From Alphaproteobacteria bacterium (lineage in GTDB: Bacteria; Pseudomonadota; Alphaproteobacteria; SP197), in NCBI GenBank assembly GCA_965242595.1, contig OZ251464.1, positions 2,568,021 to 2,632,020 on the forward strand: DNA of 64,000 nucleotides. The letters run 5' to 3'. The notes under the pieces were generated by a model, which did not search any database, was not told the DNA's origin, and saw only the letters and a list, made by a program, of their open reading frames with translations. Below are positions 1 to 64,000 of the stretch, in pieces. Each line of letters starts with the position of its first letter. The first letter of the stretch is position 1. Position numbers and translations under genes: made by a program.

Positions 1-949
1 CGGATATATCTACGGATTTCGGGTCGATGCCTGCAAACCAACACCTCAACCAGTTGTCCGCTTCATAATTCACAACGTCCAGGAATGGCGGCGATGTGAC
101 CGTCAACGCCACCGTTTCGTCCTTAATATGCGTCGTCTTATCGGATTTTTCCGCCGAAAACAGCCATCGATCGACCTGCGGCCTGCCTTGCGACAGCAGG
201 ATGCGGGATTTCTTCTCGATGATGCCTGGAACGTCCCGCCGTGGCGGAATTCTTCCGTGTCGCTCGTTGATCTTCTGTTGCTGCTCGATCTCGACCGCCT
301 GGTTGGGTGGCATGGTGCGAACAGAGAAAAAACCGGAAGAATGTCCGGTCAATCGGTTGATGGCCACCATCCATATCCATTTATCGATGCTATCCAAGGC
401 ACCGTATGCGTGCCGCCGCAGCATCCAGGAGCGTAAGCCTTCGATTCTGGCCAGGGTTTCGGGATGATAGAAGGTAAGCAGATCTTCAAACTCTATGTCC
501 CTGAAATCGTCCCAGGGAATGTCGCGCAAACGAATACGAATATCGTTTATGCACGGCGCATCGATACGCGGCTCTGTCAAGAATTTGCACAGAGGGTTGA
601 TATCGTTGCCATAGGGAATTCTGCCTCGGATCGCCGCTTCGATAGGAGTCGTACCGCGACCCATGAAGGGATCGTACACGATATCGCTCTTGTCTGTAAG
701 GCGCTCGATGAAAAAGGCGGGAAGCTGCGGCTTGAAACAGGCACGATAGCTGATTTCATGGATGCGATGCGCCTGCCTTTGGCGGGACGTCCAGAATTCG
801 CCGATATAACAGGGAACACCATCGACATCCATTTTGGCCGTGCCGCGGCCCAGGCGATGAAGCTCTTCCAGGTCACAAACGAAATTCCTGCCACCGTGAA
901 CGCCTGCCGGTGAAGCATCGAACAGACCGCTTTGGGGAGCCAACCTCAT
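1..949 (-). CDS. DNA amino-methyltransferase (N6-adenine or N4-cytosine), C-terminal end cut by window edge
   Basis: My own minus-strand translation from the ATG at 949 stays open to position 2. It is absent from the ORF track because there is no stop in the window. It reads ..GVPCYIGEFWTSRQRQAHRIHEISYRACFKPQLPAFFIERLTDKSDIVYDPFMGRGTTPIEAAIRGRIPYGNDINPL.. (AdoMet motif I, FxGxG-like) and later ..ETVALTVTSPPFLDVVNYEADNW.. (catalytic motif IV, SPPF). The region is visibly AT-richer than pheA next door. Confidence 0.8.
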   Translation of the reverse strand, partial: MRLAPQSGLFDASPAGVHGGRNFVCDLEELHRLGRGTAKMDVDGVPCYIGEFWTSRQRQAHRIHEISYRACFKPQLPAFFIERLTDKSDIVYDPFMGRGTTPIEAAIRGRIPYGNDINPLCKFLTEPRIDAPCINDIRIRLRDIPWDDFRDIEFEDLLTFYHPETLARIEGLRSWMLRRHAYGALDSIDKWIWMVAINRLTGHSSGFFSVRTMPPNQAVEIEQQQKINERHGRIPPRRDVPGIIEKKSRILLSQGRPQVDRWLFSAEKSDKTTHIKDETVALTVTSPPFLDVVNYEADNWLRCWFAGIDPKSVDIS

Positions 950-1015
950 CGTCCTCCGCGCTCCGCTCCCATCGCATCCTGCCCCTTCGATCCTGCATCG
1001 CCTCGCGACAAGCCG

Positions 1016-1879
1016 TCAAACCTCACCGGCCCCGCCAGCAGCGGCCAGCGCCTCGGCGCGCCAGGGATGGGCCGGATAGGTGCCCAGGATGCGCAGCTCC
1101 TGGGCGTAGAAGGCGAGCTCCTCCAGCGCCAGGCGCAGCGGCCGCTCCTCCGGATGGCCTTCGGCATCGACATAAAAGCGGGCAGCGCTGAAGGTGCCGC
1201 CGATCATGTAGCTTTCCAGCTTGGTCAGGTTGACGCCATTGGTGGCAAAGCCACCCAGCGCCTTGTAAAGGGCGGCCGGGACAGAGCGCACGCGGAAGAT
1301 CATGCTGGTGATCAGCGGGCCGGAATCCGGCGCCGGCGTGGCGGGATCGCGCGACAGCACCAGAAAACGGGTGCGGTTGGCGGCATCGTCTTCCAGGCCG
1401 GCGACCAGGCTTTCCAGCCCGTAGATCTCGCCCGCCAGCGCCGAGGCGACCGCCCCCAGCGCCTTGTCGCCGTGCTGGGCGATGGCGCGGGCGGCCCCGG
1501 CCGTATCCTCATGGGTCACCGAACGCAGGCCCAGGGCGCGCAGGCGGGCGCGGCACTGGTCCAGCGCCTGGACATGGGAGTGGACCGTCTTCACCGTCTC
1601 CAGCGTGGCGCCCGGCACCGCCAGCAGATGGTGCCTGACGCGCTGGAAATGCTCGCCGACGATATGCAGCGAGGAATGAGGCATCAGCTGATGCACCCCC
1701 GCCACCCGCCCGGCCAGCGAGTTTTCGATCGGCAGCATGGCCAGTGCCGCGCGGCCCTCCGCCACCGCCTGGAAGACATCCTCGAAGGAATCGCGGGGCA
1801 AAGTCGCCATGCCGGGAAAGGCCTCCTGGCAGGCGAGATGGGAATAGGCGCCCGCCTTGCCCTGGAAGGTCACGGTCAC
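1016..1879 (-). CDS. pheA: prephenate dehydratase
   Basis: This is the C-terminal 287 codons of the 1016..2704 ORF: VTVTFQGKAGAYSHLACQEAFPG..LPIENSLAGRV..TRFLVL..ESRP-like ACT end. The GTG start at 1879 overlaps the kdsB stop (GTGA). The upstream part of the long ORF is an out-of-frame reading of kdsB. Confidence 0.85.
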   Translation of the reverse strand: MTVTFQGKAGAYSHLACQEAFPGMATLPRDSFEDVFQAVAEGRAALAMLPIENSLAGRVAGVHQLMPHSSLHIVGEHFQRVRHHLLAVPGATLETVKTVHSHVQALDQCRARLRALGLRSVTHEDTAGAARAIAQHGDKALGAVASALAGEIYGLESLVAGLEDDAANRTRFLVLSRDPATPAPDSGPLITSMIFRVRSVPAALYKALGGFATNGVNLTKLESYMIGGTFSAARFYVDAEGHPEERPLRLALEELAFYAQELRILGTYPAHPWRAEALAAAGGAGEV

Positions 1880-2622
1880 GATGGGCGCTCCGCTGCGGCC
1901 AGGGCGGTGCGGGCGCGGGCCAGGTCGGCGGGGGTATCCACCGCCAGCGGCGCGGCGGCGATGGGGGCGACGGCGATGGTCATGCCGGCCTCCAGGGCGC
2001 GCAGCTGCTCCAGGCTTTCGCGCCGTTCCAGCGGGCTGGGGGCAAGGGTGACGAAGCGTTCCAGCGCCTCGCGCCGCCAGGCATAAAGGCCGACATGGTG
2101 CCACAGCGGCCCTTCGCCCGCCGGCGCCGCGGCGCGGGTGAAATAGAGGGCGCGGCCCAAGGTGCCGGCGCCGTTCCAGGCCACCACCGCCTTCACCACG
2201 GCGGGATTGTGGCGGCAGGCCCGGTCGCGGCTTTCCGCCGCCAGAGTCGCCAGGTCGCAGCCGCTCGCGTCCAGGGCGGCCAGGACGGCGGTAAGCGAGG
2301 CGGGATCCAGGCCCGGCAGGTCGCCCTGAAGATTGACCGCCATTCGGTAACGTCGCGCGGGGTCGATGGCGGCCAGCGCGGCCGCGATGCGGTCTGTGCC
2401 GGAAGGCAGGGCGGGCGCGGTCGCCACCGCCTGGCCGCCGGCCCGGCGCACCGCCTGCGCGATGGCCTCGTCGCCAGCCGCCACCGCCACCGGCCCTATG
2501 GCAGCAGCCACGGCACGGCGCCAGACATGGACGATCATGGCTTCGCCAGCGATGGTGGCCAGCGGCTTGCCGGGCAGGCGCCGCGAGGCCATGCGGGCCG
2601 GTATCAGGACGATGGCGGACAT
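1876..2622 (-). CDS. kdsB: 3-deoxy-manno-octulosonate cytidylyltransferase (CMP-KDO synthetase)
   Basis: MSAIVLIPARMASRRLPGKPLATIAGEAMIVHVW.. is the typical KdsB N-terminus. The length of 248 aa fits. Confidence 0.85.
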   Translation of the reverse strand: MSAIVLIPARMASRRLPGKPLATIAGEAMIVHVWRRAVAAAIGPVAVAAGDEAIAQAVRRAGGQAVATAPALPSGTDRIAAALAAIDPARRYRMAVNLQGDLPGLDPASLTAVLAALDASGCDLATLAAESRDRACRHNPAVVKAVVAWNGAGTLGRALYFTRAAAPAGEGPLWHHVGLYAWRREALERFVTLAPSPLERRESLEQLRALEAGMTIAVAPIAAAPLAVDTPADLARARTALAAAERPS

Positions 2623-2796
2623 CGTCTTTTCCTAGCACGGATCGCGCGCCGTGGCAGGGCGGCCGCCAGGGACAAGGGCCTTTACAGACGCCCGGCAATG
2701 GCAATAGTGCGCGCCGCCCGCCGGCCGGCGGGCAGCCCGGGCACCGGCGGCCTGCGCGGCTGCCGCCCTTTCTGGAAACTGTCGAAGCGTTGGGGG

Positions 2797-3075
2797 ATGT
2801 CCATGCCGAAGGCCGAATGGGGCGCCAAGCATCTCTGTAGCTGCGGCGCCAAGTTCTACGATATGGGAAATTCTGTGGTGGTCTGCCCGAAATGCGGCAC
2901 CGTGCCAGACGATGGCAGGCGCGGGGCCAGACATGCCACCGAGGCCACTGGGGCGGAGAAGAACCACCTGGTGGCCGATACCGAAGCCGATGACGGGATC
3001 GAGGACGGCTTCACAGATGAAGACGACGATGGCGATGACACCGATGACAGCGCCCATGCCGTCGCCAGCGGCTGA
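2797..3075 (+). CDS. TIGR02300/FYDLN_acid family zinc-ribbon protein with acidic tail
   Basis: MSMPKAEWGAKHLCSCGAKFYDMGNSVVVCPKCGT.. has two CxxC pairs, followed by an Asp/Glu-rich tail (DEDDDGDDTDD). Only the last 92 codons of ORF 1744..3075 look real. Confidence 0.7.
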   Translation: MSMPKAEWGAKHLCSCGAKFYDMGNSVVVCPKCGTVPDDGRRGARHATEATGAEKNHLVADTEADDGIEDGFTDEDDDGDDTDDSAHAVASG

Positions 3076-3242
3076 CGCCCATGGCGGCGGCAGCTGGCCG
3101 GCAGAGCTTGCGTCCGGCCCGCGCCGCGCCTAGCTTTGGCACTTGCGCCCATCGCCGGGCGCAGGCAGTGGCGATTGCCGCGCTTCGCGGGAGCAGTTCG
3201 TTCGTGGCGACTGCCACGCTTCGTGGGAGTCGCTGGCGATCC

Positions 3243-3318
<76 letters not shown>

Positions 3319-3525
3319 CCTCGCCCGCCGGGTTGCCTGGCGGCGCGTTGACCTCGCCGGTCCGCAGAGGCCGCCTCCATCGCCACCTGTGGCTGCGCCC
3401 GGCAGGATGTGAACCGCCGCGCCCGTGAGGCGGCGGGCCCGGTGGCAGGGCAGGATGGCATCGTCTGCCCCCAGACAGCTTGCACCGGACATGGCGGCCC
3501 TGCGGCGGCGAGGTGGGGAACGGGG

Positions 3526-4737
3526 TTATCGGCGCAGGTCGTTGCGGGCGATCTCGCCCCCCTTCATGACGAAGCGCACATCGCGGCAGGCGGCGATATC
3601 GGCCAGGGGATCTGCGCCCAGGGCAACGATATCGGCCAGCTTGCCGGCCTCCAGCGACCCCAGTTCGGCCTCGCGGCCCAGCAGACGGGCCCCGCCCATG
3701 GTGGCGGCGGCGATGGCCGCCTGCGGTGTCAGGCCGGCGCCTGTCACCATGCGCACGATCTCCTGGGTGTTGTCGCCGTGGTGGTTGCCGGGGGTGCCGG
3801 CATCGGTTCCCATGGCCAGGGGCACGCCCAGGCGGGCGGCCAGGGCGACGTTTTTCAGGCGGGTTTTTTCGATGGCGAAATAGCGTTCGCGGATATGGGG
3901 CAGCAGGCCGGCCAAGGCGCGCCGATCGGCCCTCAGGGCCGAATGCACGCACAGCGTCGGCACCAGGAAGGTGCCTTTTTCCACCATCAGGGCGTAGGCT
4001 TCCTCGTCGCCATAGCTGCCATGCTCGATGCTGCGGCAGCCGGCCAGGGTGGCGTTGCGAATGCCCTGGCAGGCATGGGCGTGGGCGGCGCAATGCTTGA
4101 AGTTTTCCCGGGCGATGGCGACGGCGGCCGCCAGTTCGTCGGGCTGATACTGGATGGCGCGGGCATCTTCGTATTCGGTGGAGGTGACGGCCCCGGTCGC
4201 CATCACCTTGATGAGGTCGGCGCCCATGGCGAGCTGCTTGCGGGCCTTGGCGCGCACCTGGTCCGGCCCGTCGGCGGTGTCGTACATGCCGGAATAATAG
4301 ACGGTGGTGGAGGTGGTGATGGAAAGCAGCCGCCCGGCACAGAACAGGCGCGGCCCTTGCAGCTGGCCGCGCTGGATGAGGTTGCGGACCGCGATCTCGT
4401 GATAATCCCAGCCGCCCACATCGCGGGCCGTGGTGATGCCGCCCATCAGCGTGCGCCTGGCCGCCTGGGCGGCATAGATGGCGATTTCGCCGGGCAGGCG
4501 CCCGCGCCAGGGCGCATCGGGATTACCATCCTCGGTGGGCATGCAGAGATGGACATGACAATCGATGAAGCCCGGCAGCAGGAAAGCGCCCGCCATATCG
4601 ATGGCGCTGTCGCCCGCCGCCGGACGCCCGCCAGCGGCTATGGCGGCGATACGCCCGCCTTCGATGCGGATATCGCCGGCGGCAAAGCGGCCCGCCGCCA
4701 CATCGTAGAGCCTGCCGCCCCGCAGCCAGACCGCCAT
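3526..4737 (-). CDS. amidohydrolase family protein (metal-dependent hydrolase, imidazolonepropionase/Xaa-Pro dipeptidase-like)
   Basis: MAVWLRGGRLYDV..IRIEGGRIAAI..AFLLPGFIDCHVHL.. (HxH metal motif) ..MGTDAGT..ADIVAL. The start is placed at the Met preceding the conserved N-terminus; the ORF itself is open to 4806. Confidence 0.8.
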   Translation of the reverse strand: MAVWLRGGRLYDVAAGRFAAGDIRIEGGRIAAIAAGGRPAAGDSAIDMAGAFLLPGFIDCHVHLCMPTEDGNPDAPWRGRLPGEIAIYAAQAARRTLMGGITTARDVGGWDYHEIAVRNLIQRGQLQGPRLFCAGRLLSITTSTTVYYSGMYDTADGPDQVRAKARKQLAMGADLIKVMATGAVTSTEYEDARAIQYQPDELAAAVAIARENFKHCAAHAHACQGIRNATLAGCRSIEHGSYGDEEAYALMVEKGTFLVPTLCVHSALRADRRALAGLLPHIRERYFAIEKTRLKNVALAARLGVPLAMGTDAGTPGNHHGDNTQEIVRMVTGAGLTPQAAIAAATMGGARLLGREAELGSLEAGKLADIVALGADPLADIAACRDVRFVMKGGEIARNDLRR

Positions 4738-4990
4738 CGCCACCTCCCCCTGCCTGGGCGCCATGCTAGCGCGTAGCGGCGCGCAGGGCGAGTGCTGCGA
4801 CGACATTCATGGCCCACAGAACGAAGCGAAGCCGGACCCTGCCAGCAGGCTTGCCATGGGCCGCCTTCGACTATCTCCGCCAGGGCCATCTGCCAGCGCC
4901 GGTTGCCACCCCCGCCTTTCCCTGGATTCTCCCTGACTCCCCGGCTGCGCCGCTCCCCCCTTCCGCCGGCGGCGCGGGGTGCGGATCGTG

Positions 4991-5422
4991 TCAGCTCTGC
5001 GCTCCGGCCCAATCCGCCAGCACCGCCACCGTGGCACCATGCCCGGTTGCCGCCAGCGCCTGCGCAAAGCGGATATCCGCCGTTACCAACTGGGCGCCGA
5101 TACGGTGTGCCAGCGCCAGATAGACACAATCATATACCGGCCGGTCGAGCGCCAGCGCGAGACGAACCGCGTCCGCCCCCACCTCTTCGTCCGCGCTCCA
5201 GCGAACCGGCATTTCCGACACTACGGCCATCGATGCGCCGACCTGGCTGCGTTCGATCTCGCCCGATCGGGCCTTGCGCCAGAGCGCGTTGGCGACCTCG
5301 GAGACCATCAGGTGTGGCGCGTGCAGATCGTCATCGCCGGCCAGTAAGCGTGCCGCCGCATCCGAACCCTCTTCCTCTACCAGCCATTTGACCGCCACGC
5401 TGGCGTCGATCACCAGCCTCAT
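4991..5422 (-). CDS. vapC: type II toxin, PIN-domain ribonuclease VapC
   Basis: MRLVIDASVAVKWLVEEEGSDAA..LHAPHLMVSEVANAL..YDCVYLALA..LVTAD shows the PIN acidic residues in the usual positions. Its ATG overlaps the stop of the upstream antitoxin (ATGA). Confidence 0.8.
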   Translation of the reverse strand: MRLVIDASVAVKWLVEEEGSDAAARLLAGDDDLHAPHLMVSEVANALWRKARSGEIERSQVGASMAVVSEMPVRWSADEEVGADAVRLALALDRPVYDCVYLALAHRIGAQLVTADIRFAQALAATGHGATVAVLADWAGAQS

Positions 5423-5673
5423 CGCAGGGCGCGATACCAGCGGTCTTCCCGGATCAGAACCTCCGCAGGCGTCTGCGCACGGCCTTTGTTCTGGCGCCGC
5501 AGGCGCGCGGCCAGCACCTGGAAGGCGGCGCGCTTCGCTGCCGAGCAGTCTTCCGCCGCGCTTTCGAGAATGTGCCGCGCTTCCCCTTCCAGGGAGCGGT
5601 TGTTGGTTCCCGCGCGCCGCTTCAGACGACGAACCACACCGTCGTCCAGCCGCCGTACATTGATCGTTGCCAT
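5419..5673 (-). CDS. type II antitoxin, FitA/StbC-like ribbon-helix-helix (Arc/MetJ family)
   Basis: MATINVRRLDDGVVRRLKRRAGTNNRSLEGEARHILE is the classic FitA-like RHH N-terminus. The gene is about 84 aa and is translationally coupled to vapC. Confidence 0.75.
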   Translation of the reverse strand: MATINVRRLDDGVVRRLKRRAGTNNRSLEGEARHILESAAEDCSAAKRAAFQVLAARLRRQNKGRAQTPAEVLIREDRWYRALR

Positions 5674-5807
5674 CCTGTCGCCTCCTGCCATCTGCTATCG
5701 ATTCGCTATCATAGCACACAGCGCCGCGCAACGGGCAGGCGGGCTGGGGTTAAAGGAAAGGGGCGGCCCTGTTGGGCCGCCCCTGGTGTTGGCAAGGCTG
5801 GGTTCGG

Positions 5808-6812
5808 TCAGAAGTTGACGATCAGCGATGTGCCGACGAAGGTGGTCTCGTCGTTGTCCGCCTCCGGCTGGTCGATGCCGATGGCGCTGTTCACCGAGAC
5901 GCCTGCGCCCAGATCGTAGGCGAGCTGCAGGCGGTAGAGGTCGGCGTTCATGTCCTGGGAGATCCAGCTCACGCCCAGGGTCATGGGGCCGTCGGAGTAG
6001 GTGGCGCCGATATCGTAGGTCGGCTCCGGATCGACCCCCATGTCCTTGTCCATGTCGTAATAGGAGCCGCCGACGCCGAAGCTGCCCATGCTGAGCGACA
6101 GGCCGACATTCATGCCGTCGGTGTCGTCGTCGTGCTGGGTCCAGCCCGCAGCGGCCGCGATGCCCATGTCCATGCCCATGCTGCCGTCGTAGCGGATGCC
6201 GACGGAAAGCTCGTTGCTTTCGCCGTCGATCGCCCGCTGGTAGGCGGTGTTGCCGTTGCCGGTACCGGCACCGGCCTGGCCGCCGTCGTCGCCTTCCGGC
6301 GAGTAGGAGACGGCCATGCTGAGGCCCCCCAGCGCCGGCGTGAAGTAGATCAGCTTGGCGTTGTCGGCATCGGCCGGGAAGGTGGTCAGATAGGCGCCCG
6401 ACGGCGAGAAGTAGGGCGAGTTGCCGTTGAAGATGTAATCGGGATAGGGCGCGGCGGTGGCAAGCTGGATGGCCGCCGGATCGTCGTTGCCCACCCGCAG
6501 GGTGCCGAACGAACCCGAGACATAGGCCCAGGACTCGTCGATCTGGTCGCCCGTGTGCTGCTCGCCTTCCAGCTCGATACGCACGCCCACTTCCAGGCCG
6601 TTGTCGAGCACGGTGGAACCCTTGAAGTGGACCTCGCTCTCGTGGCGGATGGCGACATCGCCAGCGGCATCGGCATCGTAGTCGGCGAAGAAGCCCGCCC
6701 AATAGGAATAGCCGCCGATGCCCAGCGAGACCGGGTCGGCCGCTTTGGCGTCGCTGACGGCAAAGCCCGCCGCCACCAGCGCCGTGGTTCCGAGAAGAAC
6801 CTTCTTGTTCAT
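5808..6812 (-). CDS. outer-membrane porin (Gram-negative general porin family)
   Basis: It has a signal peptide MNKKVLLGTTALVAAGFAVSDAKA/AD, an alternating Gly/Tyr/Asp-rich beta-strand pattern and a C-terminal ..SLIVNF aromatic end. Confidence 0.8.
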   Translation of the reverse strand: MNKKVLLGTTALVAAGFAVSDAKAADPVSLGIGGYSYWAGFFADYDADAAGDVAIRHESEVHFKGSTVLDNGLEVGVRIELEGEQHTGDQIDESWAYVSGSFGTLRVGNDDPAAIQLATAAPYPDYIFNGNSPYFSPSGAYLTTFPADADNAKLIYFTPALGGLSMAVSYSPEGDDGGQAGAGTGNGNTAYQRAIDGESNELSVGIRYDGSMGMDMGIAAAAGWTQHDDDTDGMNVGLSLSMGSFGVGGSYYDMDKDMGVDPEPTYDIGATYSDGPMTLGVSWISQDMNADLYRLQLAYDLGAGVSVNSAIGIDQPEADNDETTFVGTSLIVNF

Positions 6813-7192
6813 GGGTCTTTACCCCTCTGTATTCGTCATGACGATCGGCTCCGGCTGGGGCCGATGCGCACCCATACCTGCCGCAGGGCGGCTGTGCAAA
6901 GGGGGCAGGCCAAGATTCCGCCACACTGTTGCACAACTGCAACAGTGGGCGCCGCCGGGCCGGGGCCAGCGCCGCAGCCGGGAGCGAGCGCGGGAGCGGA
7001 AGGCAGGCTTGCGCCTGGCCCCCGCCGCGCCCTGGCCCAGCTTTTCGCGGGCTGGGCCGGGTTGCGGACGGTGACGTGGATGGCGCCCATGCTCCCTTAT
7101 CCTTCCAGTGGCCGGGGTGCTTGCCCGTTCCTCCCTGGCACATTATCGAAGCGGCGCGCTATCGTAAGCACAGGCGGGCGGCGGGAGACCCC

Positions 7193-7342
7193 ATGGGCAA
7201 CATCCTCTGGCTGGCCAGCTATCCTAAATCCGGCAACACCTGGATGCGCGCCTTCCTGGCCCATCTGCTGCCAGACGCCCCCCACCCGCTGAACCCCAAC
7301 AAGCTGGATGCCGCCTTTTCCCAGGGTTTTCGAGGGAGAGAA
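7193..7342 (+). pseudogene. N-terminal remnant of a sulfotransferase
   Basis: MGNILWLASYPKSGNTWMRAFLAHLL carries the PAPS 5'-phosphosulfate-binding loop (PKSGTTW-like). The recognisable similarity stops after a few dozen codons, and the frame then reads straight through tRNA-Arg on the other strand. Confidence 0.5.
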
Positions 7343-7419
7343 CTGGCGCGCCCGGCAGGATTCGAACCTGCGACCCCAGGATTAGGAATCCTGTGCTCTA
7401 TCCGACTGAGCTACGGGCG
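7343..7419 (-). tRNA. tRNA-Arg (anticodon CCT)
   Basis: The reverse complement GCGCCCGTAGCTCAGTCGGATAGAGCACAGGATTCCTAATCCTGGGGTCGCAGGTTCGAATCCTGCCGGGCGCGCCA folds as a hand-drawn cloverleaf. The anticodon loop is TT-CCT-AA and the CCA is encoded. Confidence 0.9.
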
Positions 7420-7470
7420 CGCGTGCCCTGAGACTAGAGCATATCCGCCGCCCGGCCGCCATGGCGACGG

Positions 7471-9567
7471 CTAGGCCTGCGCCTGCCCTTCCTGCCTGAT
7501 GTTGAAGATGGGTTCGACCTGGCGCAGCTGGTCCAGCGGGATGTGGCATTTGATGACATGGCCCGTGCCCGCATCGCGGTCGGGCGGTTCTTCATCGTCG
7601 CACAGCTTGCCCAGATAGCGCGGGCAGCGGGTGGAAAAGCGGCAGCCCCGGGGCGGGTCCAGCACCGAGGGCATTTCGCCTTCCAGGCGGATGCGCTTCT
7701 GTTCGATATCCGGATCGGGGATCGGCACCGCCGAAAGCAGGGCCTCGGTATAGGGATGGTAGGGGGGGCTGAAGATGCGGTCGGTCGCGCCGGCCTCCAT
7801 GATCTGGCCCAGATACATGACCACGATTTCGTCGGAGATGAAGCGCACCACCGCCAGATCGTGGCTGATGAACAACAGCGTGGTATCGTAGCGTTTCTGC
7901 ACATCGTTCAGCAGATTGATCACCGCCGCCTGCACCGATACGTCCAGGGCCGAGACCGGCTCGTCGGCGATCACCGTCGAAGGGTTGCCGACGAAGGAAC
8001 GGGCGACGGCGATGCGCTGCTTCTGGCCTCCGGACAGCTGGCGCGGCTTGCGGGTGGCGAAGGCCTTGGGCAGGCGGACGATATCCAGCATGTCGCCTAC
8101 CCGCTGGCGCACCTTGGCGGAATCCTTCTCCAGACCGAATTTGCGCACCACACGCCCGATGCAATGGCCCACGGAATGGCTGGGGTTCAGGGTGCCATCC
8201 GGGTTCTGAAACACCATCTGCAAGGCGCGGATGAGCTTTGTGTCGCGCTTTTCCACCGGGATGGAGGCGATGTTGCGGCCTTCGAAGACGATCTCGCCTT
8301 CGGTGGCCGTCTCCAGGCCGGTCAACACCTTGGCGAAGGTGGATTTGCCGCAGCCGGACTCGCCCACGATGGCGACGGTGCGCCCGCGGCTGGCCCTGAA
8401 ATCCAGCCCTTCATTGGCCTTGACATAGTGCCGGGCGCCGCCCTGGAACAGGGCTTTCAGCGACATGTCGGAGATTTCGTAGAACTTGCTCATGCCGGCG
8501 ATGGCCAGCACCGTTTCGCCTTCGGAGGCATCGCTGCGGCTGTTGGCCGCCGACGGCACGTGGCGTAGTTCGGCGCTGCGCAAGCAGCGGCTGCGATGGG
8601 TGGCGCTTTCGCCCACCGGCGTTATGGCGATGTCGCCGGCATCGCAGCGCCCGGGCACGAAATATTTGCAGCGCGGCCCGAAGGCGCAGCCAGAAGGCCG
8701 TTCATGCGGCAGCGAAACCTGACCGGGAATGGGTTCCAGCCGGCGGGCGCGCTTGTCGGCCGAAAGGGTGGGGATGCAATCGAACAGGCCGAAGGTGTAG
8801 GGGTGTTTGCTGTCCTTGAAGACCTCGCCGATGGTGCCCTCTTCCACCATCATGCCCGAATACATGACGCCCACCCGGTCGCAGACCTTCACGATCAAAC
8901 CCAGATTGTGGCTGATATAGAGCAAGGTGGTGTTGAACTTTTCGCGCAGGGCGGCGATGAGGTCGATCACCGTCGCTTCCACCGTTACGTCCAGGGCGGT
9001 GGTAGGTTCGTCCAGCAACAGCAGCGATGGGTTGGAAAGCATCGCCATGGCGATCACCACCCGCTGTTGCTGGCCGCCGGAGACCTGGTGCGGATAGCGG
9101 CCCATGACCTTGTCGGGATCGGGCATGTTGACGTCGCGCAGCATCTGGATGCATCGCTCTGCCGCGTCCTTCTCGCCGATGCCTTCGTGGACGGTGAGCA
9201 CCTCCTTCAGCTGGGTGCCGACGGTGAGGCTGGGGTTCAGCGCACTCATCGGTTCCTGATAGACCATGGCGATGCGCGAGCCGCGCACATCCCGCAACTC
9301 GTCGGGCGACATGGCGGCCATGTCGCGGCCTTCGAAGCGGATGCTGCCCCTGACGATGCCGCCATTGCGGCCCAGATAGTTCATGATCGCCATGGCGACC
9401 GTGGTCTTGCCGCAGCCGGACTCGCCCACCAGCCCGTAGCTTTCGCCGCGCTTCAGCTTCAGCGAGAAATCGGGCACGGCCGGAATCTCGCCGATGCGGG
9501 TGAAATAGGAGATGCCGAGATCGGCGATCTCAAGGACGATATCGTCGCCCGCCGGTGCAGGGTTCAT
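7471..9567 (-). CDS. ABC transporter ATP-binding protein, two fused ATPase domains (Dpp/Opp D+F type)
   Basis: There are two Walker A sites (GESGCGKTT, GESGCGKST), two LSGGQ signatures (VSGGQQQR, LSGGQKQR) and two Walker B sites (LLLLDEPT, VIADEPV). Oligopeptide-type C-terminal extensions carry Cys residues. Confidence 0.9.
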   Translation of the reverse strand: MNPAPAGDDIVLEIADLGISYFTRIGEIPAVPDFSLKLKRGESYGLVGESGCGKTTVAMAIMNYLGRNGGIVRGSIRFEGRDMAAMSPDELRDVRGSRIAMVYQEPMSALNPSLTVGTQLKEVLTVHEGIGEKDAAERCIQMLRDVNMPDPDKVMGRYPHQVSGGQQQRVVIAMAMLSNPSLLLLDEPTTALDVTVEATVIDLIAALREKFNTTLLYISHNLGLIVKVCDRVGVMYSGMMVEEGTIGEVFKDSKHPYTFGLFDCIPTLSADKRARRLEPIPGQVSLPHERPSGCAFGPRCKYFVPGRCDAGDIAITPVGESATHRSRCLRSAELRHVPSAANSRSDASEGETVLAIAGMSKFYEISDMSLKALFQGGARHYVKANEGLDFRASRGRTVAIVGESGCGKSTFAKVLTGLETATEGEIVFEGRNIASIPVEKRDTKLIRALQMVFQNPDGTLNPSHSVGHCIGRVVRKFGLEKDSAKVRQRVGDMLDIVRLPKAFATRKPRQLSGGQKQRIAVARSFVGNPSTVIADEPVSALDVSVQAAVINLLNDVQKRYDTTLLFISHDLAVVRFISDEIVVMYLGQIMEAGATDRIFSPPYHPYTEALLSAVPIPDPDIEQKRIRLEGEMPSVLDPPRGCRFSTRCPRYLGKLCDDEEPPDRDAGTGHVIKCHIPLDQLRQVEPIFNIRQEGQAQA

Positions 9568-9573
9568 GGCCTC

Positions 9574-10521
9574 TCAGTCCCGTGTCGAGATGTCGCGCAG
9601 GCCGTCGGCCAGCAGATTGAAGCCCACCACCAGGCTGGAGACGGCGATGGAAGGGATGAGGGCCAGATAGGCGAAGCCCTCCACCGTGACCATGGTGCGC
9701 GCCGCCGATACCATGCCGCCCCAGTCCGGATCGGGCGGCGGCAGTCCCAGGCCCAGAAAGCCCAGGATGCCGATAGCGATGACGGTATAGCCCATGCGCA
9801 GGCAGGCATCGACGATCAGCGGTCCGCGCGCATTGGGCAAAAGTTCCACCACCATGATGTAGAAGCCCTTTTCGCCGCGGATCTGGGCGGCGGAGACATA
9901 TTCCAGATTGCGCAGATCCAGCGTCAGCCCGCGCACGATGCGCCCGATACCGGGCGAGGCCGACAGGGTGACGGCGACGACGATGTTCAGCGCCGAGGCC
10001 CCGAACACGGTGATGATGACAACATAAAGCACGATCAGCGGGAAGGAGAGGATGAGATCGCTGATGCGGCTGATGACGCTGTCCACCGGGCCACCGTAAT
10101 AGCCCGCCAGCAGCCCCATGGAGATGCCCACCAGATAGGCGCAGAGCATGGCGATGGCGGCCACGACCAGGGTCGATCTGGCGCCATAGGCCAGCCGGGA
10201 CCAGACATCGCGGCCCGACTGATCGGTGCCAAGCCAGTGGCCATCGCCGGAGAAGGGCTGGCGCAGCAGGGCGCCATAATCGTTCGCGTTGGGATCGTAA
10301 ACGGTGATGAGGTCGGCGAAGATGGCGACGAACGCCCACAGCGCGATCAGCCCCACGCCGATCATGGCGGCCGGCGATTCCCGCAGCAGGCCGATGGCGT
10401 AGAAAAGCCTGGCCCAGCCGGTGCGGTCGGGCTGTTCGGCGCTCTGGGAGGTGGCGAGGTCGGTCACGGCCGCGCCCTCAGGTGAAGCGGATGCGCGGGT
10501 TGATATACATATAGCCGACAT
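9574..10521 (-). CDS. ABC transporter permease (DppC/OppC-like)
   Basis: It is multi-TM and has the binding-protein-dependent transport signature region ..AAQIRGEKGFYIMVVELLPNARGPLIV... The true start may be the GTG near 10467, because 10521 overlaps the upstream permease by 44 nt. Confidence 0.85.
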   Translation of the reverse strand: MSAICISTRASASPEGAAVTDLATSQSAEQPDRTGWARLFYAIGLLRESPAAMIGVGLIALWAFVAIFADLITVYDPNANDYGALLRQPFSGDGHWLGTDQSGRDVWSRLAYGARSTLVVAAIAMLCAYLVGISMGLLAGYYGGPVDSVISRISDLILSFPLIVLYVVIITVFGASALNIVVAVTLSASPGIGRIVRGLTLDLRNLEYVSAAQIRGEKGFYIMVVELLPNARGPLIVDACLRMGYTVIAIGILGFLGLGLPPPDPDWGGMVSAARTMVTVEGFAYLALIPSIAVSSLVVGFNLLADGLRDISTRD

Positions 10522-11491
10522 CGCCGATCAGCTGAGTCGAGACGGCGATGAACACCGCCACCAGGGTCGCCGCCTCCAGCAGAGCGACATCGCCGAAGGT
10601 GCCGGCCTCCAGCAGCATCTTGCCGAAGCCGGGATAGCCGAAGGCGATCTCGGTCACCACCACGCCGGTGATGAGGAAGGGAATCTGCAGCAGGATGACG
10701 GTAAAGGGCGCGATCAGCGCGTTGCGCAGGGCATGCTTCAGCACCACCTGGCGATAGGGCAGCCCCTTCAGGATGGCGGTGCGGATGTAGGCCTGGCCCA
10801 TCACCTCCACCATGGAACCGCGCACCATGCGTGCGACATAGCCGAAATCGTAAAGCACCAGAACCGCCACCGGCAGCACCATCTGCGAGGCCCAGGACCA
10901 TTGATCGAAAAACTGCATATTGGCCGTGCCCGGCAGCCAGCCCAGGCCCAGCACGAAGATCGCCACCAGGAACACGGCCGAGGCGAATTCCGGGATCGAG
11001 GTCAGCGTGATGCCGGTATAGGAAAGGGTTCTGTCCATCAGGCTGCCCTCCGCCATCCCCGACAGCACGCCGAAAACCAGCGAAAGCGGCACGATGATGA
11101 TAAAGGCAATGCCCGCCAGCGCGGCCGTGTTGGCCAGCCGGCGCCACATGACATCGTTCACCGGCAGGCGGTATTTGGTGGAATAGCCGAAATTGCCGAA
11201 ATAGCGATCGCCCCTGGGGTCGTCGAAGCCCAGCTTCAGCTCCGGATTCTGCACCGGGTCGGCGATCGCGCCCGTCAGCACGCCCACCCAGCGCACATAG
11301 CGCACCAGCAGCGGATCGCCCAGCTGCAGCTTGTCGTAGAGGATCTGCTTTTGCGCCTCGGTGGCGTAGGGGCCCAGGGTTTTGCTGGCCACATTGCCGG
11401 GCGTGAACTCCAGCAGCGCGAAGATCAGGAAGGATGCCACCACCATGGTCACCAGCATCATGAACAGGCGCTTGGCGATGAAGATGGCCAT
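10478..11491 (-). CDS. ABC transporter permease (DppB/OppB-like)
   Basis: MAIFIAKRLFMMLVTMVVASFLIFALLEFTPGN.. is the typical DppB N-terminus, and ..AYIRTAILKGLPYRQVVLKHALRNALIP.. is the EAA loop. The start is moved to the Met at 11491. Confidence 0.85.
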   Translation of the reverse strand: MAIFIAKRLFMMLVTMVVASFLIFALLEFTPGNVASKTLGPYATEAQKQILYDKLQLGDPLLVRYVRWVGVLTGAIADPVQNPELKLGFDDPRGDRYFGNFGYSTKYRLPVNDVMWRRLANTAALAGIAFIIIVPLSLVFGVLSGMAEGSLMDRTLSYTGITLTSIPEFASAVFLVAIFVLGLGWLPGTANMQFFDQWSWASQMVLPVAVLVLYDFGYVARMVRGSMVEVMGQAYIRTAILKGLPYRQVVLKHALRNALIAPFTVILLQIPFLITGVVVTEIAFGYPGFGKMLLEAGTFGDVALLEAATLVAVFIAVSTQLIGDVGYMYINPRIRFT

Positions 11492-11642
11492 GCCACCCTT
11501 CCCTCCACGACGATCCCCCAGGCACCGCCCGGTCGCTGCGGCGACTCTTCCAGCGGCTTCGCCCGGCGGCCAGCCTGCACCAGGCGTCGCCCGAAGTCCA
11601 CAGGGGGAAGCGACCGGGGCCGCCGCCCGCAACGCCTGGGGT

Positions 11643-12041
11643 CTAGAAGGCGACGATCTGGCCCGCGCCCGTCGCCGCCAGGAAGGTAACGAGGCCGGTT
11701 TCCTCGATGGCGAGGTCGGCGCGCAGGGTGCCAGCCTGGATGGCGCGGGCCTTCAGCCCCGCCTCGCAGGCCATGAAGGCGACGCCGGTGGCGGCGCAGG
11801 CCTCCACCAGCTCCTCCATGCCGGCAACGCCGCGGGCGCGCACAAGCTCATCGCCGCCGGCACCCTGAAGCGTCCGCCAGCCCTCGCCCGCCTGCAGCAG
11901 GGGCAGGGCGTCCATGGTGACGAAGCACACGACGCGGCGGTCCAGCGCGGCGGCGGCGGCGGCCATCGCCAGGGCGGTGTGCACCCTGGCATAATCGCCC
12001 GCCAGCACCACCAGGCCCAGCGGCGGCGCGGCGGCGGTCAT
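11643..12041 (-). CDS. DsrE/DsrF-like family protein (sulfur-relay fold)
   Basis: MTAAAPPLGLVVLAGDYARVHTALAMAAAAAALDRRVVCFVTMDALP..AFMACEAGL.. shows the DsrE-like pattern with a conserved Cys. Its ATG overlaps the stop of the upstream ThiF/MoeB gene (ATGA). Confidence 0.6.
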   Translation of the reverse strand: MTAAAPPLGLVVLAGDYARVHTALAMAAAAAALDRRVVCFVTMDALPLLQAGEGWRTLQGAGGDELVRARGVAGMEELVEACAATGVAFMACEAGLKARAIQAGTLRADLAIEETGLVTFLAATGAGQIVAF

Positions 12042-12883
12042 GCCGGCGCGGCGGCAAGCGCGGGCCGCTCGCCGCCGCCGGGGGCCGGGGCGTGGCCGGA
12101 AAGGTCCGCGATCGACGGCGCTCTGCCGCACAGGGCGCAATCTTCGTCCCGGCCATAAGCGACGCGGTGGAAGCCGCCCGCCAGCGCATCGTAGACCAGC
12201 AGCGTGCCCGCCAGGCTTTCGCCCAGGCCCAGCAGCTCTTTCAGCGTCTCGGCCGCCTGCAATGTGCCCATCACGCCGGCGATGGCCCCGAAGATGCCGG
12301 CTTCGGAACAGGACGGCAGCAGCCCTTCCGGCGGCGCCTCCGGGAACAGACAGCGATAGCAGGGCCGGCCCGGCTCGAAGGCGCGGAAGGTGGTGAGCTG
12401 GCCGTCGAAGCGGGTGACGGCGGCGCTGACCAGCGGCTTGCCGGCCAGGAAACAGGCATCGTTGATCAGATAGCGGGCGCGGAAATTATCGGTGCCGTCG
12501 CACACCAGATCGTAGCCCGAAACGATGGCCAGCGCGTTGTCGTGGGCCAGGTGCCGGTCGTGGCGGACAACGGCGACATCCGGGTTCAACGCCCCCACGG
12601 CCGCAGCCGCGCTTTCGGTCTTGGCCATGCCTATGGTGCGGTCGCTGTGGACCACCTGGCGCTGCAGGTTGGAAAGCTCCACCCGGTCGCCATCGACCAC
12701 GCCCAGGGTGCCGATGCCGGCCGCCGCCAGATAGAGCAGCAGCGGCGAACCCAGGCCGCCGGCGCCGACGATCAGCACCTTTGCCGCCAGCAGCCGCGCC
12801 TGGCCGGCACCGCCCACCTCAGGCAGCACGATGTGGCGGGCATAGCGGTGGAGCTGCCGCTCGCTGAAATCGGCCCCGGCCAT
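12038..12883 (-). CDS. ThiF/MoeB/HesA family E1-like adenylyltransferase
   Basis: FSERQLHRYARHIVLPEVGGAGQARLLAAKVLIVGAGGLGSPLLLYLAAAGIGTLGVVDGDRVELSNLQRQVVH plus two CxxC pairs (CYRC, CALC). There is no rhodanese domain. Confidence 0.85.
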   Translation of the reverse strand: MAGADFSERQLHRYARHIVLPEVGGAGQARLLAAKVLIVGAGGLGSPLLLYLAAAGIGTLGVVDGDRVELSNLQRQVVHSDRTIGMAKTESAAAAVGALNPDVAVVRHDRHLAHDNALAIVSGYDLVCDGTDNFRARYLINDACFLAGKPLVSAAVTRFDGQLTTFRAFEPGRPCYRCLFPEAPPEGLLPSCSEAGIFGAIAGVMGTLQAAETLKELLGLGESLAGTLLVYDALAGGFHRVAYGRDEDCALCGRAPSIADLSGHAPAPGGGERPALAAAPA

Positions 12884-12892
12884 CGCCCTGCC

Positions 12893-14107
12893 TCACGCCG
12901 CCAGATGGCGGGCGATGCGCTGGGCCAGCCGCTCTGCCACCCGTTGCTTGGTCATGGGTGGCCAGCTGTCGACGCCGGCGGCGCTGACCAGATGCACGCT
13001 GTTGTCGTCGCCGCCGAAGACGCCCGTCGCCTCGGAGACGTCGTTGGCGACGATCCAGTCGCAGCCCTTGGCGGCCAGCTTGGCCCGGGCACCGGCGACG
13101 GCATCCCCGGTTTCGGCGGCAAAGCCTACCAGCAATTGCGGGCGGGCATTCCCGGCCGCCGCCAGTTCGGCCAGAATGTCGGGGTTTTCCGTCCATTGCA
13201 GCACCGGCGGGCCGCCTTCCTTCTTCAGCTTGGCAGGCGCCGGGTTGGCCAGGCACCAGTCGGCGACGGCGGCCACGCACACCGCCACATCGGCCGGCAG
13301 CGCCCGATGGCAGGCGGCGGCCATGTCGCGCCCACTGGCGACGCGCACCGTCTCCACCCCCGGTGGATCGGCCAGCGCCACCGGGCCGGAGACCAGGGTA
13401 ACGCGCGCGCCCAGGCGGGCGCAGGCGGCGGCGATGGCATGGCCCTGCTTGCCAGAGCTGCGGTTGGCGATATAGCGCACCGGATCGATGGCCTCATGGG
13501 TGGGGCCGGACGTCACCAGCGCATGGCGCCCGGCCAGCGGGCGGGCATCCGCCCCATCGCCGCCTTCGGCCAGCAGCGCCTCGGCGGCGGCGGCGATCTC
13601 TTCGGGTTCGCTCATGCGCCCGGGGCCAACCTCGCCGCAGGCGAGATCGCCCGCCCCGGGGCCCACCGTGGCGATGCCATCCGCCGCCAGGCGGGCGAGG
13701 TTGCGCTGCGTCGCCGGGTGGCGCCACATGGCGGTGTTCATGGCCGGGGCGGCCAGCACCGGCGCCGTGGTGGCAAGCAGGATGGCCGTCGCCAGGTCGT
13801 CGGCCAGGCCCGCCGCCATCTTCGCCAGCAGATCGGCGCTGGCGGGGGCGCAGATCGCCAGGTCGGCCTCGCGCGCCAGCCGGATATGGCCCATCTCGGC
13901 CTCGTCGGTCAGCGAGAAGAGTTCGTTGAACACCTTCTCGCCCGACAGCGCCGCCAGCGCCAGCGGCGCCACAAAATGTTCGGCACCGCGCGTCGTCACG
14001 CAGCGCACCGCTGCCCCGCGCCGGCGCAGCAGGCGAACCAGTTCGGGCGCCTTGCAGGCAGCGATGCCGCCCGAGACGATGAGCAGAATGCGCTTTTCCT
14101 CGAGCAT
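12893..14107 (-). CDS. coaBC: bifunctional phosphopantothenoylcysteine decarboxylase / phosphopantothenate-cysteine ligase
   Basis: MLEEKRILLIVSGGIAACKAPELVRLL.. (flavoprotein domain) ..LVTSGPTHEAIDPVRYIANRSSGKQG.. (CoaB motif). The ATG at 14107 was confirmed by hand; the longer ORF to 14491 is unsupported. Confidence 0.9.
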   Translation of the reverse strand: MLEEKRILLIVSGGIAACKAPELVRLLRRRGAAVRCVTTRGAEHFVAPLALAALSGEKVFNELFSLTDEAEMGHIRLAREADLAICAPASADLLAKMAAGLADDLATAILLATTAPVLAAPAMNTAMWRHPATQRNLARLAADGIATVGPGAGDLACGEVGPGRMSEPEEIAAAAEALLAEGGDGADARPLAGRHALVTSGPTHEAIDPVRYIANRSSGKQGHAIAAACARLGARVTLVSGPVALADPPGVETVRVASGRDMAAACHRALPADVAVCVAAVADWCLANPAPAKLKKEGGPPVLQWTENPDILAELAAAGNARPQLLVGFAAETGDAVAGARAKLAAKGCDWIVANDVSEATGVFGGDDNSVHLVSAAGVDSWPPMTKQRVAERLAQRIARHLAA

Positions 14108-14252
14108 CGTTCGCTCCCACAAGCGCCGCCCCGAAGCTGGCCGCCGCCTCGCAGCTGGCCGGCGCCATTCGGCCATTCCGGCCACTATAGCACGCCGCCG
14201 TGGCGCCGGGCGGCGCGCCGGGGCATGATGGGCCGCGGCCAGGGAGGATGCC

Positions 14253-15686
14253 ATGGGCGAATGGTGGCGCAGGACGGCGGACGAGATCCGGGCAGCGGTC
14301 GCCGCCGGGGAGGTCTCGGCCGAGCAGGTGATGGCGGACCATCTGGCACGAACGGACGCGGTCAACGGCGCGCTGAACGCCATCACGGTGCGCCTGGACG
14401 ATGAAGCCATGGCCGCCGCCCGCGCCGCCGATGCGGCCAGGGCCGCGGGCCGCCCGCTGGGGCCGCTGCACGGCGTGCCGGTGACGATCAAGGAAAATGT
14501 CGATCAGAAGGGCTGCGCCACCACCAACGGCGTGGCGGCCTTCGCCGATGTGGTGGCGGGCGAAGACGCGCCGGTGGTCGCCAATCTGCGCCAGGCGGGC
14601 GCCATCCCCTTCGGGCGCACCAACACGCCCGAATTCTCGCTGCGCTATATCACCGACAACCCCTTGCGCGGCCTTACGCTCAACCCCTGGAAGCGGGACA
14701 TCACACCGGGCGGCTCTTCGGGCGGGGCCGCCGCCGCCTGCGCCACCGGCCTGGGCGCCATCGCCCATGGCAACGATCTGGGCGGTTCCATCCGCTATCC
14801 GGCCTGGTGCTGCGGCCTGGTGGGCATCCGCCCCACCCTGGGCCGGGTGCCGGCCTACAACCCCACCCAGGCGGAAGAGCGCCCGCCGACGCTGCAGCTG
14901 ATGAGCGTGCAGGGGCCGCTGACGCGCAATGTGGCCGACGGCCGCCTGGCGCTGGCGGCGATGGCCGGGCACGACCCGCGCGATCCCTGGTGGGTGCCGG
15001 CGCCGCTCCAGGCCCCGCCGCCCCACCACCCGCCCCGCGCCGCCCTGGCCCGCGACCCGGGCGGGCTGGGGGTGGCGCCCGAAGTGGCCGACGCCATGGC
15101 CAGGGCGGGCGACGCGCTGGCCGATGCCGGCTATCGCATAGCCGAGATCGACCTGGACGACCTGATGACGACGGCCAGGCTGTGGATGGCGCTGCTGATG
15201 GCCGAGGTGGAAGAGATGATGGAGGCGGCGATCCGTGAGCATGGCAGCCCCCGCATCAACCGCGTCATCGACAACTACCAGGCCGCCGCCGAACTCGTCT
15301 ATGACGGCGACAGGCCGGGCGGTGCCGGCCCCGGCGCCCATATGAGGAACCTGGCCCAGCGGGCCGGCGAGCTGCGCCGCTGGTCGCTGCTGCTGGAAGA
15401 GCACGGCGTGGTGGTGGGCCCGGTTTCCTGCGCGCCGCCGCTGCGTCAGCGCGAGGACGAGCAGGGGCCGCAGCGGGCGGCCGAGATCTTCATCGCCAAC
15501 CGGCTGACCTGCGCGGTCAACCTGCTGGGCCTGCCGTCCGTCGCCGTGCCCACCGGCGCGCCAGGCGGCATTCCGGCAGGAGTCCAGATCGTCGCCCCGC
15601 GCTATCGCGAGGACATGGCGCTGGACGCCGCCGCCGCGGTGGAGGCCCGCTCTGCCCTGCCCCTGCCCATCGACCCGCAATGGTAA
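14253..15686 (+). CDS. amidase (amidase-signature family)
   Basis: It has the AS signature ..GGSSGGAAAACATGLGAIAHGNDLGGSIRYPA.. and is 477 aa. Confidence 0.85.
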   Translation: MGEWWRRTADEIRAAVAAGEVSAEQVMADHLARTDAVNGALNAITVRLDDEAMAAARAADAARAAGRPLGPLHGVPVTIKENVDQKGCATTNGVAAFADVVAGEDAPVVANLRQAGAIPFGRTNTPEFSLRYITDNPLRGLTLNPWKRDITPGGSSGGAAAACATGLGAIAHGNDLGGSIRYPAWCCGLVGIRPTLGRVPAYNPTQAEERPPTLQLMSVQGPLTRNVADGRLALAAMAGHDPRDPWWVPAPLQAPPPHHPPRAALARDPGGLGVAPEVADAMARAGDALADAGYRIAEIDLDDLMTTARLWMALLMAEVEEMMEAAIREHGSPRINRVIDNYQAAAELVYDGDRPGGAGPGAHMRNLAQRAGELRRWSLLLEEHGVVVGPVSCAPPLRQREDEQGPQRAAEIFIANRLTCAVNLLGLPSVAVPTGAPGGIPAGVQIVAPRYREDMALDAAAAVEARSALPLPIDPQW

Positions 15687-15717
15687 GAGGGGCTTGCGAG
15701 CCCGGGCCCCACCGCCT

Positions 15718-16893
15718 TCAGCCGATCCGGCCCGCGTCCCCCGCCTGCCCCGCCGCCAGGCTGTGGGCCAGATAGCGGTAGAACTCCACCAGCGTGGCCT
15801 CGAAATGGGAGAGCGGGCCGCGCGGGGCCTTGCGGCTTCTCATGGCGCGGGCGAGCTCGGTGGTGGCCCGCGAATCCTCGTCGTTGACCTCTTCGATCAG
15901 CCGGGCGCGGGCTTCGGTGCTCTGCGGGTCGTCGCCGGCCAGCTCGTTCCACACCAGATAGCCGCCCAGCACCTTGGTCCGCCCCGGCCCTTCGGGGCGG
16001 AAGGAAAGCCAGTTGTTGGTGCCGGGCCGCATCGCCATGGTGAAGGCGGGGAAGACATAGACCATATAGCCGGTGGCGAGCTCCTCTTCGCTCAGGCCGG
16101 CAAGATCGCCGCGCGGGTTGAAGGGGTGGTCGCTGCCCGCCAGATAGGCCTCGCCCATGCGGCAGCGCTCATGGGTGAAGGTTGCGTCGCTGGCCGGCAT
16201 CTCGGGGACATAGGTGCCCTTGGCCGGCATCTGCACGCCCACCGTGCCGGCGTGAAGGCCGATATGGTGGTAGTATTCCATCGCGTTCTCGGCCGAGAGC
16301 TTCCAGTTGCCTTCCCATTCGGCCTCGTAGTGGAAAACCTCGGTCTGCTGGCCGATGCGGTAGTTGCCGGTGGCCGCGTCCATCGTTGCCATGGTGGCCG
16401 CCAGCGGGGCGGCATCGTCGTCCAGATTGACGAACAGGAAGCCTCGCCATTCTTCCAGCCGATAGCGTGGCAGGCGGCAGGCGGCCTTGTCGAAGGCCAG
16501 GCTTTTTTCCATATGCGGGGCAGCGATCAGGCGCCCGTCGCTGCCATAGGTCCAGGCGTGATAGGGGCAGACGAAGCGCCGGGCGTTGCCCCGGCCCGTT
16601 ATCACCGGCATGGCGCGGTGGCGGCAGGCGGTGTTCAGCGCCCGCAGTTTTCCGTCGGCCCCGCGCACGATCGCCAGCGGCTCGCCCATGACGTCGATGG
16701 TGTAATAATCGCCCGGCGCGGGCACATATTCGCTGCGCCCGACGCACAGCCAGGAACGCTCGAAGATGCGGCTGACCTCCAGCGCATGGAGTTCGGGCGA
16801 AAGATAGGCCTGGGGCGGCAGCGACAGGCAGGCTTCGTCCGGCGTGTCGAGATAGGCGGCCAGCGCGCCCAGCAGGTTGGGAAGGCCCGTCAT
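15718..16893 (-). CDS. Rieske [2Fe-2S] non-haem-iron oxygenase, alpha subunit (paralogue 1)
   Basis: Rieske motif CRHRAMPV..(17)..CPYHAWTY, with a downstream catalytic domain carrying ..EYYHHIGLH.. iron ligands. Confidence 0.85.
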   Translation of the reverse strand: MTGLPNLLGALAAYLDTPDEACLSLPPQAYLSPELHALEVSRIFERSWLCVGRSEYVPAPGDYYTIDVMGEPLAIVRGADGKLRALNTACRHRAMPVITGRGNARRFVCPYHAWTYGSDGRLIAAPHMEKSLAFDKAACRLPRYRLEEWRGFLFVNLDDDAAPLAATMATMDAATGNYRIGQQTEVFHYEAEWEGNWKLSAENAMEYYHHIGLHAGTVGVQMPAKGTYVPEMPASDATFTHERCRMGEAYLAGSDHPFNPRGDLAGLSEEELATGYMVYVFPAFTMAMRPGTNNWLSFRPEGPGRTKVLGGYLVWNELAGDDPQSTEARARLIEEVNDEDSRATTELARAMRSRKAPRGPLSHFEATLVEFYRYLAHSLAAGQAGDAGRIG

Positions 16894-16905
16894 GGCGCAG
16901 GGCGC

Positions 16906-18192
16906 CTATTGGCACATGGTGGGGGCACGCGGCGGGCGGGCGGGGCCGCCCATGCGGGCGATATACCAGGCGACGAAGTTGCGGGTGCCGTATTCGCGCT
17001 CCGAGTAGCGCCCGGGGGCATAGCGGCTGGAGTTCACGCCCAGCTGGTTGTCGTTGATGATCTTGGTGTCTTCGACCGTGGTCACGTCCCACATCCAGAT
17101 CAGCCTGTCCAGATTGTAGTCGCGACCCTGTTCGGCGTCGGCGCGCACCAGCCAGGTCACCACCACCTCGGTGTGCTTCTCGCTCATCGGCGTAAATCGG
17201 AACAAGGTGGCGTGGTCGTTCGCCAGATAGACATAGGAGAGCGGGCCGAACAGCATCAGCGTCTCGCCGCCGTCCCAGTGTTTCAGGTCGCCCATCAGCG
17301 GCGCCACCGGCTTGCCGTCCTGCGACAGGGTGAGAAAGCCGTCGCGGATCGGCTGGCGAAAGACGCCGTGGGGCTGGACCACATCCAGCACCCCGCCCCA
17401 CATATGCACGGTGGCGGCGGCCACGCCCTTCGCCTCCCATCTCTCCACCCAGCTCTCGACGGTGCGGGCGCGTTCGTCGGGCTTGCGGTTGCCGTCGTTC
17501 ACATAGGCGTTGACGGTGGTGTATTCGGGATGGGCGCCGGCGCAGTGATAGCATTCGCGGAAGTTCTCCACCGCCAGCTTCCAGTTGGCGTCGGTGGGAT
17601 AGGTCGCCTTGTGGACGATCTTGGCGTCCGCCAGCCGGTGGGGCCCGGCATAGCGGGCGAAGGTGTGCGCGATGGCGTCGAAATCGCCGATATCGTCGTC
17701 GCCCCGGGCCAGATTGACGAATATCAGGCCCTCCCAGATGCGCACGCGGCAGCGGTGCAGCGGCCACGCCTTGCGGTCGAAATCGTCCGCCATCAGCGGC
17801 GCGTGCACCAGCTCGCCCGCCAGATCGTAAACCCAGGCGTGATAGGGGCAGGTCAGCGTGCGAACATGGCCCTTCGGGGCCAGGCAGATGCGGCTGCCGC
17901 GGTGGCGGCAGACATTGAAGAAGGCGCGCACGCTGCCGTCGCGCCCGCGCACCAGAACGATCGATTCGCCGGCTATGTCGTAGAGCAGATAGTCGCCGGG
18001 GCCGGGCAGGGCCGAGACGTGGTCCACCAGCAGCCATTGGCGGGTGACGATCCGTTCCAGCTCGCGCTCATAGATGGCGCGGTCGGTGTAGAACGCCCGC
18101 TCCAGGGTCATGTCCGGCTGCTGGCGCCGCAGCAGGTCGGCGAAGGCGGCGTCCGCCGGGGGCACCGGGCGGGGCATGACGGTCCGGTTCAT
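16906..18192 (-). CDS. Rieske [2Fe-2S] non-haem-iron oxygenase, alpha subunit (paralogue 2; GbcA/Stc2-like by general resemblance)
   Basis: CRHRGSRICL..CPYHAWVYDLAGELV, then ..NFRECYHCAGAHPEY.. (His/His iron site). Confidence 0.85.
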   Translation of the reverse strand: MNRTVMPRPVPPADAAFADLLRRQQPDMTLERAFYTDRAIYERELERIVTRQWLLVDHVSALPGPGDYLLYDIAGESIVLVRGRDGSVRAFFNVCRHRGSRICLAPKGHVRTLTCPYHAWVYDLAGELVHAPLMADDFDRKAWPLHRCRVRIWEGLIFVNLARGDDDIGDFDAIAHTFARYAGPHRLADAKIVHKATYPTDANWKLAVENFRECYHCAGAHPEYTTVNAYVNDGNRKPDERARTVESWVERWEAKGVAAATVHMWGGVLDVVQPHGVFRQPIRDGFLTLSQDGKPVAPLMGDLKHWDGGETLMLFGPLSYVYLANDHATLFRFTPMSEKHTEVVVTWLVRADAEQGRDYNLDRLIWMWDVTTVEDTKIINDNQLGVNSSRYAPGRYSEREYGTRNFVAWYIARMGGPARPPRAPTMCQ

Positions 18193-18282
18193 GGCTTCGC
18201 TCCTGTCATGGGCGCACTCTCCCGGCCTCCGGCGCGGCCGTCAACCGCAGTGGGCAACCGCGGTGGGCAACCGCAGCGGGTG

Positions 18283-19551
18283 TCAGCTGGCCAGCCGCTC
18301 CAGATACCAGCGCGTGAAGTCGGCCGAATAGTCCTCCAGCGGCGCATAGGGGCCGGGGCGATAGCGGGCGGAGTTCACACCCTTCTGGTTGTCGATGATG
18401 ATCTTGGTGTCTTCCACCGTGGTCACGTCCCACATCCAGATCAGCCGTTTCAGGTCGTAATCGGCGCCTTCCCTGGCGTCGGCGCGGACATGCCAGGTCA
18501 CCTCCACCTGTGTGAGCTCCGGGCTGGCGGGCGTGAAGCGGAACATGGTCAGATGGTCGGCGCACAGATAGGCATAGGAAAGCGGGCCGAAGGTGAAGGC
18601 CGTCTCGCCGCCGTCCCAGTGTTCCAGGCCGCCCAGCAGCGGCGCCAGCGCCCGCCCGTCTTCGGACAGCGTGACGAAGCCTGCGCGGATCGGCTGGCGC
18701 CAGGTGCTCAGGGGCTGGCGCCGGTCGCCGCCCTCGCCCTGGCCCACCGGATGGCCCAGCGCGGCCGTCTTTTCCTCCCAGGCCCTGGTCGGCTCAAGGT
18801 AGCCCGCCACCGGGTCGCGGTCGTGGGCGGCCACATAGGCGTTCACCATGGTGTATTCGGGATGGGCCGGCGAGCAGTGGTAGCATTCGCGGAAATTGTC
18901 CACCACCAGCTTCCAATTGGCATGGGTGGGATAGAGCTCGCGGTGGACGATTTTCGTCTCTGCCAGGCGGTGGCGGCTGGCGAGGCGGTCGAGATCGGCT
19001 TCGATGGCGGCGAAATCGGCCACCTGCGGGTCGCCGGGGGCGGCGAGGCAGACGAAGATCAGCCCGTGGGCGACCTCCACCCGGCAGGGATGCAGGCCGA
19101 AGGCGGATTTGTCGAACCCCTTGGGCATGCCGCGCGCGCCGATCAGGCGCCCTTGCAGGTCATAGACCCAGGCGTGATAGGGGCAGGTCAGGGTGCGGAC
19201 ATGGCCCTGCGGTTCCAGGCAGATATGGCTGCCGCGGTGGCGGCAGACATTGAAGAAGGCGCGCACGATGCCGTCGCGCCCGCGCAGGACGACGATCGAC
19301 TCCGCGCCGATCTCGTAGAGCAGATAGTCGCCCGGACGCGGCAGCTCGCAGACATGGGCGACATAAAGCCAGGCCCTGGCGACCACCTTCGCCATGTCGC
19401 GGCGGAAGATCGCCGGATCGCGGTAGAATGGCTGCTCCAGGGTGAAGCCGGGCCTCTGGCGGGCGATCAGCCGGTCCAGGTCGCCCACATCGTTCGGGCC
19501 GTTCGGTTCGTTCAGACCGTCCATGCGGGTCGCGGCGCCCTGGCCATCCAT
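18283..19551 (-). CDS. Rieske [2Fe-2S] non-haem-iron oxygenase, alpha subunit (paralogue 3)
   Basis: CRHRGSHICL..CPYHAWVYDLQGRLI and ..NFRECYHCSPAHPEY... It is collinear with paralogue 2 along its whole length. The start is uncertain (Met at 19551 or 19524; the ORF is open to 19665). Confidence 0.8.
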   Translation of the reverse strand: MDGQGAATRMDGLNEPNGPNDVGDLDRLIARQRPGFTLEQPFYRDPAIFRRDMAKVVARAWLYVAHVCELPRPGDYLLYEIGAESIVVLRGRDGIVRAFFNVCRHRGSHICLEPQGHVRTLTCPYHAWVYDLQGRLIGARGMPKGFDKSAFGLHPCRVEVAHGLIFVCLAAPGDPQVADFAAIEADLDRLASRHRLAETKIVHRELYPTHANWKLVVDNFRECYHCSPAHPEYTMVNAYVAAHDRDPVAGYLEPTRAWEEKTAALGHPVGQGEGGDRRQPLSTWRQPIRAGFVTLSEDGRALAPLLGGLEHWDGGETAFTFGPLSYAYLCADHLTMFRFTPASPELTQVEVTWHVRADAREGADYDLKRLIWMWDVTTVEDTKIIIDNQKGVNSARYRPGPYAPLEDYSADFTRWYLERLAS

Positions 19552-19663
19552 CGCGGGCCTCCCTGGTGGCGGCCCAGGATACCACCGCGTGGCGGCGAGG
19601 CAATGCGGCTTGATGGCGGCGCGCGGGGCGGCCATGCTGGCGATGGCCGTTCGAGGGGGGACC

Positions 19664-21703
19664 ATGACCCGCGATCCACGCTACGACATCCTGTTCGAAC
19701 CGGTCGCCATCGGGCCGGTGACGGCGCCCAATCGCTTCTACCAGGTGCCGCATTGCTCCGGCATGGGCTTCGCCATGCCGCGCACGCTGAACGCCATGCG
19801 CGAGGTCAAGGCCGAGGGCGGCTGGGGCGTGGTGTGCACCGAATACTGCTCCACCGACCCTTCCTCCGACGACCACCCCTATCCCTATTGCACCTTGTGG
19901 GACGAGGGCGATGTCAGGAACCAGGCGGCCATGGTGGAGGCGGTGCATCGCCACGGGGCGCTGGCCGGCGTCGAGCTGTGGCACGGCGGCTATGCCGCGG
20001 AAAACTGGCTTTCGCGCGCCGTCTCCATGGCACCCATGTCCATGCCGGTCTGGCATGGCAGCGGCCAGACCCGGGCCATGGACAAGGCCGATATCCGCGA
20101 ATTCCGCCGCAACCATCGCGCCTCGGCGCTGCGGGCGAAGCAGGCCGGCTTCGACATCGTCTATGTCTATGCTGCCCATGGCTATCTGCCGGCGCAGTTC
20201 CTCTCGCCGGTGCAGAACCGGCGCACGGACGAATATGGCGGCAGCTTCGAGAACCGCGCCCGCCTGATCAAGGAGTTGCTGGAGGAGACCGGCGAGGCGG
20301 TGGGGGCCGAATGCGGCGTCGCCATCCGCTTTGCCGTCGACAACCTGGATACCGACATGGGCATCGACAGCGACGGCGACGGGCGGGCGCTGGTGGAATA
20401 TCTGGCCGAACTTCCGGATTTGTGGGACGTCAACATCGCCAACTTCCCGGCCGATGCCCGCACCGCCCGTTTCGCCGAAGAGGGCGCCCAGGAGGCCCAT
20501 ATCGCCTTCGTCAAACAGGTGACGTCGAAGCCGGTGGTGATCGTGGGCCGCTATACCGGCCCCGACCGCATGGCCAGCATCGTCGCCGCCGGCCTGACCG
20601 ATCTGATCGGCGCCGCCCGCCCGTCCATCGCCGATCCCTTCCTGCCGAAGAAGATCGAGCAGGGCCGCAGCGAAGACATCCGCGAATGCATCGGCTGCAA
20701 TGTCTGCATCATGGGCGACGGCAACGGCGTTCCCATCCGCTGCACCCAGAACCCGACCATGGGCGAGGAATGGCGCCGCGGCTGGCATCCGGAGCGGATC
20801 GCCCCCAAAGGCGGCGACGGCAAGGTGCTGATCGTCGGCGCCGGCCCGGCCGGGCTGGAGGCGGCGCGGGCCGCCGGCCAGCGGGGCTATCGCGTCACCC
20901 TGGCGGAGGCCCGCCCCGAGGTGGGCGGCCGGGCGGCCCGCGAGGCGCGTCTGCCGGGGCTTGCCACCTTCGCGCGGGTGAGAGACTGGCGAACGGGCCA
21001 GATCGCCGCCATGCCGGGGGTGGAGCTGTTTCGGGAAAGCCGGCTGCAGGCGGCCCAGGTGCTGGAGTTCGGCTTCGACCATGTCTGCATCGCCACCGGC
21101 GCCACCTGGCGCCCCGATGGCACCGGGCGATCCAGCTTCCGCCCCTTCGAAGGCTGGCGCCACCGGCGCGTGGGCACGCCCGACGACGTCATGGCCGGGC
21201 GCGCCTTCGAAGGCCGCGTGCTGGTCTATGACGACGACCATTTCTACATGGGCGGCGTCGTTGCCGAGGCGCTGGCCGGGGCCGGCAACCGGGTGGTGTT
21301 CGTCACCAGCGCCGACAGCGTTTCGCCGGATTGCGAGCGCACCCTGGACCAGGCGCGCATCCAGGCGCGGCTGATCCAGCTGGGCATCGAGATCGTCACC
21401 GCCCACACGCTGCAGGCCTTCGACGGCAGCCACGCCCTGCTGGCCTGCGGCTATGGCGGCGGCGAGCGCAAGGTGGCCTGCGACAGCCTGGTGGCGGTGA
21501 CCTCACGCGAACCCTGCGACGCGCTCTACCGCGAGCTCGCCGCCCGTCCCGAACGGCTGGCGGCGGCCGGCATCGCCAGCCTGAAGCGCATCGGCGATTG
21601 CGAGGCGCCCGACATCGTCGCCGCCGCCGTCCATGCCGGCCACCTCTACGCCCGCACCCTGGACGCCAAAGACGAGGTCAGGCGCGACCGCGTCGTGCTG
21701 TAG
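19664..21703 (+). CDS. FMN/[4Fe-4S]/ADP-binding flavoprotein of the trimethylamine-dehydrogenase / N-methylproline-demethylase / 2,4-dienoyl-CoA-reductase family
   Basis: MTRDPRYDILFEPVAIGPVTAPNRFYQVPHC.. is an OYE-like TIM barrel. ..ECIGCNVCI.. is the Cys cluster. ..VLIVGAGPAGLEAARAAGQRGYRVTLAE.. is a dinucleotide fold. The ATG at 19664 was checked by hand. Confidence 0.85.
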   Translation: MTRDPRYDILFEPVAIGPVTAPNRFYQVPHCSGMGFAMPRTLNAMREVKAEGGWGVVCTEYCSTDPSSDDHPYPYCTLWDEGDVRNQAAMVEAVHRHGALAGVELWHGGYAAENWLSRAVSMAPMSMPVWHGSGQTRAMDKADIREFRRNHRASALRAKQAGFDIVYVYAAHGYLPAQFLSPVQNRRTDEYGGSFENRARLIKELLEETGEAVGAECGVAIRFAVDNLDTDMGIDSDGDGRALVEYLAELPDLWDVNIANFPADARTARFAEEGAQEAHIAFVKQVTSKPVVIVGRYTGPDRMASIVAAGLTDLIGAARPSIADPFLPKKIEQGRSEDIRECIGCNVCIMGDGNGVPIRCTQNPTMGEEWRRGWHPERIAPKGGDGKVLIVGAGPAGLEAARAAGQRGYRVTLAEARPEVGGRAAREARLPGLATFARVRDWRTGQIAAMPGVELFRESRLQAAQVLEFGFDHVCIATGATWRPDGTGRSSFRPFEGWRHRRVGTPDDVMAGRAFEGRVLVYDDDHFYMGGVVAEALAGAGNRVVFVTSADSVSPDCERTLDQARIQARLIQLGIEIVTAHTLQAFDGSHALLACGYGGGERKVACDSLVAVTSREPCDALYRELAARPERLAAAGIASLKRIGDCEAPDIVAAAVHAGHLYARTLDAKDEVRRDRVVL

Positions 21704-21769
21704 GCCGGGGCTAGCGAGCTGCCACAGGCCATGCTATGACGATGCTCGCTCGCAGAAGGTAGCGCCGCC

Positions 21770-22945
21770 ATGCCCGAAGAGCCGAACGGCCGCTTGCACC
21801 TCCCAAGCCTCTCCATCAAGGGCTTTCGGGGCATCGACGAGCTCGACATCCCACATTTAGGCCGTGTGACCTTGCTAACCGGTAGAAACGGCGTTGGCAA
21901 AACGACGGTTCTGGAAGCTGTTCGGATCTATGCTTCGCGAGGTAGTGAGCATGTGCTATCCAGTCTTCTGTGGGAGCATGAAGAGTACGCAGTTGCTGTT
22001 GACGAAGATGAAGACAGGACGTTTGCCCCGGATCTTGCGACCTTGTTTCATGGTCGCAAAGTATCACTGGATTCTCGTATCGAGATCGGACAATCAGGCA
22101 AAAGGAATCTCATAATTAAGGCAACTACCCCGAGTCATCCTCAAGCAGATCTCTTGGAGAAAGAAGGACTGTATTATGACGCGCAATCGGATACCTCCTT
22201 GTTGGCAATAGCGGTTACACTTTCTGATCGTGAACGAATATTACCTTTGTTTTTTTCACGATACTATCCTTCCATGATGAAAAGGCGCAGACTCTCTCGA
22301 CGATTTGTTGAAGAGCATGGGGAATGGCCGCCAGCATTGAAGTGTCAACCTCTTGGTCCTGGTTTGCTTGACAACAACGCTGTGGCAGGATTTTGGGACG
22401 CCGTGGCACTGACAGAAGATGGAGATCGCGCGGTCGAGGCTTTGAATCTCGTGCTTCATGACAACAAAGCGGCTCAAGTAGCTATGATCGGTGACGATCC
22501 ACGACGCTACCCCCCACGCTATCTCCCATATGCTCGGGCGCTTTACGAGCGGAGGGCTGTCGTAAAACTGCAAGGCCACGACGGACCTGTGCCATTGAAA
22601 AGTCTCGGTGATGGGGCGATACGGCTTTTCGGAGTCGCTCTCGCTCTGGCCGGTAGCCGCGGCGGGTTTCTGGTTATCGATGAGGCCGAGAATGGCATCC
22701 ACTACTCCGCTCACACCGACCTCTGGCGTATGATTTTGCAGACGGCGCGCAAGAATGATGTGCAAGTCTTCGCGACAACTCACAGCTTTGATTGTGTGAA
22801 TGGGTTTGCAAAAGCAGCTTTGGAGGATCCAATGAGTGAAGGCAGGCTTGTGCGATTGGAAAAGAAAGGCGGGCAGATTCGCGCTGTCGCCTATTCGGAG
22901 GACGAGCTCAAAATCGCCTCTGAACAAGGCATAGAGGTTCGCTAG
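21770..22945 (+). CDS. ABC/RecF-like AAA ATPase (AAA_15/AAA_21 type), AriA/AbiL-ATPase-like
   Basis: LSIKGFRGIDELDIPHLGRVTLLTGRNGVGKTTVLEAVRIY (Walker A); ..LKSLGDGAIRLFGVALALAGSRGGFLVIDEAENGIHYS.. (signature-like motif plus Walker B/D-loop); ..VFATTHSFD (H-loop). AT-rich codon usage contrasts with the flanks. Confidence 0.85.
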   Translation: MPEEPNGRLHLPSLSIKGFRGIDELDIPHLGRVTLLTGRNGVGKTTVLEAVRIYASRGSEHVLSSLLWEHEEYAVAVDEDEDRTFAPDLATLFHGRKVSLDSRIEIGQSGKRNLIIKATTPSHPQADLLEKEGLYYDAQSDTSLLAIAVTLSDRERILPLFFSRYYPSMMKRRRLSRRFVEEHGEWPPALKCQPLGPGLLDNNAVAGFWDAVALTEDGDRAVEALNLVLHDNKAAQVAMIGDDPRRYPPRYLPYARALYERRAVVKLQGHDGPVPLKSLGDGAIRLFGVALALAGSRGGFLVIDEAENGIHYSAHTDLWRMILQTARKNDVQVFATTHSFDCVNGFAKAALEDPMSEGRLVRLEKKGGQIRAVAYSEDELKIASEQGIEVR

Positions 22946-22947
22946 GT

Positions 22948-23634
22948 GTGCTTCCGATGGGTGTTCCTGCGAAGAGGCTTTTGATTGTCGAAGGACCGGA
23001 TGACAAACACGTCATTCGCCATCTCCTTAAGAAGCTAGGCTATGAGACTAAAATTGTTAAAGAGAATGGCCGCGTTCACTTTGTTTGTCGGCACTCGGAT
23101 CGTATGGCATACTTCCGCATCGTCGACAAAGGAGGTATCAATCAACTTCTCGACGCTATCGCCCAAGAAGCCAAGGTGTCAGGGCGGCTTGCTCTTGGTA
23201 TCGTTGCTGACGCAAATGAAACCCCATGTTCTCGTTGGAAGGCCATTTCGGACCGGATTCGGAAAATAGAAGTTGAACCGCTTTCATTGCCTGACGAGCG
23301 TGAGCCAGAAGGCACAGTTATCGGGAATATGCTGCGCGTTGGTGTTTGGTTGATGCCGGATAATCGGCGGTGTGGAGAAATTGAAGACTTTGTGCAGGAA
23401 ATGATCCCGGATGATGATCCTGTTTGGCCTTTATCCAAGCAATACATCGGTGATATTCCTTCTCATGACAGGAAGTTTACTCGCAAAAAGAGGACTCGGG
23501 CCGAGCTTTATGCTTGGATGGCAACAAGAAAAGAACCTAGCCGTATGGGAACGGCCATCGGTAGCGGCGATCTGAAGACTGACGGTGAGCTTTGCGCATC
23601 GTTCTCGCGGTGGATCCAGCGTCTGTTCACATAA
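22948..23634 (+). CDS. small Toprim-like protein (DUF4435/DUF3226/DUF4276-type partner of AAA_21 ATPases)
   Basis: The N-terminal strand KRLLIVEGPDDKHVIRHLL matches the xVEGxxD glutamate motif of OLD-type Toprim domains. A second acidic strand, LALGIVADANE, follows. The gene starts 2 nt after the ATPase stop (GTG 22948, or ATG 22957). The family assignment is from memory of consensus sequences and has not been searched. Confidence 0.6.
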   Translation: MLPMGVPAKRLLIVEGPDDKHVIRHLLKKLGYETKIVKENGRVHFVCRHSDRMAYFRIVDKGGINQLLDAIAQEAKVSGRLALGIVADANETPCSRWKAISDRIRKIEVEPLSLPDEREPEGTVIGNMLRVGVWLMPDNRRCGEIEDFVQEMIPDDDPVWPLSKQYIGDIPSHDRKFTRKKRTRAELYAWMATRKEPSRMGTAIGSGDLKTDGELCASFSRWIQRLFT

Positions 23635-23645
23635 CACCTGCGCAC

Positions 23646-24965
23646 TCAGCCTCTCATAGACCAGCGGTCGAGGAGCTTCATCCAGCCCACCACCAGCGGC
23701 AGGAACCAGGGGTCGCCGCGGTAGAAGGGCACGGTCGGGAAGGGCCGGTCGTCCAGCGGTGTGGCCGCATCGGCGTCGCCCAGAATGCGCAGCGCCGTCT
23801 TGTGGCCCAGCCAGGTTCCCATCGGCACGCCGGCGGCGCACCAGCCCATGGCGTAATGCAGGCCGTCATGGCGGCCGCCATGGGGCAGCATGTCGAAGCT
23901 GAAGGCGACCTTGCCGGTCCAGCAATGGCTCAGCCTGGCGCCCGCCAGCGCCGGCACCAGGCGCACCATGGCGGCGTGGAGGCGGCCGGCCTTGGCATCC
24001 AGCGCCTGCGGCCCCTCGCCGGTAAGGCCGCCGAACAGCACCCGGGTGCCGTCTTCGCTGGGCCGCATCCAGCAGGGCGTGTTGCGGTTTTCGATCATCG
24101 GCCGCCCGCCGGGCATCGCCTCGGCCATCAGCGCCGCCGGCAGCGGCTCGGTGGCGATCATGAAGGCCGGCACGGGCACGACGCGCCGCCGCTGCCAGGG
24201 CAGCGCCCGGGGCGTGTAGCCATTGGTGGCCACCACCACCTCGCGGGCGGCGATGGCGCCCTTGGCCGTCGTCACCGTGAAGCCGGCCTTTTCGCGCACC
24301 ACGCCCGTCGCCGGGCAGAAGCCCACGATGTCGGCGCCCTGCGAGCGGGCGCGCCGCAGCAGCCCGTTGTGATAGAGGCCGGTATGCACCAGGCCGTTGC
24401 CGCGCAGCAGCTGGCCGCCGCGATACAGATCGCTGGCGATGTAGTCGCGCTGGCGCTCCGGCCCCACCATCTCGGCATCGACCGGCACGCCGTCCGCCAC
24501 CATCATCTCCAGGTCGCGTTCCAGCTTGTCGAAGGCCGCCCTGGAAGGGGCGGCGATGAAACGGCCGCTGTTGCGGTAGAAACAGGCGATCTGCTCGTCG
24601 CGGATCAGGCCGGCGGCATAATCGTGGGCGGCGATGGCGGCGCGGGCCAGCTCGGCCGCCCTGGCCCGCCCCACGGCCCTGGCCATATCGCCATATTTGA
24701 ACCACAGGCTGCGGCCCAGATAGCCGGCATTGCGCGTGCTGGCGCCGTGGCCCGCCGCCTCGGCATCCAGCACCACCACCCGGCGCCCGCCCCTGGCCAG
24801 GGTCAGCGCGCAGGAAAGGCCGACATTGCCCGCCCCGATCACCGCCACATCGGCTCGGCGGGGCGGCATGGCGCCATCGTCTTCAGGGCGCGGGGCCAGA
24901 TCCCACCAATAAGGGGTTTGCCTGAAGCCGGGGGCGAGAACGCCCGCCTCACGGGAAGCAGCCAT
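23646..24965 (-). CDS. FAD-dependent oxidoreductase (DAO family)
   Basis: ..ADVAVIGAGNVGLSCALTLARGGRRVVVLDAE.. is a GxGxxG Rossmann N-terminus. The gene is 439 aa. Confidence 0.8.
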   Translation of the reverse strand: MAASREAGVLAPGFRQTPYWWDLAPRPEDDGAMPPRRADVAVIGAGNVGLSCALTLARGGRRVVVLDAEAAGHGASTRNAGYLGRSLWFKYGDMARAVGRARAAELARAAIAAHDYAAGLIRDEQIACFYRNSGRFIAAPSRAAFDKLERDLEMMVADGVPVDAEMVGPERQRDYIASDLYRGGQLLRGNGLVHTGLYHNGLLRRARSQGADIVGFCPATGVVREKAGFTVTTAKGAIAAREVVVATNGYTPRALPWQRRRVVPVPAFMIATEPLPAALMAEAMPGGRPMIENRNTPCWMRPSEDGTRVLFGGLTGEGPQALDAKAGRLHAAMVRLVPALAGARLSHCWTGKVAFSFDMLPHGGRHDGLHYAMGWCAAGVPMGTWLGHKTALRILGDADAATPLDDRPFPTVPFYRGDPWFLPLVVGWMKLLDRWSMRG

Positions 24966-25965
24966 GGTCCCTCCTCGCGTCGGCCTGCGGCGAGGCCACC
25001 GTCCTGCCCAGCCGCACCGCCGTCTGGCCCCGGGCCGGCAGGCGGGCGGGCATGACCATGATGCAATCGCGGTAGGGCGTGACGATTTCGCGCCCGCCGT
25101 CGTGGGCGATGGGGGTTTGCGCCTCGGCCACCGTCTCGAAGCCCTGGAAGCGGCGGGCGAAGCGGAAATCGTCGCTGACCGCCGTCACCGCATGGGTGAC
25201 CTCGATGAAAAGCTGGCCCGCCGCCGCGCCCCCGTCCACGAGCTGGGCGTCCATGTGTCGGGCCAGATAGTCGCCGCTTGCCGCCCGGTGGCAGACCAGG
25301 AAGGCCAGCGCGGTCTGGATCGCCACCGCCACCGCCTCTGGCCGGAAGTGATAGCCGCACTCCACCAGGCAGGCGCTGTGGGGAAGGGCCGGATCGTCGA
25401 AGCGGGCATAGTCGCGCAGGCGCCGTCCGGCGGCGTGGCCGGCATCGATCACCACATGGCGCGGGCGGGCGATGGCCGCCGCCAGGGCCTGCCCTTTCTC
25501 CCTGCTGCCGGCCAGCAGCATGGCGGGCTGCGGCAGGTCCACCGAATGGATGTCCAGCAGGCTGTCGATGTCGTCCACCAGCGGCCTCATGGCGCGGGCG
25601 CGGGCCAGCTCCACGCTCTGGCGCGGGCCATCCAGGGTGGCGCTATCCCACAGGCGGTTGAAATCCTCGTCCACGAAGCGCGAATCGTAGGGCCGTGCGG
25701 CGTCGAAGGCGCCATAGGCGGCCACATTGGCGAAGGACAATGTCAGCCGCCCCCGGCTGGGGCGGCAGCCGCTTTCGAACAGAAAGGCCAGGGCGTGGGC
25801 GCCGCACAGCTCGTTGCCGTGGGTCAGCGCGTTGATCATCAGATGCGGCCCCGGCCTCCCGCTGTCGAAGGTGGTGGCGTAATCGATGCCGGCGTTGCCC
25901 TTGCGGTAGGGCGCGATGTCACAGGGCAGCAGGCGGATATCGCCGCCATCGGGTCGCTCGTTCAT
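24949..25965 (-). CDS. succinylglutamate desuccinylase/aspartoacylase (AstE/AspA) family zinc hydrolase
   Basis: ..HLMINALTHGNELCGAHALAFL.. is the H-x-x-E zinc motif typical of the family. The gene is 338 aa and overlaps the downstream oxidoreductase start by 17 nt. Confidence 0.7.
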   Translation of the reverse strand: MNERPDGGDIRLLPCDIAPYRKGNAGIDYATTFDSGRPGPHLMINALTHGNELCGAHALAFLFESGCRPSRGRLTLSFANVAAYGAFDAARPYDSRFVDEDFNRLWDSATLDGPRQSVELARARAMRPLVDDIDSLLDIHSVDLPQPAMLLAGSREKGQALAAAIARPRHVVIDAGHAAGRRLRDYARFDDPALPHSACLVECGYHFRPEAVAVAIQTALAFLVCHRAASGDYLARHMDAQLVDGGAAAGQLFIEVTHAVTAVSDDFRFARRFQGFETVAEAQTPIAHDGGREIVTPYRDCIMVMPARLPARGQTAVRLGRTVASPQADARRDHGCFP

Positions 25966-25977
25966 GCCTTCCTCAGT

Positions 25978-26796
25978 TCAGGTCGCGAACTGCTCCTTCA
26001 GGATGCGTTCCTCGAGATTGTGCTCGGGGTCGAACAGCAGGGTGACGGTGCGGCTGTCGTCGCTGGCGATCTCCACCCGCACCACGTCGCGCACTTCGGT
26101 GGCGTCGGCGACGGCGCTCACCGGGCGCTTGGCGTGGTCCAGCACCTCGAAGACGACCCTGCTCGCCTCCGGCAGGATGGCGCCGCGCCAGCGGCGGGGG
26201 CGGAAGGCGCTGATGGGGGTGAGCGCCAGCGAGCGCGAGCCGATGGGCAGGATGGGGCCGTGGGCCGAAAGGTTGTAGGCGGTGCTGCCGGCGGCGGTGG
26301 CCAGCAGCACGCCGTCGCAGGCCAGCGCCTTCATGCGCACCACGCCGTCGATGGCGATGGCCACCCTGGCGGTCTGGCGGGTCTGGCGCAGCAGCGCCAC
26401 CTCGTTGATGGCCAGCGCGTCGTGGCGGCTGCCGGCGGCGTCCAGGGCGGCCATCCGCAGCGGTTTCAGCACCGTGGGCTGGGCGGCGCGGATACGCTCC
26501 AGCAGGCCTGCGCCCTCCTTCCAGGCGTTCATCAGGAACCCGACCGAGCCGCGGTTCACGCCATAGACCGCCACCTTCGTGCCCAGACAGGCGCGCAGCG
26601 TCTCCAGCATGAAGCCATCGCCGCCCAGGGCCACGATCACCTCCGCCCCGGCGGGCTGGCGGGCGCCGTGTATCGCCTCCAGCCTGGCCCGGGCGCGGCG
26701 CGCCTTGGCAGCGGGCGAGGAGACGAAGGCGATGGTCGGCGTGGGGGTCGGCGCGGGCGCGGGCATGGCGGCCTCTGCGGGGGCGGGCGGGGCCAT
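25978..26796 (-). CDS. nadK: NAD(+) kinase
   Basis: ..[16 protein letters not shown].. (GGDG motif) ..[14 protein letters not shown].. ..[19 protein letters not shown]... The start is ambiguous (26796 or 26766). Confidence 0.85.
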
Positions 26797-26852
26797 TATA
26801 CGCCGCCGGGGCGGTTTTCGCGCAGGCCGGGCGAATGCGCTAGCATGGCGCC

Positions 26853-27261
26853 ATGCCACGCTTTGCCGCCAACCTCTCCACCATGTTCACGGAGCTGCCC
26901 TTCCGGAGCGTTTCGCAGCAGGTGGCGGCGGCGCGGCGGGCGGCGCGTGGTGGGGGCGGTAGGGCGCGACAATGTGCCGATCCAGTTCGATGCCTATCGC
27001 TGCCAGGTGGCCGAGGGCGACCCGGCGCGCCGCTTTGCAGAGCTGCCGCCGGCGATCGGTCATATGATCGGCCATATCCAGATCTCCGACCGTCCCGGGC
27101 GCCACGAGCCCGGCAGCGGCGAAATCGCCTGGCTGTTCGACGCCATCGACCGGGCGGGCTACAGAGGCTGGGTGGGAGCCGAATACCACCCGGCCGGCAC
27201 CACATGGGAGGGGCTGGGCCGGTTCCAGCCCTATAAGGCAAGCCAGGGGAGGCAGGCATGA
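26853..27261 (+). pseudogene. hyi: hydroxypyruvate isomerase remnant (frameshifted and internally deleted)
   Basis: The N-terminus [17 protein letters not shown] is in one frame. ..PERFAAGGGGAAG.. is in a second frame. The C-terminal ..IQFDAYRCQVAEGD..IGHIQISDRPGRHEPGSGEIAWLFDAIDRAGYRGWVGAEYHP.. is in a third frame. The total span is about 136 codons, whereas Hyi proteins are roughly twice that. Confidence 0.7.
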
Positions 27262-28472
27262 TCCAGCAACATCTTCGCGACGCCATCGATTGGGAACAGC
27301 CCTTCACGCCCCAGGAATATGCCGGCCGCCGCCAGCGCGTGCGCCAGGCGCTGGCGGCGGCGGGGCTGGACGCGATCTATGTCACCAACCCGGCCGATCT
27401 CACCTGGCTCACCGGCTACGACATGATCTGGTATCACCTGGAAAACCTCACCGGTCTGCTGGTGACGGCCGCCAGCGACGAAACCCTGTTCTTCGACGGC
27501 ACCGCCCACACCACTATCGTCTCCACCACGCCGGAGATCGGCGCTGTCTGCTGGCTGCAGGCGGGCGCGGTGGAGGCGCAATGCCGCCAGATCGCCGCCC
27601 GCCTGGCCGCCTGCCTGCCCGCCCGACCCCGCCTGGCGCTGCAACCCTGGGCCTATGCCCCCCACGGCCGCGTCCACGCCACCCTGGCGGCGGCCGTGGA
27701 GGCCACCGGCGCGGCCACCGACGACGGCAGCTTCCTGGTGGAAGAGCTGCGGCTGGTGAAATCGCCGGCCGAGATCGCCGTGGTGCGCCGGGCGGCCGAG
27801 ATCGCCGATACCGCCATGGCGGCGGCGCGCGATGCCATCGCCGATGGCGTGATGGAAACCGAGATCGAAGGCGTGCTGATGGCCGCCATGATGAAGGCCG
27901 GCGGCGGCTATCCCGGCATCCGCACCATGGTGGCGTCCGGCCCCCGCAGCGGCACCCATCACAGCCCGGCCCAGCACCGCCGCATCCGCCAGGGCGAGCT
28001 GGTGTTCATCGATTTCTGCGGCTGCCTGCACCGCTATCACGTCAACCTGAACCGCACCTTCTCGCTGGGCGCGCCGGACCGGCGCTGGAGCGAGCTGATG
28101 ACCGCCTCCGCCGGCTGCGCCGATGCCGTGATGGCGGAAATCCGCCCCGGCGATCCCTTCTCCAAGGTGCAGCAGGTGGCCGATGCCCATATCGACCGGG
28201 CCGGGCTGCGGCCCCTGGTGTGGTTCGTCGGCGGCTACACCCTGGGCATCGCCGTGCCCCCCGACTGGTGCGGCAGCCACTGGTTCGAGCCGCGCTTCAA
28301 CCTGGGCGAGCGCACCGTCACCCCCGGCCAGGTCTTCAATCTGGAAAACCAGTTCGATGTCTGGGAAGGCTGGCCGGGCGGGTCCGGCGCCGCCTGGATC
28401 GAAAGCTTCCTGGTCACCGAAAACGGGCTGGAGGTGCTGTCCGCCCTGCCGCGCCATCTGGTGACGGTCTGA
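27258..28472 (+). CDS. M24 family metallopeptidase (Xaa-Pro peptidase/creatinase/ectoine-hydrolase-like)
   Basis: It has a creatinase-type N-domain (..AAGLDAIYVTNPADLTWLTGY..) and a pita-bread C-domain (..GELVFIDFCGCLHRYHVNLNRTF.. ..VFNLENQ..). The gene is 404 aa. Confidence 0.8.
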   Translation: MIQQHLRDAIDWEQPFTPQEYAGRRQRVRQALAAAGLDAIYVTNPADLTWLTGYDMIWYHLENLTGLLVTAASDETLFFDGTAHTTIVSTTPEIGAVCWLQAGAVEAQCRQIAARLAACLPARPRLALQPWAYAPHGRVHATLAAAVEATGAATDDGSFLVEELRLVKSPAEIAVVRRAAEIADTAMAAARDAIADGVMETEIEGVLMAAMMKAGGGYPGIRTMVASGPRSGTHHSPAQHRRIRQGELVFIDFCGCLHRYHVNLNRTFSLGAPDRRWSELMTASAGCADAVMAEIRPGDPFSKVQQVADAHIDRAGLRPLVWFVGGYTLGIAVPPDWCGSHWFEPRFNLGERTVTPGQVFNLENQFDVWEGWPGGSGAAWIESFLVTENGLEVLSALPRHLVTV

Positions 28473-28488
28473 ACCGCTGCGCCCGGCC

Positions 28489-29232
28489 ATGGACTCGGGC
28501 GCGACGGACTGGGGCGCGATGGACTGGGGCGCGATCCGGGCCGTGCTGTTCGACAAGGACGGCACGCTGATCGATTTCGCCTCCTGGCTTCCCGTCTGCG
28601 ACGCCCTGGCCAGCGCTCTGGCCCGCGCGGCCGGGCGCCCCGAAGCCGCCCGGGAGATGCTGCTGGCCACGGGCTACGACCGCCGCCTGCGCCGGCTGAC
28701 ACCCGACGCCATCCTGCTTCAGGGCACCAACCGCGAGATCGCCCGCCGGTGGCGCGCCGTGCTGGGCCGGGCCGCACCGCCCGATCTGGAGGCCAGGGTG
28801 CTGTCCGCCTTCGCCCGCCATGGCGATGGCGAGATGACGGCGACGGCCGATCTGCCCGCCCTGTTCGCCACCCTCTACGGGCGCGGCTATGCGCTGGGCA
28901 TCGCCACCAACGACGATACCCGCGCGGCCAGGCACAGCGCGGGGCGGCTGGGCATCGCGCCCTATCTCGCCTTCGTCTGCGGTGCCGATGGCGGCCATGG
29001 CGGCAAGCCGGCCCCGGGCATGGCGCTGGCCTTTTGCGCCGCGGCCGGGGTGGCGCCCGGCCAGGCGGCCATGGTGGGCGATGCGCCGGCCGATGCGGCC
29101 ATGGCGCGCGCGGCCGGCTTCGGCGCGGCCATCGGCATCGCCAGCGGCAGCGGGGCCGCTGCGCTGCGCCCCCATGTCGATGTCGTGCTGGAAAGCGTCG
29201 CCGCCCTGCCCGCCCTGCTGCGCCCTGGATAG
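28489..29232 (+). CDS. HAD-superfamily hydrolase (phosphoglycolate-phosphatase-like)
   Basis: ..AVLFDKDGTLIDF.. (DxDGT motif I) ..GIATND.. ..MVGDAPADAAMARAAG.. (motif IV). The real start may be the third Met (MDWGAIRAV..). Confidence 0.8.
   Translation: MDSGATDWGAMDWGAIRAVLFDKDGTLIDFASWLPVCDALASALARAAGRPEAAREMLLATGYDRRLRRLTPDAILLQGTNREIARRWRAVLGRAAPPDLEARVLSAFARHGDGEMTATADLPALFATLYGRGYALGIATNDDTRAARHSAGRLGIAPYLAFVCGADGGHGGKPAPGMALAFCAAAGVAPGQAAMVGDAPADAAMARAAGFGAAIGIASGSGAAALRPHVDVVLESVAALPALLRPG
28491..28535 (+). repeat. 3 x 15-bp direct tandem repeat (GGACTSGGGCGCGAY)
   Basis: ggactcgggcgcgac / ggactggggcgcgat / ggactggggcgcgat, read directly from the sequence. The repeat sits at the 5' end of the HAD hydrolase ORF. 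Confidence 0.9.
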
Positions 29233-29328
29233 GCGGTGCCTTGCATTCGCCCGCCCGCCTCGCCACCATGGGCATCTGGCCATTCTGTGCCGTTCCATGC
29301 CGTTCCATCCTGCCGGGGGAGACAAGCG

Positions 29329-30438
29329 ATGAAAACCCGTGCCGCCGTGGCGCACAAGGCGGGCGCGCCGCTCGCCATCGAAGAGGTCGATCTGGAAGGC
29401 CCCCGCGAAGGCGAGGTGCTGGTGGAGATCAAGGCCACCGGCATCTGCCACACCGATGCCTTCACGCTTTCCGGCGACGATCCGGAAGGCCTGTTCCCCG
29501 CCATTCTGGGCCATGAGGGTGCTGGCGTGGTGGTGGAGACCGGGCCGGGCGTCGCCAGCCTGGCGGTGGGCGATCATGTCATCCCGCTCTACACCCCGGA
29601 ATGCCGCCAGTGCGAATACTGCACCTCCGGCAAAACCAATCTTTGCCAGGCGATCCGCGTCACCCAGGGCCAGGGGGTGATGCCGGACGGCTCCAGCCGC
29701 TTTTCCCTCGCCGGCGAGAGGCTGTTCCACTATATGGGCACCTCGACCTTCGCCAACCACACGGTGGTGCCGGAGATCGCGCTGGCCAAGGTGCGCAAGG
29801 ACGCGCCCTTCGACAAGATCTGCTATATCGGCTGCGGTGTCACCACCGGGCTGGGGGCGGTCATCAACACCGCCAGGGTGGAACCGGGCAGCAATTGCGT
29901 CGTTTTCGGGCTGGGCGGCATCGGGCTGAATGTCATCCAGGGCCTGCGCCTGGTGGGCGCCAACATGATCGTGGGCGTCGATCTCAACCCCGCCCGCGAG
30001 GCCATGGGACGGCGTTTCGGCATGACCCATTTCGTGAACCCGCGCGAGGCCGGGGGCGAGCTGGTGCCCCATCTGGTGGATGTCACCGGCGGCGGGGCCG
30101 ATTACAGCTTCGAATGCATCGGCAATGTCGATACCATGCGCCAGGCGCTGGAATGCGCGCACAAGGGCTGGGGCGAATCGGTCATCATCGGCGTCGCGCC
30201 GGCCGGGGCGGAGATCTCCACCCGCCCCTTCCAGCTGGTCACCGGGCGCGTCTGGCGCGGCACCGCCTTCGGTGGCGCCAAAGGCCGCACCGACGTGCCG
30301 AAGATCGTGGATTGGTACATGGACGGCAAGATCGAGATCGACGCCATGATCACCCACAGCATGGGCCTGGACGCCATCAACGACGCCTTCCAGCTGATGC
30401 ATGCGGGCCAATCGATCCGCAGCGTCGTGGTCTATTGA
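29329..30438 (+). CDS. frmA: S-(hydroxymethyl)glutathione dehydrogenase / class III alcohol dehydrogenase
   Basis: MKTRAAVAHKAGAPLAIEEVDLEGPREGEVLVEIKATGICHTDAFTLSGDDPEGLFPAILGHEGAGVV.. and ..CRQCEYCTSGKTNLC... It is 369 aa; the ATG at 29329 was checked. Confidence 0.9.
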   Translation: MKTRAAVAHKAGAPLAIEEVDLEGPREGEVLVEIKATGICHTDAFTLSGDDPEGLFPAILGHEGAGVVVETGPGVASLAVGDHVIPLYTPECRQCEYCTSGKTNLCQAIRVTQGQGVMPDGSSRFSLAGERLFHYMGTSTFANHTVVPEIALAKVRKDAPFDKICYIGCGVTTGLGAVINTARVEPGSNCVVFGLGGIGLNVIQGLRLVGANMIVGVDLNPAREAMGRRFGMTHFVNPREAGGELVPHLVDVTGGGADYSFECIGNVDTMRQALECAHKGWGESVIIGVAPAGAEISTRPFQLVTGRVWRGTAFGGAKGRTDVPKIVDWYMDGKIEIDAMITHSMGLDAINDAFQLMHAGQSIRSVVVY

Positions 30439-30440
30439 CG

Positions 30441-31280
30441 GTGGCGGCCGTCGAGACCGTCTCCCAGCATCGCTGCCATGGCGGCGTGCAGGGCTTCTAC
30501 CGCCATGAATCGGCCGCCATCGGCCTGCCCATGCGCTTTGCCGTCTATCGCCCGCCGGCGGCCGGGCGGGGCCGGGTGCCGGTGCTGCTCTACCTTTCGG
30601 GGCTGACCTGCACGGAAGAGAACTTCACCGTCAAGGCCGGGGCGCAGCGGCTGGCGGCCGAACACGGCCTCATGGTGGTGGTGCCCGATACCAGCCCGCG
30701 CGCCAGCGGCATCGCAGGCGAAGACGACGACTGGGCCTTCGGCACCGGGGCCGGCTTTTATCTCGACGCCACCCAGGCGCCGTGGTCGCGCCATTACCGC
30801 ATGGAAAGCTATGTGGTGGAGGAGCTGCCAGGCCTGATCCGCGCCGCCTTCCCCGCCGCCGGGCGCATGGGCGTCTGCGGCCATTCCATGGGCGGCCACG
30901 GCGCCATCTCGCTGGCGTTGAAGAATCCGGGCCTGTTCCGCTCCGTCTCCGCCCTGGCGCCGATGAGCTCGCTGATGGGCTGCTCCCTGGGCCAAGCGGC
31001 GCTCGCCCGCTATCTGGGGGAGGATCGCGAGGCCTGGCGCCGCTACGATGTGGCCGACCTCATCCGCAGCGGCCAGCGCTGCCCGCCGCTGCTGGTGGAC
31101 CAGGGCAGCGAGGACGAATTCCTGCCCGAATTGCTGCCACAGGCGCTGCAACAGGCCTGCCAGGCGGCGGGCCAGCCGCTCACCCTCAACATGCGCCAGG
31201 GCTACGACCACAGCTACTGGTTCGTGCAGAGCTTCATGGCCGACCACTTCGCCCACCACGCCGCCGCGCTGGCCGTCTGA
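30441..31280 (+). CDS. fghA: S-formylglutathione hydrolase (esterase D family)
   Basis: ..VETVSQHRCHGGVQGFYRHES..LLYLSGLTCTEENF..GHSMGGHGA.. (GxSxG) ..GYDHSYWF... The start is GTG 30441 (or TTG 30435), immediately after frmA. Confidence 0.85.
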   Translation: MAAVETVSQHRCHGGVQGFYRHESAAIGLPMRFAVYRPPAAGRGRVPVLLYLSGLTCTEENFTVKAGAQRLAAEHGLMVVVPDTSPRASGIAGEDDDWAFGTGAGFYLDATQAPWSRHYRMESYVVEELPGLIRAAFPAAGRMGVCGHSMGGHGAISLALKNPGLFRSVSALAPMSSLMGCSLGQAALARYLGEDREAWRRYDVADLIRSGQRCPPLLVDQGSEDEFLPELLPQALQQACQAAGQPLTLNMRQGYDHSYWFVQSFMADHFAHHAAALAV

Positions 31281-31350
31281 GGGGCCGGGCCGATCTGGCG
31301 CGTGGGCCGCAGGGCGATGGTCTTCGATCTGGGGTTTCGAGGGGCAGGGC

Positions 31351-31425
31351 GGTAGCGGGGGAGGGACTCGAACCCACGACCTTGGGATTATGATTCCCCT
31401 GCTCTACCAACTGAGCTACCCCGCC
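31351..31425 (-). tRNA. tRNA with CAT anticodon (Met, or Ile2 if lysidine-modified)
   Basis: The reverse complement is GGCGGGGTAGCTCAGTTGGTAGAGCAGGGGAATCATAATCCCAAGGTCGTGGGTTCGAGTCCCTCCCCCGCTACC. The D and T arms are canonical and the anticodon loop is AT-CAT-AA. In my hand fold G1 pairs with U72, there are 27:43 and 50:64 mismatches, and the terminal CCA is not fully encoded (ACCg). Confidence 0.75.
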
Positions 31426-31481
31426 CGGCGCGCCCTGGCCACCGCAGGCCGGGCGCATATAGGAAGGCGCCCTGCGGCGTG

Positions 31482-32609
31482 TCAAGCCGGGCCGGAGGTG
31501 CGCTCGATCCCGGGGCGTTCGATCCAGCCACCGCCCAGAAGGCGGTCTCCGTCATAGATGACGCAGGCCTGGCCGGGGGCGATGGCCTCTGCCGGGGCCG
31601 CCAGGCGGACGCGGGCGCGGCCTTGCCCGGCGGGCGTGACGCGGGCGTCCGAGGGCGGCTGGGACGAGCGCAGGCGCACCTGGCAGGCGATGCCGCCTTC
31701 CGGCATGGCGCCCGCGCCCAGCCAGTTGAGCTCGCGGATGGCGAAGGCGCTTCCCATCAGCGCCTCGCGCGGGCCCACCACGATGCGGCGCCGTTCCGGT
31801 TCGATGGCGGTGACGAACAGCGGATGCTGGCCGGCGATGCCCAGCCCGCGCCGCTGGCCCACCGTGAAACGGGCGATGCCGCCATGGCGGCCCAGCACCC
31901 GCCCCGTGCCATCGACGATCTCGCCCGGCCGGTCGGCTTCGGGGCGCAGCTTTGCCAGCATCTCCCCGTAGCGGCCCTGGGGCACGAAGCAGATATCCTG
32001 GCTGGCCGGCTTCGCCTCCACGGCCAGGTTCAGGCGCCGGGCATGGCCGCGCACCTGGGCCTTGGTCATGGCGCCCAGCGGAAAGCAAAGCCACGCCAGC
32101 TGCGCCGCCGTGGTGGCGAACAGGAAATAGCTCTGGTCGCGGGCCGTCTCGCTGGCGCGGTGAAGCTGCGGCCCGTCTTCGCCTTCCACCCGGCGCACAT
32201 AATGGCCGGTGGCCAGCGCGTCGGCGCCCAGGGCGCGGGCGGTGGCGAGCAGATCGGCGAATTTGATGCGCTGATTGCAGCGCACGCAGGGGATGGGCGT
32301 TTCGCCGGCGAGATAGCTGGCGGCGAAATCGTCGATCACGGCGGCCCGGAACCGCTGCTCGTAATCCAGCACGTAATGGGGGATGGCCAGGGCGGCGGCG
32401 GTGCGGCGCGCATCGTGGATATCGGCCCCGGCACAGCAGGCGCCGCGCCGCCCCGTGGCCCGGCCGTGATGGTAGAGCTGTAGCGTGATGCCAACGATCT
32501 CATGGCCCTGTTCCCGGAGCAGGGCGGCCGCGACGGCGCTGTCGACGCCGCCCGACATGGCGACGACGATGCGCTTTGCTGGCGGCGGGGCGGCGGTGGG
32601 CGCGTCCAT
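31482..32609 (-). CDS. mnmA: tRNA 2-thiouridine(34) synthase
   Basis: ..[34 protein letters not shown].. is a PP-loop SGGxDS motif. ..[10 protein letters not shown].. carries the catalytic Cys. The gene is 375 aa. Confidence 0.9.
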
Positions 32610-32615
32610 GGCGGC

Positions 32616-32948
32616 CTATCCCATCAACATGTTGCGGGTTTCGCGGGGCAGGGTGACGGTGAGCCCGTCCAGCTCTTCGGTCAGCACGATTTGGCAGCCC
32701 AGCCGCGAGGTGCGGGTGAGGCCGAAGGCGAGGTCCAGCATGTCTTCCTCGTCCTCCGAGGGCTCTTCCAGGCGCTCGAAATCGTCGTCGTCGACGATGA
32801 CATGGCAGGTGGAACAGGCCAGCGAGCCTTCGCAGGCGCCCTCGATGTCGATGTTGTGCTGGCGCGCGATCTCCAGCAGCGTCAGGCCCTCCGGGGCGGC
32901 GATCTCGACGCGGCTGCCGTCATGGACGACGAAGGTCACCTTCGGCAT
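32616..32948 (-). CDS. [2Fe-2S] ferredoxin, adrenodoxin/Fdx type
   Basis: [39 protein letters not shown] shows the C-x5-C-x2-C...C ligand pattern. The gene is 110 aa. Confidence 0.9.
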
Positions 32949-33005
32949 GGCTTCCCCGTGGCGCGCTTCCCGGCGCCTGCGGCGGCGCCGTTCAAGGGCG
33001 CGGTT

Positions 33006-34217
33006 CTATGCCGTCACCGCCGCCGCGTCCACCGCCGCGGGGACGTCCGGCGCCTTCCGGCGGCAGCGGGCGATGGCCGCCGCCAGGCGGCGGGCGGCGA
33101 AATCGACCTCGGCGGCGCTGGTAAAGCGGCCCAGGCCGATGCGGATGGTGGAGGCGGCCTCGGCCGCGCTCAAACCGATGGCGGTGAGCACCCAGGAGGG
33201 CTGGATTTCGGCCGAAGTGCAGGCCGAACCGGTGGAAAAGGCGAGCTCCGGCACCTGGGCCATCAGCGCCGTCGCCTCCACCCCGGCGACGGTGAGGCTG
33301 ATATTGCCGGCCAGCCGGTCGCCGGCATCGCCGTTCAGCGTCAGCCCGGCGGCGCGCTGGCCCAGGCCCTGCAGGAAGCGTCGGCGCAGGCCGGAAAGCC
33401 GGGCCGCCTCTTCCGCCAGCACCTCGCCGGCCAGGGCGCAGGCCGCGCCCAGCCCCACCGCCAGCGGCGCCGGCAGGGTGCCGGAGCGCAAACCCCTCTC
33501 CTGGCCGCCGCCGGAAAACAGCGGCTCCAGCCGGGCGCGGGGGCGGTGGCGGACATAGAGGGCGCCGATCCCCTTCGGCCCGTAGAGCTTGTGGCCCGAA
33601 AGGCTCATGAGGTCGATGCCGTCGGCCTCCACGTCCAGCGGGATGCGCCCGGCCGCCTGGGCCGCGTCGCTGTGAAAGAGGGCGCCTTTGGCCCGGGCCA
33701 GGGCGGCGATGGCGGCCAGGGGTTGCAGCACGCCGATCTCGTTGTTGGCCGCCATCGCCGAGACCAGCAGGGTTGTGTCGTCGATGGCGCGCTCCAGCGC
33801 CGCCATATCGGCCTTGCCGCTTTTCAGCACCGGCAGCACGACGGCGCGAAAGCCTTCCCGCTCCAGGTCGCGCACGCTTTCCAGCACGCATTTGTGCTCG
33901 CTGGCCAGGGTGACGATCTTGTCGCGCCGCCGGCGGTGGCGCCGTTCGAAGCGGGCCGCGCCCTTGATGGCGAGATTGTTGGATTCGGTGGCGCCGGAGG
34001 TGAAGACGATCTCGCGCGCCGTGGCGCCGATCAGCGCCGCCGTCTGCGCCCTGGCCTTGTCCGCCGCCGCCGCCGCCCGGCGCCCGAAGGCGTGCTCGCC
34101 GGAATGGGGATTGCCGAACCCCTCCTCCAGCCAGGGCCGCATGGCGGCCAGCACGCGCCCATCCAGCGGCGTGGTGGCGTGGCAATCGAGATAGACCGGG
34201 GTGGCGATGGCGGCCAT
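33006..34217 (-). CDS. cysteine desulfurase (class V aminotransferase, NifS/IscS-like)
   Basis: [67 protein letters not shown] (PLP Lys) ..STGSACTS (active-site Cys loop). The start is moved to the Met at 34217. Confidence 0.85.
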   Translation of the reverse strand: MAAIATPVYLDCHATTPLDGRVLAAMRPWLEEGFGNPHSGEHAFGRRAAAAADKARAQTAALIGATAREIVFTSGATESNNLAIKGAARFERRHRRRRDKIVTLASEHKCVLESVRDLEREGFRAVVLPVLKSGKADMAALERAIDDTTLLVSAMAANNEIGVLQPLAAIAALARAKGALFHSDAAQAAGRIPLDVEADGIDLMSLSGHKLYGPKGIGALYVRHRPRARLEPLFSGGGQERGLRSGTLPAPLAVGLGAACALAGEVLAEEAARLSGLRRRFLQGLGQRAAGLTLNGDAGDRLAGNISLTVAGVEATALMAQVPELAFSTGSACTSAEIQPSWVLTAIGLSAAEAASTIRIGLGRFTSAAEVDFAARRLAAAIARCRRKAPDVPAAVDAAAVTA

Positions 34218-34221
34218 GGCG

Positions 34222-35325
34222 TCAGGCGGCGTGGCGGGCGGAGATCTCGCGCCAGCACGCGGCGGCGGCGGCGCCATCGCCCGCCTGGCTGGACCAGCCG
34301 AAGCTGAAGCGCAGGGCGCGCCGGGCCAGATCGCCCCGGCCCATGGCGGTGGCGACATGGGAGGGCGCCATCTTGCCGGAGGAACAGGCGGCGCCGGCGC
34401 TGATGGAGATGCCGGCGAGGTCGAAGGCGATCACCATGGTTTCGGCATCCAGGGCGGGATGGGCGGCGCACAGCGTGTTGGCGAGGCGCGGCGCGGCGCC
34501 CGCCAGCACCGCGGTTTCCGGCACCGCGGCCAGTATGGCGTCTTGCAGGCTGTCGCGCCAGCGCCCCAGGGCGGCCAGATCGTCGCCGGCGGCGGCGGTA
34601 GCGGCGGCGGCGAAGGCGGCGATGGCCGGCAGCGGCTCGGTGCCGGCGCGCCGGCCCAGCTCCTGCCCGCCGCCGCGCTGGCAGGCATCCAGCGCCACCC
34701 CGTCGCGGACGATCAGGGCGCCAGCACCTTGCAGCCCGCCCAGCTTGTGGCCGGAAAGCGAGATCAGATCGGCCTCGCGCCAGGGGCCGTCGCCGCGCCC
34801 GGCCGCCTGGACGGCGTCGCAGTGGACCAGGGCGCCATGGCGCCGCGCCAGGGCGATGACCTCGCCCAGGGGCTGGATGGCGCCGGTTTCGTTGTTGGCC
34901 GCCATCGCAGAGACCAGGGCGGGGGCATCGTCTTCGCCCAGCAGCCTTTCCAGGGCGGCCAGATCGATCAGCCCTTCGCCATCCACCGGAACGGGGACGA
35001 TGCCGGCGGTGGCCAGCACGGAGGGATGTTCCACGGCAGAGGCCAGCAGACGGCGGCCGCAGCCGGCCAGCGCCAGATGGTTGGCCTCGGTGGCGCCGGA
35101 GGTGAAGACGACCTCGCGCGGGAGGGCGCCGGCCAGGGCCGCCACCCGGTCGCGGGCGTCTTCCAGCAGCGCCCGCGCCCGGCGCCCGTCGCCATGGACC
35201 GAAGAGGCGTTGCCGGCCACCGCCATCGCCTCTGCCGCCGCCGCCCGCGCCTCGGGGCGCACCGGCGCGCTGGCGTTGTGGTCGAGATAGACCCTGGCCA
35301 CGGCGCCCGCCGGCGATCTCAGCAA
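34222..35325 (-). CDS. cysteine desulfurase / class V aminotransferase (second copy)
   Basis: ..[57 protein letters not shown]... It lies directly upstream of the first desulfurase. Confidence 0.8.
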
Positions 35326-36064
35326 TCTGGCGTGCAGCCTGGGACGCGGTCTGGCACGCGGTCGGCGGCCGGTCTCGGGGCGCCGCGAAGGTCGTGGCCG
35401 TCCTCGCCGCGCTCCAGGGCGGCGATGCGCCCTTCCAGGGTGGCGATATGGGCCAGCAGCCCGTCGATGGTTTTGCTCACCGGGTCGGGCAGGTCGGGCC
35501 GGGCGGCGCCATAGGCGGCGAAGGCCTCGTCCCGTTCCTGGCGGCCGGCGCGGGCCCGGTCCACCACCCGGGCCGGAATGCCCACCACGGTGGCCCCGGG
35601 CGGCACATCCTTCAGCACCACCGCGTTGGACCCCACCAGGGCGCCGGCGCCGATGTTGACCGGCCCCAGAATCTTGGCCCCGGCGCCCACCACCACATCG
35701 TCGCCCAGGGTGGGGTGGCGCTTGCCCTTGTTCCAGCTGGTCCCGCCCAGGGTGACGCCGTGATAGAGGGTGACGTTATCGCCGATCTCGGCCGTCTCGC
35801 CGATCACCACCCCCATGCCGTGATCGATGAACAGGCGCTGGCCGATGCGGGCGGCGGGGTGGATTTCGATGCCGGTGAAAAAGCGCCCGAGATGGGAGAC
35901 GAAGCGCCCGGCCAGCTTCAGCCGCCGCCGCCACAGCCCGTGGGCCAGGCGGTAGAACAGCAGGGCGTGAAAGCCCGGATAGCACAGCACCACCTCCAGG
36001 CGCGAGCGCACCGCCGGATCGCGCCCGAACACGGCGCCGATTTCGTTGCCGATGGAAGCGAACA
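35319..36064 (-). CDS. cysE: serine O-acetyltransferase
   Basis: [62 protein letters not shown].. shows hexapeptide repeats. The ATG at 36064 was verified by hand. The rest of the 541-aa ORF is artefactual. Confidence 0.9.
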
Positions 36065-36199
36065 TCGACCCCCCCTGGCGCCGCGCCGAAGCCGCCCTGT
36101 GCGACGCCCACATGCGACACCCGCACAGGACGCCGTGGGTGGATCGGGTGGCGGCGCGGCACCGCCCCGCTTCACAGATAGAAAACCCAGCCGCCGCAA

Positions 36200-37198
36200 T
36201 CAAGGGGCGCCGCAGGGGGCCAGGCCGCCGGCGCGCCGTTCCTCGCGCGGGCTGTGGCCGAAATATTCGCGATAGCGGCGGCTGAAATGGGAGGCCGAAA
36301 CGAAGCCCGCCGCCAGCGCCACCGACAGGATCGAGGCCCGATCCTGCATCAGCATCAGCCGCGCCCGGTGCAGCCGCAGCTCGCGGTAATAGCGGGAAGG
36401 CGTGCGCCCCAGATGCTTCTTGAACAGGCGTTCCAGCTGACGCGGGGAAAGGTCCACGGCGGCGGCGATGCCCGGCAGCGGCAGGGTTTCTTCCAGATGG
36501 GCCTCCATGGCGCCGATGGCGGCCAGCAGCTTGGGCTCGCTGACGCCCAGGCGCGATTGCAGCGCCATGCGCTGATGGTCGTGGGCCTCGCGGATGCGTT
36601 CGTGGATGAATTGTTCGGAAACCTTGCCCGCCAGCTCTGCCCCGTGGCGCAGGGCGATCAGGTGCAGCATCAGGTCCAGCGCCGCCGTGCCGCCCGAACA
36701 GGTGATGCGGTTGCGGTCGATCTCGAACAGATCGTAGCTGACGTCCAGCTGCGGCCAGGCTTCGGTGAAGGCTTCCAGCTCCTCCCAGTGGATGGTGCAG
36801 CGATAGCCGGAAAGCAGGCCCGCCCGCGCCAGCAGATAGCTGCCGGTGCACAGCGCCCCCATGGTGCCGCCATGGCGCGCCATGCGGCGCAGCCAGGCCA
36901 TGGTGGGGCGGTCGTCGAAGCGGTGGGCGTCCAGGCCGCCGCACACGAACAGGGTTTCGCAGGCCGCCACCCGATCGATCGCGGCCTGGGCCATCACATC
37001 GAGGCCGTTGCTGGCCCGGACCGGGCCGCCATCGCGGGAGACCAGATGCCAGCGGTAAAGCTGGGTCCCGCTCATGCGGTTGGCCGAGCGCAGCGGCTCG
37101 ATGGCGGCCGTGAAGGCCATCATCGAGAAACGGGGCAGCAGCAGGAAGGTGAAGGTCTCCACCACCGTGGCCTCCCCCGGCCGGGCATGGGCGAGCAT
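36200..37198 (-). CDS. GlxA-family transcriptional regulator (DJ-1/PfpI-like domain + AraC HTH)
   Basis: ..[26 protein letters not shown].. is the N-domain. The C-terminal ..[27 protein letters not shown].. is the AraC HTH. Confidence 0.85.
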
Positions 37199-37243
37199 GG
37201 CGCGGCGGGCGGGGCTGTCAATCGGTGGGCGCCGGGATGCCGC

Positions 37244-39412
37244 TTACGAGCTTTGGGGCGGCGCCAGGCTGCCGGTCTCCAGGCGCAGGATGGCGGGGGC
37301 CGTGGCGCCGCCGCGCAACTCGCCGAAATAGACCGTGACATGCGGGAACGGGATTTCGATTCCCACGGCGTCGAAATGGAGCTTGACCAGGCGCAGATAA
37401 TCGCGCCGCACGCCCCATTGATAGCCCGCCAGGGTGGGAACCCGCACCCGCACGGTGACCGACGAATCGCCCAGCTCGTTGACGCCCAGCACCTCCAGCT
37501 CGCCGGCCAGCCGCTGGGCCAGCTCCGGGTCCTGCCGGGCCTGGCGGTCCACCTCGCGCAGCGCCGCGATCACCCGGTCGGTGTTTTCCTGATAGGCGAC
37601 GCCGACATCGATCACGGCATAGCCATGATCGCGCATCATGTTGGTAAGCGTGCCGATCTGGCCGAAGGGCACGGTGTGGAGATAGCCGTCGAGATCGCGC
37701 AGGGTGACGGCGCGAATCGAGATGCTTTCCACACCCCCCATCTTGCCGCCGGCGTCGATCCAGTCGCCCACGGAAAGCTGATCTTCGAACAGGATGAAGG
37801 CGCCGGCGATGACATCCTTCACCAGCGCCTGGGCGCCGAAGCCGATGGCCAGCCCGGCGACGCCGGCACCGGCCAGCAGCGGGCCGATATCCAGCCCCAG
37901 CTCTGCCAGCACGGTCAGCGTGGCGACGGCGGCGATCGCCACCAGCAGCGCGTTGCGGGCCAGCGGCAACAGCGTTTTCAGGCGCGGCCCGGCCGCCTGG
38001 CCGCGGGCGAGATAGCCGGTGATGGCGCCGTCGCCCAGCTCCCAGGCCAGCACGGCGGCAAGCGCCACCGCCAGGATTTCCAGCCCCCGCCCGGCCGCAT
38101 CCAGCGCCGGGGGCGATAGCAGCAGGGCGGCGGAATCGACCCCCCAGCCTTCCAGTGCCGCCGCCGCCGCCAGCAGCCAGACGGCGCCGTTCAGCAGCCA
38201 GCCCACCGCCCACAGATAGCGGTCGGTGCGCTTTTCCAGCCCCGGGAAGCGACGCGCCAGATCGGCGCCGATGCGAAACAGGCGCCCCAGCGCGCCGTGA
38301 ACCGCGGTGGAGGCCAGCAGCGCCGCGAACAGGGCCAGCGCCGTGGCGGCGAAGCCCCGCAGCAGAAAGGCGAAATCCAGCCCCAGCAGCCAGGCCGCGA
38401 ACAGCGCCGCCACCGCCAGCATGGCCAGCACATGCCAGATATCGGCCAGGCGGCGGCGCAGCGCCGCGCCGCTGCCACCCCTGGGATGCTGGCGAATCCA
38501 TTCGGCGACCGTCTGCCGGCTTTGGGCGACGACGCTGACGGCCATGGCCGCCAGCGCCAGCACCAGGGGCAGGCGCAGCAGCGCCACCGCCACATCCGGC
38601 AGGCCCAGATCGGCCAGCAATTGCAGCATGAAGGCGCCATAGATGCCCACACCCAGGAAGCGCGCCGCCCACACCATGAGATAGGCCGCCTGGCCGTCGT
38701 CGATGGGCAACAGGCGCGATGCCGGCGCCAGCGGTGCCAGCACGGCGCGCAGGGCGGCGATGGCGCCATGGGCCAGGGTGGCGGCGGCCACGGCGGCGAT
38801 GCAGATGGCGCGGGCGGGATCGTCTGGCACCACCGCCAGCACGACGGCGCAGACGATGGCGGCGAAGGCGGCCAGCGGCGCGAGATGGAGGCCGAAACGC
38901 GCCAGGGCCAGCGGCGGGCGTTCGAACCAGGGGCCGACGGCGCGCCCGCGCAGGCGCAGCAGAGAGGGGCGGCAGGCGCGGGACGCCGCCGCCGCGCCCA
39001 GCGCCGCCAGAGCCAGGGCCAGAACGCTTTGCCAGGCGGCGGCGAGCCAGGCGGCGCGGCGCTCGGGGCCGCTTTGGAGGGCGAGCCAGGCGGCGATGCG
39101 GCTGTCGGGGCCGAGCTCGGCGGCCAACTGGCGCAGGCGCTGGCCCAGCCCGCCAAGGCCGGCCTGCAACCCCGCTTCCAGGGCGACGATGCCGCCAGCG
39201 CCCCCGGCACCCTGGCCGGGAAGGGCGTCATCCTGGCGCGCCGCCCGCAGCTCTGCGATCAGCGCGGCGCGGGCGGCGTCGTCTTCCAGGGTGGCGATCA
39301 GCGCATCCAGCCGCCCGTCGCCGGCAGCCGTGTCGGCCGCCGCCGGCCCATCGGCCAGCGCCAGCAGCGCCACCGCCCCCAGGACGGCAAAGCAGCGCCC
39401 GACAACCCCCAT
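37244..39412 (-). CDS. mechanosensitive ion channel family protein (large MscK/MscM-like, MscS core)
   Basis: It has a signal peptide MGVVGRCFAVLGAVALLALADGPAAA and multiple TM helices. The MscS core reads ..GFGAQALVKDVIAGAFILFEDQLSVGDWID..GGVESISIRAVTLRDLDG... The start Met at 39412 was checked. Confidence 0.85.
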   Translation of the reverse strand: MGVVGRCFAVLGAVALLALADGPAAADTAAGDGRLDALIATLEDDAARAALIAELRAARQDDALPGQGAGGAGGIVALEAGLQAGLGGLGQRLRQLAAELGPDSRIAAWLALQSGPERRAAWLAAAWQSVLALALAALGAAAASRACRPSLLRLRGRAVGPWFERPPLALARFGLHLAPLAAFAAIVCAVVLAVVPDDPARAICIAAVAAATLAHGAIAALRAVLAPLAPASRLLPIDDGQAAYLMVWAARFLGVGIYGAFMLQLLADLGLPDVAVALLRLPLVLALAAMAVSVVAQSRQTVAEWIRQHPRGGSGAALRRRLADIWHVLAMLAVAALFAAWLLGLDFAFLLRGFAATALALFAALLASTAVHGALGRLFRIGADLARRFPGLEKRTDRYLWAVGWLLNGAVWLLAAAAALEGWGVDSAALLLSPPALDAAGRGLEILAVALAAVLAWELGDGAITGYLARGQAAGPRLKTLLPLARNALLVAIAAVATLTVLAELGLDIGPLLAGAGVAGLAIGFGAQALVKDVIAGAFILFEDQLSVGDWIDAGGKMGGVESISIRAVTLRDLDGYLHTVPFGQIGTLTNMMRDHGYAVIDVGVAYQENTDRVIAALREVDRQARQDPELAQRLAGELEVLGVNELGDSSVTVRVRVPTLAGYQWGVRRDYLRLVKLHFDAVGIEIPFPHVTVYFGELRGGATAPAILRLETGSLAPPQSS

Positions 39413-39745
39413 CGCGAACCTCCGCCCGCCAACCGCAAGGGCGGCGATGTCACCACAGGTCGGGCGGCGGGACAATGCGGCGCCAGGAGGGTTAGGTGCC
39501 GCCGTGGTGGCCCAGAGCCTGCATCGGGCCAAGTGCGCGGGGTGTCACGGAACAGGCCGTGTGCGCTCTCCCATCCGACACACCCGAAGGTGTGCTTTTC
39601 CGCACCTCGGCGGCACCTGGCACGCTTTCTTCCATAGCCCGTGCCCGCTGTCAACTGGGCAACCCCGCGCGGCCTCTTCACAGCGGCGGGCGCCTTCGCC
39701 TATAACCCGCCTCGGCGCCGGGGGCGGCGCGTGAGGGAGGCAGGC

Positions 39746-39883
39746 ATGGCCGAGACGATCGCCGACTGGCAACGGGCGGACAGCGCCCATCTCGACACCT
39801 ATCGGGGCGTGATGCGCCTGACCCTGTGGTCCTGTGTGACGGCCGCGGCGGTGCTGGCGGGGATGGCGCTGCTGCTGCTTTAG
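39746..39883 (+). CDS. small membrane protein resembling aa3-type cytochrome oxidase subunit IV (COX4_pro_2-like)
   Basis: MAETIADWQRADSAHLDTYRGVMRLTLWSCVTAAAVLAGMALLLL is 45 aa with one TM helix and an H..TY.G motif. The assignment is from memory of the family consensus. Confidence 0.45.
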   Translation: MAETIADWQRADSAHLDTYRGVMRLTLWSCVTAAAVLAGMALLLL

Positions 39884-41880
39884 CCGGGCGGGCGCAGTTC
39901 GGCCCGCAGCCCTGCCAGGATCGCCGCCACATCGAGCGGGGCCGGGCGTTCCCCGGCGGCGTGGCGGCACGCGATTTCGGCCAGCAGACGGGCGTGGAGG
40001 AACTGGCGCAGCTCTACCGGCAGGCCTTCGCTGGCGGCGACGATGGCGTCTTCCAGCGCCTCGGTCCACAGCGCCGAATGGGCTGTGCGGGCGGCGCCGA
40101 AGCCGTGCAGCGGCGGCTTTGCCCAGCCGCGCGCGGCGCGAATGGCCTGGCGCCTGGCCGCGCTGGCCTCTTCGTCCACCGTGCCGTCGTCTGCCAGCAC
40201 CACGCCGTAATGCCGGGCTGCGCTGGCGCGGGCGACATAGCCATCGGCGACATCGGCCGCCACCTTGTGCGCCTCCCGTTCCAGGGGATCGCCGAAACCG
40301 CCGCCGCCCTGGGTGCCGATGCGCAGCCTGTCGCCCGGTTCCATCTCCAGCAGGTCGATCTTGCCCAGGTCGCGCTCACGCGCGCTGCCGGGGTTCAGCA
40401 GCGTGTAGCCGACCGCGCCCATCTCGCCCCCCAGCCGGCCCGGCGGACCGAACAGATAGCGTTCCATGCAGCGCGAGGTGACCTGGGTGTAGGGCGCGGA
40501 GGTTTCGAATTCGATCTCGATGCCGGTGCCGCCGCGGAAGGCGCCGGGCCCGCCGGAATCGGGGCGCAGGCCGTAATGGCGGATGGCGATCTCCGGCATC
40601 TCGTTTTCGAAGATTTCGGTGGGGATGTTCTTCAGGAAGTTCAGGATCACCATGGTGCCGTCGACGCCGTCGTCGGCCGGGCGCCCACCGGCGCCGCCGA
40701 CGATGGGCTGGACCACCGACACCTTGCGCCCGCCCGCCTGAAAATCGGGCACCGAGACCAGCAGGATCGAGCCCTGGCCGGAATCGGTTGCCGGCAGTTC
40801 CATCGGCACCGCCTGGGCCAGCGCGCCCAGGGTGACGTCGCAGACCTTGTGAGAGGTGGCATAGCGGGCGCCGCAGGCCGCGCCCGGCTCGGGATTGAGG
40901 ATGGTGCCGCGGGGGATCTTCACCTTCAGCGGCCGCACCAGGCCGGCATTGTAGGCGATGGCGGGCTCGCAGGTGCAAAGCCAGTTCACCAGGCCGGTGA
41001 TCAGCATCCAATGGCCGTGATGGCCCCAGGTGGGGATGTTGAGCGCGGCGCGGACCTGGGGCGCGCTGCCGGTGAAATCCAGCAGCATCTCGCCGCCTGC
41101 GACCGTCAGCGCGACATGGATGCGCACCAGGCCCTGGCCCACCATGTCGGCCTCGAGGTAATCGCTGTAGCGCCAGGTGCCGTCCGGCACATGGGCGATG
41201 ACGCGCCGGGCCTGGGCCTCGGCATAGTCCAGCGCCTCGCCGGCGGTGCTCTCCACGACCTCGAAGCCATAGCGGGAGGCCAGCGCCCGGACGCGGCGCC
41301 AAGCGGTATCCAGGCCGGCCAGGCAGGCCTTCATGTCGCCCCAGTTCTGCGCCGGGGTGCGGCAATTGGCCAGGACGGTCTCCAGCAGCCCCCGGTCCAG
41401 CTGGCCGGCCCGGATCAGCTTTTGCGGCGGGATGCGCAGGCCCTCCTGGTAGATTTCGTGGCTGGAAGGGGCGATGGAGCCCGGCACCCGCCCGCCGATA
41501 TCGGAGACGTGGATGAAGCTCCACGCCCAGCACAGAAGCCGCCCCTCCACGAATATGGGCCGCCACAGATAGACATCGGAGAGGTGGGTTGCCATGCCGC
41601 GGGTGGCGTCGGGATCGTTGGAGACGAAGACATCGCCATCGGCGATATCGTCGCCACAGGCGGCCAGCGCCGCCGCCATGGGCATGCCGATCATCATCAG
41701 CACGCCATAGCGGCGCGGGGCGGCGATGACCTCGCCCGTTCGCGAGACCAGGGCGGCGCCGTAATCCTGGGTTTCCTTCACGAACACGGTGTGCGCCGTG
41801 CGCTGGATCGCCTGGGCCATCTCATCGACGATGGCCTGAAAGCGGTTGCAGAGGATTTCCAGGCGGATGCGCCGGTTCAT
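39880..41880 (-). CDS. hyuB: hydantoinase B/oxoprolinase family protein
   Basis: MNRRIRLEILCNRFQAIVDEMAQAIQRTAHTVFVKETQDYGAAL.. is the typical HyuB N-terminus. Its ATG at 41880 overlaps the hyuA stop (ATGA). The 1156-aa ORF is an artefactual upstream extension. Confidence 0.85.
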   Translation of the reverse strand: MNRRIRLEILCNRFQAIVDEMAQAIQRTAHTVFVKETQDYGAALVSRTGEVIAAPRRYGVLMMIGMPMAAALAACGDDIADGDVFVSNDPDATRGMATHLSDVYLWRPIFVEGRLLCWAWSFIHVSDIGGRVPGSIAPSSHEIYQEGLRIPPQKLIRAGQLDRGLLETVLANCRTPAQNWGDMKACLAGLDTAWRRVRALASRYGFEVVESTAGEALDYAEAQARRVIAHVPDGTWRYSDYLEADMVGQGLVRIHVALTVAGGEMLLDFTGSAPQVRAALNIPTWGHHGHWMLITGLVNWLCTCEPAIAYNAGLVRPLKVKIPRGTILNPEPGAACGARYATSHKVCDVTLGALAQAVPMELPATDSGQGSILLVSVPDFQAGGRKVSVVQPIVGGAGGRPADDGVDGTMVILNFLKNIPTEIFENEMPEIAIRHYGLRPDSGGPGAFRGGTGIEIEFETSAPYTQVTSRCMERYLFGPPGRLGGEMGAVGYTLLNPGSARERDLGKIDLLEMEPGDRLRIGTQGGGGFGDPLEREAHKVAADVADGYVARASAARHYGVVLADDGTVDEEASAARRQAIRAARGWAKPPLHGFGAARTAHSALWTEALEDAIVAASEGLPVELRQFLHARLLAEIACRHAAGERPAPLDVAAILAGLRAELRPPG

Positions 41881-43916
41881 CGGCTCAGCTCGCCCACCAG
41901 ATTGCCCTGGGCGTCCACGCTGAGCGTGAAGCCCGCCGGCACATAGGCGGTGCTGTCGTATTGCTCTACGATCAGCGGCCCGCGATAGGCCTCGCCTGGG
42001 CGCAGATGCTGGCGGGGCCACACATCGGCCCAGGCGGCCTTGCCATTTTCGCACACTTGGCGCCTGCCGCCGGGGCCGGCGGCGGGGCCGGGCCGGGCCG
42101 GCGCGGCGGGGCGGGGGCTGGCGGTGGCGCCCACGATCTGCAGCCTGGCCTCCAGCATCCGCACCGGCGCCTCGGCGTCGGCATAGCCGTAAAGCGTTCG
42201 GTAGCGCCGGTGGAACCAGCCCACCATGGCGGCGGCGGTCAGCTCTCCGGCGTCCTCCGGGAAGGGCACGTTCACCTCGAAGGACTGGCCGGCATAGCAG
42301 AGATCGGCCGAGCGCAGCAGATAGACCCGCTCCAGCGCCACCTTCTGTTCGGCCAGCCAGGCGCGCGCCTCGCCTTCCAGCCGGGCGAAGATGGCCCGCA
42401 GCTCGTCCGCCGCCAGCGTGGCCGTGTCGCGCCAGACGCTGGCCACGAAATCGGCGCGCAGATCGCCCAGCAGGCCGCCCAGCGCGCACAGCAGGCCGGG
42501 GGCGGGCGGCACGATCACGCGGGCGATCTCCGCCTCGCGCGCCAGCATGAAGGCGGCGGTGGGGCCGGCGGCGCCATAGGCGAACAGGGCGAAGCCGGCC
42601 GCATCGACGCCGCGCCGGGCTAGCTGTGGCAGCAGCTCGGCATAGATGCCGGCGATGGCGACCTGCAGCACGGCATCGGCGGCCTGGCGCCTGGAAGCGC
42701 CCAGCGGCGCCGCCAGGCGATCGATGGCGCGGAAGGCCGCCGCCTTGTCCAGCGCCATCTCGCCCCCCAGCAGACCGGCGGGCGAAAGAATACCGGCCGC
42801 CAGCCAGGCATCGGTGACGGTGGCCTCCTTTCCGCCCCGGCCATAGCAGGCGGGGCCGGGGCGGGCGCCGGCCGAGCGCGGCCCCACCTTCAGCACGCCT
42901 TCGGCATCGACCCGGGCGATGGAGCCGCCGCCCGCCCCCAGGGCGCAGATATCGACCGCCGGCACCACGATGGGAACATCGCCCACCGCCGTTTCGCCGC
43001 CGGTGCGAACCGCGCCTTCCACCACCGACATATCGGCGCTGGTGCCGCCCATATCGAAGGTGACGATATCGTCGCAACCGGCGGCGGCGGCCAGGATGTG
43101 GGCGGCAACGACGCCGCAGGCCGGCCCCGAAAGCAGGGTTTCCACCGGGCGGGCGGCGGCCGATGCCAGGCTCATGACGCCGCCGTTGGATTTGGTGGCG
43201 AAGGGGCGGCAGGGCATGGCGAGGTGCTGGCACAGCGTCTCCAGCCGCCGGAAATAGGCCGCCATGCGGGGGGCGACATAGGCGTTGGCCACCGCCACCG
43301 CCGCCCGTTCGTATTCCCTTTGCTGCGGCCAGATGTGCGACGACGCGCATACGGGAAGGCCGGGGAAGGCCTGCTCGACCCAGGCCTGGGCCTGGCGTTC
43401 ATGGGCCGGGTTGCGATGGGCGTGAAGGAAGCATATCGCCAGGATATCGATGCCTTCGGCCAGCAGGGCGCGGACCTGTTCTTCCACATCGTCGCGGCGG
43501 GGCGCGGTTTCCACCCGCCCGTCGGCCCGCATGCGCTCGGCGATGGGCCTGACGCGGCGGCGCGGCACCGGCGAAACCGGCTTGGGCACGAAGAAATCGT
43601 TGGCCTTGGAAAGCCGCAGGCGGCGCAGCTCCAGCGTGTCGGTAAAGCCGCGCGTCATCAGCACGCCCACCCTGGCGCCGGTGCGCTCCAGCAAGGTGTT
43701 CAGCGCCAGCGTGGTGCCGTGGGCAAAATAGCGGATGGCACCGGCGGCGATGCCGTGGCGGTCGCGCAGCGCCTGGATGCCGGCGGCCACGGCGCGGGCG
43801 GGGTCGTCGGGGGTGGAAGGCGTCTTCAGCGCGATCACGGCGCCCGATGCCTCGTCCATCAGCTGCAGGTCGGTGAAGGTGCCGCCGGTGTCGATCCCCA
43901 GCCGATAGCCTGCCAT
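41877..43916 (-). CDS. hyuA: hydantoinase A/oxoprolinase family protein
   Basis: MAGYRLGIDTGGTFTDLQLMDE.. (ASKHA phosphate-1) ..VTFDMGGTSADMS... The gene is 679 aa. Confidence 0.85.
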   Translation of the reverse strand: MAGYRLGIDTGGTFTDLQLMDEASGAVIALKTPSTPDDPARAVAAGIQALRDRHGIAAGAIRYFAHGTTLALNTLLERTGARVGVLMTRGFTDTLELRRLRLSKANDFFVPKPVSPVPRRRVRPIAERMRADGRVETAPRRDDVEEQVRALLAEGIDILAICFLHAHRNPAHERQAQAWVEQAFPGLPVCASSHIWPQQREYERAAVAVANAYVAPRMAAYFRRLETLCQHLAMPCRPFATKSNGGVMSLASAAARPVETLLSGPACGVVAAHILAAAAGCDDIVTFDMGGTSADMSVVEGAVRTGGETAVGDVPIVVPAVDICALGAGGGSIARVDAEGVLKVGPRSAGARPGPACYGRGGKEATVTDAWLAAGILSPAGLLGGEMALDKAAAFRAIDRLAAPLGASRRQAADAVLQVAIAGIYAELLPQLARRGVDAAGFALFAYGAAGPTAAFMLAREAEIARVIVPPAPGLLCALGGLLGDLRADFVASVWRDTATLAADELRAIFARLEGEARAWLAEQKVALERVYLLRSADLCYAGQSFEVNVPFPEDAGELTAAAMVGWFHRRYRTLYGYADAEAPVRMLEARLQIVGATASPRPAAPARPGPAAGPGGRRQVCENGKAAWADVWPRQHLRPGEAYRGPLIVEQYDSTAYVPAGFTLSVDAQGNLVGELSR

Positions 43917-43925
43917 GGCCGCCGC

Positions 43926-44942
43926 TCAGCCGTTTTCGTCGCCGGGGGCGGGGGCGTCTTTGGCGCGGCGGCCCAGCAGCTGGTAAAGCGCATGTTCGCG
44001 CCGCACCATGTCGTGGGCGTTGTTGGCGCGCCAGGCCTCGTCCACCTGGGTGCGGTTTTTCGCCTTGTCGGCCTTCAGCGCGCGGATGAAGCTGCCGTCC
44101 TTGATGGCGGCCAGCATGGCGCGCATGCCTTGCAGCGTCTCGTCCTGGTCGAAATAGCGCTGCGACCACACCAGATGGCCGAACTGGGCGGTGGCGCTGG
44201 CCCGCTTCATACGCTCGAAGGCGCCCAGATCGCGCCCATATTCGGCGAATTTCACGCTTTCGCCCGAGGCGTAGAGGTCGAGCATGACCGCCTCCGGCGA
44301 ACAGCCCGCCTCCACCAGGGCGGTGTACATGGCGCGCAGGGCATAGAGGCCGGGCTGGTGTTCCTCGAACAGGTCGATGGTGACCTCTTCCTCGAAGCTC
44401 GATTCCAGCACCCCCATGCGGGTCGAGCCGATGGCCCTGGAAAGCGCCAGGCAGGTGGCCATGGCCCCGCCGCTGGCATCCTGGGCCACGGCGATCAGGC
44501 TGGGAAAGCCCCGCCCTTCCAGAAAGGTGGCGCGCACGCCCTCGCCCAGCATGCGCGGGGCCACCATCACCACGTCCAGCGACGGGTGGGGCTGGATTTC
44601 GCCGTAATGGATGTTGAAGCCATGGGCAAAGCACAGGGTATCGCCCGGCTTGCGGTGGGGGGCGATCCAGTCGCGATAGACCTGGGGCTGGCAATCGTCG
44701 GAGGTCAGCATCATCACCACATCGGCGCCGCGGGCGGCATCTTCGATGGACGAAAGCGGCCAGCCATCGGCGCGGGCACAGGCGGCGTGGGCGTCTTCGA
44801 TGTTGCCCACCGCGACATCCAGGCCGGCATCCTTCATGTTGAGCGCCTGGCTGCGCCCCTGATTGCCATAGCCGATCACGGCGACGCGCTTGCCGGCAAG
44901 GCGCGCAAGGTCGGCATCGTCGTCGAAATAGAATCTGGCCAT
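43926..44942 (-). CDS. ilvC: ketol-acid reductoisomerase (class I) or close paralogue
   Basis: MARFYFDDDADLARLAGKRVAVIGYGNQGRSQALNMKDAGLDV.. is collinear with the KARI N-terminus and the gene is 338 aa. It deviates from the usual GSQGHAHA loop and sits next to hyuAB, so it could be a specialised paralogue. Confidence 0.7.
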   Translation of the reverse strand: MARFYFDDDADLARLAGKRVAVIGYGNQGRSQALNMKDAGLDVAVGNIEDAHAACARADGWPLSSIEDAARGADVVMMLTSDDCQPQVYRDWIAPHRKPGDTLCFAHGFNIHYGEIQPHPSLDVVMVAPRMLGEGVRATFLEGRGFPSLIAVAQDASGGAMATCLALSRAIGSTRMGVLESSFEEEVTIDLFEEHQPGLYALRAMYTALVEAGCSPEAVMLDLYASGESVKFAEYGRDLGAFERMKRASATAQFGHLVWSQRYFDQDETLQGMRAMLAAIKDGSFIRALKADKAKNRTQVDEAWRANNAHDMVRREHALYQLLGRRAKDAPAPGDENG

Positions 44943-45062
44943 GGCTGCTCCTGGGCTAAGGGGGCCTTCTCATAGCCCGGCCGGGCCGGTGCCTGCAATG
45001 CGGGCACTTGCCGGGCGGGCGTCCTTCCACTATCTGTTGCGGGCGAAAGCGAGGGGAAGGCC

Positions 45063-46016
45063 ATGACCGCTGCATCCGACACCGCCCTGGGGCGCCTGGA
45101 AGCTGTCGATCTGCGCCAGGTGTGGCCGAGGGAAGACGACGGCTTCACGCCCTGGCTCGCCGACGAGGGCAACATCCAGTTGCTGGGCGATGCCATCGGG
45201 GTTGAGCTCGAAGTAGAGGGGATCGAGCAGGGCGTAGGGCCGTTCCGCGCCGACATCCTGTGCCGGGATAGGAACACCGGGCAGCAGGTGCTGATCGAAA
45301 ACCAGTTGGAGCGCACCGACCACACCCATCTCGGGCAGTTGCTGACCTATGCCGCTGGCCGCGATGCCGTCACCGTGGTCTGGATCGCCCGGCGCTTCAC
45401 CGATGAGCATCGTGCGGCGCTGGACTGGTTGAACGAAATCACCGGCAACAAGATCGGCTTCTTCGGCATCGAGATCGAGCTTTGGAGAATCGGCGCCTCG
45501 GCCCCCGCCCCGAAGTTCAACATCGTTTCGCAACCCAACAACTGGACGAAGTCTTCGGGAGGACCGTCTGGGCGCCCCCCGACAGATAGGGAGAAATTTC
45601 TGATTGAATACTGGCATGCGCTCTGGGAGGCGTCCGGTGAAATCCTGGAACGGTGTGGTTATCAACAACCGTCATCCCATTATTTCACAGGCCGCGAAGT
45701 CGGTCGCGTCGGATTCCGGTTATATCTGTTGGCCTCCACTTCGGACAAGTCGATATCCGTTCAATTGGAGATCGACACACAGGACACCAAAGCCGATTAC
45801 GCCGCCCTCCATAACGATAAGGAGGCAATCGAGCACGCGATCGGCGATACGCTCTTGTGGGAAGAACGGCCGGACAAGAAGAGAAGCCGCATCACCCTCC
45901 TGCGACGGGATTGCGACCCAAAAGACCGGGGACTCTGGCAGAAACAGCACGCATGGCTCGTCGACAAACAGGAACTCCTCCACAGCGTCTTCGTGAAACA
46001 AATCGAAGGGCCCTGA
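45063..46016 (+). CDS. DUF4268-type protein with N-terminal PD-(D/E)xK-like nuclease fold
   Basis: ..GPFRADILCRDRNTGQQVLIENQLERTDHTHLGQLLTYAAG.. shows a D...E-x-Q core plus the HLGQ.LTY motif I associate with DUF4268 proteins. Its GC is intermediate, lower than the flanks. Confidence 0.55.
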   Translation: MTAASDTALGRLEAVDLRQVWPREDDGFTPWLADEGNIQLLGDAIGVELEVEGIEQGVGPFRADILCRDRNTGQQVLIENQLERTDHTHLGQLLTYAAGRDAVTVVWIARRFTDEHRAALDWLNEITGNKIGFFGIEIELWRIGASAPAPKFNIVSQPNNWTKSSGGPSGRPPTDREKFLIEYWHALWEASGEILERCGYQQPSSHYFTGREVGRVGFRLYLLASTSDKSISVQLEIDTQDTKADYAALHNDKEAIEHAIGDTLLWEERPDKKRSRITLLRRDCDPKDRGLWQKQHAWLVDKQELLHSVFVKQIEGP

Positions 46017-46043
46017 CGCTTCGCCCCTCTCCGAAACCCCGCC

Positions 46044-47204
46044 ATGCTGCAACCCACCGCCGTCCTGCTCACCACCGACGGTCCGCCCTTCGCGCCCCGG
46101 ACCAACCGGCTGAAGGACGGGTTGAAGCGCACCGCCTTCTGGCCGGCGATCTCCCGCCTCACCTGCGCCTTCAAGGTCCACAACACCTATCTCAAGCCCG
46201 ACGTCTTCACCGACCCGGTGGAGGAATACTGGGCCATGCGCCGCCATGCCGGGCTGTGGGACGTGACCGGCGAGGAGGTGGTGGAGATCGCCGGGCCGGA
46301 CGCCATGGCGCTGGCCGCCCGTTGCGTGCCGCGCCGCCTGGAAAGGCTGGCCGACGGCATGGGCATGTTCGCCTTCCTCACCTGGCCCCATGGCGGCGTG
46401 GTCGAAGACGGCGTGCTGACCCGTTTCCACGACCGCAAGCTGTGGTGGGTGGGCGGCCCCGGCCCGGCAGAGGTGTGGCTTTCCGCCCAGGCGACGGGGC
46501 TGGATGTGGAGGTCCGCTCCTTCCTGGACGATATCCATCTCTGCGCCGTGCAGGGGCCGCAGGCGCGCGCCATCCTGCAACAGGTGGCCGCGTGCGATCT
46601 TTCCGCCCTGCCCCGCTTCGGCATGGTGGAAACCGAAATTTGCGGCGTCGATACGGTCGTCACCCGCACCGGCTTCACGGCCGAACTCGGCTACGACATC
46701 CACATCGCGGTGGAGCGGGCGCTGGAGGTCTTCGAGGGCCTGCGCGAGGCCGGGCGCCCCTTCGGCCTCGCCCTGGCCGGCAGCCAGGCCATGAATCTGC
46801 GCCGGGTCGAGGCGGGCATCCTCAATATCGGCGCCGAAATCGACCACACCACCACACCGCTGGAGCTGGGGTGGGAGCGCATGATCGACTGGCAGCGCGA
46901 CTTCACCGGGCGCGAGGCCCTGGCCGCCCAGCGCCGCCGGGGCGTCTGCCGGCGCATCGCCGGCCTGCGCCTGGAAGGGGGCGGCTGCCGGGCGGGCGAC
47001 AGCGTCTATCGCCAGGGCCGCGCGGCCGGCCGGATCACCAGCGCCGTCACCGGCCCGTCCGTGGGCGGCGAGATCGCCCTGGCCATGCTGGCTACGCCGG
47101 CCTGGCGGGAGGGCGAGGCGTTGCAGGTGGGCGAAAACCGGGTGGCGGCACAGGTGGTGCCGCTGCCCTTCTTCGATCCCGAACGACGGCTGGCGCGGGC
47201 CTAG
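46044..47204 (+). CDS. aminomethyltransferase (GcvT/DmdA) family protein
   Basis: ..EEYWAMRRHAGLWDVTGEEVVEIAGPDAMALA.. ..TRTGFTAELGYDIHI.. ..SQAMNLRRVEAGIL... The gene is 386 aa. Confidence 0.8.
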   Translation: MLQPTAVLLTTDGPPFAPRTNRLKDGLKRTAFWPAISRLTCAFKVHNTYLKPDVFTDPVEEYWAMRRHAGLWDVTGEEVVEIAGPDAMALAARCVPRRLERLADGMGMFAFLTWPHGGVVEDGVLTRFHDRKLWWVGGPGPAEVWLSAQATGLDVEVRSFLDDIHLCAVQGPQARAILQQVAACDLSALPRFGMVETEICGVDTVVTRTGFTAELGYDIHIAVERALEVFEGLREAGRPFGLALAGSQAMNLRRVEAGILNIGAEIDHTTTPLELGWERMIDWQRDFTGREALAAQRRRGVCRRIAGLRLEGGGCRAGDSVYRQGRAAGRITSAVTGPSVGGEIALAMLATPAWREGEALQVGENRVAAQVVPLPFFDPERRLARA

Positions 47205-47223
47205 GCGCCGGGGGAGGAAAGCC

Positions 47224-48039
47224 ATGACCACGGCAAAGCGTTTCGCGGGCCGCGTCGCGCTGGTCACCGGCGCCGCCAACGGCATCGGCCGCGCCTGCAT
47301 GGAACGCCTGGCCAGCGAGGGCGCCACAGTGATCGCCCTCGACCGCAAAGCCGGCGAGCTGGAGGCGGCCGCCGCCGCGCTGGTGGGCACAGGCGCGCGG
47401 GTGGTGCCGGCGGTGGCCGATGTCATGGACGAAGACGCCATCCAGACCGCCTTCGCCCGGGCCGACGCCGTGGCCGGCGGACGCCTGGACATCGCGCTCC
47501 ACATCGCCGGCAATTCCGCCTTCGGCCCGGTGGAAAGCCTGGCCAGCGCCGAGTGGGAACGGCTGTGGCGGCTCAACGTGCTCTCCACCGTCATCTGCTG
47601 CCGCCTGGCGGTGGCGCGCATGAAGGCGGCCGGCGGGGCCATCGTCAACATGTCGTCCATCTCCGGCCTGGCGGGCGATCCCGGCTGGGGGGCCTACAAT
47701 TCGGCCAAGGCGGCCATCGCCAATCTCACCCGCTGCCTCGCCTGGGAGGTGGGGCGCTACAACATCCGCGCCAATGCCGTCTGCCCCGGCCCCATCGCCA
47801 CCCGCCGCATGCTGGCATCGCTGGATAGCGCCCCGGACCAGGCGGCGGCCTATCGCCGCTGCAACCCCCTGGGCCGGCTGGGCACGCCGGCCGAATGCGC
47901 CGCCGCCATCTGCTTTCTGGCCAGCGACGAAGCCAGCTTCGTCAACGCCACCACGCTGACGGTGGATGGCGGGCTGACCGGGGCCACCGGCCAGCCGCGC
48001 TTCGATCTCGACGCCTACGCCTTCGACGGCGGCGGCTGA
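47224..48039 (+). CDS. SDR family oxidoreductase
   Basis: ..FAGRVALVTGAANGIGRA.. (TGxxxGxG) ..YNSAKAA.. (YxxxK). The gene is 271 aa. Confidence 0.85.
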   Translation: MTTAKRFAGRVALVTGAANGIGRACMERLASEGATVIALDRKAGELEAAAAALVGTGARVVPAVADVMDEDAIQTAFARADAVAGGRLDIALHIAGNSAFGPVESLASAEWERLWRLNVLSTVICCRLAVARMKAAGGAIVNMSSISGLAGDPGWGAYNSAKAAIANLTRCLAWEVGRYNIRANAVCPGPIATRRMLASLDSAPDQAAAYRRCNPLGRLGTPAECAAAICFLASDEASFVNATTLTVDGGLTGATGQPRFDLDAYAFDGGG

Positions 48040-48074
48040 CCGGCCCGGCGACGGCAAGGCGGCGGGGAGCGCAG

Positions 48075-49757
48075 ATGGCCAAGGGCTACCATCGCGAGGC
48101 GGAGTTCGTCGTCGTCGGCGCCGGCTCGGCCGGTTGCGTGCTGGCGGCCAGGCTTTCGGCCGACGCCAGCTGCCGGGTGGCGGTGCTGGAGGCGGGGCCG
48201 CCCGACCGGGGCCTCAAAAGCTGGCAGCTGCACATGCCCACCGCCCTGGCCCATCCGCTTCGGGACGATACCTGGAACTGGTTCTACCACACCCAGCCCG
48301 AACCCCATTTGAACAACCGGGTTATCCACTGCCCGCGCGGGCGGGTGGTGGGCGGGTCCAGCTCCATCAACGGCATGGCCTATATTCGCGGCCATGCCTT
48401 CGATTACGACCGCTGGGCCCAGGCCGGCTGCCGCGGCTGGTCTTACCGCGAAGTGCTGCCCTATTTCCGCCGCGCCGAGACCTTCGAACACGGCGCCGAT
48501 GCCTATCACGGCGGCGACGGCCCGCTCTTCGTCACCGCCGGCGATACCGGGCGCAATCCGCTCTACCGCGCCTTTATCGCCGCTGGCGTGCAGGCGGGCT
48601 ATGGCGAAAGCATGGACCTCAACGGCCAGCGCCAGGAAGGCCTGGGACGGATGGACCGCACCACCCGCAACGGGCGCCGGTGCAGCGCCGCCGTCGCCTA
48701 TCTGAAGCCGGCGCTGGGCCGGCCCAATCTCACCCTGGAGACCCGCGCCCAGGCCGCGCACATCCTGTTCGAAGGCCGCCGGGCGGTGGGCATCGCCTTC
48801 CAGCGCGGCGGGCGACGGCACACCATCCGCGCCACCCGCGAGGTGATCCTGGCCTCCGGGGCCATCAACTCGCCCCAACTGCTGCTGCTCTCGGGCATCG
48901 GCCCGGCGGACGAGCTGGCCCGGCTGGGCATCGCAGCGCGCCACAACCTGCCCGGCGTCGGGCGCAATCTGCAAGATCATATCGAGGTGTTCGTCCAGCA
49001 ACGCTGCACCCAGCCCATCAGCCTGCTGAAACATCTCACGCCCATCGGGCGGCTCAAAGTGGGGCTGCGCTGGTTTCTGACCCATGACGGGCCGGGGGCC
49101 ACCAATCACATGGAGGCGGGCGGCTTCATCCGCAGCCGGGCGGGGATCGAACACCCCGATATCCAGTATCACTTCATGCCCATGGCGATGACCTACGACG
49201 CCTTCAGCATCAACCGCATCCACGGCTATCAGGCGATGGTGGACATCATGCGCCCGCGCTCGCGCGGCCATGTCAGGCTGAAAAGCGCCGATCCCCGCCA
49301 CCACCCGGAGATCCTGTTCAACTATCTGGCCGAAGAGGAAGACATGCGCACGATGAGGGCCGCCACCAGGCTTACCCGCGAAATCATGGCCCAGCCGGCG
49401 CTGGCCCCCTTCCGCGGCGCCGAGATCTGGCCGGGCGAGGACAGGCAGAGCGACGAGGAGATCGACGACTGGATCCGCGCAACCGCCGAATCCAGCTACC
49501 ACCCCTCCTGCACCTGCCGCATGGGCCCCGCCCACGACCCGGCGGCGGTGGTGGACCCGGAGCTGAAGGTCCACGGCATCGCCGGCCTGCGCGTGGTGGA
49601 CGCCTCGGTCATGCCCGATATCGTCTCCGGCAACCTCAACGCGCCCACCATCATGATCGCCGAAAAGGCGGCCGATGCCATCCTGGGCAAGCCCCCCCTT
49701 CCCGCCTGCGACGCCCCGGTCTGGGCGCACCCCGAATGGGAGACGCGCCAGCGTTAG
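48075..49757 (+). CDS. GMC family oxidoreductase (choline dehydrogenase-like)
   Basis: MAKGYHREAEFVVVGAGSAGCVLAARLSAD..RVAVLEAG.. ..GRVVGGSSSINGMAYIRG.. ..HPSCTCRMG... The ATG at 48075 was checked. Confidence 0.85.
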   Translation: MAKGYHREAEFVVVGAGSAGCVLAARLSADASCRVAVLEAGPPDRGLKSWQLHMPTALAHPLRDDTWNWFYHTQPEPHLNNRVIHCPRGRVVGGSSSINGMAYIRGHAFDYDRWAQAGCRGWSYREVLPYFRRAETFEHGADAYHGGDGPLFVTAGDTGRNPLYRAFIAAGVQAGYGESMDLNGQRQEGLGRMDRTTRNGRRCSAAVAYLKPALGRPNLTLETRAQAAHILFEGRRAVGIAFQRGGRRHTIRATREVILASGAINSPQLLLLSGIGPADELARLGIAARHNLPGVGRNLQDHIEVFVQQRCTQPISLLKHLTPIGRLKVGLRWFLTHDGPGATNHMEAGGFIRSRAGIEHPDIQYHFMPMAMTYDAFSINRIHGYQAMVDIMRPRSRGHVRLKSADPRHHPEILFNYLAEEEDMRTMRAATRLTREIMAQPALAPFRGAEIWPGEDRQSDEEIDDWIRATAESSYHPSCTCRMGPAHDPAAVVDPELKVHGIAGLRVVDASVMPDIVSGNLNAPTIMIAEKAADAILGKPPLPACDAPVWAHPEWETRQR

Positions 49758-49764
49758 GCGGCCG

Positions 49765-50853
49765 TCACCCCGTCCCCAGGGCCTCGAACAGCCAGTCTTG
49801 CAGCGCGGCGATGGGGTGTTCGCTCATGACGCCGCCGGCGGGGTCGATCACCAGCGGGCCGGGCCGGTAAAGGCCGCTTTCCAGGCCGCGCTGCACCGAT
49901 TCCACAATGGCCACATCTTCGGCGACGGTGGTCTCCAGGTCGCGCCGGGCACAGGCGCGGGCGGCCTCCCGCGCCGCCTCGCCCGCGCCCGCATACCAGC
50001 CGCGCCTGACGGTGACGCGGGCGGGCGAGCTGGCCTGCCAGCGATAGCTGTTCAGGATGCCGCCGGGATAGACCTGGAAGGAAACCGTCGGCCACAGGAA
50101 CCATGAGCCGTAGGCGCCGCCCTCGGCCTCTTCCTGCGCTCCGCCCGCCTCCGCCCGGCGCGCCGGCGGGGCGCTGTGGCGCAGGCAGTGGCCTTCCACC
50201 GCCACGTCGTAGCGGTCGGCGTCGATGACGCCGCCGGTCAGCGCCGGGTGGCGCAGCTTGCAGTGGTAGCATTCGTTGTAATTTTCCACCGAAACCTTCC
50301 AGTTGCAGGCCTCTTCGACCACCGTTTCGGTGACGGGCTTCAGCGTGGCGATGCCGGGCAGGAAGGCGGCCAGCCCCGCTTCGGCGCCCGGAAACCATTC
50401 CGCCATGGGCCGGGCCTCCGGGTCCAGATTGACGAAGACGAAGCCGCAGAACAGCTCGGTCCTGGCCTCGCCCAGGCGAATGTCGCCGCCCGCAAAGCCG
50501 CAGGCGCGCCCGGCCCCCGGCGCGGCCACCAGGCGCCCGTCCAGGTCGTAGCGCCAGCCGTGATAGGGGCAGACGATAAAGGGCCGCCGCTCGTCGCCTT
50601 CCACCAGCGCATGGCCGCGATGGCGGCAGACATTGTGGAAGCAGCGCAGCCGCCCTTCCCGGTCGCGCAGCAGGAACAGGCGCGCCCTGCCGACGCTGAA
50701 GGCGTGGGCATCGCCCGGGCGGGCGAGCTGGCTTTCGTGGCAGGCGAACTGCCAGCTGCGGGCGAAGATCGCCTCCTGCTCGCGGCGGAAGATGTCGTCG
50801 TCGATATACCAATGGGCCGCCAGCGCCCGGCGCGCCGTGCCGTTCTCAGCCAT
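49765..50853 (-). CDS. Rieske [2Fe-2S] non-haem-iron oxygenase, alpha subunit (shorter, CntA/GbcA-like size class)
   Basis: MAENGTARRALAAHWYIDDDIFRREQEAIF.. CRHRGHALVEG..CPYHGWRYDLDGRLV ..NYNECYHCKLRHP... The ATG at 50853 overlaps the upstream molybdoenzyme stop by 8 nt. Confidence 0.85.
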   Translation of the reverse strand: MAENGTARRALAAHWYIDDDIFRREQEAIFARSWQFACHESQLARPGDAHAFSVGRARLFLLRDREGRLRCFHNVCRHRGHALVEGDERRPFIVCPYHGWRYDLDGRLVAAPGAGRACGFAGGDIRLGEARTELFCGFVFVNLDPEARPMAEWFPGAEAGLAAFLPGIATLKPVTETVVEEACNWKVSVENYNECYHCKLRHPALTGGVIDADRYDVAVEGHCLRHSAPPARRAEAGGAQEEAEGGAYGSWFLWPTVSFQVYPGGILNSYRWQASSPARVTVRRGWYAGAGEAAREAARACARRDLETTVAEDVAIVESVQRGLESGLYRPGPLVIDPAGGVMSEHPIAALQDWLFEALGTG

Positions 50854-53275
50854 CTTTCCCTTCCTCCCTTTCCCGCCGCGCCTTCGGGGCCGCCCCGCGC
50901 GCGATCGGCGGTGGCTGGCGCCAGCCGGTCGCCGGCGCGGCGCCCTGCCAGCGTTCCACCTCCACCAGGCAGGTCTGGGCGCTGGGGCCCTGGGCCAGGC
51001 GCGAGGTGCCGATATCCAGGGTGAGAACATTGGCGTTGCCGTGGCGGCAGAGCGCGCCGGTTTCGCCGGGCGTGGCCGGATCCCACCAGGCGCCGGTGGC
51101 CATGCGAACCACGCCCGGCCGCATGTGGGCGCCGATGCGGGCGCCGGCCAGGCACGCCCCGCGCCGATTGAACAGGCGGACCACGCAGCCATCTTCGATG
51201 CCGCGGGCGGCGGCATCGCCGGGCGCGATCCACACCGGCTCGCGGTCCGCCACCTTGGCATCCAGGCTGACCCGCCCGTGATCGTACTGGCTGTGCAGGC
51301 GCCGGGCCGGCTGGCACGAGATCAGGTGGAGCGGAAAGCGCCCGGCCGCCGCCGCGCCCAGCCATTCGGCCGGCTCCAGCCAGCGCGGATGGCCGGGGCA
51401 ATCGTCATAGCCGAAGGCGGCCACGGTTTCCGAATAGATCTCGATCCGCCCCGAAGGCGTGGCGAGCGGCGCGCGCTGCGGGTCGGCGCGGAAGGCGGCC
51501 AGGAAGACCCGCTCTTCATCATGTGCAGCACGGGGGCGCGCTGCTGGATCATGTGCGGCGCGGGGGCGTGCCGCTGGCTCCGGCAAGGGCAGGTCGAAGC
51601 GCCCGGCGGCCCAGAAATCGTCGAAGGCGGGCATGGCGATGCCGCGCTCCGCCGCCCGCTGCCGGCCCTGCCGGTATAAGAAGCGCAGCCAGGCCATTTC
51701 GTCCCGGCCCTGGCCGAAGGCCTCGGCAAAGCCCAGCCGCCCCGCCAGGGCCAGAAGGATGGCGTGATCGGAGCGCGCCTGGCCCACCGGCGCCACCGCC
51801 CGATGCATGGCCAGCAGCGTGCCCTCGCGCGACGAGCCGGTGAAATCGTTGCGCTCCAGCGTGGTGGTGGCCGGCAGCACGATGTCGCAATGGCGGGCCA
51901 GCGGGTTCCACCAGCTTTCGTGGCACATGGTGGTTTCGGGCCGCCGCCAGGCCGCAAGCAGGCGGTTCAGATCCTGATGGTGGTGAAAGGGGTTGCCGCC
52001 CGCCCAATAGACCAGGCGAATGTCGGGCAGAACCACACGGCGCCCGTCGTAATCGATGGCGCGCCCGGGGTGGAGCAGCATGTCGGCGATGCGGGCGACC
52101 GGGATGGCCGGGCCTGCCGGATTGGCGCCCTGATCCAGGGCGGGCCAGGAGAAGCTGGCGGTGGCAGCGCCGATGGCATTGACCGAACCGTAGCCGAAGC
52201 CGATGCCGCCGCCGGGCAGGCCGATCTGGCCCAGCATGGCGGCCAGCACCGTGCCCATCCAATAGGGCTGTTCGCCGTGCTGGCCGCGCGTCAGCGACCA
52301 GGCCAGCGCCAGGGTGGTGCGCCGCGCCGCCATCCGCCGCGCCAGCCTGCGCAGCTGGCAGGCGGGCACGTCGCAGATGGCGCCCGCCCAGTCGGCATCC
52401 TTTGCCTGGCCGTCGCCGCTGCCGGTGAGATAGGGCAGAAAGCGTTCGAAACCGGTGCAATAGCGGGCCAGAAAGGCGGCATCGTGCAGGCCCTCGGCAT
52501 AAAGGGTGTGGGCCAGCCCCAGCATGGCCGCCACATCGGTGCCCGGGCGGATGGCGAGCCAGTCGGCGCCGAGCTCGTCCGCCATATCGTCGCGCGAGGG
52601 GCCGATATTGACGAATTCCACCCCGGCCGCGCGGCACCCGGCCAGGCCTTCGCGCTGGCCATGGCGGCCGGTGCCGCCGGCGCTCACCTGGCCGTTGCGC
52701 GCCGGCAGGCCGCCGAAGGCCACCACCAGCTGGCCGTGGCGGGCCACGGTGCGCCAGGCGGTGTGGGCCAGCAGCAGCTCCTGAAACGGCCCCAGCACAT
52801 GGGGCAGCACCACCTCGCCGGCGGCATAGCTGTAGCTGTCGCGGGACGCGGTATAGCCGCCGAACAGATTCATGAAGCGGTGCAGCTGGCTCTGGGCGTG
52901 GTGGAAGCGCCCGGCCGAGGCCCAGCCATAGCTGCCGGCATAGATGGCGCGGTTGCCGTGGGCCCGGCGCACCCGCGCCAGTTCGCCCGCCACCAGGTCC
53001 AGCGCCTCGTCCCAGGGCAGCTCGACGAAGGGCTGGCACCCGCGCCCGCGGCTGTCGCCGCCCGGCCCGTGTTCCAGCCAGCCGGCCCGCACCGCCGGGC
53101 GGCGGATGCGCAGCGGGCCATCCTGCGCGCCGGGCATGGAATCGGCCAGGGGCGAAGGGTCGGGGTCGCCGGCGGCGGGGTGCATGGCAACCACCCGCCC
53201 GGCGCGGACCTCGGCCGCATAGGCACCCCAATGGCTGGCCGTGGGGACCAGGCGGGTGCTGGAGGCGTCGCTCAT
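50846..53275 (-). CDS. molybdopterin-dependent S-/N-oxide reductase (DMSO-reductase family, BisC/TorZ-like), no Tat signal
   Basis: MSDASSTRLVPTASHWGAYAAEVRAGRVVAMHP.. is a BisC-like cytoplasmic N-terminus with no twin-arginine leader. The gene is about 809 aa and has the C-terminal ..NVLTLDIGTSRLAQG.. motif. Confidence 0.8.
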   Translation of the reverse strand: MSDASSTRLVPTASHWGAYAAEVRAGRVVAMHPAAGDPDPSPLADSMPGAQDGPLRIRRPAVRAGWLEHGPGGDSRGRGCQPFVELPWDEALDLVAGELARVRRAHGNRAIYAGSYGWASAGRFHHAQSQLHRFMNLFGGYTASRDSYSYAAGEVVLPHVLGPFQELLLAHTAWRTVARHGQLVVAFGGLPARNGQVSAGGTGRHGQREGLAGCRAAGVEFVNIGPSRDDMADELGADWLAIRPGTDVAAMLGLAHTLYAEGLHDAAFLARYCTGFERFLPYLTGSGDGQAKDADWAGAICDVPACQLRRLARRMAARRTTLALAWSLTRGQHGEQPYWMGTVLAAMLGQIGLPGGGIGFGYGSVNAIGAATASFSWPALDQGANPAGPAIPVARIADMLLHPGRAIDYDGRRVVLPDIRLVYWAGGNPFHHHQDLNRLLAAWRRPETTMCHESWWNPLARHCDIVLPATTTLERNDFTGSSREGTLLAMHRAVAPVGQARSDHAILLALAGRLGFAEAFGQGRDEMAWLRFLYRQGRQRAAERGIAMPAFDDFWAAGRFDLPLPEPAARPRAAHDPAARPRAAHDEERVFLAAFRADPQRAPLATPSGRIEIYSETVAAFGYDDCPGHPRWLEPAEWLGAAAAGRFPLHLISCQPARRLHSQYDHGRVSLDAKVADREPVWIAPGDAAARGIEDGCVVRLFNRRGACLAGARIGAHMRPGVVRMATGAWWDPATPGETGALCRHGNANVLTLDIGTSRLAQGPSAQTCLVEVERWQGAAPATGWRQPPPIARGAAPKARREREEGKDG
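51518..51577 (-). repeat. 2 x 30-bp in-frame tandem duplication inside the molybdoenzyme gene
   Basis: atcatgtgcagcacgggggcgcgctgctgg / atcatgtgcggcgcgggggcgtgccgctgg, with 26 of 30 positions identical by my count. It encodes ..PAARPRAAHD PAARPRAAHD... Confidence 0.85.
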
Positions 53276-53413
53276 GGCCACCTTCTCCCGCAATGTGCGG
53301 ACGCCCGTGCGGGGCGCGCTGCCGGTGTCTCACAGCCGGCGCGGCGGCGCAATGGTGGCGGCGGGCGGGCGTCCTGCTAAAGTCGGGCGGCGCACAGCGC
53401 GGGAGGCGGGGCG

Positions 53414-55045
53414 ATGGCCTACGATTATGTCGTCGTCGGCTCGGGTTCGGCCGGTTCGGTGGTGGCGGCCCGGCTGGGCGAGGATGCCGGCGTCCGGGTG
53501 CTGGTGCTGGAGGCCGGCGGGCCGGATTCCAGCATCATGCGCCGGATTCCGGCGGCGCTGGACTATGCGCTGCGCGACGACCGCTACAACTGGCGCTATC
53601 TGACCGATCCGGAACCCGGCATGGACGGACGGCGCCTGGATTGCCCGCGCGGGCGGGTGATCGGCGGCTCTTCCAGCATCAACGGCATGATGTATATCCG
53701 CGGCCATCCGCTGGATTTCGACGGCTGGGCGGGCAACGCGCTGCCGCAATGGTCCTTTGCCCATTGCCTGCCCTATTTCCGCAAGATGGAAAGCCATGAG
53801 CGCGGCGGCGACGGCTGGCGCGGGCGAGACGGCCCCCTGCGCGTCGCCACCGCCAGCCTGAACAACCCGCTGGACCGCGCCTTTCTGCAGGCGGCGCTGC
53901 AGGCCGGCCACCCCTATAGCGAGGACAACAACGGCTTTCAGCACGAAGGCTTCGGACGGGCCGACGGCAACATTCACCGCGCCCGGCGCTGGAGCGTGGC
54001 CGACGCCTGGCTGCGCCCGGCGATAAGGCGCGGCCAGGTCGAAGCGATCGCGCGGGCGCTGGCGCTGAAGGTGGTTTTCGACGGGCGCCGCGCCGTGGCG
54101 GTGGAATACCGGCACCGGGGCGAGGTCCATCGGGCGGAAGCGGCGCGGGAGGTGATCCTGGCCGGCGGCGCCATCAATTCGCCCCAGCTGCTGCTGCTTT
54201 CCGGGGTGGGCTGCCCCCGCCAGCTGTCCGGGCACGGCATCGCCACCGTGGCCGAAGTGCCGGGGGTGGGATGCAATCTGCAAGACCATCTGGACCTGAA
54301 GGTGCAGGTCCGCTGCACGCGGCCGGTCAGCCTGTGGCCCGCCAGCCGCGGGCTGGGGCGGCTGGCGGCGGGCGCCATGTGGCTGCTGGCCCGGCGCGGC
54401 CCGGCGGCCAGCAATCTGTTTCATGTCGCCGGCTATCTGCGCTCCAGACCGGACGTGGCCTGGCCCAACCTGCAGCTGACCTTCATGGCCCTGGCGACCA
54501 GCTACGACGGCAGCGATATCTGGCCGGGCCATGGCTATCAGGTTCATCTCGATCCCATGCGCCCCACCAGCCGCGGGCGCGTCTGCCTGAAATCGGCCGA
54601 TCCGGCCCAGCCGCCCTCGATCCTTTTCAACTATCTGCAAACCGAAAACGACCGCCGCGAGGTGATCGACGGCCTGCGGCTGACCCGGGAGATCCTGGCC
54701 CAGGAGGCGCTGCGGCCCTATGACGGCGGCGAACTGGCCCCCGGCAAGGACGCACAAAGCGACGCCGACATCCTGGCCTGGGCACGGGCCAGGGGCGAAA
54801 CGGAATATCACCCGGTGGGCAGCTGCCGCATGGGCACCGGCGACGATGCGGTGGTGGATGGCGAGCTGAAGGTCCACGGCACGGAAGGGCTGCGGGTGGT
54901 GGATGCCTCGATCATGCCGGCCATCGTGGCCGCCAACACCCAATGCGCCACCGTCATGATCGCCGAGAAGGCGGCCGACGCCATCCGCGCCCGCCCGCCG
55001 CTGGCCCCGGACCACAGGCCGTTCTATCGCGGCCCGGCAACCTAG
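53414..55045 (+). CDS. GMC family oxidoreductase (choline dehydrogenase-like), second copy
   Basis: MAYDYVVVGSGSAGSVVAARLGEDAGVRVLVLEAGG.. ..GRVIGGSSSINGMMYIRG.. ..HPVGSCRMG... The gene is 543 aa. Confidence 0.85.
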   Translation: MAYDYVVVGSGSAGSVVAARLGEDAGVRVLVLEAGGPDSSIMRRIPAALDYALRDDRYNWRYLTDPEPGMDGRRLDCPRGRVIGGSSSINGMMYIRGHPLDFDGWAGNALPQWSFAHCLPYFRKMESHERGGDGWRGRDGPLRVATASLNNPLDRAFLQAALQAGHPYSEDNNGFQHEGFGRADGNIHRARRWSVADAWLRPAIRRGQVEAIARALALKVVFDGRRAVAVEYRHRGEVHRAEAAREVILAGGAINSPQLLLLSGVGCPRQLSGHGIATVAEVPGVGCNLQDHLDLKVQVRCTRPVSLWPASRGLGRLAAGAMWLLARRGPAASNLFHVAGYLRSRPDVAWPNLQLTFMALATSYDGSDIWPGHGYQVHLDPMRPTSRGRVCLKSADPAQPPSILFNYLQTENDRREVIDGLRLTREILAQEALRPYDGGELAPGKDAQSDADILAWARARGETEYHPVGSCRMGTGDDAVVDGELKVHGTEGLRVVDASIMPAIVAANTQCATVMIAEKAADAIRARPPLAPDHRPFYRGPAT

Positions 55046-55099
55046 CCGGAAGCGGCGGCGGCTGCCGGGCGGGCGCCATGCCTTGGCAGGCGCTGGCGC

Positions 55100-55609
55100 T
55101 CATTGGTCGCCGGTGACCTCGGTGACGAAGAGGATCGCTTCCGGACGCTCGCCGGCCCGGTGCGCGCCGACCCAGACGCTGTAGAAGCCTTCGCCCGCAT
55201 GCTCGACCATCACGGTCGGGCGGCCATCGGCTTGGCCATCGTCGTGCAGCCAGCGGCCGTCGGGGGTCGAGACCAGCAGGGTCGTGGCGGCGGAGGATTG
55301 CACGAAGAGCCTGAGATCGCTCCAGCCACTGGTCCGGTAATGGATGTCGAGGGCGGGCGCGGCGGCGACATAGCCGGCCTGGCCTTCCCCGTGGCAACGG
55401 GCGAGATCGGCCCCGCCGCCGGCCGCGACATGGCTGTGCCAGGGATCGGGCGAAAACCCCTCGTCCAGCCAGGCGCCGCCATGGGAGGCCGGCAGCATCC
55501 TGTCGGGGCACGCGGCTTCCGCGTCGGGCGCCATCCCGGCGGGCTGACATGCCGCCAGGGCGAGAAGCCCTGCGATGGCTGCGGCAAGGGCCGTGCAGGC
55601 CGTTTTCAT
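55100..55609 (-). CDS. hypothetical lipoprotein
   Basis: MKTACTALAAAIAGLLALAAC has a lipobox (LAAC). A strong SD sequence, AAGGAGA, lies 4 nt upstream of the ATG at 55609. The listed ORF start at 55663 would overlap the neighbouring gene. Confidence 0.65.
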   Translation of the reverse strand: MKTACTALAAAIAGLLALAACQPAGMAPDAEAACPDRMLPASHGGAWLDEGFSPDPWHSHVAAGGGADLARCHGEGQAGYVAAAPALDIHYRTSGWSDLRLFVQSSAATTLLVSTPDGRWLHDDGQADGRPTVMVEHAGEGFYSVWVGAHRAGERPEAILFVTEVTGDQ

Positions 55610-55659
55610 CTTCTCTCCTTTGGGGTAATCGCCGCCGCGTCGAAGTCGGCCAGCACCCA

Positions 55660-57363
55660 TCAACCCTTATAGTGCGTCGGCAGTCTTCTGGGGCCTTCGT
55701 CAGTTGGTTTACCAAATTCTCCATATTGACTAAGCTGTTCGGGTAGTTCCTCCGCTGCACCGCCTATCGCGACAGCAAGCTGAGGGTACTCTGTCTTTAA
55801 ATCCGGATATCGTTCGGTAAGCCACGAGGGCACGTCCGGTGCGAGTATACAGCGCAAACGACGACCATGAACCCTAACAGATTTATTTCCCAGCTCACGA
55901 ACCATTGGCAATCTCGAGCTCCCACCAGTGAGTATGATAGTAAGCCCTTGGTCAGACAGTCCTTCAACCCAAGAATGGTGCGCACTTTCCAGCGACTCCT
56001 GGAACGTTTTCTTGAGGTTACTCGCGAACTTGACAACTCGCTCGTCTCCCAGGAAATCGTCTTTCCTGATCGATCCGACGTCATCGTTGGAAAGGCTGTA
56101 GCTAGCTGATCCTTCCCGAAACATGTTCTCTTTCAGGATTCGATCACGCAAGCGGAGATCGGAATTAACATGATCGTATTCAGCATCTCCAGGCCTGATA
56201 TTTTCCTGTTCGAGAATACACCTTACCAGTATGTTGTCGATCATATCCCCGCCTTGCCGCAATACTTTAGCTGTATTAAGTATCTCAGCGATCCTTGGTT
56301 GGTCGTCTCCACTTCGAGGTGGCGCGACGATAAATAAACCATAATCTGTCGTCCCAGCACCAGCATCCACCACCATATACAAACGGCGCTCCTTGAATCC
56401 TCGCAGACTACTCGACGCGGCCGCGACTGCCTCATGTACACCTTGATCGATGAGGTATTCCGGGAGCTTTGTAAGCTCTCCAACTTCATCGAGTTTCTCT
56501 CGAACAAGGGCAACACCAAGTCCTCCAGTCCACTTTCCGCTGAATGAATCAGCAAGAATCTGCGCTCTCGCTAGCATCTCTTTTATTCGCAATTCTGCCC
56601 ATTGAGCACGTTCTTTCGACCAGAAAGGCATAGCAAAACGCCTTAATACATAACGGGATATGTTCTGGGACGCGAGCTCAGAGCATGCCAAGTCCGTTAA
56701 GAACGCAAGATATAGGGTGATCAATTCTTTCCTCATAAAATCAATCGATGGGTGCGGATTAATCTCTTTCCCAATTGGTCTGTCGATAAAGTCGAAAGAA
56801 TCGTCGAAATAGCCTTGACTTAGGTCTTGTTTCAAAGAATCATACCGCAACTGTCCGGGATTCTGTTCACTCAGGCTTTTACCAATTGCTTCATGACCAA
56901 AATAAATCTTGGCATCACGACCAATGTACAGGGTCGAAGATACCGGAAATTTCATGTGTGGTTCTTTGGCTCGTTGCCCTATAGGAAGAAGGAGAAGCCC
57001 ATCACCCCAATCTCTTGTCGCAGATGCCTTCGACATGGCCGTTCCAAAGTCGAGGCACAACTTCACGGATTCATCATCGGGTTTGTCACGCTCCAAACTG
57101 GCAAGATTCAAGCTTGCCCCTTTCGGTTTCACCACCACCTCTTCAGATCCTGCTATACTTCGCTCCGTCAGCGGCACGTGGTTCGTTGGCATGATCGAAG
57201 TGGCGCCGTCATCCATTGTAGCCAATGCGTACGCGATGGCCTCGAATTCCCGATCCGAAATCGCACCACCGATATAGCGTTTCCCGGTTTTCGGATTTCT
57301 CTCAATCCTGTCCACCAGATTCTCCAGCATCAACCTAGCAATCTTAGCGTCCATTGCATTCAC
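55660..57363 (-). CDS. Hsp70/actin-fold (ASKHA) ATPase, nucleotide-binding domain only, with about 100-aa N-terminal extension
   Basis: ..VKLCLDFGTAMSKAS.. (phosphate-1, compare DnaK IGIDLGTTNS); ..VHEAVAAASSS.. (compare NEPTAAALAY); ..LYMVVDAGAGTTDYGLFIV.. (phosphate-2, compare DLGGGTFD); ..LTIILTGGSSRLPMVREL.. (adenosine motif, compare VGGQTRMPMV). There is no recognisable beta-sandwich/lid substrate-binding domain. Codon usage is AT-rich. Confidence 0.8.
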   Translation of the reverse strand: MNAMDAKIARLMLENLVDRIERNPKTGKRYIGGAISDREFEAIAYALATMDDGATSIMPTNHVPLTERSIAGSEEVVVKPKGASLNLASLERDKPDDESVKLCLDFGTAMSKASATRDWGDGLLLLPIGQRAKEPHMKFPVSSTLYIGRDAKIYFGHEAIGKSLSEQNPGQLRYDSLKQDLSQGYFDDSFDFIDRPIGKEINPHPSIDFMRKELITLYLAFLTDLACSELASQNISRYVLRRFAMPFWSKERAQWAELRIKEMLARAQILADSFSGKWTGGLGVALVREKLDEVGELTKLPEYLIDQGVHEAVAAASSSLRGFKERRLYMVVDAGAGTTDYGLFIVAPPRSGDDQPRIAEILNTAKVLRQGGDMIDNILVRCILEQENIRPGDAEYDHVNSDLRLRDRILKENMFREGSASYSLSNDDVGSIRKDDFLGDERVVKFASNLKKTFQESLESAHHSWVEGLSDQGLTIILTGGSSRLPMVRELGNKSVRVHGRRLRCILAPDVPSWLTERYPDLKTEYPQLAVAIGGAAEELPEQLSQYGEFGKPTDEGPRRLPTHYKG

Positions 57364-57384
57364 TCCAGTTTGTTTTCGGCTCGC

Positions 57385-58863
57385 CTACTCGGGCTCAACT
57401 CTGGCCATTAAGACGACTTCAGTAGTATCGTCGCCTCGCACTCGCTCTACCAAGGGGCGAACGATTCTCACGCGCCGCGCACCTACTATAGAGCTATCGA
57501 CTCTCTCATGCTCGATTGGCGAGTAATCCACCACTTCACCCCTTTCCCCCCGCAAATATAGAGACCGTTTGCTGGCAAGAGCAAGTACTTCTTCTGCCAT
57601 GAATTTCGCTCTTTTTAGAAGCATCTCGATACTCGCCTTGCGATCAGGTTCGAAGATATGCATTTCGTCCAGAAAATCACGCCCTGGCCCATCGATCATC
57701 TGGACAAGCCGGCGGCTATCGATTAACAGCAAGGCAAGTGCTTGATCGGAATCCATCCGTGCACTCTCGGCAATGAGTTCTGCTCCATGCACTCTTCCCG
57801 TCACCCGTCCTCGCCGAAGCCACTGGACAACATTCTTGCTAAGACCTGTGGTTTGATCCGCGATCCTGGATGTGGTTTTCAAAGCCTCTTCGCGCGATCC
57901 CTTCATTAGAGCAAGAGACTCCAGCAGTTTATCCTCTGGAATGCCCTGTTTGGCCAGAAGGATAATGGCTTCTTCAATGTCAAACGCTAAAATTGTGAGT
58001 GACTTGCGGGCATTCTTTGGCCATATCCTCCCCACAAACCATCGGGAGGGAACACGCATCGCCATGTACACTTCCTCCTCTGTCACCAGCGAAAGTCGTG
58101 TTCTTACGAGATCGTGTAGAAACAACGCAAACTCCACTACAACATCGGTGGCCTTGTCTAGCGACTTTGGTTGACCAACATTCCGAAAGGTGTCGGCAAA
58201 AAGTCCCTCTACAACTTTTCCTATGTCATTACCCACTGGCTTCTCTATATGCGGAAGTTCTTGGCGAATAGCTGCGAGAATGCGTTTCAATCTCTTTGCC
58301 GTACTGTCGCTTGGCACGTCCGTCCCCGGATGCCATTCGGTAAGCGGTTTACGAAGAGCACCGAACGCGCTCGCAAGGTCGGGAGCTTTCTCCAGTAAGG
58401 TCTGAACAAGCTCACTTCTTGCCTTTTCCCCTGCTCCCTCTTCCACAATTGATTTCCCGAGATACGGGACCACCCACTCGCCTTCTGCCCATCGTAGTGT
58501 TTGGGTGGCATATGCTCGGTCTTCTGCATCACTAAGTTCAGAAAGCTTGGGTAGCGGTGTTCGCAGCGCCGCAGCTATGGATTGCATTAAACCATCGCGC
58601 TTGGTTTTGAGCCGGCTCGCTATGCGCGCAACTACGGTGAGGGCGAGCAACTTTTGCCTTGGATCGCCACTTGACTGAACTTCTTTAATTGCATCTTCAA
58701 CACCCTGAATGAACCTCGGGTCATCATGCACGAAGTGAATTGTTCCCCTCTTCATCAATTCCTTCAAACTATGTATCTTTCGCTCCATTTTGCTATCATT
58801 GGCAAACGTGTGCAATGCAGCTTCGACGGAAGGCCGATTATCGATTGACTTCCTCTCATTCAT
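57385..58863 (-). CDS. hypothetical 492-aa protein, mostly helical, first gene of the operon with the Hsp70-like ATPase
   Basis: It is a clean AT-rich ORF that ends 21 nt upstream of the ATPase start, and I recognise no catalytic motif. The C-terminal segment ..GEVVDYSPIEHERVDSSIVGARRVRIVRPLVERVRGDDTTEVVLMARVEPE loosely recalls the GrpE beta-domain pattern (FDP..H.A ... V..V..GY ... RpA.V.V). This is a weak, unverified resemblance. Confidence 0.7.
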   Translation of the reverse strand: MNERKSIDNRPSVEAALHTFANDSKMERKIHSLKELMKRGTIHFVHDDPRFIQGVEDAIKEVQSSGDPRQKLLALTVVARIASRLKTKRDGLMQSIAAALRTPLPKLSELSDAEDRAYATQTLRWAEGEWVVPYLGKSIVEEGAGEKARSELVQTLLEKAPDLASAFGALRKPLTEWHPGTDVPSDSTAKRLKRILAAIRQELPHIEKPVGNDIGKVVEGLFADTFRNVGQPKSLDKATDVVVEFALFLHDLVRTRLSLVTEEEVYMAMRVPSRWFVGRIWPKNARKSLTILAFDIEEAIILLAKQGIPEDKLLESLALMKGSREEALKTTSRIADQTTGLSKNVVQWLRRGRVTGRVHGAELIAESARMDSDQALALLLIDSRRLVQMIDGPGRDFLDEMHIFEPDRKASIEMLLKRAKFMAEEVLALASKRSLYLRGERGEVVDYSPIEHERVDSSIVGARRVRIVRPLVERVRGDDTTEVVLMARVEPE

Positions 58864-58960
58864 CGTGCACCGCTACCTCGTATTGTACGTGCAAATTTGA
58901 ATCCTCATAAAGGGTACACCACGTAACCATGATGTGTCTTCGATCTCTCTGTGGAGTTCA

Positions 58961-58989
58961 TGTATAACGGCCATCGCATGCTTAGTCAA
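58961..58989 (-). promoter_or_regulatory. candidate sigma70-type promoter for the 58863-55660 operon
   Basis: The minus strand reads TTGACT-N17-TATACA (-35 at 58989-58984, -10 at 58966-58961), about 100 nt upstream of the ATG at 58863. A GAGGT Shine-Dalgarno sequence lies 11 nt before the ATG. This is pattern matching only. Confidence 0.4.
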
Positions 58990-59024
58990 GGCTCCATATC
59001 GCTGTAGCCCAGAAAAGCGATCAT

Positions 59025-59822
59025 CTAATCCGCCAGCGCCACCGTCATGCCGCCATCCACCGTCAGCACATGGCCGTTGACATAGGCGGCGGCGTCCGAT
59101 GCCAGGTAAAGGGCCGCCATGGCCACCTCCTCCGGCAGCCCCCAGCGCCCGACCGGCGTGCGGCGGCAGACGAAGGCGTTGAAGACCTTGTCGTCGTAGA
59201 GGGGGCGGGTGAGCTCGGTGGCGATGTAGCCGGGCGCGATGGCGTTGACGGTGATGCCGGCCGGGGCCAGCTCTGCCGCCATGGAGCGCAGCAGCGCGTT
59301 CATGCCGCCCTTGGCCGCGCTGTAGGCGGGCACGGTGGCACGCCCTACCGAGGCCAGGATGGACGAGGTGAAGACGATGCGCCCGCGCCCCGCCGCCGCC
59401 ATGGCGCGCGCCGCCGCCTGGCCCAGGCGGAAGGCGGGCGTGAGATGCACATCCAGCACCGCCTGCCAATCGGCCAGAGCGTGGCTCAGAAAGGGCGCGC
59501 GCATGGGCTGGCCGGCGTTGTGGACCAGGATGTCGAGGCGCCCGTGGCGGCGGTGAAAGGCGGCGATGGCGGCGGCGCCCGCCTCCCCGTCCGCCACGTC
59601 GAAGGGCAGCGGCTGGGCCGCGATGCCCTGGGCGGCCAGCGTTCGGCAGGCCCCCTGCAGCGTCTTGCGGCAGCGGCCGTTGAGGGCGACGCTGGCCCCG
59701 GCCGCGCCCAGGGCGCGGGCGATGGCAAGGCCCAGGCCGCGCGACGCGCCGGTGACGATGGCGGCGCGCCCGGCCAGCGAGAAGGCCTGCGCCAGGCCTG
59801 CCGCCGGCCCCGCCTCAGGCAT
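59025..59822 (-). CDS. SDR family oxidoreductase
   Basis: ..GRAAIVTGASRGLGLAIARAL.. ..YSAAKGG.. (YxxxK). The gene is 265 aa. Confidence 0.85.
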   Translation of the reverse strand: MPEAGPAAGLAQAFSLAGRAAIVTGASRGLGLAIARALGAAGASVALNGRCRKTLQGACRTLAAQGIAAQPLPFDVADGEAGAAAIAAFHRRHGRLDILVHNAGQPMRAPFLSHALADWQAVLDVHLTPAFRLGQAAARAMAAAGRGRIVFTSSILASVGRATVPAYSAAKGGMNALLRSMAAELAPAGITVNAIAPGYIATELTRPLYDDKVFNAFVCRRTPVGRWGLPEEVAMAALYLASDAAAYVNGHVLTVDGGMTVALAD

Positions 59823-60807
59823 CGCCGCGGCCCGGCTCTGGCCAGCCGTCTTCGCCCGGCGGATACCAGTGCCGTTCCAGCACCTCCAGAATGCCGGCCA
59901 GGCAGGCGTCGCGGCGCCGTTCCAGCTCGCGGATATCGCGCTTGCCGGCCTCGGCCTCGCTGCCCGCGATCACGGCTTCGCGCAGCCTCTCGGTGAGCTT
60001 GGGCGGGGCGAGCTTGGTCCAGGGCAGATCGAGGGCGGGGCCGAATTGTTCCATGGTGTGGCGCATGCCCCCCGGCCCGCCGGCGCAGTGCCAGGCCAGG
60101 CACATGCCCATCACCGCCCAGCGCAGGCCGGGGCCGCCGACGATGGCGGCGTCGATTTCCGCCACCGTGGCCACACCTTCGTCGATCAGGTGCAGCGCCT
60201 CGTGCCACATCGCGCATTGCAGCCGGTCGGAGAGATAGGCGTCGATCTCCTTGCGAACATGGAGCGGGCGCATGCCGACGCGCCGGTAGAAGGCGGCGGC
60301 CGCCTGCACCGTTTCCGGCGCGGTCCTCTCACCCGCGACGATCTCGACCAGGGGCAGGAGATAGACCGGCGAGAAGGGATGGCCGATCGCCAGCCGTTGC
60401 GGCCGCCGGCAGCGGGACTGGATGCGGCTGGGCAGCAGGCCCGAAGAGCTGGACGCGATCACGGCTTCGGGGCGGCAGTGGCGATCGATGTCGCGGCAGA
60501 CGGCGATCTTCAGCTCTTCGCGCTCGGGCACGCTTTCCTGGATGAAGTCGGCATCGCGCACCGCCTGTTCCAGGTCGGCGGTAAAGGCGAGGCGGGCGCG
60601 GTCGGCCCCTTGCGCCAGGCCGCGCCTTTCCAGCACCGGCCAGGCGCGCTCCAGATTGTCGCGCAGCTGGGCCTCGGCGCCCGGTGCCGGGTCGGTCGCC
60701 ACCACGTCCAGCCCGGCGGCGAGGCAGCGCGCCGCCCAGCCGCTGCCGATCACGCCCGCGCCCACCAGGGCGATTCGCCGGACGTCTTCGGCCGCCACCG
60801 GCGTCAC
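59815..60807 (-). CDS. 3-hydroxyacyl-CoA dehydrogenase-family NAD-binding protein (L-carnitine dehydrogenase-like)
   Basis: ..RIALVGAGVIGSGWAARCLAAGLDVVATDP.. ..FIQESVPEREELK.. ..IASSSSGLLPS.. shows the HCDH fold. The resemblance to carnitine dehydrogenase is from memory. Confidence 0.7.
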   Translation of the reverse strand: MTPVAAEDVRRIALVGAGVIGSGWAARCLAAGLDVVATDPAPGAEAQLRDNLERAWPVLERRGLAQGADRARLAFTADLEQAVRDADFIQESVPEREELKIAVCRDIDRHCRPEAVIASSSSGLLPSRIQSRCRRPQRLAIGHPFSPVYLLPLVEIVAGERTAPETVQAAAAFYRRVGMRPLHVRKEIDAYLSDRLQCAMWHEALHLIDEGVATVAEIDAAIVGGPGLRWAVMGMCLAWHCAGGPGGMRHTMEQFGPALDLPWTKLAPPKLTERLREAVIAGSEAEAGKRDIRELERRRDACLAGILEVLERHWYPPGEDGWPEPGRGDA

Positions 60808-61826
60808 GGCGCCGCTCCCGCCTGCGCCTTATCGCCGCTGCCGGGGCCGAAGGTGGCGGCGAACAGCCGCAGCCAATTGCCGCCGGCCAGCCTGGCGATG
60901 TCGTCTTCGCCGAAGCCGCGCTGGCGCAGGCCCTCCAGCACGGCGGGAAAGGCGGCGGGCGAGTGGAACCAATCTGGCCAGCTAGCCAGCACGGAGGGCG
61001 CCGCCAGCGGGCTTTCCCGCGCCCAGCGCCCGGCCCGCCACCAGGTGACGACGTCCGGTGGATGGCCGGCGTGAAAGTCGGAGCCGAAGGCCACCGCCTC
61101 GATGCCGAAGCGTTCCGCCGCCCATTCCACCATGCGGCAGAAATCGGCCAGCGCGGTGCCGGCCGGCAGCAGCTTTGGATACATGCTGAGGCCGATGACG
61201 CCGCCCGCCCGGGCCACCGCTTCGATCAGCGCCGTGGGCTTGTTGCGGCGCGCCAGCTCGACCCCGGTGCCGACGAACTCGCAGGGGTTGGCATGGGTGA
61301 TGGCGATGGGCGCTTCGGAAAGCTCCAGGGCATCGAAGCCGGTCTTCGGGTTGCAGTGGGAGATGTCGATCAGCATGCCGCAGCGGTTCATCTCGCGCAC
61401 CAGATTTCGCCCGAAGAAGGGGGCGAGCCCCAGCGAATCGTCCTCCCAGCAGCCGGCGCCGGCGCTGTTCTGCAGGTTGTAGGTCAGCTGGGCGACGCGC
61501 ACGCCCAGGCGGTGGAAGATCTCCACCAGATCGATGTCGTCTTCGAAGGCGGCGCTGTTCTGGAAGCCGAACACCACCGCGGTGCGCCCCGAGGCGGCGA
61601 TGGCCCGGATGCCGGCCGCATCGCTGGCGGGCGCGATCAGATCGCCATGGGCGGCGAACATCCGGTTCCAGCGCCCGATGGCGGCGATGGTCTCGCGCGC
61701 GTTCTCCCAGATGGAAAGGGTGACGTGGACGCAGCCCAGCCCGCCCTGGCGCCATTCCAGAAAGCGCGCCCGTTCCGGGCGGCTGAGCTGCAGGGCATCG
61801 ACCAGGAGCGGGGCGGGCGCCGTCAC
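60804..61826 (-). CDS. membrane dipeptidase family protein (peptidase M19)
   Basis: ..LVDALQLS.. ..VFGFQNSAAFEDDIDLVEIFHRLGVRVAQLTYNLQN.. ..GMLIDISHCN.. ..GSDFHAG... The GTG start at 61826 overlaps the upstream LLM stop (GTGA). Confidence 0.8.
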   Translation of the reverse strand: MTAPAPLLVDALQLSRPERARFLEWRQGGLGCVHVTLSIWENARETIAAIGRWNRMFAAHGDLIAPASDAAGIRAIAASGRTAVVFGFQNSAAFEDDIDLVEIFHRLGVRVAQLTYNLQNSAGAGCWEDDSLGLAPFFGRNLVREMNRCGMLIDISHCNPKTGFDALELSEAPIAITHANPCEFVGTGVELARRNKPTALIEAVARAGGVIGLSMYPKLLPAGTALADFCRMVEWAAERFGIEAVAFGSDFHAGHPPDVVTWWRAGRWARESPLAAPSVLASWPDWFHSPAAFPAVLEGLRQRGFGEDDIARLAGGNWLRLFAATFGPGSGDKAQAGAAP

Positions 61827-63010
61827 TGGGCCGCCTCTTCCTGCGGCATGGCGGCGAATTGGGGCATGACGCGCTCTGCGAACAGCTCGATGCCGCGCAG
61901 CACCTTGCGGAAGGGCACGAAGCCCGGATTGGGCCACAGGGTGACGTGGCGGCAGTTCAGCCGTTCGCGGAATTTGTGGATGCGTTCGGCCACGAAATCG
62001 GGCGAACCCACCAGCAGCACCTCGTATTTCTGCAGGAAATCGAACCAGTCGAGATTACGGTCGTCGTCGCTCATGGTCTCGTCTTTGGCCAGCAGCCCCT
62101 GGCGGGCCCAATTGGGATTCAGCCCGGTGGCGGCCTGGAAAAAGGCGTTGATGCCGGGCCGGGCCTCGCGTTCCGCCTGTTCCTGGGTGGCGGCGATGTG
62201 GAAGGTGCGCATGGCGTTCAGCGTCTGGCCGTTGGCGCACAGGCCCAGCGGCAGGCGGCGCCCGCACAGCTGGGAGGCCACATCGCGATAGCGGCCCCAG
62301 GCCTCGCGCGTGCCCGCGAAGGAACGGGCGATGCCGATGATGGCATGGCCGCGCCTGGCGGCGAATTCGTAGGAAGCGGTGGAATCGGCCGCCTGCCAGA
62401 TGGGCGGATGCGGCTTCTGATAGGGCTTCGGCATCACGCCCAGCGCCTTCAGCCGCCCGTCGGGCCAGAAATGCTCCGGATCGTCGGCCACCGCCTGGGC
62501 ATCCTTTTCCGACCAGCCGGGAACCGGAAAGGTGTAGAAGGCGCCTTCGTGGCGCATGGCCTCTTCGGTCCAGCATTTCATCACGATGTCCAGCACCTCT
62601 TCGAACAGGCGATAGTTGGTCTTGGGGTCGCGGCGGTCGGCGGCGCGGTGGAACTGGATGCCGGCGGTGCTGTCGGTGCCCCGGGCGATGCCGACATCCA
62701 GCCGGCCCTTCACCAGATGGTCGGCAGTGGCGAGGTCTTCGGCCAGGCGAATCGGGTGGTAATCGGTCAGGATGCAGGCGCTCTGGCCCATGCGCAGCCT
62801 GTCGGTGACGCTGGCCAGATGCAGGCCCACCAGAACCGGATTGGGGCAGGCGACCGGGTAGCCCCTGTGCCAGAAATGGTGTTCGCCCAGCCAGCAGGTG
62901 GTGAAGCCGGCCTGGTCCAGCAGCACGGCCGTCTGGCGCCATTCGTCGAACAGCGCCTGCGGCGGATAGACCTCCAGCTCGTGGTAATAGACGTTGCCGT
63001 CGAAGCGCAT
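61823..63010 (-). CDS. LLM-class (luciferase-like) flavin-dependent oxidoreductase
   Basis: ..LLDQAGFTTCWLGEHHFW.. ..PIRLAEDLATADHLVKGRLDVGIARG... The gene is 395 aa. Confidence 0.8.
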   Translation of the reverse strand: MRFDGNVYYHELEVYPPQALFDEWRQTAVLLDQAGFTTCWLGEHHFWHRGYPVACPNPVLVGLHLASVTDRLRMGQSACILTDYHPIRLAEDLATADHLVKGRLDVGIARGTDSTAGIQFHRAADRRDPKTNYRLFEEVLDIVMKCWTEEAMRHEGAFYTFPVPGWSEKDAQAVADDPEHFWPDGRLKALGVMPKPYQKPHPPIWQAADSTASYEFAARRGHAIIGIARSFAGTREAWGRYRDVASQLCGRRLPLGLCANGQTLNAMRTFHIAATQEQAEREARPGINAFFQAATGLNPNWARQGLLAKDETMSDDDRNLDWFDFLQKYEVLLVGSPDFVAERIHKFRERLNCRHVTLWPNPGFVPFRKVLRGIELFAERVMPQFAAMPQEEAAQ

Positions 63011-63034
63011 CGCCTCGCCCCCTTGCCGTCCACG

Positions 63035-64000
63035 CTAGGCCGCGCCCGGCGGGCGGTCAAATCCGGGCGGGGCAGCCTTCCGGCGCGGCACGATCAGGGC
63101 GTCGGCGGCGACCACGCCCTGGCCCTGCGGCAGCACCAGCAGCGGGTTGATGTCGATGCCGTCCAGCCACGGCTCATGGGCAAGGGCAAAATCGGCCAGG
63201 GTGGCCAGCGCCCGTTGCAGCGCCGGGATGTCGGCGCGGCGCCCGCGAAAGCCCGCCAGCAGCCGGGCCAGGCGGCCGCTGCCCGTCAGCCGTTCCAGCT
63301 CCCCCGCGCGCAGCGGCAGGCAGGCCATGGCCACCTCGTCCACCAGCTCTGCCAGCACGCCGCCCGGCCCCAGGGCCAGCACCAGCCCGAAATCGTCGTC
63401 GCGGGCGATGCCGGCGATGGCCTCCACGCCGGGGGGTGCCATTTCCTGGGCAACGATCGCCGCCGCCTCCCGGCCCTGCCCGGCAAGGCGGGCGCGAAGG
63501 CGTTGCCAGGCCGCGGCAGCGGCATCGCCATCGCCCAGCCCCAGCTCCACCAGCCCCAGCTCGCTGCGATGGGGGATGGCGTCGTCCACCGCCTTCATCG
63601 CCAGCGGCCAGCCCAGCCGCTGCCCCGCCTGCCGCGCCTCCTCCGCGCTCGCCACCGGGTGGCCCGCCGTCACGCCGAGGCCGGCGGCGGCCAGCAGGGC
63701 TTTGGCGTCGTGCTCGTGCACCGTCTCCCGCCCCGCCCAGGGCGGCGGCGCTGGCGCGCTGGGCGGGGAGGCCGGCGGCGCGCCCGGGCGGCGCTGCCAG
63801 CGGGCGAGGCGGGCCACGGCCCCCAGCCCCTGGGCCATGCCGGTCAGCGTCGCCACGCCGGCCCGGCGCAGGGTGGCGGCCTGGCCGGTCTTCATGGTGC
63901 CGTGGCGGGCCGAAAGCAGATAAAGGGGCAGGCGGTGGCGGTTCTGGGCCTGGGTCAACAGCGCCGTCACGGCGGCGTCCTGGCCTTCGTAATCGACCGC
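63035..64000 (-). CDS. acetate--CoA ligase (ADP-forming) family protein, ATP-grasp/CoA-ligase C-terminal part; N-terminus beyond window
   Basis: ..LHEHDAKALLAAAGLGV..PLAMKAV..ELGLVELGL..GVLAELVDEVA..IDINPLLV... The frame stays open upstream of the listed start (..AVDYEGQDAAVTALL..) to the window end. Confidence 0.7.
   Translation of the reverse strand, partial: AVDYEGQDAAVTALLTQAQNRHRLPLYLLSARHGTMKTGQAATLRRAGVATLTGMAQGLGAVARLARWQRRPGAPPASPPSAPAPPPWAGRETVHEHDAKALLAAAGLGVTAGHPVASAEEARQAGQRLGWPLAMKAVDDAIPHRSELGLVELGLGDGDAAAAAWQRLRARLAGQGREAAAIVAQEMAPPGVEAIAGIARDDDFGLVLALGPGGVLAELVDEVAMACLPLRAGELERLTGSGRLARLLAGFRGRRADIPALQRALATLADFALAHEPWLDGIDINPLLVLPQGQGVVAADALIVPRRKAAPPGFDRPPGAA

Follow-up and report, generated by a model that had tools for sequence, protein, structure and literature searches.

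[quoted passage not shown] In PARIS, a hexamer of the ATPase AriA sequesters AriB until a trigger such as Ocr releases it, and tRNA-Lys is then cleaved (PMC11464382). The metal site of AriB comprises residues E26, D30, D88, E90, and E122, and the substitution E26A abolishes defence (PMC11464382). [quoted passage not shown] The same study is the source of the PDC systems, a set of 145 candidates. Among them, PDC-M38 is a two-gene cassette with the status of a bioinformatic candidate, nominated because such cassettes are found nested within BREX, DISARM, or type I restriction-modification (RM) loci (Payne et al., bioRxiv 10.1101/2024.01.29.577857). PDC-M38 spans heterogeneous pairs, since its components A and B are covered by several models (PDLC04607-11, along with at least PDLC04614, 04623, and 04624). 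Our search of main texts in a literature library returned zero mentions of DUF3226 or PDC-M38, and matches to "PDC-M" came mostly from unrelated papers.

Locus organization and composition

The analysed stretch of DNA, 64,000 nucleotides in its whole length, is referred to here as the window. Within it, an islet of ~1.9 kb forms a minimal module of two intact genes without accessory genes; the islet and its spacers are as follows.

21704..21769, plus strand: upstream spacer from the flavoprotein stop to the start of gene 1 (66 nt, GC-rich)
21770..22945, plus strand: gene 1 (391 aa, ATG start)
22948..23634, plus strand: gene 2 (228 aa from GTG)
23635..23645, no strand assigned: spacer from the gene 2 stop to the convergent DAO stop (11 nt)

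The upstream neighbour encodes an Oxidored_FMN/Pyr_redox flavoprotein on the plus strand and ends at 21703, and the downstream neighbour encodes a DAO-family FAD oxidoreductase on the minus strand with its stop at 23646. The two neighbours are convergent and are separated from the islet by 66 nt upstream and 11 nt downstream. GC content is 0.516 in the islet vs a window mean of 0.687 (z = -3.2). At third codon positions, GC content is 0.51 in gene 1 and 0.49 in gene 2, whereas it is 0.87-0.92 in five neighbouring genes (~0.89), and codon usage of the pair is far from that of the host. A first-pass annotation, made from the letters of the sequence, had described two AT-rich genes between convergent oxidoreductase ends; its coordinates, its stops at 21703 and 23646, and its view of the composition were all borne out. 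That annotation also placed the start of gene 2 at 2 nt past the end of gene 1, which holds for the GTG start; the public gene call, however, begins at an ATG at 22957 and yields a protein of 225 aa. Because of these alternative starts, the gap between the genes is either 2 nt or 11 nt. Neither open reading frame is a product of chance, since their profile matches (9.6e-80 for gene 1 and 1.9e-45 for gene 2) span the full lengths of the models.

A scan for sigma-70 consensus sites detected no sigma-70-like promoter on the plus strand of the 66-nt spacer, and no terminator was detected there on that strand. The spacer between gene 2 and the DAO gene, being only 11 nt long, does not accommodate a terminator. 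That the islet is recently acquired cargo, inert or in decay and either not expressed or non-functional in this host, seems to us highly unlikely. The lack of a recognisable promoter, the lack of a terminator before the DAO gene 11 nt away, and the divergent codon usage are consistent with inert cargo; however, both frames are full length relative to the family models and their conserved motif residues are intact. The promoter scan also covered the sigma-70 consensus only, and read-through transcription from the flavoprotein gene is possible because the pair is co-directional with it.

Foreign origin and insertion site

Both proteins are singletons. Their nearest homologs are ~63-66% identical for the ATPase encoded by gene 1 and 54-59% identical for the partner encoded by gene 2. 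We looked for the pair as a native feature of all relatives, which the first-pass annotation had named as an observation that would count against its reading; the pair was absent from all 80 loci related via the flanking flavoprotein gene, and its composition is foreign. In a scan of a genome collection with the flanking flavoprotein, the closest relative was not above 81% amino-acid identity, and an exact-protein lookup of the DAO gene of the window returned nothing. Four loci keep the flavoprotein-DAO arrangement with 2.6-4.3 kb of unrelated genes of native GC content between the two genes, and no true empty site was found among these four. At the ends of the islet we found no direct or inverted repeats, tRNA, or integrase, and a search against Rfam identified nothing near the islet. 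In a test for mosaic structure, the GC-rich 5' end of gene 1 did not show raised third-position identity to the sampled homologs. Judged by its sequence, the islet is horizontally acquired.

Gene 1: an ABC-type ATPase

Gene 1 encodes an ABC-type ATPase of the SMC/Rad50/OLD class, assigned to AAA_21/AAA_15 in Pfam and to PDC-M38A in PADLOC. Residues 11-391 align with positions 2-383 of the 383-position PDC-M38A model PDLC04611 (9.6e-80). The second-best family is AbiLi (PDLC02336), which matches with 7.1e-45 in two stretches. AriA models match with 1.1e-22 and 2.2e-17 over ~residues 232-341 only, in the C-terminal third of the protein; the match to HEC-01A is weak (4e-14), and GajA models align with parts of gene 1 only. 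Assignment to MAD3 was rejected, as the score against NCBIfam NF047739 is 35.4 bits vs a cut-off of 420. The motifs are listed here with the residues that are invariant among 34 homologs.

21881..21904, plus strand: Walker A, GRNGVGKT, residues 38-45 (G38, N40, G43, K44, and T45 invariant)
22601..22624, plus strand: ABC signature-like motif, SLGDGAIR, residues 278-285 (S278, L279, G280, and G282 invariant)
22667..22702, plus strand: Walker B/D-loop, FLVIDEAENGIH, residues 300-311 (D304, E305, E307, N308, G309, and H311 invariant)
22775..22786, plus strand: H-loop, TTHS, residues 336-339 (T337 and H338 invariant)

The four gene 1 motifs that the first-pass annotation had named, and those that it had named in gene 2, were read directly at their sites. 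AlphaFold2 predicted an ABC-head fold for the gene 1 product (pLDDT 82.4). The top Foldseek matches to this model were the Septu protein PtuA, retron-associated ATPases, SMC, Rad50, and OLD (6p74), with E values of 7e-13 to 8e-10 against the heads of PtuA, SMC, Rad50, and OLD. Based on its motifs and predicted structure, gene 1 encodes a complete ABC ATPase in which all motif residues are intact.

RecF belongs to the SMC-like ABC ATPases, and RecR contains a Toprim domain; RecR is named as a Toprim protein in the title of a 1998 paper by Aravind and colleagues, which PMC12065111 cites. [quoted passage not shown] Weak matches to RecF, RecN, and Rad50 at the Walker A end of gene 1 are in line with such a role, as is the finding that SMC and Rad50 heads are on a par with defence ATPases in their Foldseek scores. 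A grouping with housekeeping RecF was one of the outcomes looked for after the first-pass annotation; the RecF model TIGR00611, however, matches residues 13-56 only and gives 34.7 bits, far below its cut-off of 172. The foreign composition, the singleton distribution, and the absence from the 80 related loci argue against a repair pair as well, and the genomic positions of homologs vary and are often defence-linked. We regard the repair reading as effectively refuted.

Gene 2: a DUF3226 protein

The product of gene 2 belongs to Pfam family DUF3226 (PF11536), with 155.7 bits vs a cut-off of 27 (1.9e-45) over positions 2-208 of 208. Residues 9-227 also align with positions 13-218 of the 220-position PDC-M38B model PDLC04624 (4.9e-34). 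In Pfam and PADLOC searches, no match to AriB/DUF4435, AbiLii/RloB, or DUF4276 appeared at E <= 1. The first-pass annotation had left the choice among DUF4435, DUF3226, DUF4276, and RloB to a Pfam assignment, which returned DUF3226; its suggestion that the partner forms a distinct subfamily rather than a true AriB agrees with this result and with the lack of any DUF4435 or AriB match at that threshold. The features of the protein are listed below, with conservation counted among 114 family members.

22978..23010, plus strand: LLIVEGPDDKH, strand beta-1 and the start of alpha-1, residues 11-21 (E15 in 113/114, D19 in 106/114)
23044..23103, plus strand: insertion of ~20 residues (33-52), a beta-hairpin in the model
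23197..23220, plus strand: GIVADANE, end of strand beta-3, residues 84-91, DxD-equivalent motif (D88 in 113/114)
23347..23391, plus strand: WLMPDNRRCGEIEDF, strand beta-4 and the next loop, residues 134-148 (W134, P137, and E146 invariant)
23593..23628, plus strand: C-terminal helix motif CASFSRWIQRLF, residues 216-227 (W222 invariant)

The insertion at residues 33-52 is absent from most homologs and is common to the window protein and homologs P0026, P0028, and P0038. Within the beta-4 stretch, N139, G143, D138, and D147 are nearly invariant among the 114 members, and the C-terminal helix resembles the C-terminal motif CPxFxxWLxRL of DUF4276. Of the 114 members, 58 have D at position 90 and 55 have N. 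The window protein carries N there, as had been read at first; this residue is no sign of degeneracy, given that almost half of the members share it. In the family alignment, the D-A-N motif is a family-wide polymorphism rather than a defect.

The structure predicted for gene 2 is confident (pLDDT 91.3), with secondary-structure elements in the order b1-a1-b2-a2-b3-a3-b4. In this model, E15 ends b1 (strand 10-14), D88 ends b3 (82-88), and E146 follows b4. The acidic residues E15, D19, D88, D/N90, and E146 keep the order of the AriB metal site; the E-to-D (+4) and D-to-D/N (+2) spacings equal those of AriB, whereas the last glutamate lies further downstream than in AriB. LLIVEGPDDKH aligns with KKRLLVEGRHD of AriB, which contains the validated catalytic residue E26 together with D30, such that E15 corresponds to E26. 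When we searched the PDB with a deep profile, AriB was the best non-artefact match, with an E value of 0.12 and an alignment confined to the N-terminal glutamate strand. The top match in that search, the engineered repeat protein 4rzp, was set aside as a repeat artefact in which no single stretch was significant. PDB sequence searches with the single sequence and with a 35-member profile identified nothing relevant.

Among Pfam families, OLD-like_TOPRIM was the only recurrent secondary match; it was found in 33 of the 114 members with a best E value of 2.7e-4, and all of these matches fell below the curated cut-off. For the window protein, the match has an E value of 0.02 and 15.9 bits vs the cut-off of 23.2. 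OLD-like_TOPRIM_1, DUF4276, and DUF4435 were also among the weak matches of the family, the last in a single member (1/114, E 0.11). In PADLOC, DUF3226 members gave weak matches to HEC-01B and GajA; the HEC-01B match was 0.0056 for the window protein and occurred in 6 of 35 members. Alignment of the DUF3226 and DUF4276 profiles with hhalign identified two collinear matches with P ~0.005 each, albeit at a probability of only ~7-9%, and global mode was uninformative. All of the Toprim-family sequence matches of DUF3226 lie below curated thresholds.

Foldseek searches of the gene 2 model against PDB and BFVD returned nothing at E < 1e-3, and Toprim structures were absent from the top 50 of either. 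The matches obtained were to generic alpha/beta folds (MTAN, nucleoside phosphorylases, and Ras-like GTPases) with TM scores of up to 0.36 (up to 0.31 in PDB). DUF3226 could instead have another alpha/beta fold and serve as an adaptor, as a regulator that binds nucleotides, or as some other type of enzyme, in which case the effector would lie elsewhere or be the ATPase. The generic Foldseek matches, the profile searches that stay short of significance thresholds, and the lack of the second Asp of DxD in half of the family are what such a protein might show. We nonetheless consider this reading quite improbable: the weak matches that recur all involve Toprim families and no others, AriB is mirrored both in the five-residue acidic pattern and in the location of these residues at the ends of strands, and the ATPase partner is of the kind found with the Toprim effectors AriB, AbiLii, Mad4/DUF4276, and RloB.

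The motif correspondence and the weak profile matches support the Toprim-like partner of the first-pass annotation, whereas the structural search retrieved no Toprim structure. A Toprim fold for gene 2 is likely on sequence grounds, a grade kept at that level because Foldseek gave no Toprim match for a confident model. The gene 2 product is predicted to be a Toprim-like metal-dependent nuclease effector.

Pairing, distribution, and genomic context

In each of the 62 metagenomic loci that were informative (62/62), the gene immediately upstream of the DUF3226 gene is an ATPase gene on the same strand, and the pairing also occurs in all nine loci (9/9) fetched from assemblies and a plasmid. Pairwise identities of the ATPase and of its partner are correlated (r = 0.84, Mantel p ~0.002). 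The ATPase-DUF3226 pairing is obligate. In PADLOC, the window pair corresponds to PDC-M38, with adjacent A and B matches on the same strand in the order A then B. [quoted passage not shown]

The DUF3226 family is large, with 4,288 clusters at 50% identity that match at E <= 1e-3, and no source gave a name to any of the homologs that we looked up. Some DUF3226 pairs lie inside Hma or RM loci, mostly Hma. The 72 ORFs nearest to homologs on their flanks include six HmaB, four HmaA, two type I specificity subunits, three mad3, and one type III methylase. In one locus (L089), a DUF1156 methylase gene and a DUF499/HEPN_Swt1 gene flank the pair on either side, and in another (L001) a DUF4276 pair is directly beside the DUF3226 pair. 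A distant homolog pair lies behind P2-like tail genes on a Plesiomonas plasmid. Many homolog loci, including that in the window, are among ordinary metabolic genes rather than in defence islands. Plasmid records contained two distant matches to the family in 72,556, and the pair family was not found in phage records or IMG/VR contigs.

These distributions bear on whether the pair is instead a toxin-antitoxin (TA)-like addiction module or a module of inter-element conflict, in which the ATPase would neutralise a toxic DUF3226 protein and the pair would be selfish cargo or act against mobile elements rather than phages. The tight two-gene operon, foreign composition, and patchy singleton distribution fit such a module, as do the many solitary homologs with metabolic genes around them. 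Formally, the behaviour of PARIS is also that of a type II TA pair, and the failure of HEC-01 to show anti-phage activity points the same way. However, near-absence from plasmids and absence from phage records and IMG/VR are unusual for addiction modules, and the pair recurs inside Hma and RM loci. TA behaviour and phage defence can also coexist. We consider an addiction or conflict module unlikely.

Proposed mechanism

The islet is probably a horizontally acquired, self-contained module of the PDC-M38 type with a mechanism like that of the PARIS, AbiL, and OLD-family systems. By analogy with these systems, we infer a physical complex, sensor and effector roles for the two proteins, a nuclease activity with its target, and action against phages. 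In the module, the gene for a catalytically intact ABC ATPase would come first, and translation of the DUF3226 protein would be coupled to it. An oligomer of the ATPase would bind the DUF3226 protein, keep it inactive, and serve as the sensor of infection. Upon ATP-dependent sensing of a phage-derived trigger, the DUF3226 protein would be released or activated; as a Toprim-like metal-dependent nuclease, it might then cut host or phage tRNA, other RNA, or DNA, and this cleavage would stop growth or phage replication. Residue-level predictions follow for K44 and E305 of the ATPase and for E15, D19, D88, N90, and E146 of the partner. If the pair does have anti-phage activity, a PADLOC candidate would become a validated system, and DUF3226 would gain a function.

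Comparison with known systems

The window pair is a further member of a computationally catalogued candidate system; it fills a branch that was already predicted and leaves the general picture unchanged. It is a clean, minimal, and intact example of the large DUF3226 family. More tentatively, ATPase-DUF3226 pairs may constitute a functional class in their own right within ABC-ATPase/Toprim immunity, next to OLD, Gabija, retron-linked systems, PARIS, AbiL, and MADS. If so, both the trigger and the nucleic-acid target would be particular to these pairs, the pairs would spread as bare chromosomal islets or within Hma and RM loci rather than on phages or plasmids, and the DxD/DxN split would separate two variants of the Toprim site that differ in catalysis or regulation.

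Some homologs of the pair were found embedded, mostly in Hma loci and near RM genes, whereas the window copy is a stand-alone islet. Like PARIS, the pair combines in one operon an AAA_15/AAA_21 ABC ATPase and a small, separate protein with an N-terminal hhVEGxxD strand, and its acidic pattern of E, D(+4), D, D/E(+2), and E follows AriB. The partner in PARIS, however, is a DUF4435 protein (AriB), whereas here it is DUF3226, and the best match of gene 1 is PDC-M38A (9.6e-80) rather than AriA (1e-22). The gene 1 product is also smaller than AriA (~43 kDa vs 53-55 kDa), and no coiled-coil insertion of the AriA type was identified in it. PARIS is often located on phages or satellites (PMC11464382), unlike the DUF3226 family, which was not found in the phage or IMG/VR collections.

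The AbiL system of Lactococcus likewise has two genes, for an ATPase and a Toprim/OLD-like effector, and AbiLi is the closest ATPase model among named systems, followed by AriA. The AbiLi score is nevertheless well below that of PDC-M38A, and gene 2 has no AbiLii or RloB match. Mad3/Mad4 of MADS and other pairs of AAA_21 and DUF4276 share the architecture of the window pair, and DUF4276 shares with DUF3226 a VEG strand at the N terminus and a CxxFxxWLxRL helix at the C terminus; however, gene 1 scores ~35 bits against the MAD3 cut-off of 420, gene 2 has no DUF4276 match, and the two are distinct Pfam families. HEC-01, a two-gene system of an ABC ATPase and a small TOPRIM-like partner, belongs to a different family and is a weak relative. 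OLD and GajA have an ABC ATPase head of the same class, with weak OLD-like_TOPRIM and GajA matches; in those proteins the ATPase and Toprim domains are fused, whereas in the window they are encoded by separate ORFs.

Islet layout and composition

Two ORFs lie between the convergent 3' ends of a flavoprotein gene and an FAD oxidoreductase gene, in agreement with the first-pass annotation, whose quoted motifs were likewise all found at the expected positions:

end at 21703, plus strand: Oxidored_FMN/Pyr_redox flavoprotein gene (753 aa), upstream neighbour
21770..22945, plus strand: gene 1, ABC ATPase ORF (391 aa)
22948..23634, plus strand: gene 2, DUF3226 partner ORF (228 aa counted from GTG)
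stop at 23646, minus strand: DAO-family oxidoreductase gene, downstream neighbour

The public call for gene 2 starts at ATG 22957 and gives 225 aa. The flanking spacers are 66 nt (flavoprotein side) and 11 nt (DAO side), and we recognised no sigma-70-like promoter or terminator in them; because the islet is co-directional with the flavoprotein gene, read-through transcription from that gene is possible. The islet is bare, flanked by neither repeats nor a tRNA, integrase or Rfam element.

The islet is AT-rich, as had been claimed, with a GC of 0.516, while the mean for the window is 0.687 (z = -3.2). Third-codon-position GC (GC3) is 0.51 in gene 1 and 0.49 in gene 2, whereas five neighbouring genes have values of 0.87-0.92; the compositional anomaly is strong. 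Within gene 1, GC3 is host-like (0.88) over the first ~25 codons (21770-21870), falls to 0.44 by codon 40, and rises again to 0.72-0.76 at codons 291-325 (about 22640-22745). Codon-wise comparison with four homologs identified no recent mosaic in this gene. In gene 2, GC3 is flat (0.40-0.56) except in the last window (0.68).

The only equally AT-rich stretch elsewhere in the window (55.7-58.9 kb) is a second two-gene islet on the minus strand (55660-58863; GC 0.47-0.52, GC3 0.48-0.50):

55660..57363, minus strand: 567-aa ORF, PADLOC PDC-M61B (5.6e-135)
57385..58863, minus strand: 492-aa ORF, PADLOC PDC-M61A (4.6e-84)

Neither ORF has a Pfam match at E < 1e-3. Based on the PDC-M61 matches, the window therefore holds two separate defence-candidate islets of the same foreign composition. 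GC is also reduced at 1-1000 (0.55) and 45001-46000 (0.61), compared with about 0.70.

Family assignment

A PADLOC scan assigned both genes to the phage defence candidate PDC-M38. Gene 1 is intact, aligning end to end with PDC-M38A (9.6e-80, model 2-383 of 383); the next models are AbiLi (7.1e-45), AriA (1.1e-22) and GajA (2.5e-17), and Pfam matches are AAA_21 (1.5e-18) and AAA_15 (2.2e-17). NCBIfam gave sub-threshold N-terminal matches only, including MAD3 (35 bits, cut-off 420) and RecF (34.7 bits, cut-off 172); the latter score lies far below what housekeeping RecF requires; the first-pass annotation had named a grouping with RecF/SbcC proteins as an outcome that would refute its reading. 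Across 34 homologs of gene 1, invariant residues comprise G38, N40, G43, K44 and T45 of Walker A, S278, L279, G280 and G282 of the signature, D304, E305, E307, N308, G309 and H311 of Walker B and the D-loop, and H338 of the H-loop. The AlphaFold2 model (pLDDT 82.4) matched the ABC heads of Septu PtuA, retron-associated ATPases, SMC, Rad50 and Thermus OLD at E values of 7e-13 to 8e-10. Fold alone does not tell defence from housekeeping ATPases; family-level HMMs do.

Four families had been put forward for gene 2 (DUF4435, DUF3226, DUF4276 and RloB), and its full length aligned with Pfam DUF3226 (1.9e-45, model 2-208 of 208) and with PDC-M38B (4.9e-34). Neither Pfam nor PADLOC matched it to DUF4435/AriB, RloB/AbiLii or DUF4276, bearing out the suggestion of a distinct subfamily rather than bona fide AriB. 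The gene 2 sequence matched no solved structure. A ~20-residue insertion (residues 33-52, 23044-23103), modelled as a beta-hairpin with pLDDT of about 88-91, is absent from most DUF3226 proteins; it is common to gene 2 and the homologs P0026, P0028 and P0038.

Evidence for and against a Toprim fold in DUF3226

The gene 2 model (pLDDT 91.3, pTM 0.88) has the order b1(10-14)-a1(17-29)-[hairpin insert 33-49]-b2(54-60)-a2(64-75)-b3(82-88)-a3(93-105)-b4(130-136) and ends in a C-terminal region made of helices. In an alignment of 114 DUF3226 members (50%-identity representatives), W134, P137, G132, E146 and W222 are invariant, and E15, D88, N139 and G143 (113 each), D157 (108), D19 (106), D147 (94) and D138 (92) are nearly so. 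On the model, E15 lies at the end of b1, D88 at the end of b3 and E146 past b4, the placement described for Toprim domains, in which a Glu occupies the b1/a1 junction and DxD follows b3 (PMC12065111). The AriB metal site of PARIS consists of E26, D30, D88, E90 and E122; defence is lost in the E26A mutant (PMC11464382). The DUF3226 acidic pattern (E15, D19, D88, D/N90, E146) follows the same order with equal E-to-D (+4) and D-to-D/N (+2) spacings, although its last acidic residue is further downstream than that of AriB. At position 90, 58 of the 114 members have D and 55 have N; D-A-N is therefore a family-wide polymorphism and not the mark of divergence that had been suspected.

Profile searches pointed the same way. 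Excluding a repeat artefact, the best deep-profile match in the PDB was AriB (8ux9, 8v46; E about 0.12), aligning KKRLLVEGRHD with the family's kklLlVEGkdD. OLD-like_TOPRIM was the only recurrent secondary Pfam family (33/114 members, best 2.7e-4), alongside OLD-like_TOPRIM_1 (2), DUF4276 (2) and DUF4435 (1); weak secondary PADLOC matches were to HEC-01B (6/35) and GajA. Using hhalign, DUF3226 and a DUF4276 alignment gave two collinear local matches (each with P about 0.005): one spans the VEG strand and helix at the N-terminus, the other a C-terminal CxxFxxWLxRL helix (23593-23628 in gene 2; P about 0.004-0.005). Because both families pair with AAA_21 ATPases, this helix may be a common ATPase-docking element. 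The Toprim-like reading of gene 2 drew support from the acidic pattern and the weak profile matches. Against it stand hhalign probabilities below 10% and Foldseek, which returned no match at E < 1e-3 in either PDB or BFVD and whose top 50 for each lacked any Toprim protein. On balance, DUF3226 probably belongs to the Toprim superfamily.

Pairing, distribution and origin

In nine loci (assemblies and one plasmid), the DUF3226 gene follows a same-strand gene for a 366-392-aa ATPase, 2-11 nt away. Among 80 metagenomic loci, 62 include ≥600 nt of sequence preceding the DUF3226 match, and all 62 carry an ATPase homolog directly upstream on the same strand; four of them failed a strict distance rule, either because the ATPase C-terminus was left unaligned or because of an overlap of 36 nt. 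Across eight loci, pairwise identities between the ATPases are correlated with those between their partners (r = 0.84, Mantel p about 0.002), and much of this comes from the closest pair of loci, L001 and L086. The two genes form one obligate unit.

Both islet proteins are singletons among 15 billion proteins, present on one 2.82-Mb contig, with nearest homologs at about 63-66% (gene 1) and 54-59% (gene 2) identity. The pair is absent from all 80 loci that were gathered by their homology to the neighbouring flavoprotein (mostly metagenome-assembled genomes of Alpha- and Gammaproteobacteria), although these, at best 81% aa identical, are too distant to represent a true empty site. Four of them (L008, L009, L010 and L015) keep the flavoprotein-DAO arrangement and enclose 2.6-4.3 kb of unrelated native-GC genes; this junction seems to vary between lineages. 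Judged from sequence alone, two ORFs enclosed in L015 resemble an EamA-like transporter and a PLP-dependent decarboxylase. The GC of the ATPase-DUF3226 pair falls below that of its flanks in seven further loci as well. The islet is of foreign origin. No member of this family turned up among 50,697 phage records or IMG/VR contigs, and 72,556 plasmid records gave only two distant matches.

Neighbourhoods of homologous pairs

Association of the pairs with defence loci is partial. The 72 nearest-flank ORFs include 6 HmaB/DUF1156, 4 HmaA, 2 DUF499/HEPN_Swt1, 2 type I specificity subunits and 3 mad3; other pairs sit among metabolic genes, like the window copy. In L089 (1-12004), a DUF1156 methylase gene stands on one side of the pair and a DUF499/HEPN_Swt1 gene on the other. 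This locus is a dense defence cluster in the order HTH/Peptidase_M78, MazE, AAA_15+DUF3696 (Menshen NsnB-like) ATPase, DUF1156 methylase, NTase/HEPN pair, DUF1828, ATPase-DUF3226 pair and DUF499/HEPN_Swt1 gene. The related genomes of L001 (1188-8539) and L086 (6868-8606) carry the pair at the same site, adjoining HMGL-like/PYC_OADA, biotin-lipoyl and TauD genes. The L001 pair adjoins genes for a DUF1828 protein and a 938-aa type III-like methyltransferase as well as an AAA_21+DUF4276 pair, all of which L086 lacks; this site is apparently a variable hotspot for defence genes. One of the two distant plasmid matches, a pair (246302-248046; gene 2 homolog 28% identical) on the Plesiomonas shigelloides megaplasmid NZ_CP027853.1 (L090), is annotated as 'AAA family ATPase' and 'DUF3226 domain-containing protein'. 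It follows P2-like tail genes (tape measure, tail protein X, gpD/VgrG-like) by ~3.3 kb, with two hypothetical genes between, which suggests prophage-end cargo.

Proposed mechanism and comparison with known systems

In PARIS, AriB is sequestered by a hexamer of AriA until the phage protein Ocr triggers its ATP-dependent release, after which the AriB dimer cleaves tRNA-Lys (PMC11464382). By analogy, the best-supported reading of the islet is a PARIS/AbiL-like sensor-effector pair, in which the ATP-dependent ABC ATPase would restrain a predicted Toprim-like nuclease (gene 2) until a phage cue releases or activates it. We infer the complex, the trigger, the nuclease activity and its target, and protection from this comparison; the literature poses PARIS-like action of AbiL and other ATPase+Toprim pairs as a question. 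The ATPase+TOPRIM pair HEC-01 gave no observed protection (Payne et al., bioRxiv 10.1101/2024.01.29.577857).

The islet departs from each named system in at least one defining feature: from PARIS and AbiL in the partner, as gene 2 matches neither DUF4435/AriB nor RloB/AbiLii; from MADS in the MAD3 score and the lack of a DUF4276 match; from OLD/Gabija in that its ATPase and putative Toprim protein are separate polypeptides; and from RecF in its score. PDC systems are 145 untested candidates, nominated for their position inside BREX, DISARM or type I RM loci; the supplement lists PDC-M38 as two cassettes with the entry 'Assign as candidate' (Payne et al., 10.1101/2024.01.29.577857). According to a 2026 survey, most PDCs are still unvalidated, and our literature search found DUF3226 and PDC-M38 mentioned in no paper. 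The islet belongs to both PDC-M38 and DUF3226 and adds a divergent member to a candidate kind already known from computation, which makes it a good minimal test case but no surprise to a specialist.

Follow-up and report, generated by a model that had tools for sequence, protein, structure and literature searches.

PDC-M61 is one of the 145 candidates obtained by 'guilt-by-embedding' (Payne et al. 2024, bioRxiv 10.1101/2024.01.29.577857). It corresponds to cassette CAS_00187, which became a candidate through copies embedded in BREX, DISARM or type I RM systems (Payne, Hughes, Fineran and Jackson 2024, bioRxiv 10.1101/2024.01.29.577857), and is listed as a phage-defence candidate in PADLOC-DB v2 (Payne et al. 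2024). Support of this kind is a prediction, not an experimental result; no experimental test of PDC-M61 was found in the papers searched, and the negative correlation with prophage number reported in one P. aeruginosa study is a weak population signal. Hsp70-like NBD/SBD and HEAT-like repeats are found in CnuD/CnuCD of the CoCoNuT systems, associated with McrBC-like CnuBC (Bell et al., eLife 2024, PMC11090510). HSP70-containing, GTPase-centric conflict systems feature a DO-GTPase with tubulin and HSP70, or GAP1-N2 with HSP70, GrpE and NBD-only HSP70 (Kaur et al., eLife 2020, PMC7159879).

The window analyzed here, a stretch of 64,000 nucleotides from an alphaproteobacterium (GCA_965242595.1 OZ251464.1:2568021-2632020), carries an AT-rich patch with two genes, A and B, which judged by its sequence is a new copy of the already named, uncharacterised candidate PDC-M61. 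Protein A matches the PADLOC model PDLC04728 (PDC-M61A; E 4.6e-84, 280.6 bits, residues 13-490 of 492, profile positions 9-487 of 489) and three further PDC-M61A models, protein B the model PDLC04731 (PDC-M61B; E 5.6e-135, 449.3 bits, residues 4-553, profile positions 1-573 of 588). The arrangement is that of PDC-M61, A being followed directly by B on the minus strand, 21-30 nt away. The first-pass annotation had regarded the pair as undescribed and outside any named system, and had itself named a PADLOC match as evidence to the contrary; such matches, full-length for both proteins, place the pair in the PDC-M61 family, with the same gene order and strand. [quoted passage not shown]

Like the window pair, CoCoNuT CnuD, part of a predicted immune system, brings together HEAT-like helical repeats, coiled coils and an Hsp70-like ATPase domain (PMC11090510). 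Compared by description, however, CnuD holds both parts in one protein, retains the SBD and has degenerate ATPase motifs, whereas the window pair is made up by two genes, lacks the SBD and has motifs invariant in B. The window and the recurrent neighbours in 80 loci include neither a McrB-like GTPase (CnuB) nor a DUF2357 McrC-like partner (CnuC). Predicted GTPase-centric conflict systems similarly use Hsp70-family proteins, NBD-only forms included, as NTP-dependent regulators (PMC7159879), but are built on GTPases, tubulin homologues and DnaJ/GrpE partners, none of which is present in the window.

We read the patch as a solo, intact PDC-M61, a mobile two-gene cassette that would work as an ATP-driven anti-phage (conflict) module, A recognising or regulating and B acting as the switch; the probability of this reading is put at roughly 0.55.

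Genes and composition of the patch

The genes and the elements preceding them are listed below; L081 is a close, syntenic relative.

58961..58989, minus strand: promoter-like element upstream of A, TTGACT-N17-TATACA (read from the sequence; counterpart in L081)
57385..58863, minus strand: gene A, PDC-M61A family member (ORF; PADLOC PDLC04728; 492 aa from ATG 58863, or 476 aa from TTG 58815)
57363..57366, minus strand: putative GGAG ribosome-binding site of B (sequence; 8 nt upstream of ATG 57354)
55660..57354, minus strand: gene B, PDC-M61B family member (ORF; PADLOC PDLC04731; 564 aa from ATG 57354; 567 aa from GTG 57363)

The two minus-strand genes (A 57385-58863, B 55660-57354/57363) fill the patch, the GC content of which is about 50% vs. 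about 72% for the genome. The sharp GC drop claimed earlier is evident: the flanks have values of 0.70-0.78, the interval from about 55600 to 59000 values of 0.44-0.53. Both ORFs first described are present, 57385..58863 (minus strand, 492 aa from ATG) and 55660..57363 (minus strand, 567 aa from GTG), and the translations contain the motifs that had been quoted (LDFGTAMS, VVDAGAGTTDYG, ILTGGSSRLPMV, YSPIEHERV, VRIVRPLVER and VVLMARVEP). The pair is surrounded by genes for SDR, 3HCDH, peptidase M19, lipoprotein and GMC oxidoreductase; HmaA, HmaB and HmaC are absent from these metabolic flanks. Elsewhere in the window is another AT-rich islet of two genes, which corresponds to the PADLOC candidate PDC-M38.

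A and B are real genes, since hundreds of homologues exist and dN/dS against the closest relative, L081, is 0.15 for A and 0.28 for B. Both are under purifying selection in this solo locus. The start of A is ambiguous between ATG 58863 and TTG 58815; in L081 a stop codon interrupts the upstream extension, and A is called at 476 aa. For B, ATG 57354 is more likely the true start than GTG 57363, because GGAG is found 8 nt upstream and the resulting 564 aa agree with the database protein P0001 and with the N-terminus of the family. The genes are co-directional, as first reported; the 21-nt spacing given for them holds with GTG, and becomes 30 nt with ATG 57354. The promoter-like element (TTGACT 58989-58984, N17, TATACA 58966-58961) is indeed in the sequence, and L081 carries TTGACT-N17-TATACG at the corresponding place. 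A consensus promoter scan did not call the element, the -10 hexamer of which lacks the final T, and detected 2 promoter-like sites vs. 3.2 expected, hence no excess; the element might at best be taken as a candidate promoter of A.

Horizontal acquisition, proposed from the start, is plausible on grounds of composition and sporadic spread. It is not recent, because L081, with flanks about 95% identical, has the pair in the same slot; no empty site was found. The dS of the pair relative to L081 is about 5 times that of the flanks. A synonymous divergence exceeding the backbone to this extent is compatible with the allele turnover of defence loci, and could also have arisen as AT-rich DNA ameliorated within a GC-rich genome, with no allele exchange. 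In agreement with the first-pass annotation, no integrase or transposase was found among the ORFs listed around the patch, and direct repeats flanking it are chance-sized matches only. No tRNA is close to the patch, the nearest being at 31.4 kb.

Spread and neighbourhoods of the cassette

A adjoins B in 77 of 80 species-representative loci, usually on the same strand and 2-50 nt apart, the order A then B being found in about 70 of the 80. The two proteins co-evolve, as their distance matrices correlate (r=0.89, Mantel p=0.001). B had been supposed to have a dedicated partner, and co-occurrence beyond the present genome had been left as a query; adjacency and correlated distances bear out both. 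Homologues of A, all about 485 aa long, form 483 representative clusters among 1.84 billion, and none of the best 150 is fused to a further domain. The phyletic spread of the pair is sporadic, over Proteobacteria, Myxococcota and Acidobacteriota. Searches of 72,556 plasmids and 50,697 phage genomes gave no copy of the pair, and 1 of 2.9 million viral contigs has it.

Recurrent defence genes reside within 10 kb of the pair in at least 29 of the 80 loci, a lower bound, as annotation covered recurrent neighbour families only; with these families annotated, over half of the loci surveyed have no defence neighbour. The neighbours of the L083 pair are metabolic, not defence genes, as in the window. 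In two Chromatium genomes the pair is within a TerD/TerY-P cluster. Low GC content, together with homologous pairs inside defence systems, sustains the likeness to a compact defence islet of foreign composition that had been noticed at first.

From its placement within some of these systems, the pair could be regarded as a module accessory to, or regulating, methylation-based restriction (Hma, BREX, type III RM), the window copy being an orphan without its partner system. Inserted exactly between HmaB and HmaC of an Hma system, on the same strand, the pair occurs in 14 loci, often accompanied by HEC-09 or TIR genes. In 5-6 loci it has an SNF2 helicase on one side and genes for type III methyltransferase and restriction on the other, a DUF4391 gene taking the place of the helicase in some loci with a type III methyltransferase; PglZ and BrxL adjoin the pair in 4 loci, and can directly precede it. 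Yet host systems as varied as Hma, BREX, type III RM and Ter suit an independent cargo better, and within 10 kb of the pair no such system is present in most loci, the window, L081 and L083 among them. Purifying selection on a solo copy, and the finding of Payne et al. that Hma-embedded cassettes can defend alone, also argue against an accessory role, which is unlikely.

Protein B, a predicted Hsp70-like ATPase

Two regions can be distinguished in B, separated by a disordered linker (residues 53-87 in the AlphaFold2 model).

57208..57354, minus strand: N-terminal domain of about 50 aa, predicted as helix, beta hairpin, helix (AlphaFold2 model m6cdd2bf636b6; conservation)
55729..57102, minus strand: predicted Hsp70-type NBD, residues ~88-545 (PDB profile search; Foldseek; invariant columns)

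Members of the B family range from 540 to 640 aa, inclusive of an N-terminal extension of about 90 aa; R19, E39 and A42 are conserved in the N-terminal domain. In the NBD, D105-F-G-T-A-x-S-K112, K178, E311, D333-x-G-A-G-T-x-D340, R408/K411/E412 and G480-G481 are invariant, and the phosphate-1, phosphate-2, catalytic Glu/Lys and adenosine motifs show no variation among 67 sequences. The B family profile, searched against the PDB, hits lobe II of Hsp70 NBDs (E 2.6e-10) in a motif-for-motif alignment lining up EPxAA, DxGxGTxD and GGxxxxP. Foldseek with the AlphaFold model retrieves DnaK/Hsp70 NBDs at E ~1e-14 (7e-15), with target-normalised TM up to 0.70. In the model the NBD extends to about residue 545; beyond it there is only a disordered tail of some 20 residues, and no substrate-binding domain (beta sandwich plus helical lid). 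The idea, put forward earlier, of an Hsp70-fold, NBD-only ATPase is thus supported by profile, structural search and model, and B may be described as a predicted ATPase of this type with intact motifs.

B shares with canonical Hsp70 the four-lobe NBD fold and the catalytic residues. Unlike it, B has neither SBD nor interdomain linker, and has the extra N-terminal domain; unlike DnaK/Hsp70, it scores below the Pfam HSP70 threshold (PF00012; 13.4 bits vs. a gathering cut-off of 20.6). The NCBIfam HscA model gives 19.3 bits vs. a cut-off of 620.

Protein A, a predicted solenoid partner

The AlphaFold2 model of A has three parts, the second preceded by a disordered loop (residues 354-371).

57811..58836, minus strand: residues ~10-351, predicted all-alpha solenoid of HEAT/ARM-like stacked helical pairs (AlphaFold2 model m14e75262a223, mean pLDDT 85.7)
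57568..57771, minus strand: residues ~365-432, predicted long antiparallel helical hairpin (AlphaFold2 secondary structure)
57388..57567, minus strand: residues ~433-492, predicted small C-terminal beta domain (AlphaFold2 strands 435-491)

The beta domain is the best-conserved part of A (2.17 bits per-segment), with R433, L435, G442 and V489 near-invariant. A could be assigned to no Pfam or NCBIfam family, and no specific known homologue was found. Foldseek with the whole chain, a search dominated by the solenoid, returned only generic alpha-solenoids (beta-catenin, importin-alpha, AP2) at TM<=0.3. The C-terminus had been likened to that of GrpE, a suggestion that found no support at the sequence level: none of 36 diverse A homologues matches Pfam GrpE (PF01025) at E<=1, and a profile of A run against all PDB sequences at E<=10 returned no GrpE chain. 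The resemblance reduces to a loose architecture, helical hairpin then beta domain, and is an analogy only. Neither A nor B has a recognisable effector domain (nuclease, TIR, membrane or other).

The pair could also be a specialised proteostasis or stress module unrelated to phages, an Hsp70-like ATPase with its own exchange or adaptor factor, as the fold and intact ATPase motifs of B would allow. Among the known Hsp70 exchange factors are the armadillo/HEAT-type HspBP1, Fes1 and Sil1 as well as GrpE, in which a coiled coil is combined with a beta domain (Bracher and Verghese 2015, as cited in PMC7159879). By joining solenoid, hairpin and beta domain, A echoes armadillo-type factors and GrpE, by analogy only. 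Canonical client binding by B is, however, impossible because there is no substrate-binding domain; unlike the partner in DnaK-GrpE, A resembles neither GrpE nor any Pfam family in sequence, and no J-protein is nearby. The rare, sporadic distribution seen in the small number of clusters, foreign composition and the embedding of pairs in defence systems further make a phage-unrelated proteostasis role quite improbable.

ASKHA ATPases include filament formers. That the pair is selfish cargo of mobile elements (addiction or toxin-antitoxin-like, anti-defence, or an actin-like filament system of ParM/MreB type) would fit foreign composition, patchy distribution and the MreB_Mbl label given by precomputed Pfam to a few B homologues, but is very improbable, given no matches in the plasmid or phage collections, flanks free of mobility genes and repeats, best structural matches of B being Hsp70 NBDs, not ParM or MreB (Foldseek), the same chromosomal slot kept in two lineages under purifying selection and, against an addiction or membrane role, the solubility of A and B, neither of which has a transmembrane segment.

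Proposed function and significance

In the anti-phage reading preferred here, B would be an Hsp70-fold ATPase, still catalytically competent after the loss of its substrate-binding domain. A would bind B in a physical complex, and may supply in trans what the missing domain and the co-chaperones give Hsp70. Its tasks would be target recognition (a phage or host protein, possibly nucleic acid) and control of the nucleotide cycle. ATP-dependent switching of the A-B complex would then block infection by sequestering or remodelling the target. Both the anti-phage activity of the PDC-M61 pair and this division of labour between A and B are what we infer.

A more specific proposal, tentative and rather unlikely to hold in full, is that PDC-M61 would be a chaperone-fold immune system devoid of an enzymatic effector, in which the solenoid protein A, a dedicated partner of B, would serve as an exchangeable recognition module, and the pair, driven by ATP, would stop phages by capturing or remodelling one of their proteins or a host factor that they need, e.g. 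the DnaK/DnaJ/GrpE machinery. If so, PDC-M61 would be the first experimentally tractable Hsp70-fold core of a bacterial antiviral system, and the pair would be related to the Hsp70-plus-HEAT unit of CoCoNuT while standing on its own.

The islet is genuinely of the defence type, yet already catalogued. The copy in the window is a clean, minimal test case, with two genes, their own upstream region and no adjoining defence genes. If PDC-M61 defends against phages, the mechanism would be new, relying on an active Hsp70-fold ATPase and a repeat protein alone, with no nuclease, NADase, membrane or nucleotide-signalling domain involved. Such a mechanism would show the use of chaperone-type ATP switches in immunity, and inform the understanding of the Hsp70/HEAT units of CoCoNuT.

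Identity of the gene pair

The helical-repeat gene A and the Hsp70-like ATPase gene B form a catalogued kind of cassette. Both proteins have full-length matches in PADLOC-DB v2, A to PDC-M61A (E 4.6e-84) and B to PDC-M61B (E 5.6e-135), so the first-pass annotation was wrong in treating the pair as unnamed; a PADLOC match to an already named system is among the outcomes which that annotation had itself listed as counting against novelty. The pair is a genuine feature, a solo representative of the candidate family PDC-M61, and what it adds is one more member of a candidate kind already catalogued. The first-pass description of it was good, as was the intuition of a defence islet. PDCs are phage-defence candidates predicted by guilt-by-embedding, and PDC-M61 corresponds to cassette CAS_00187, made up of two protein families (Payne et al. 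2024, supplementary table; bioRxiv 10.1101/2024.01.29.577857). Seven Hma-embedded systems were validated in that work, the PDCs themselves not being among those tested. In the only other paper naming PDC-M61, the candidate is reported to correlate negatively with prophage number among P. aeruginosa isolates. Experimental work on PDC-M61, or on any Hsp70-NBD (nucleotide-binding domain) defence pair, was not found in the literature.

Organization of the AT-rich patch

The GC content is 0.44-0.53 across positions ~55600-59000 and 0.70-0.78 in both flanks, which confirms the sharp drop noticed initially. The following features were considered.

57385..58863, minus strand: gene A, ORF of 492 aa, ATG start
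55660..57363, minus strand: gene B, ORF of 567 aa, GTG start
58989-58961, minus strand: promoter-like TTGACT-N17-TATACA upstream of A, read from the sequence
55100-55609, minus strand: lipoprotein-like gene just downstream of B, 169 aa, with signal peptide and lipobox-like start (MKTACTALAAAIAGLLALAAC)

The two long co-directional ORFs lie on the minus strand where they had been placed, and every peptide motif quoted for them is found in the translations. The GTG start assigned to B is the less likely one. ATG 57354 is probably used rather than GTG 57363, as GGAG is found 8 nt upstream of it, and the resulting 564 aa agree with the database entry P0001 and with the family consensus N-terminus. 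For A, either ATG 58863 or TTG 58815 may be the start; its first 16 residues are weakly conserved, and in L081, the closest and syntenic relative, a stop codon falls within the upstream extension and A is called at 476 aa. The promoter-like element is present as described and has a near-copy, TTGACT-N17-TATACG, at the equivalent position of L081, but its -10 hexamer, TATACA, lacks the conserved final T, and the promoter scanner did not call it, nor were promoter-like sites in excess. The patch bears no signature of insertion: no meaningful flanking repeats and no tRNA were detected around it, and the ORFs listed around it include no mobility gene, integrase included.

Features of the two proteins

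B is an intact Hsp70-type ATPase core devoid of the client-binding domain, as had been surmised. The match of B to Pfam HSP70 is sub-threshold (13.4 bits; cut-off 20.6), but a profile of 37 family members finds Hsp70 NBDs in the PDB (E 2.6e-10), with the EPxAA, DxGxGTxD and GGxxxxP motifs aligned. The AlphaFold2 model (pLDDT 85.6) matches DnaK/Hsp70 NBDs at E ~1e-14, with TM values, normalised to NBD-only targets, up to 0.70. In it, a disordered linker (53-87) connects a small N-terminal domain (residues 4-52) to the NBD (~88-545), after which comes only a short disordered tail, the Hsp70 substrate-binding domain (SBD) being absent. Across 67 sequences, little or no variation is seen in the phosphate-1 motif D105-F-G-T-A-x-S-K112, K178, E311, the phosphate-2 motif D333-x-G-A-G-T-x-D340, the adenine-helix residues R408, K411 and E412, and G480-G481; because of this conservation, B should bind and hydrolyse ATP. 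The protein is acidic (pI 5.7) and has no transmembrane segment.

A is basic (pI 8.8), also free of transmembrane segments, and has no sequence match in Pfam, NCBIfam or PDB. Its model (pLDDT 85.7) was built on 17 sequences of 50-85% identity, a profile search having yielded the same 16 proteins that were found with the single sequence. The model opens with an all-alpha solenoid (~10-351); after a disordered loop come a long helical hairpin (365-432) and, as the most conserved segment of the protein, a small beta domain (435-491). A specific structural homologue was sought with Foldseek, but only generic solenoids were hit in the PDB (TM<=0.3), and nothing among viral structures (BFVD). The suggestion that the C-terminus of A is GrpE-like failed in both sequence tests, as neither Pfam on 36 A members nor a PDB profile search gave a signal. 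No enzymatic effector domain was found in either A or B.

Distribution and co-evolution of A and B

The B family comprises 180 homologous clusters at E<=1e-3, the A family 483 representative clusters among 1.84 billion, all of ~485 aa; no effector fusion occurs among the 150 best matches listed for A out of the 483 clusters. In GTDB species representatives 123 loci with a B relative were identified, and 80 kept for the neighbourhood survey proposed in the first-pass annotation. A, monitored by an HMM, adjoins B in 77 of the 80, usually directly upstream and at a distance of 2-50 nt. The distance matrices of the two proteins are correlated (r=0.89, Mantel p=0.001), A evolving faster than B. The solenoid protein A co-evolves with B as its obligate partner, dedicated to it as initially supposed.

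The exceptions to this arrangement include one truncated contig and two Bryobacteraceae loci, where an Hpt-domain (histidine phosphotransfer) ORF of 135-150 aa replaces A and precedes a 607-aa B-like protein (L056 9298-9705, L065 9267-9719); these may represent a variant with a different partner. Three further exceptions (L045, L049 and L055) have A on the other strand, downstream of B and convergent with it, so the two genes need not be translationally coupled. A stretch of 773 nt hosting two small opposite-strand ORFs separates A from B in L074. The "A" ORFs of L060 (7842-10001; 719 aa) and L069 (7836-10001) are ~720 aa long and feature a DUF4391 region (residues 11-221) followed by a PDC-M61A region (240-719); probably, naive ORF calling merged A with a separate DUF4391 gene that belongs to an SNF2 and type III RM-like system. 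In both loci a HEC-07-like protein of ~960-1000 aa follows B. The 1112-aa ORF of L055 was discarded as an effector fusion; its additional part has no domains, and the ORF may be over-extended.

Genomic neighbourhood of the family

The pair recurs inside immune loci. Recurrent defence genes were found within 10 kb in at least 29 of the 80 loci, a lower bound, since annotation covered recurrent neighbour families only. Fourteen loci share the order HmaA, (HEC-09), HmaB, A, B, HmaC, (TIR gene), bracketed genes being optional. In 5-6 loci the pair is flanked by an SNF2 helicase or DUF4391 gene on one side, type III methyltransferase and restriction genes on the other, sometimes also with HEC-07-like and Schlafen/AlbA_2 genes; in four PglZ-BrxL adjoins it. 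In two Chromatium genomes the pair is found inside a TerB/TerD, VWA, TerY_C, PP2C and kinase cluster. The order in these loci (L005, C. okenii; L027, C. weissei; ~5000-19500) is PRTase_2/TRSP, TerB-TerD, A, B, Amidase_2, TerD, VWA, TerY_C, PP2C, kinase, and includes the TerY-P triad. Carriage of the module by plasmids or phages was searched for by tblastn in plasmid and phage collections, with no matches; the module was found in one IMG/VR contig only.

Local history of the slot

The pair occupies an identical slot in two metagenome contigs, L081 and L082, the order being luciferase-like, M19, 3HCDH, SDR, A, B, lipoprotein, GMC, molybdopterin enzyme. A relative with 66% identity resides in an unrelated metabolic context. 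No empty site was found: look-ups of the exact B and SDR sequences matched no record, and a metagenome scan with the SDR yielded <=62% identity and no synteny. In the comparison of 55658-58868 with L081 4997-8213, the module shows 84.6% nucleotide identity, both flanks ~95%. Nei-Gojobori dS values are 0.50 (A) and 0.44 (B), against 0.06-0.14 in seven flanking genes, which puts the divergence of the module alleles at about five times that of the backbone. The dN/dS values of 0.15 (A) and 0.28 (B) indicate that both genes are under purifying selection. The least conserved flank gene is the lipoprotein-like gene (89% amino-acid identity, dN/dS 0.42).

Two explanations of the excess divergence remain. 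The cassette may have been replaced by a divergent allele through recombination, an event common at defence loci, or synonymous change may be faster in AT-rich DNA ameliorating in a GC-rich genome.

Other features of the region

A second AT-rich two-gene islet was observed at 21770-23634, plus strand (GC 0.45-0.58 vs. ~0.72). Its products are an ABC-type ATPase of 391 aa (AAA_21/AAA_15) and a DUF3226 protein of 228 aa; they match the PADLOC candidates PDC-M38A (E 9.6e-80) and PDC-M38B (E 4.9e-34) and, more weakly, resemble AbiLi, AriA and GajA. Further low-GC patches lie at 1-1000 (0.55), running past the window edge, and at 45400-45900 (0.52-0.59). In the molybdopterin oxidoreductase ORF (50846-53293, minus strand) a 10-residue peptide is duplicated in direct tandem (PAARPRAAHD twice).

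Comparison with known systems and possible mode of action

A would bind B, recognise the target and control the nucleotide cycle, and ATP-driven switching of the A-B complex could sequester or remodel a phage or host factor. Hsp70 exchange factors include the armadillo-type HspBP1/Fes1/Sil1 and GrpE, which has a coiled coil and a beta domain; A appears to resemble them in architecture only.

The nearest described parallel to the A-B pair is CnuD of the CoCoNuT systems, in which an Hsp70-like NBD/SBD is found with HEAT-like repeats (PMC11090510). CnuD has degenerate ATPase motifs, keeps the SBD and depends on McrBC-like partners; in contrast, the A-B pair has neither degenerate motifs, nor SBD, nor McrBC-like partners. 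Other HSP70-containing conflict systems are centred on GTPases and tubulin, or on DnaJ and GrpE partners (PMC7159879), all of which are absent here. PDC-M61 is already listed in PADLOC, but its mechanism may be unusual, and the copy described here provides a minimal construct for testing it.
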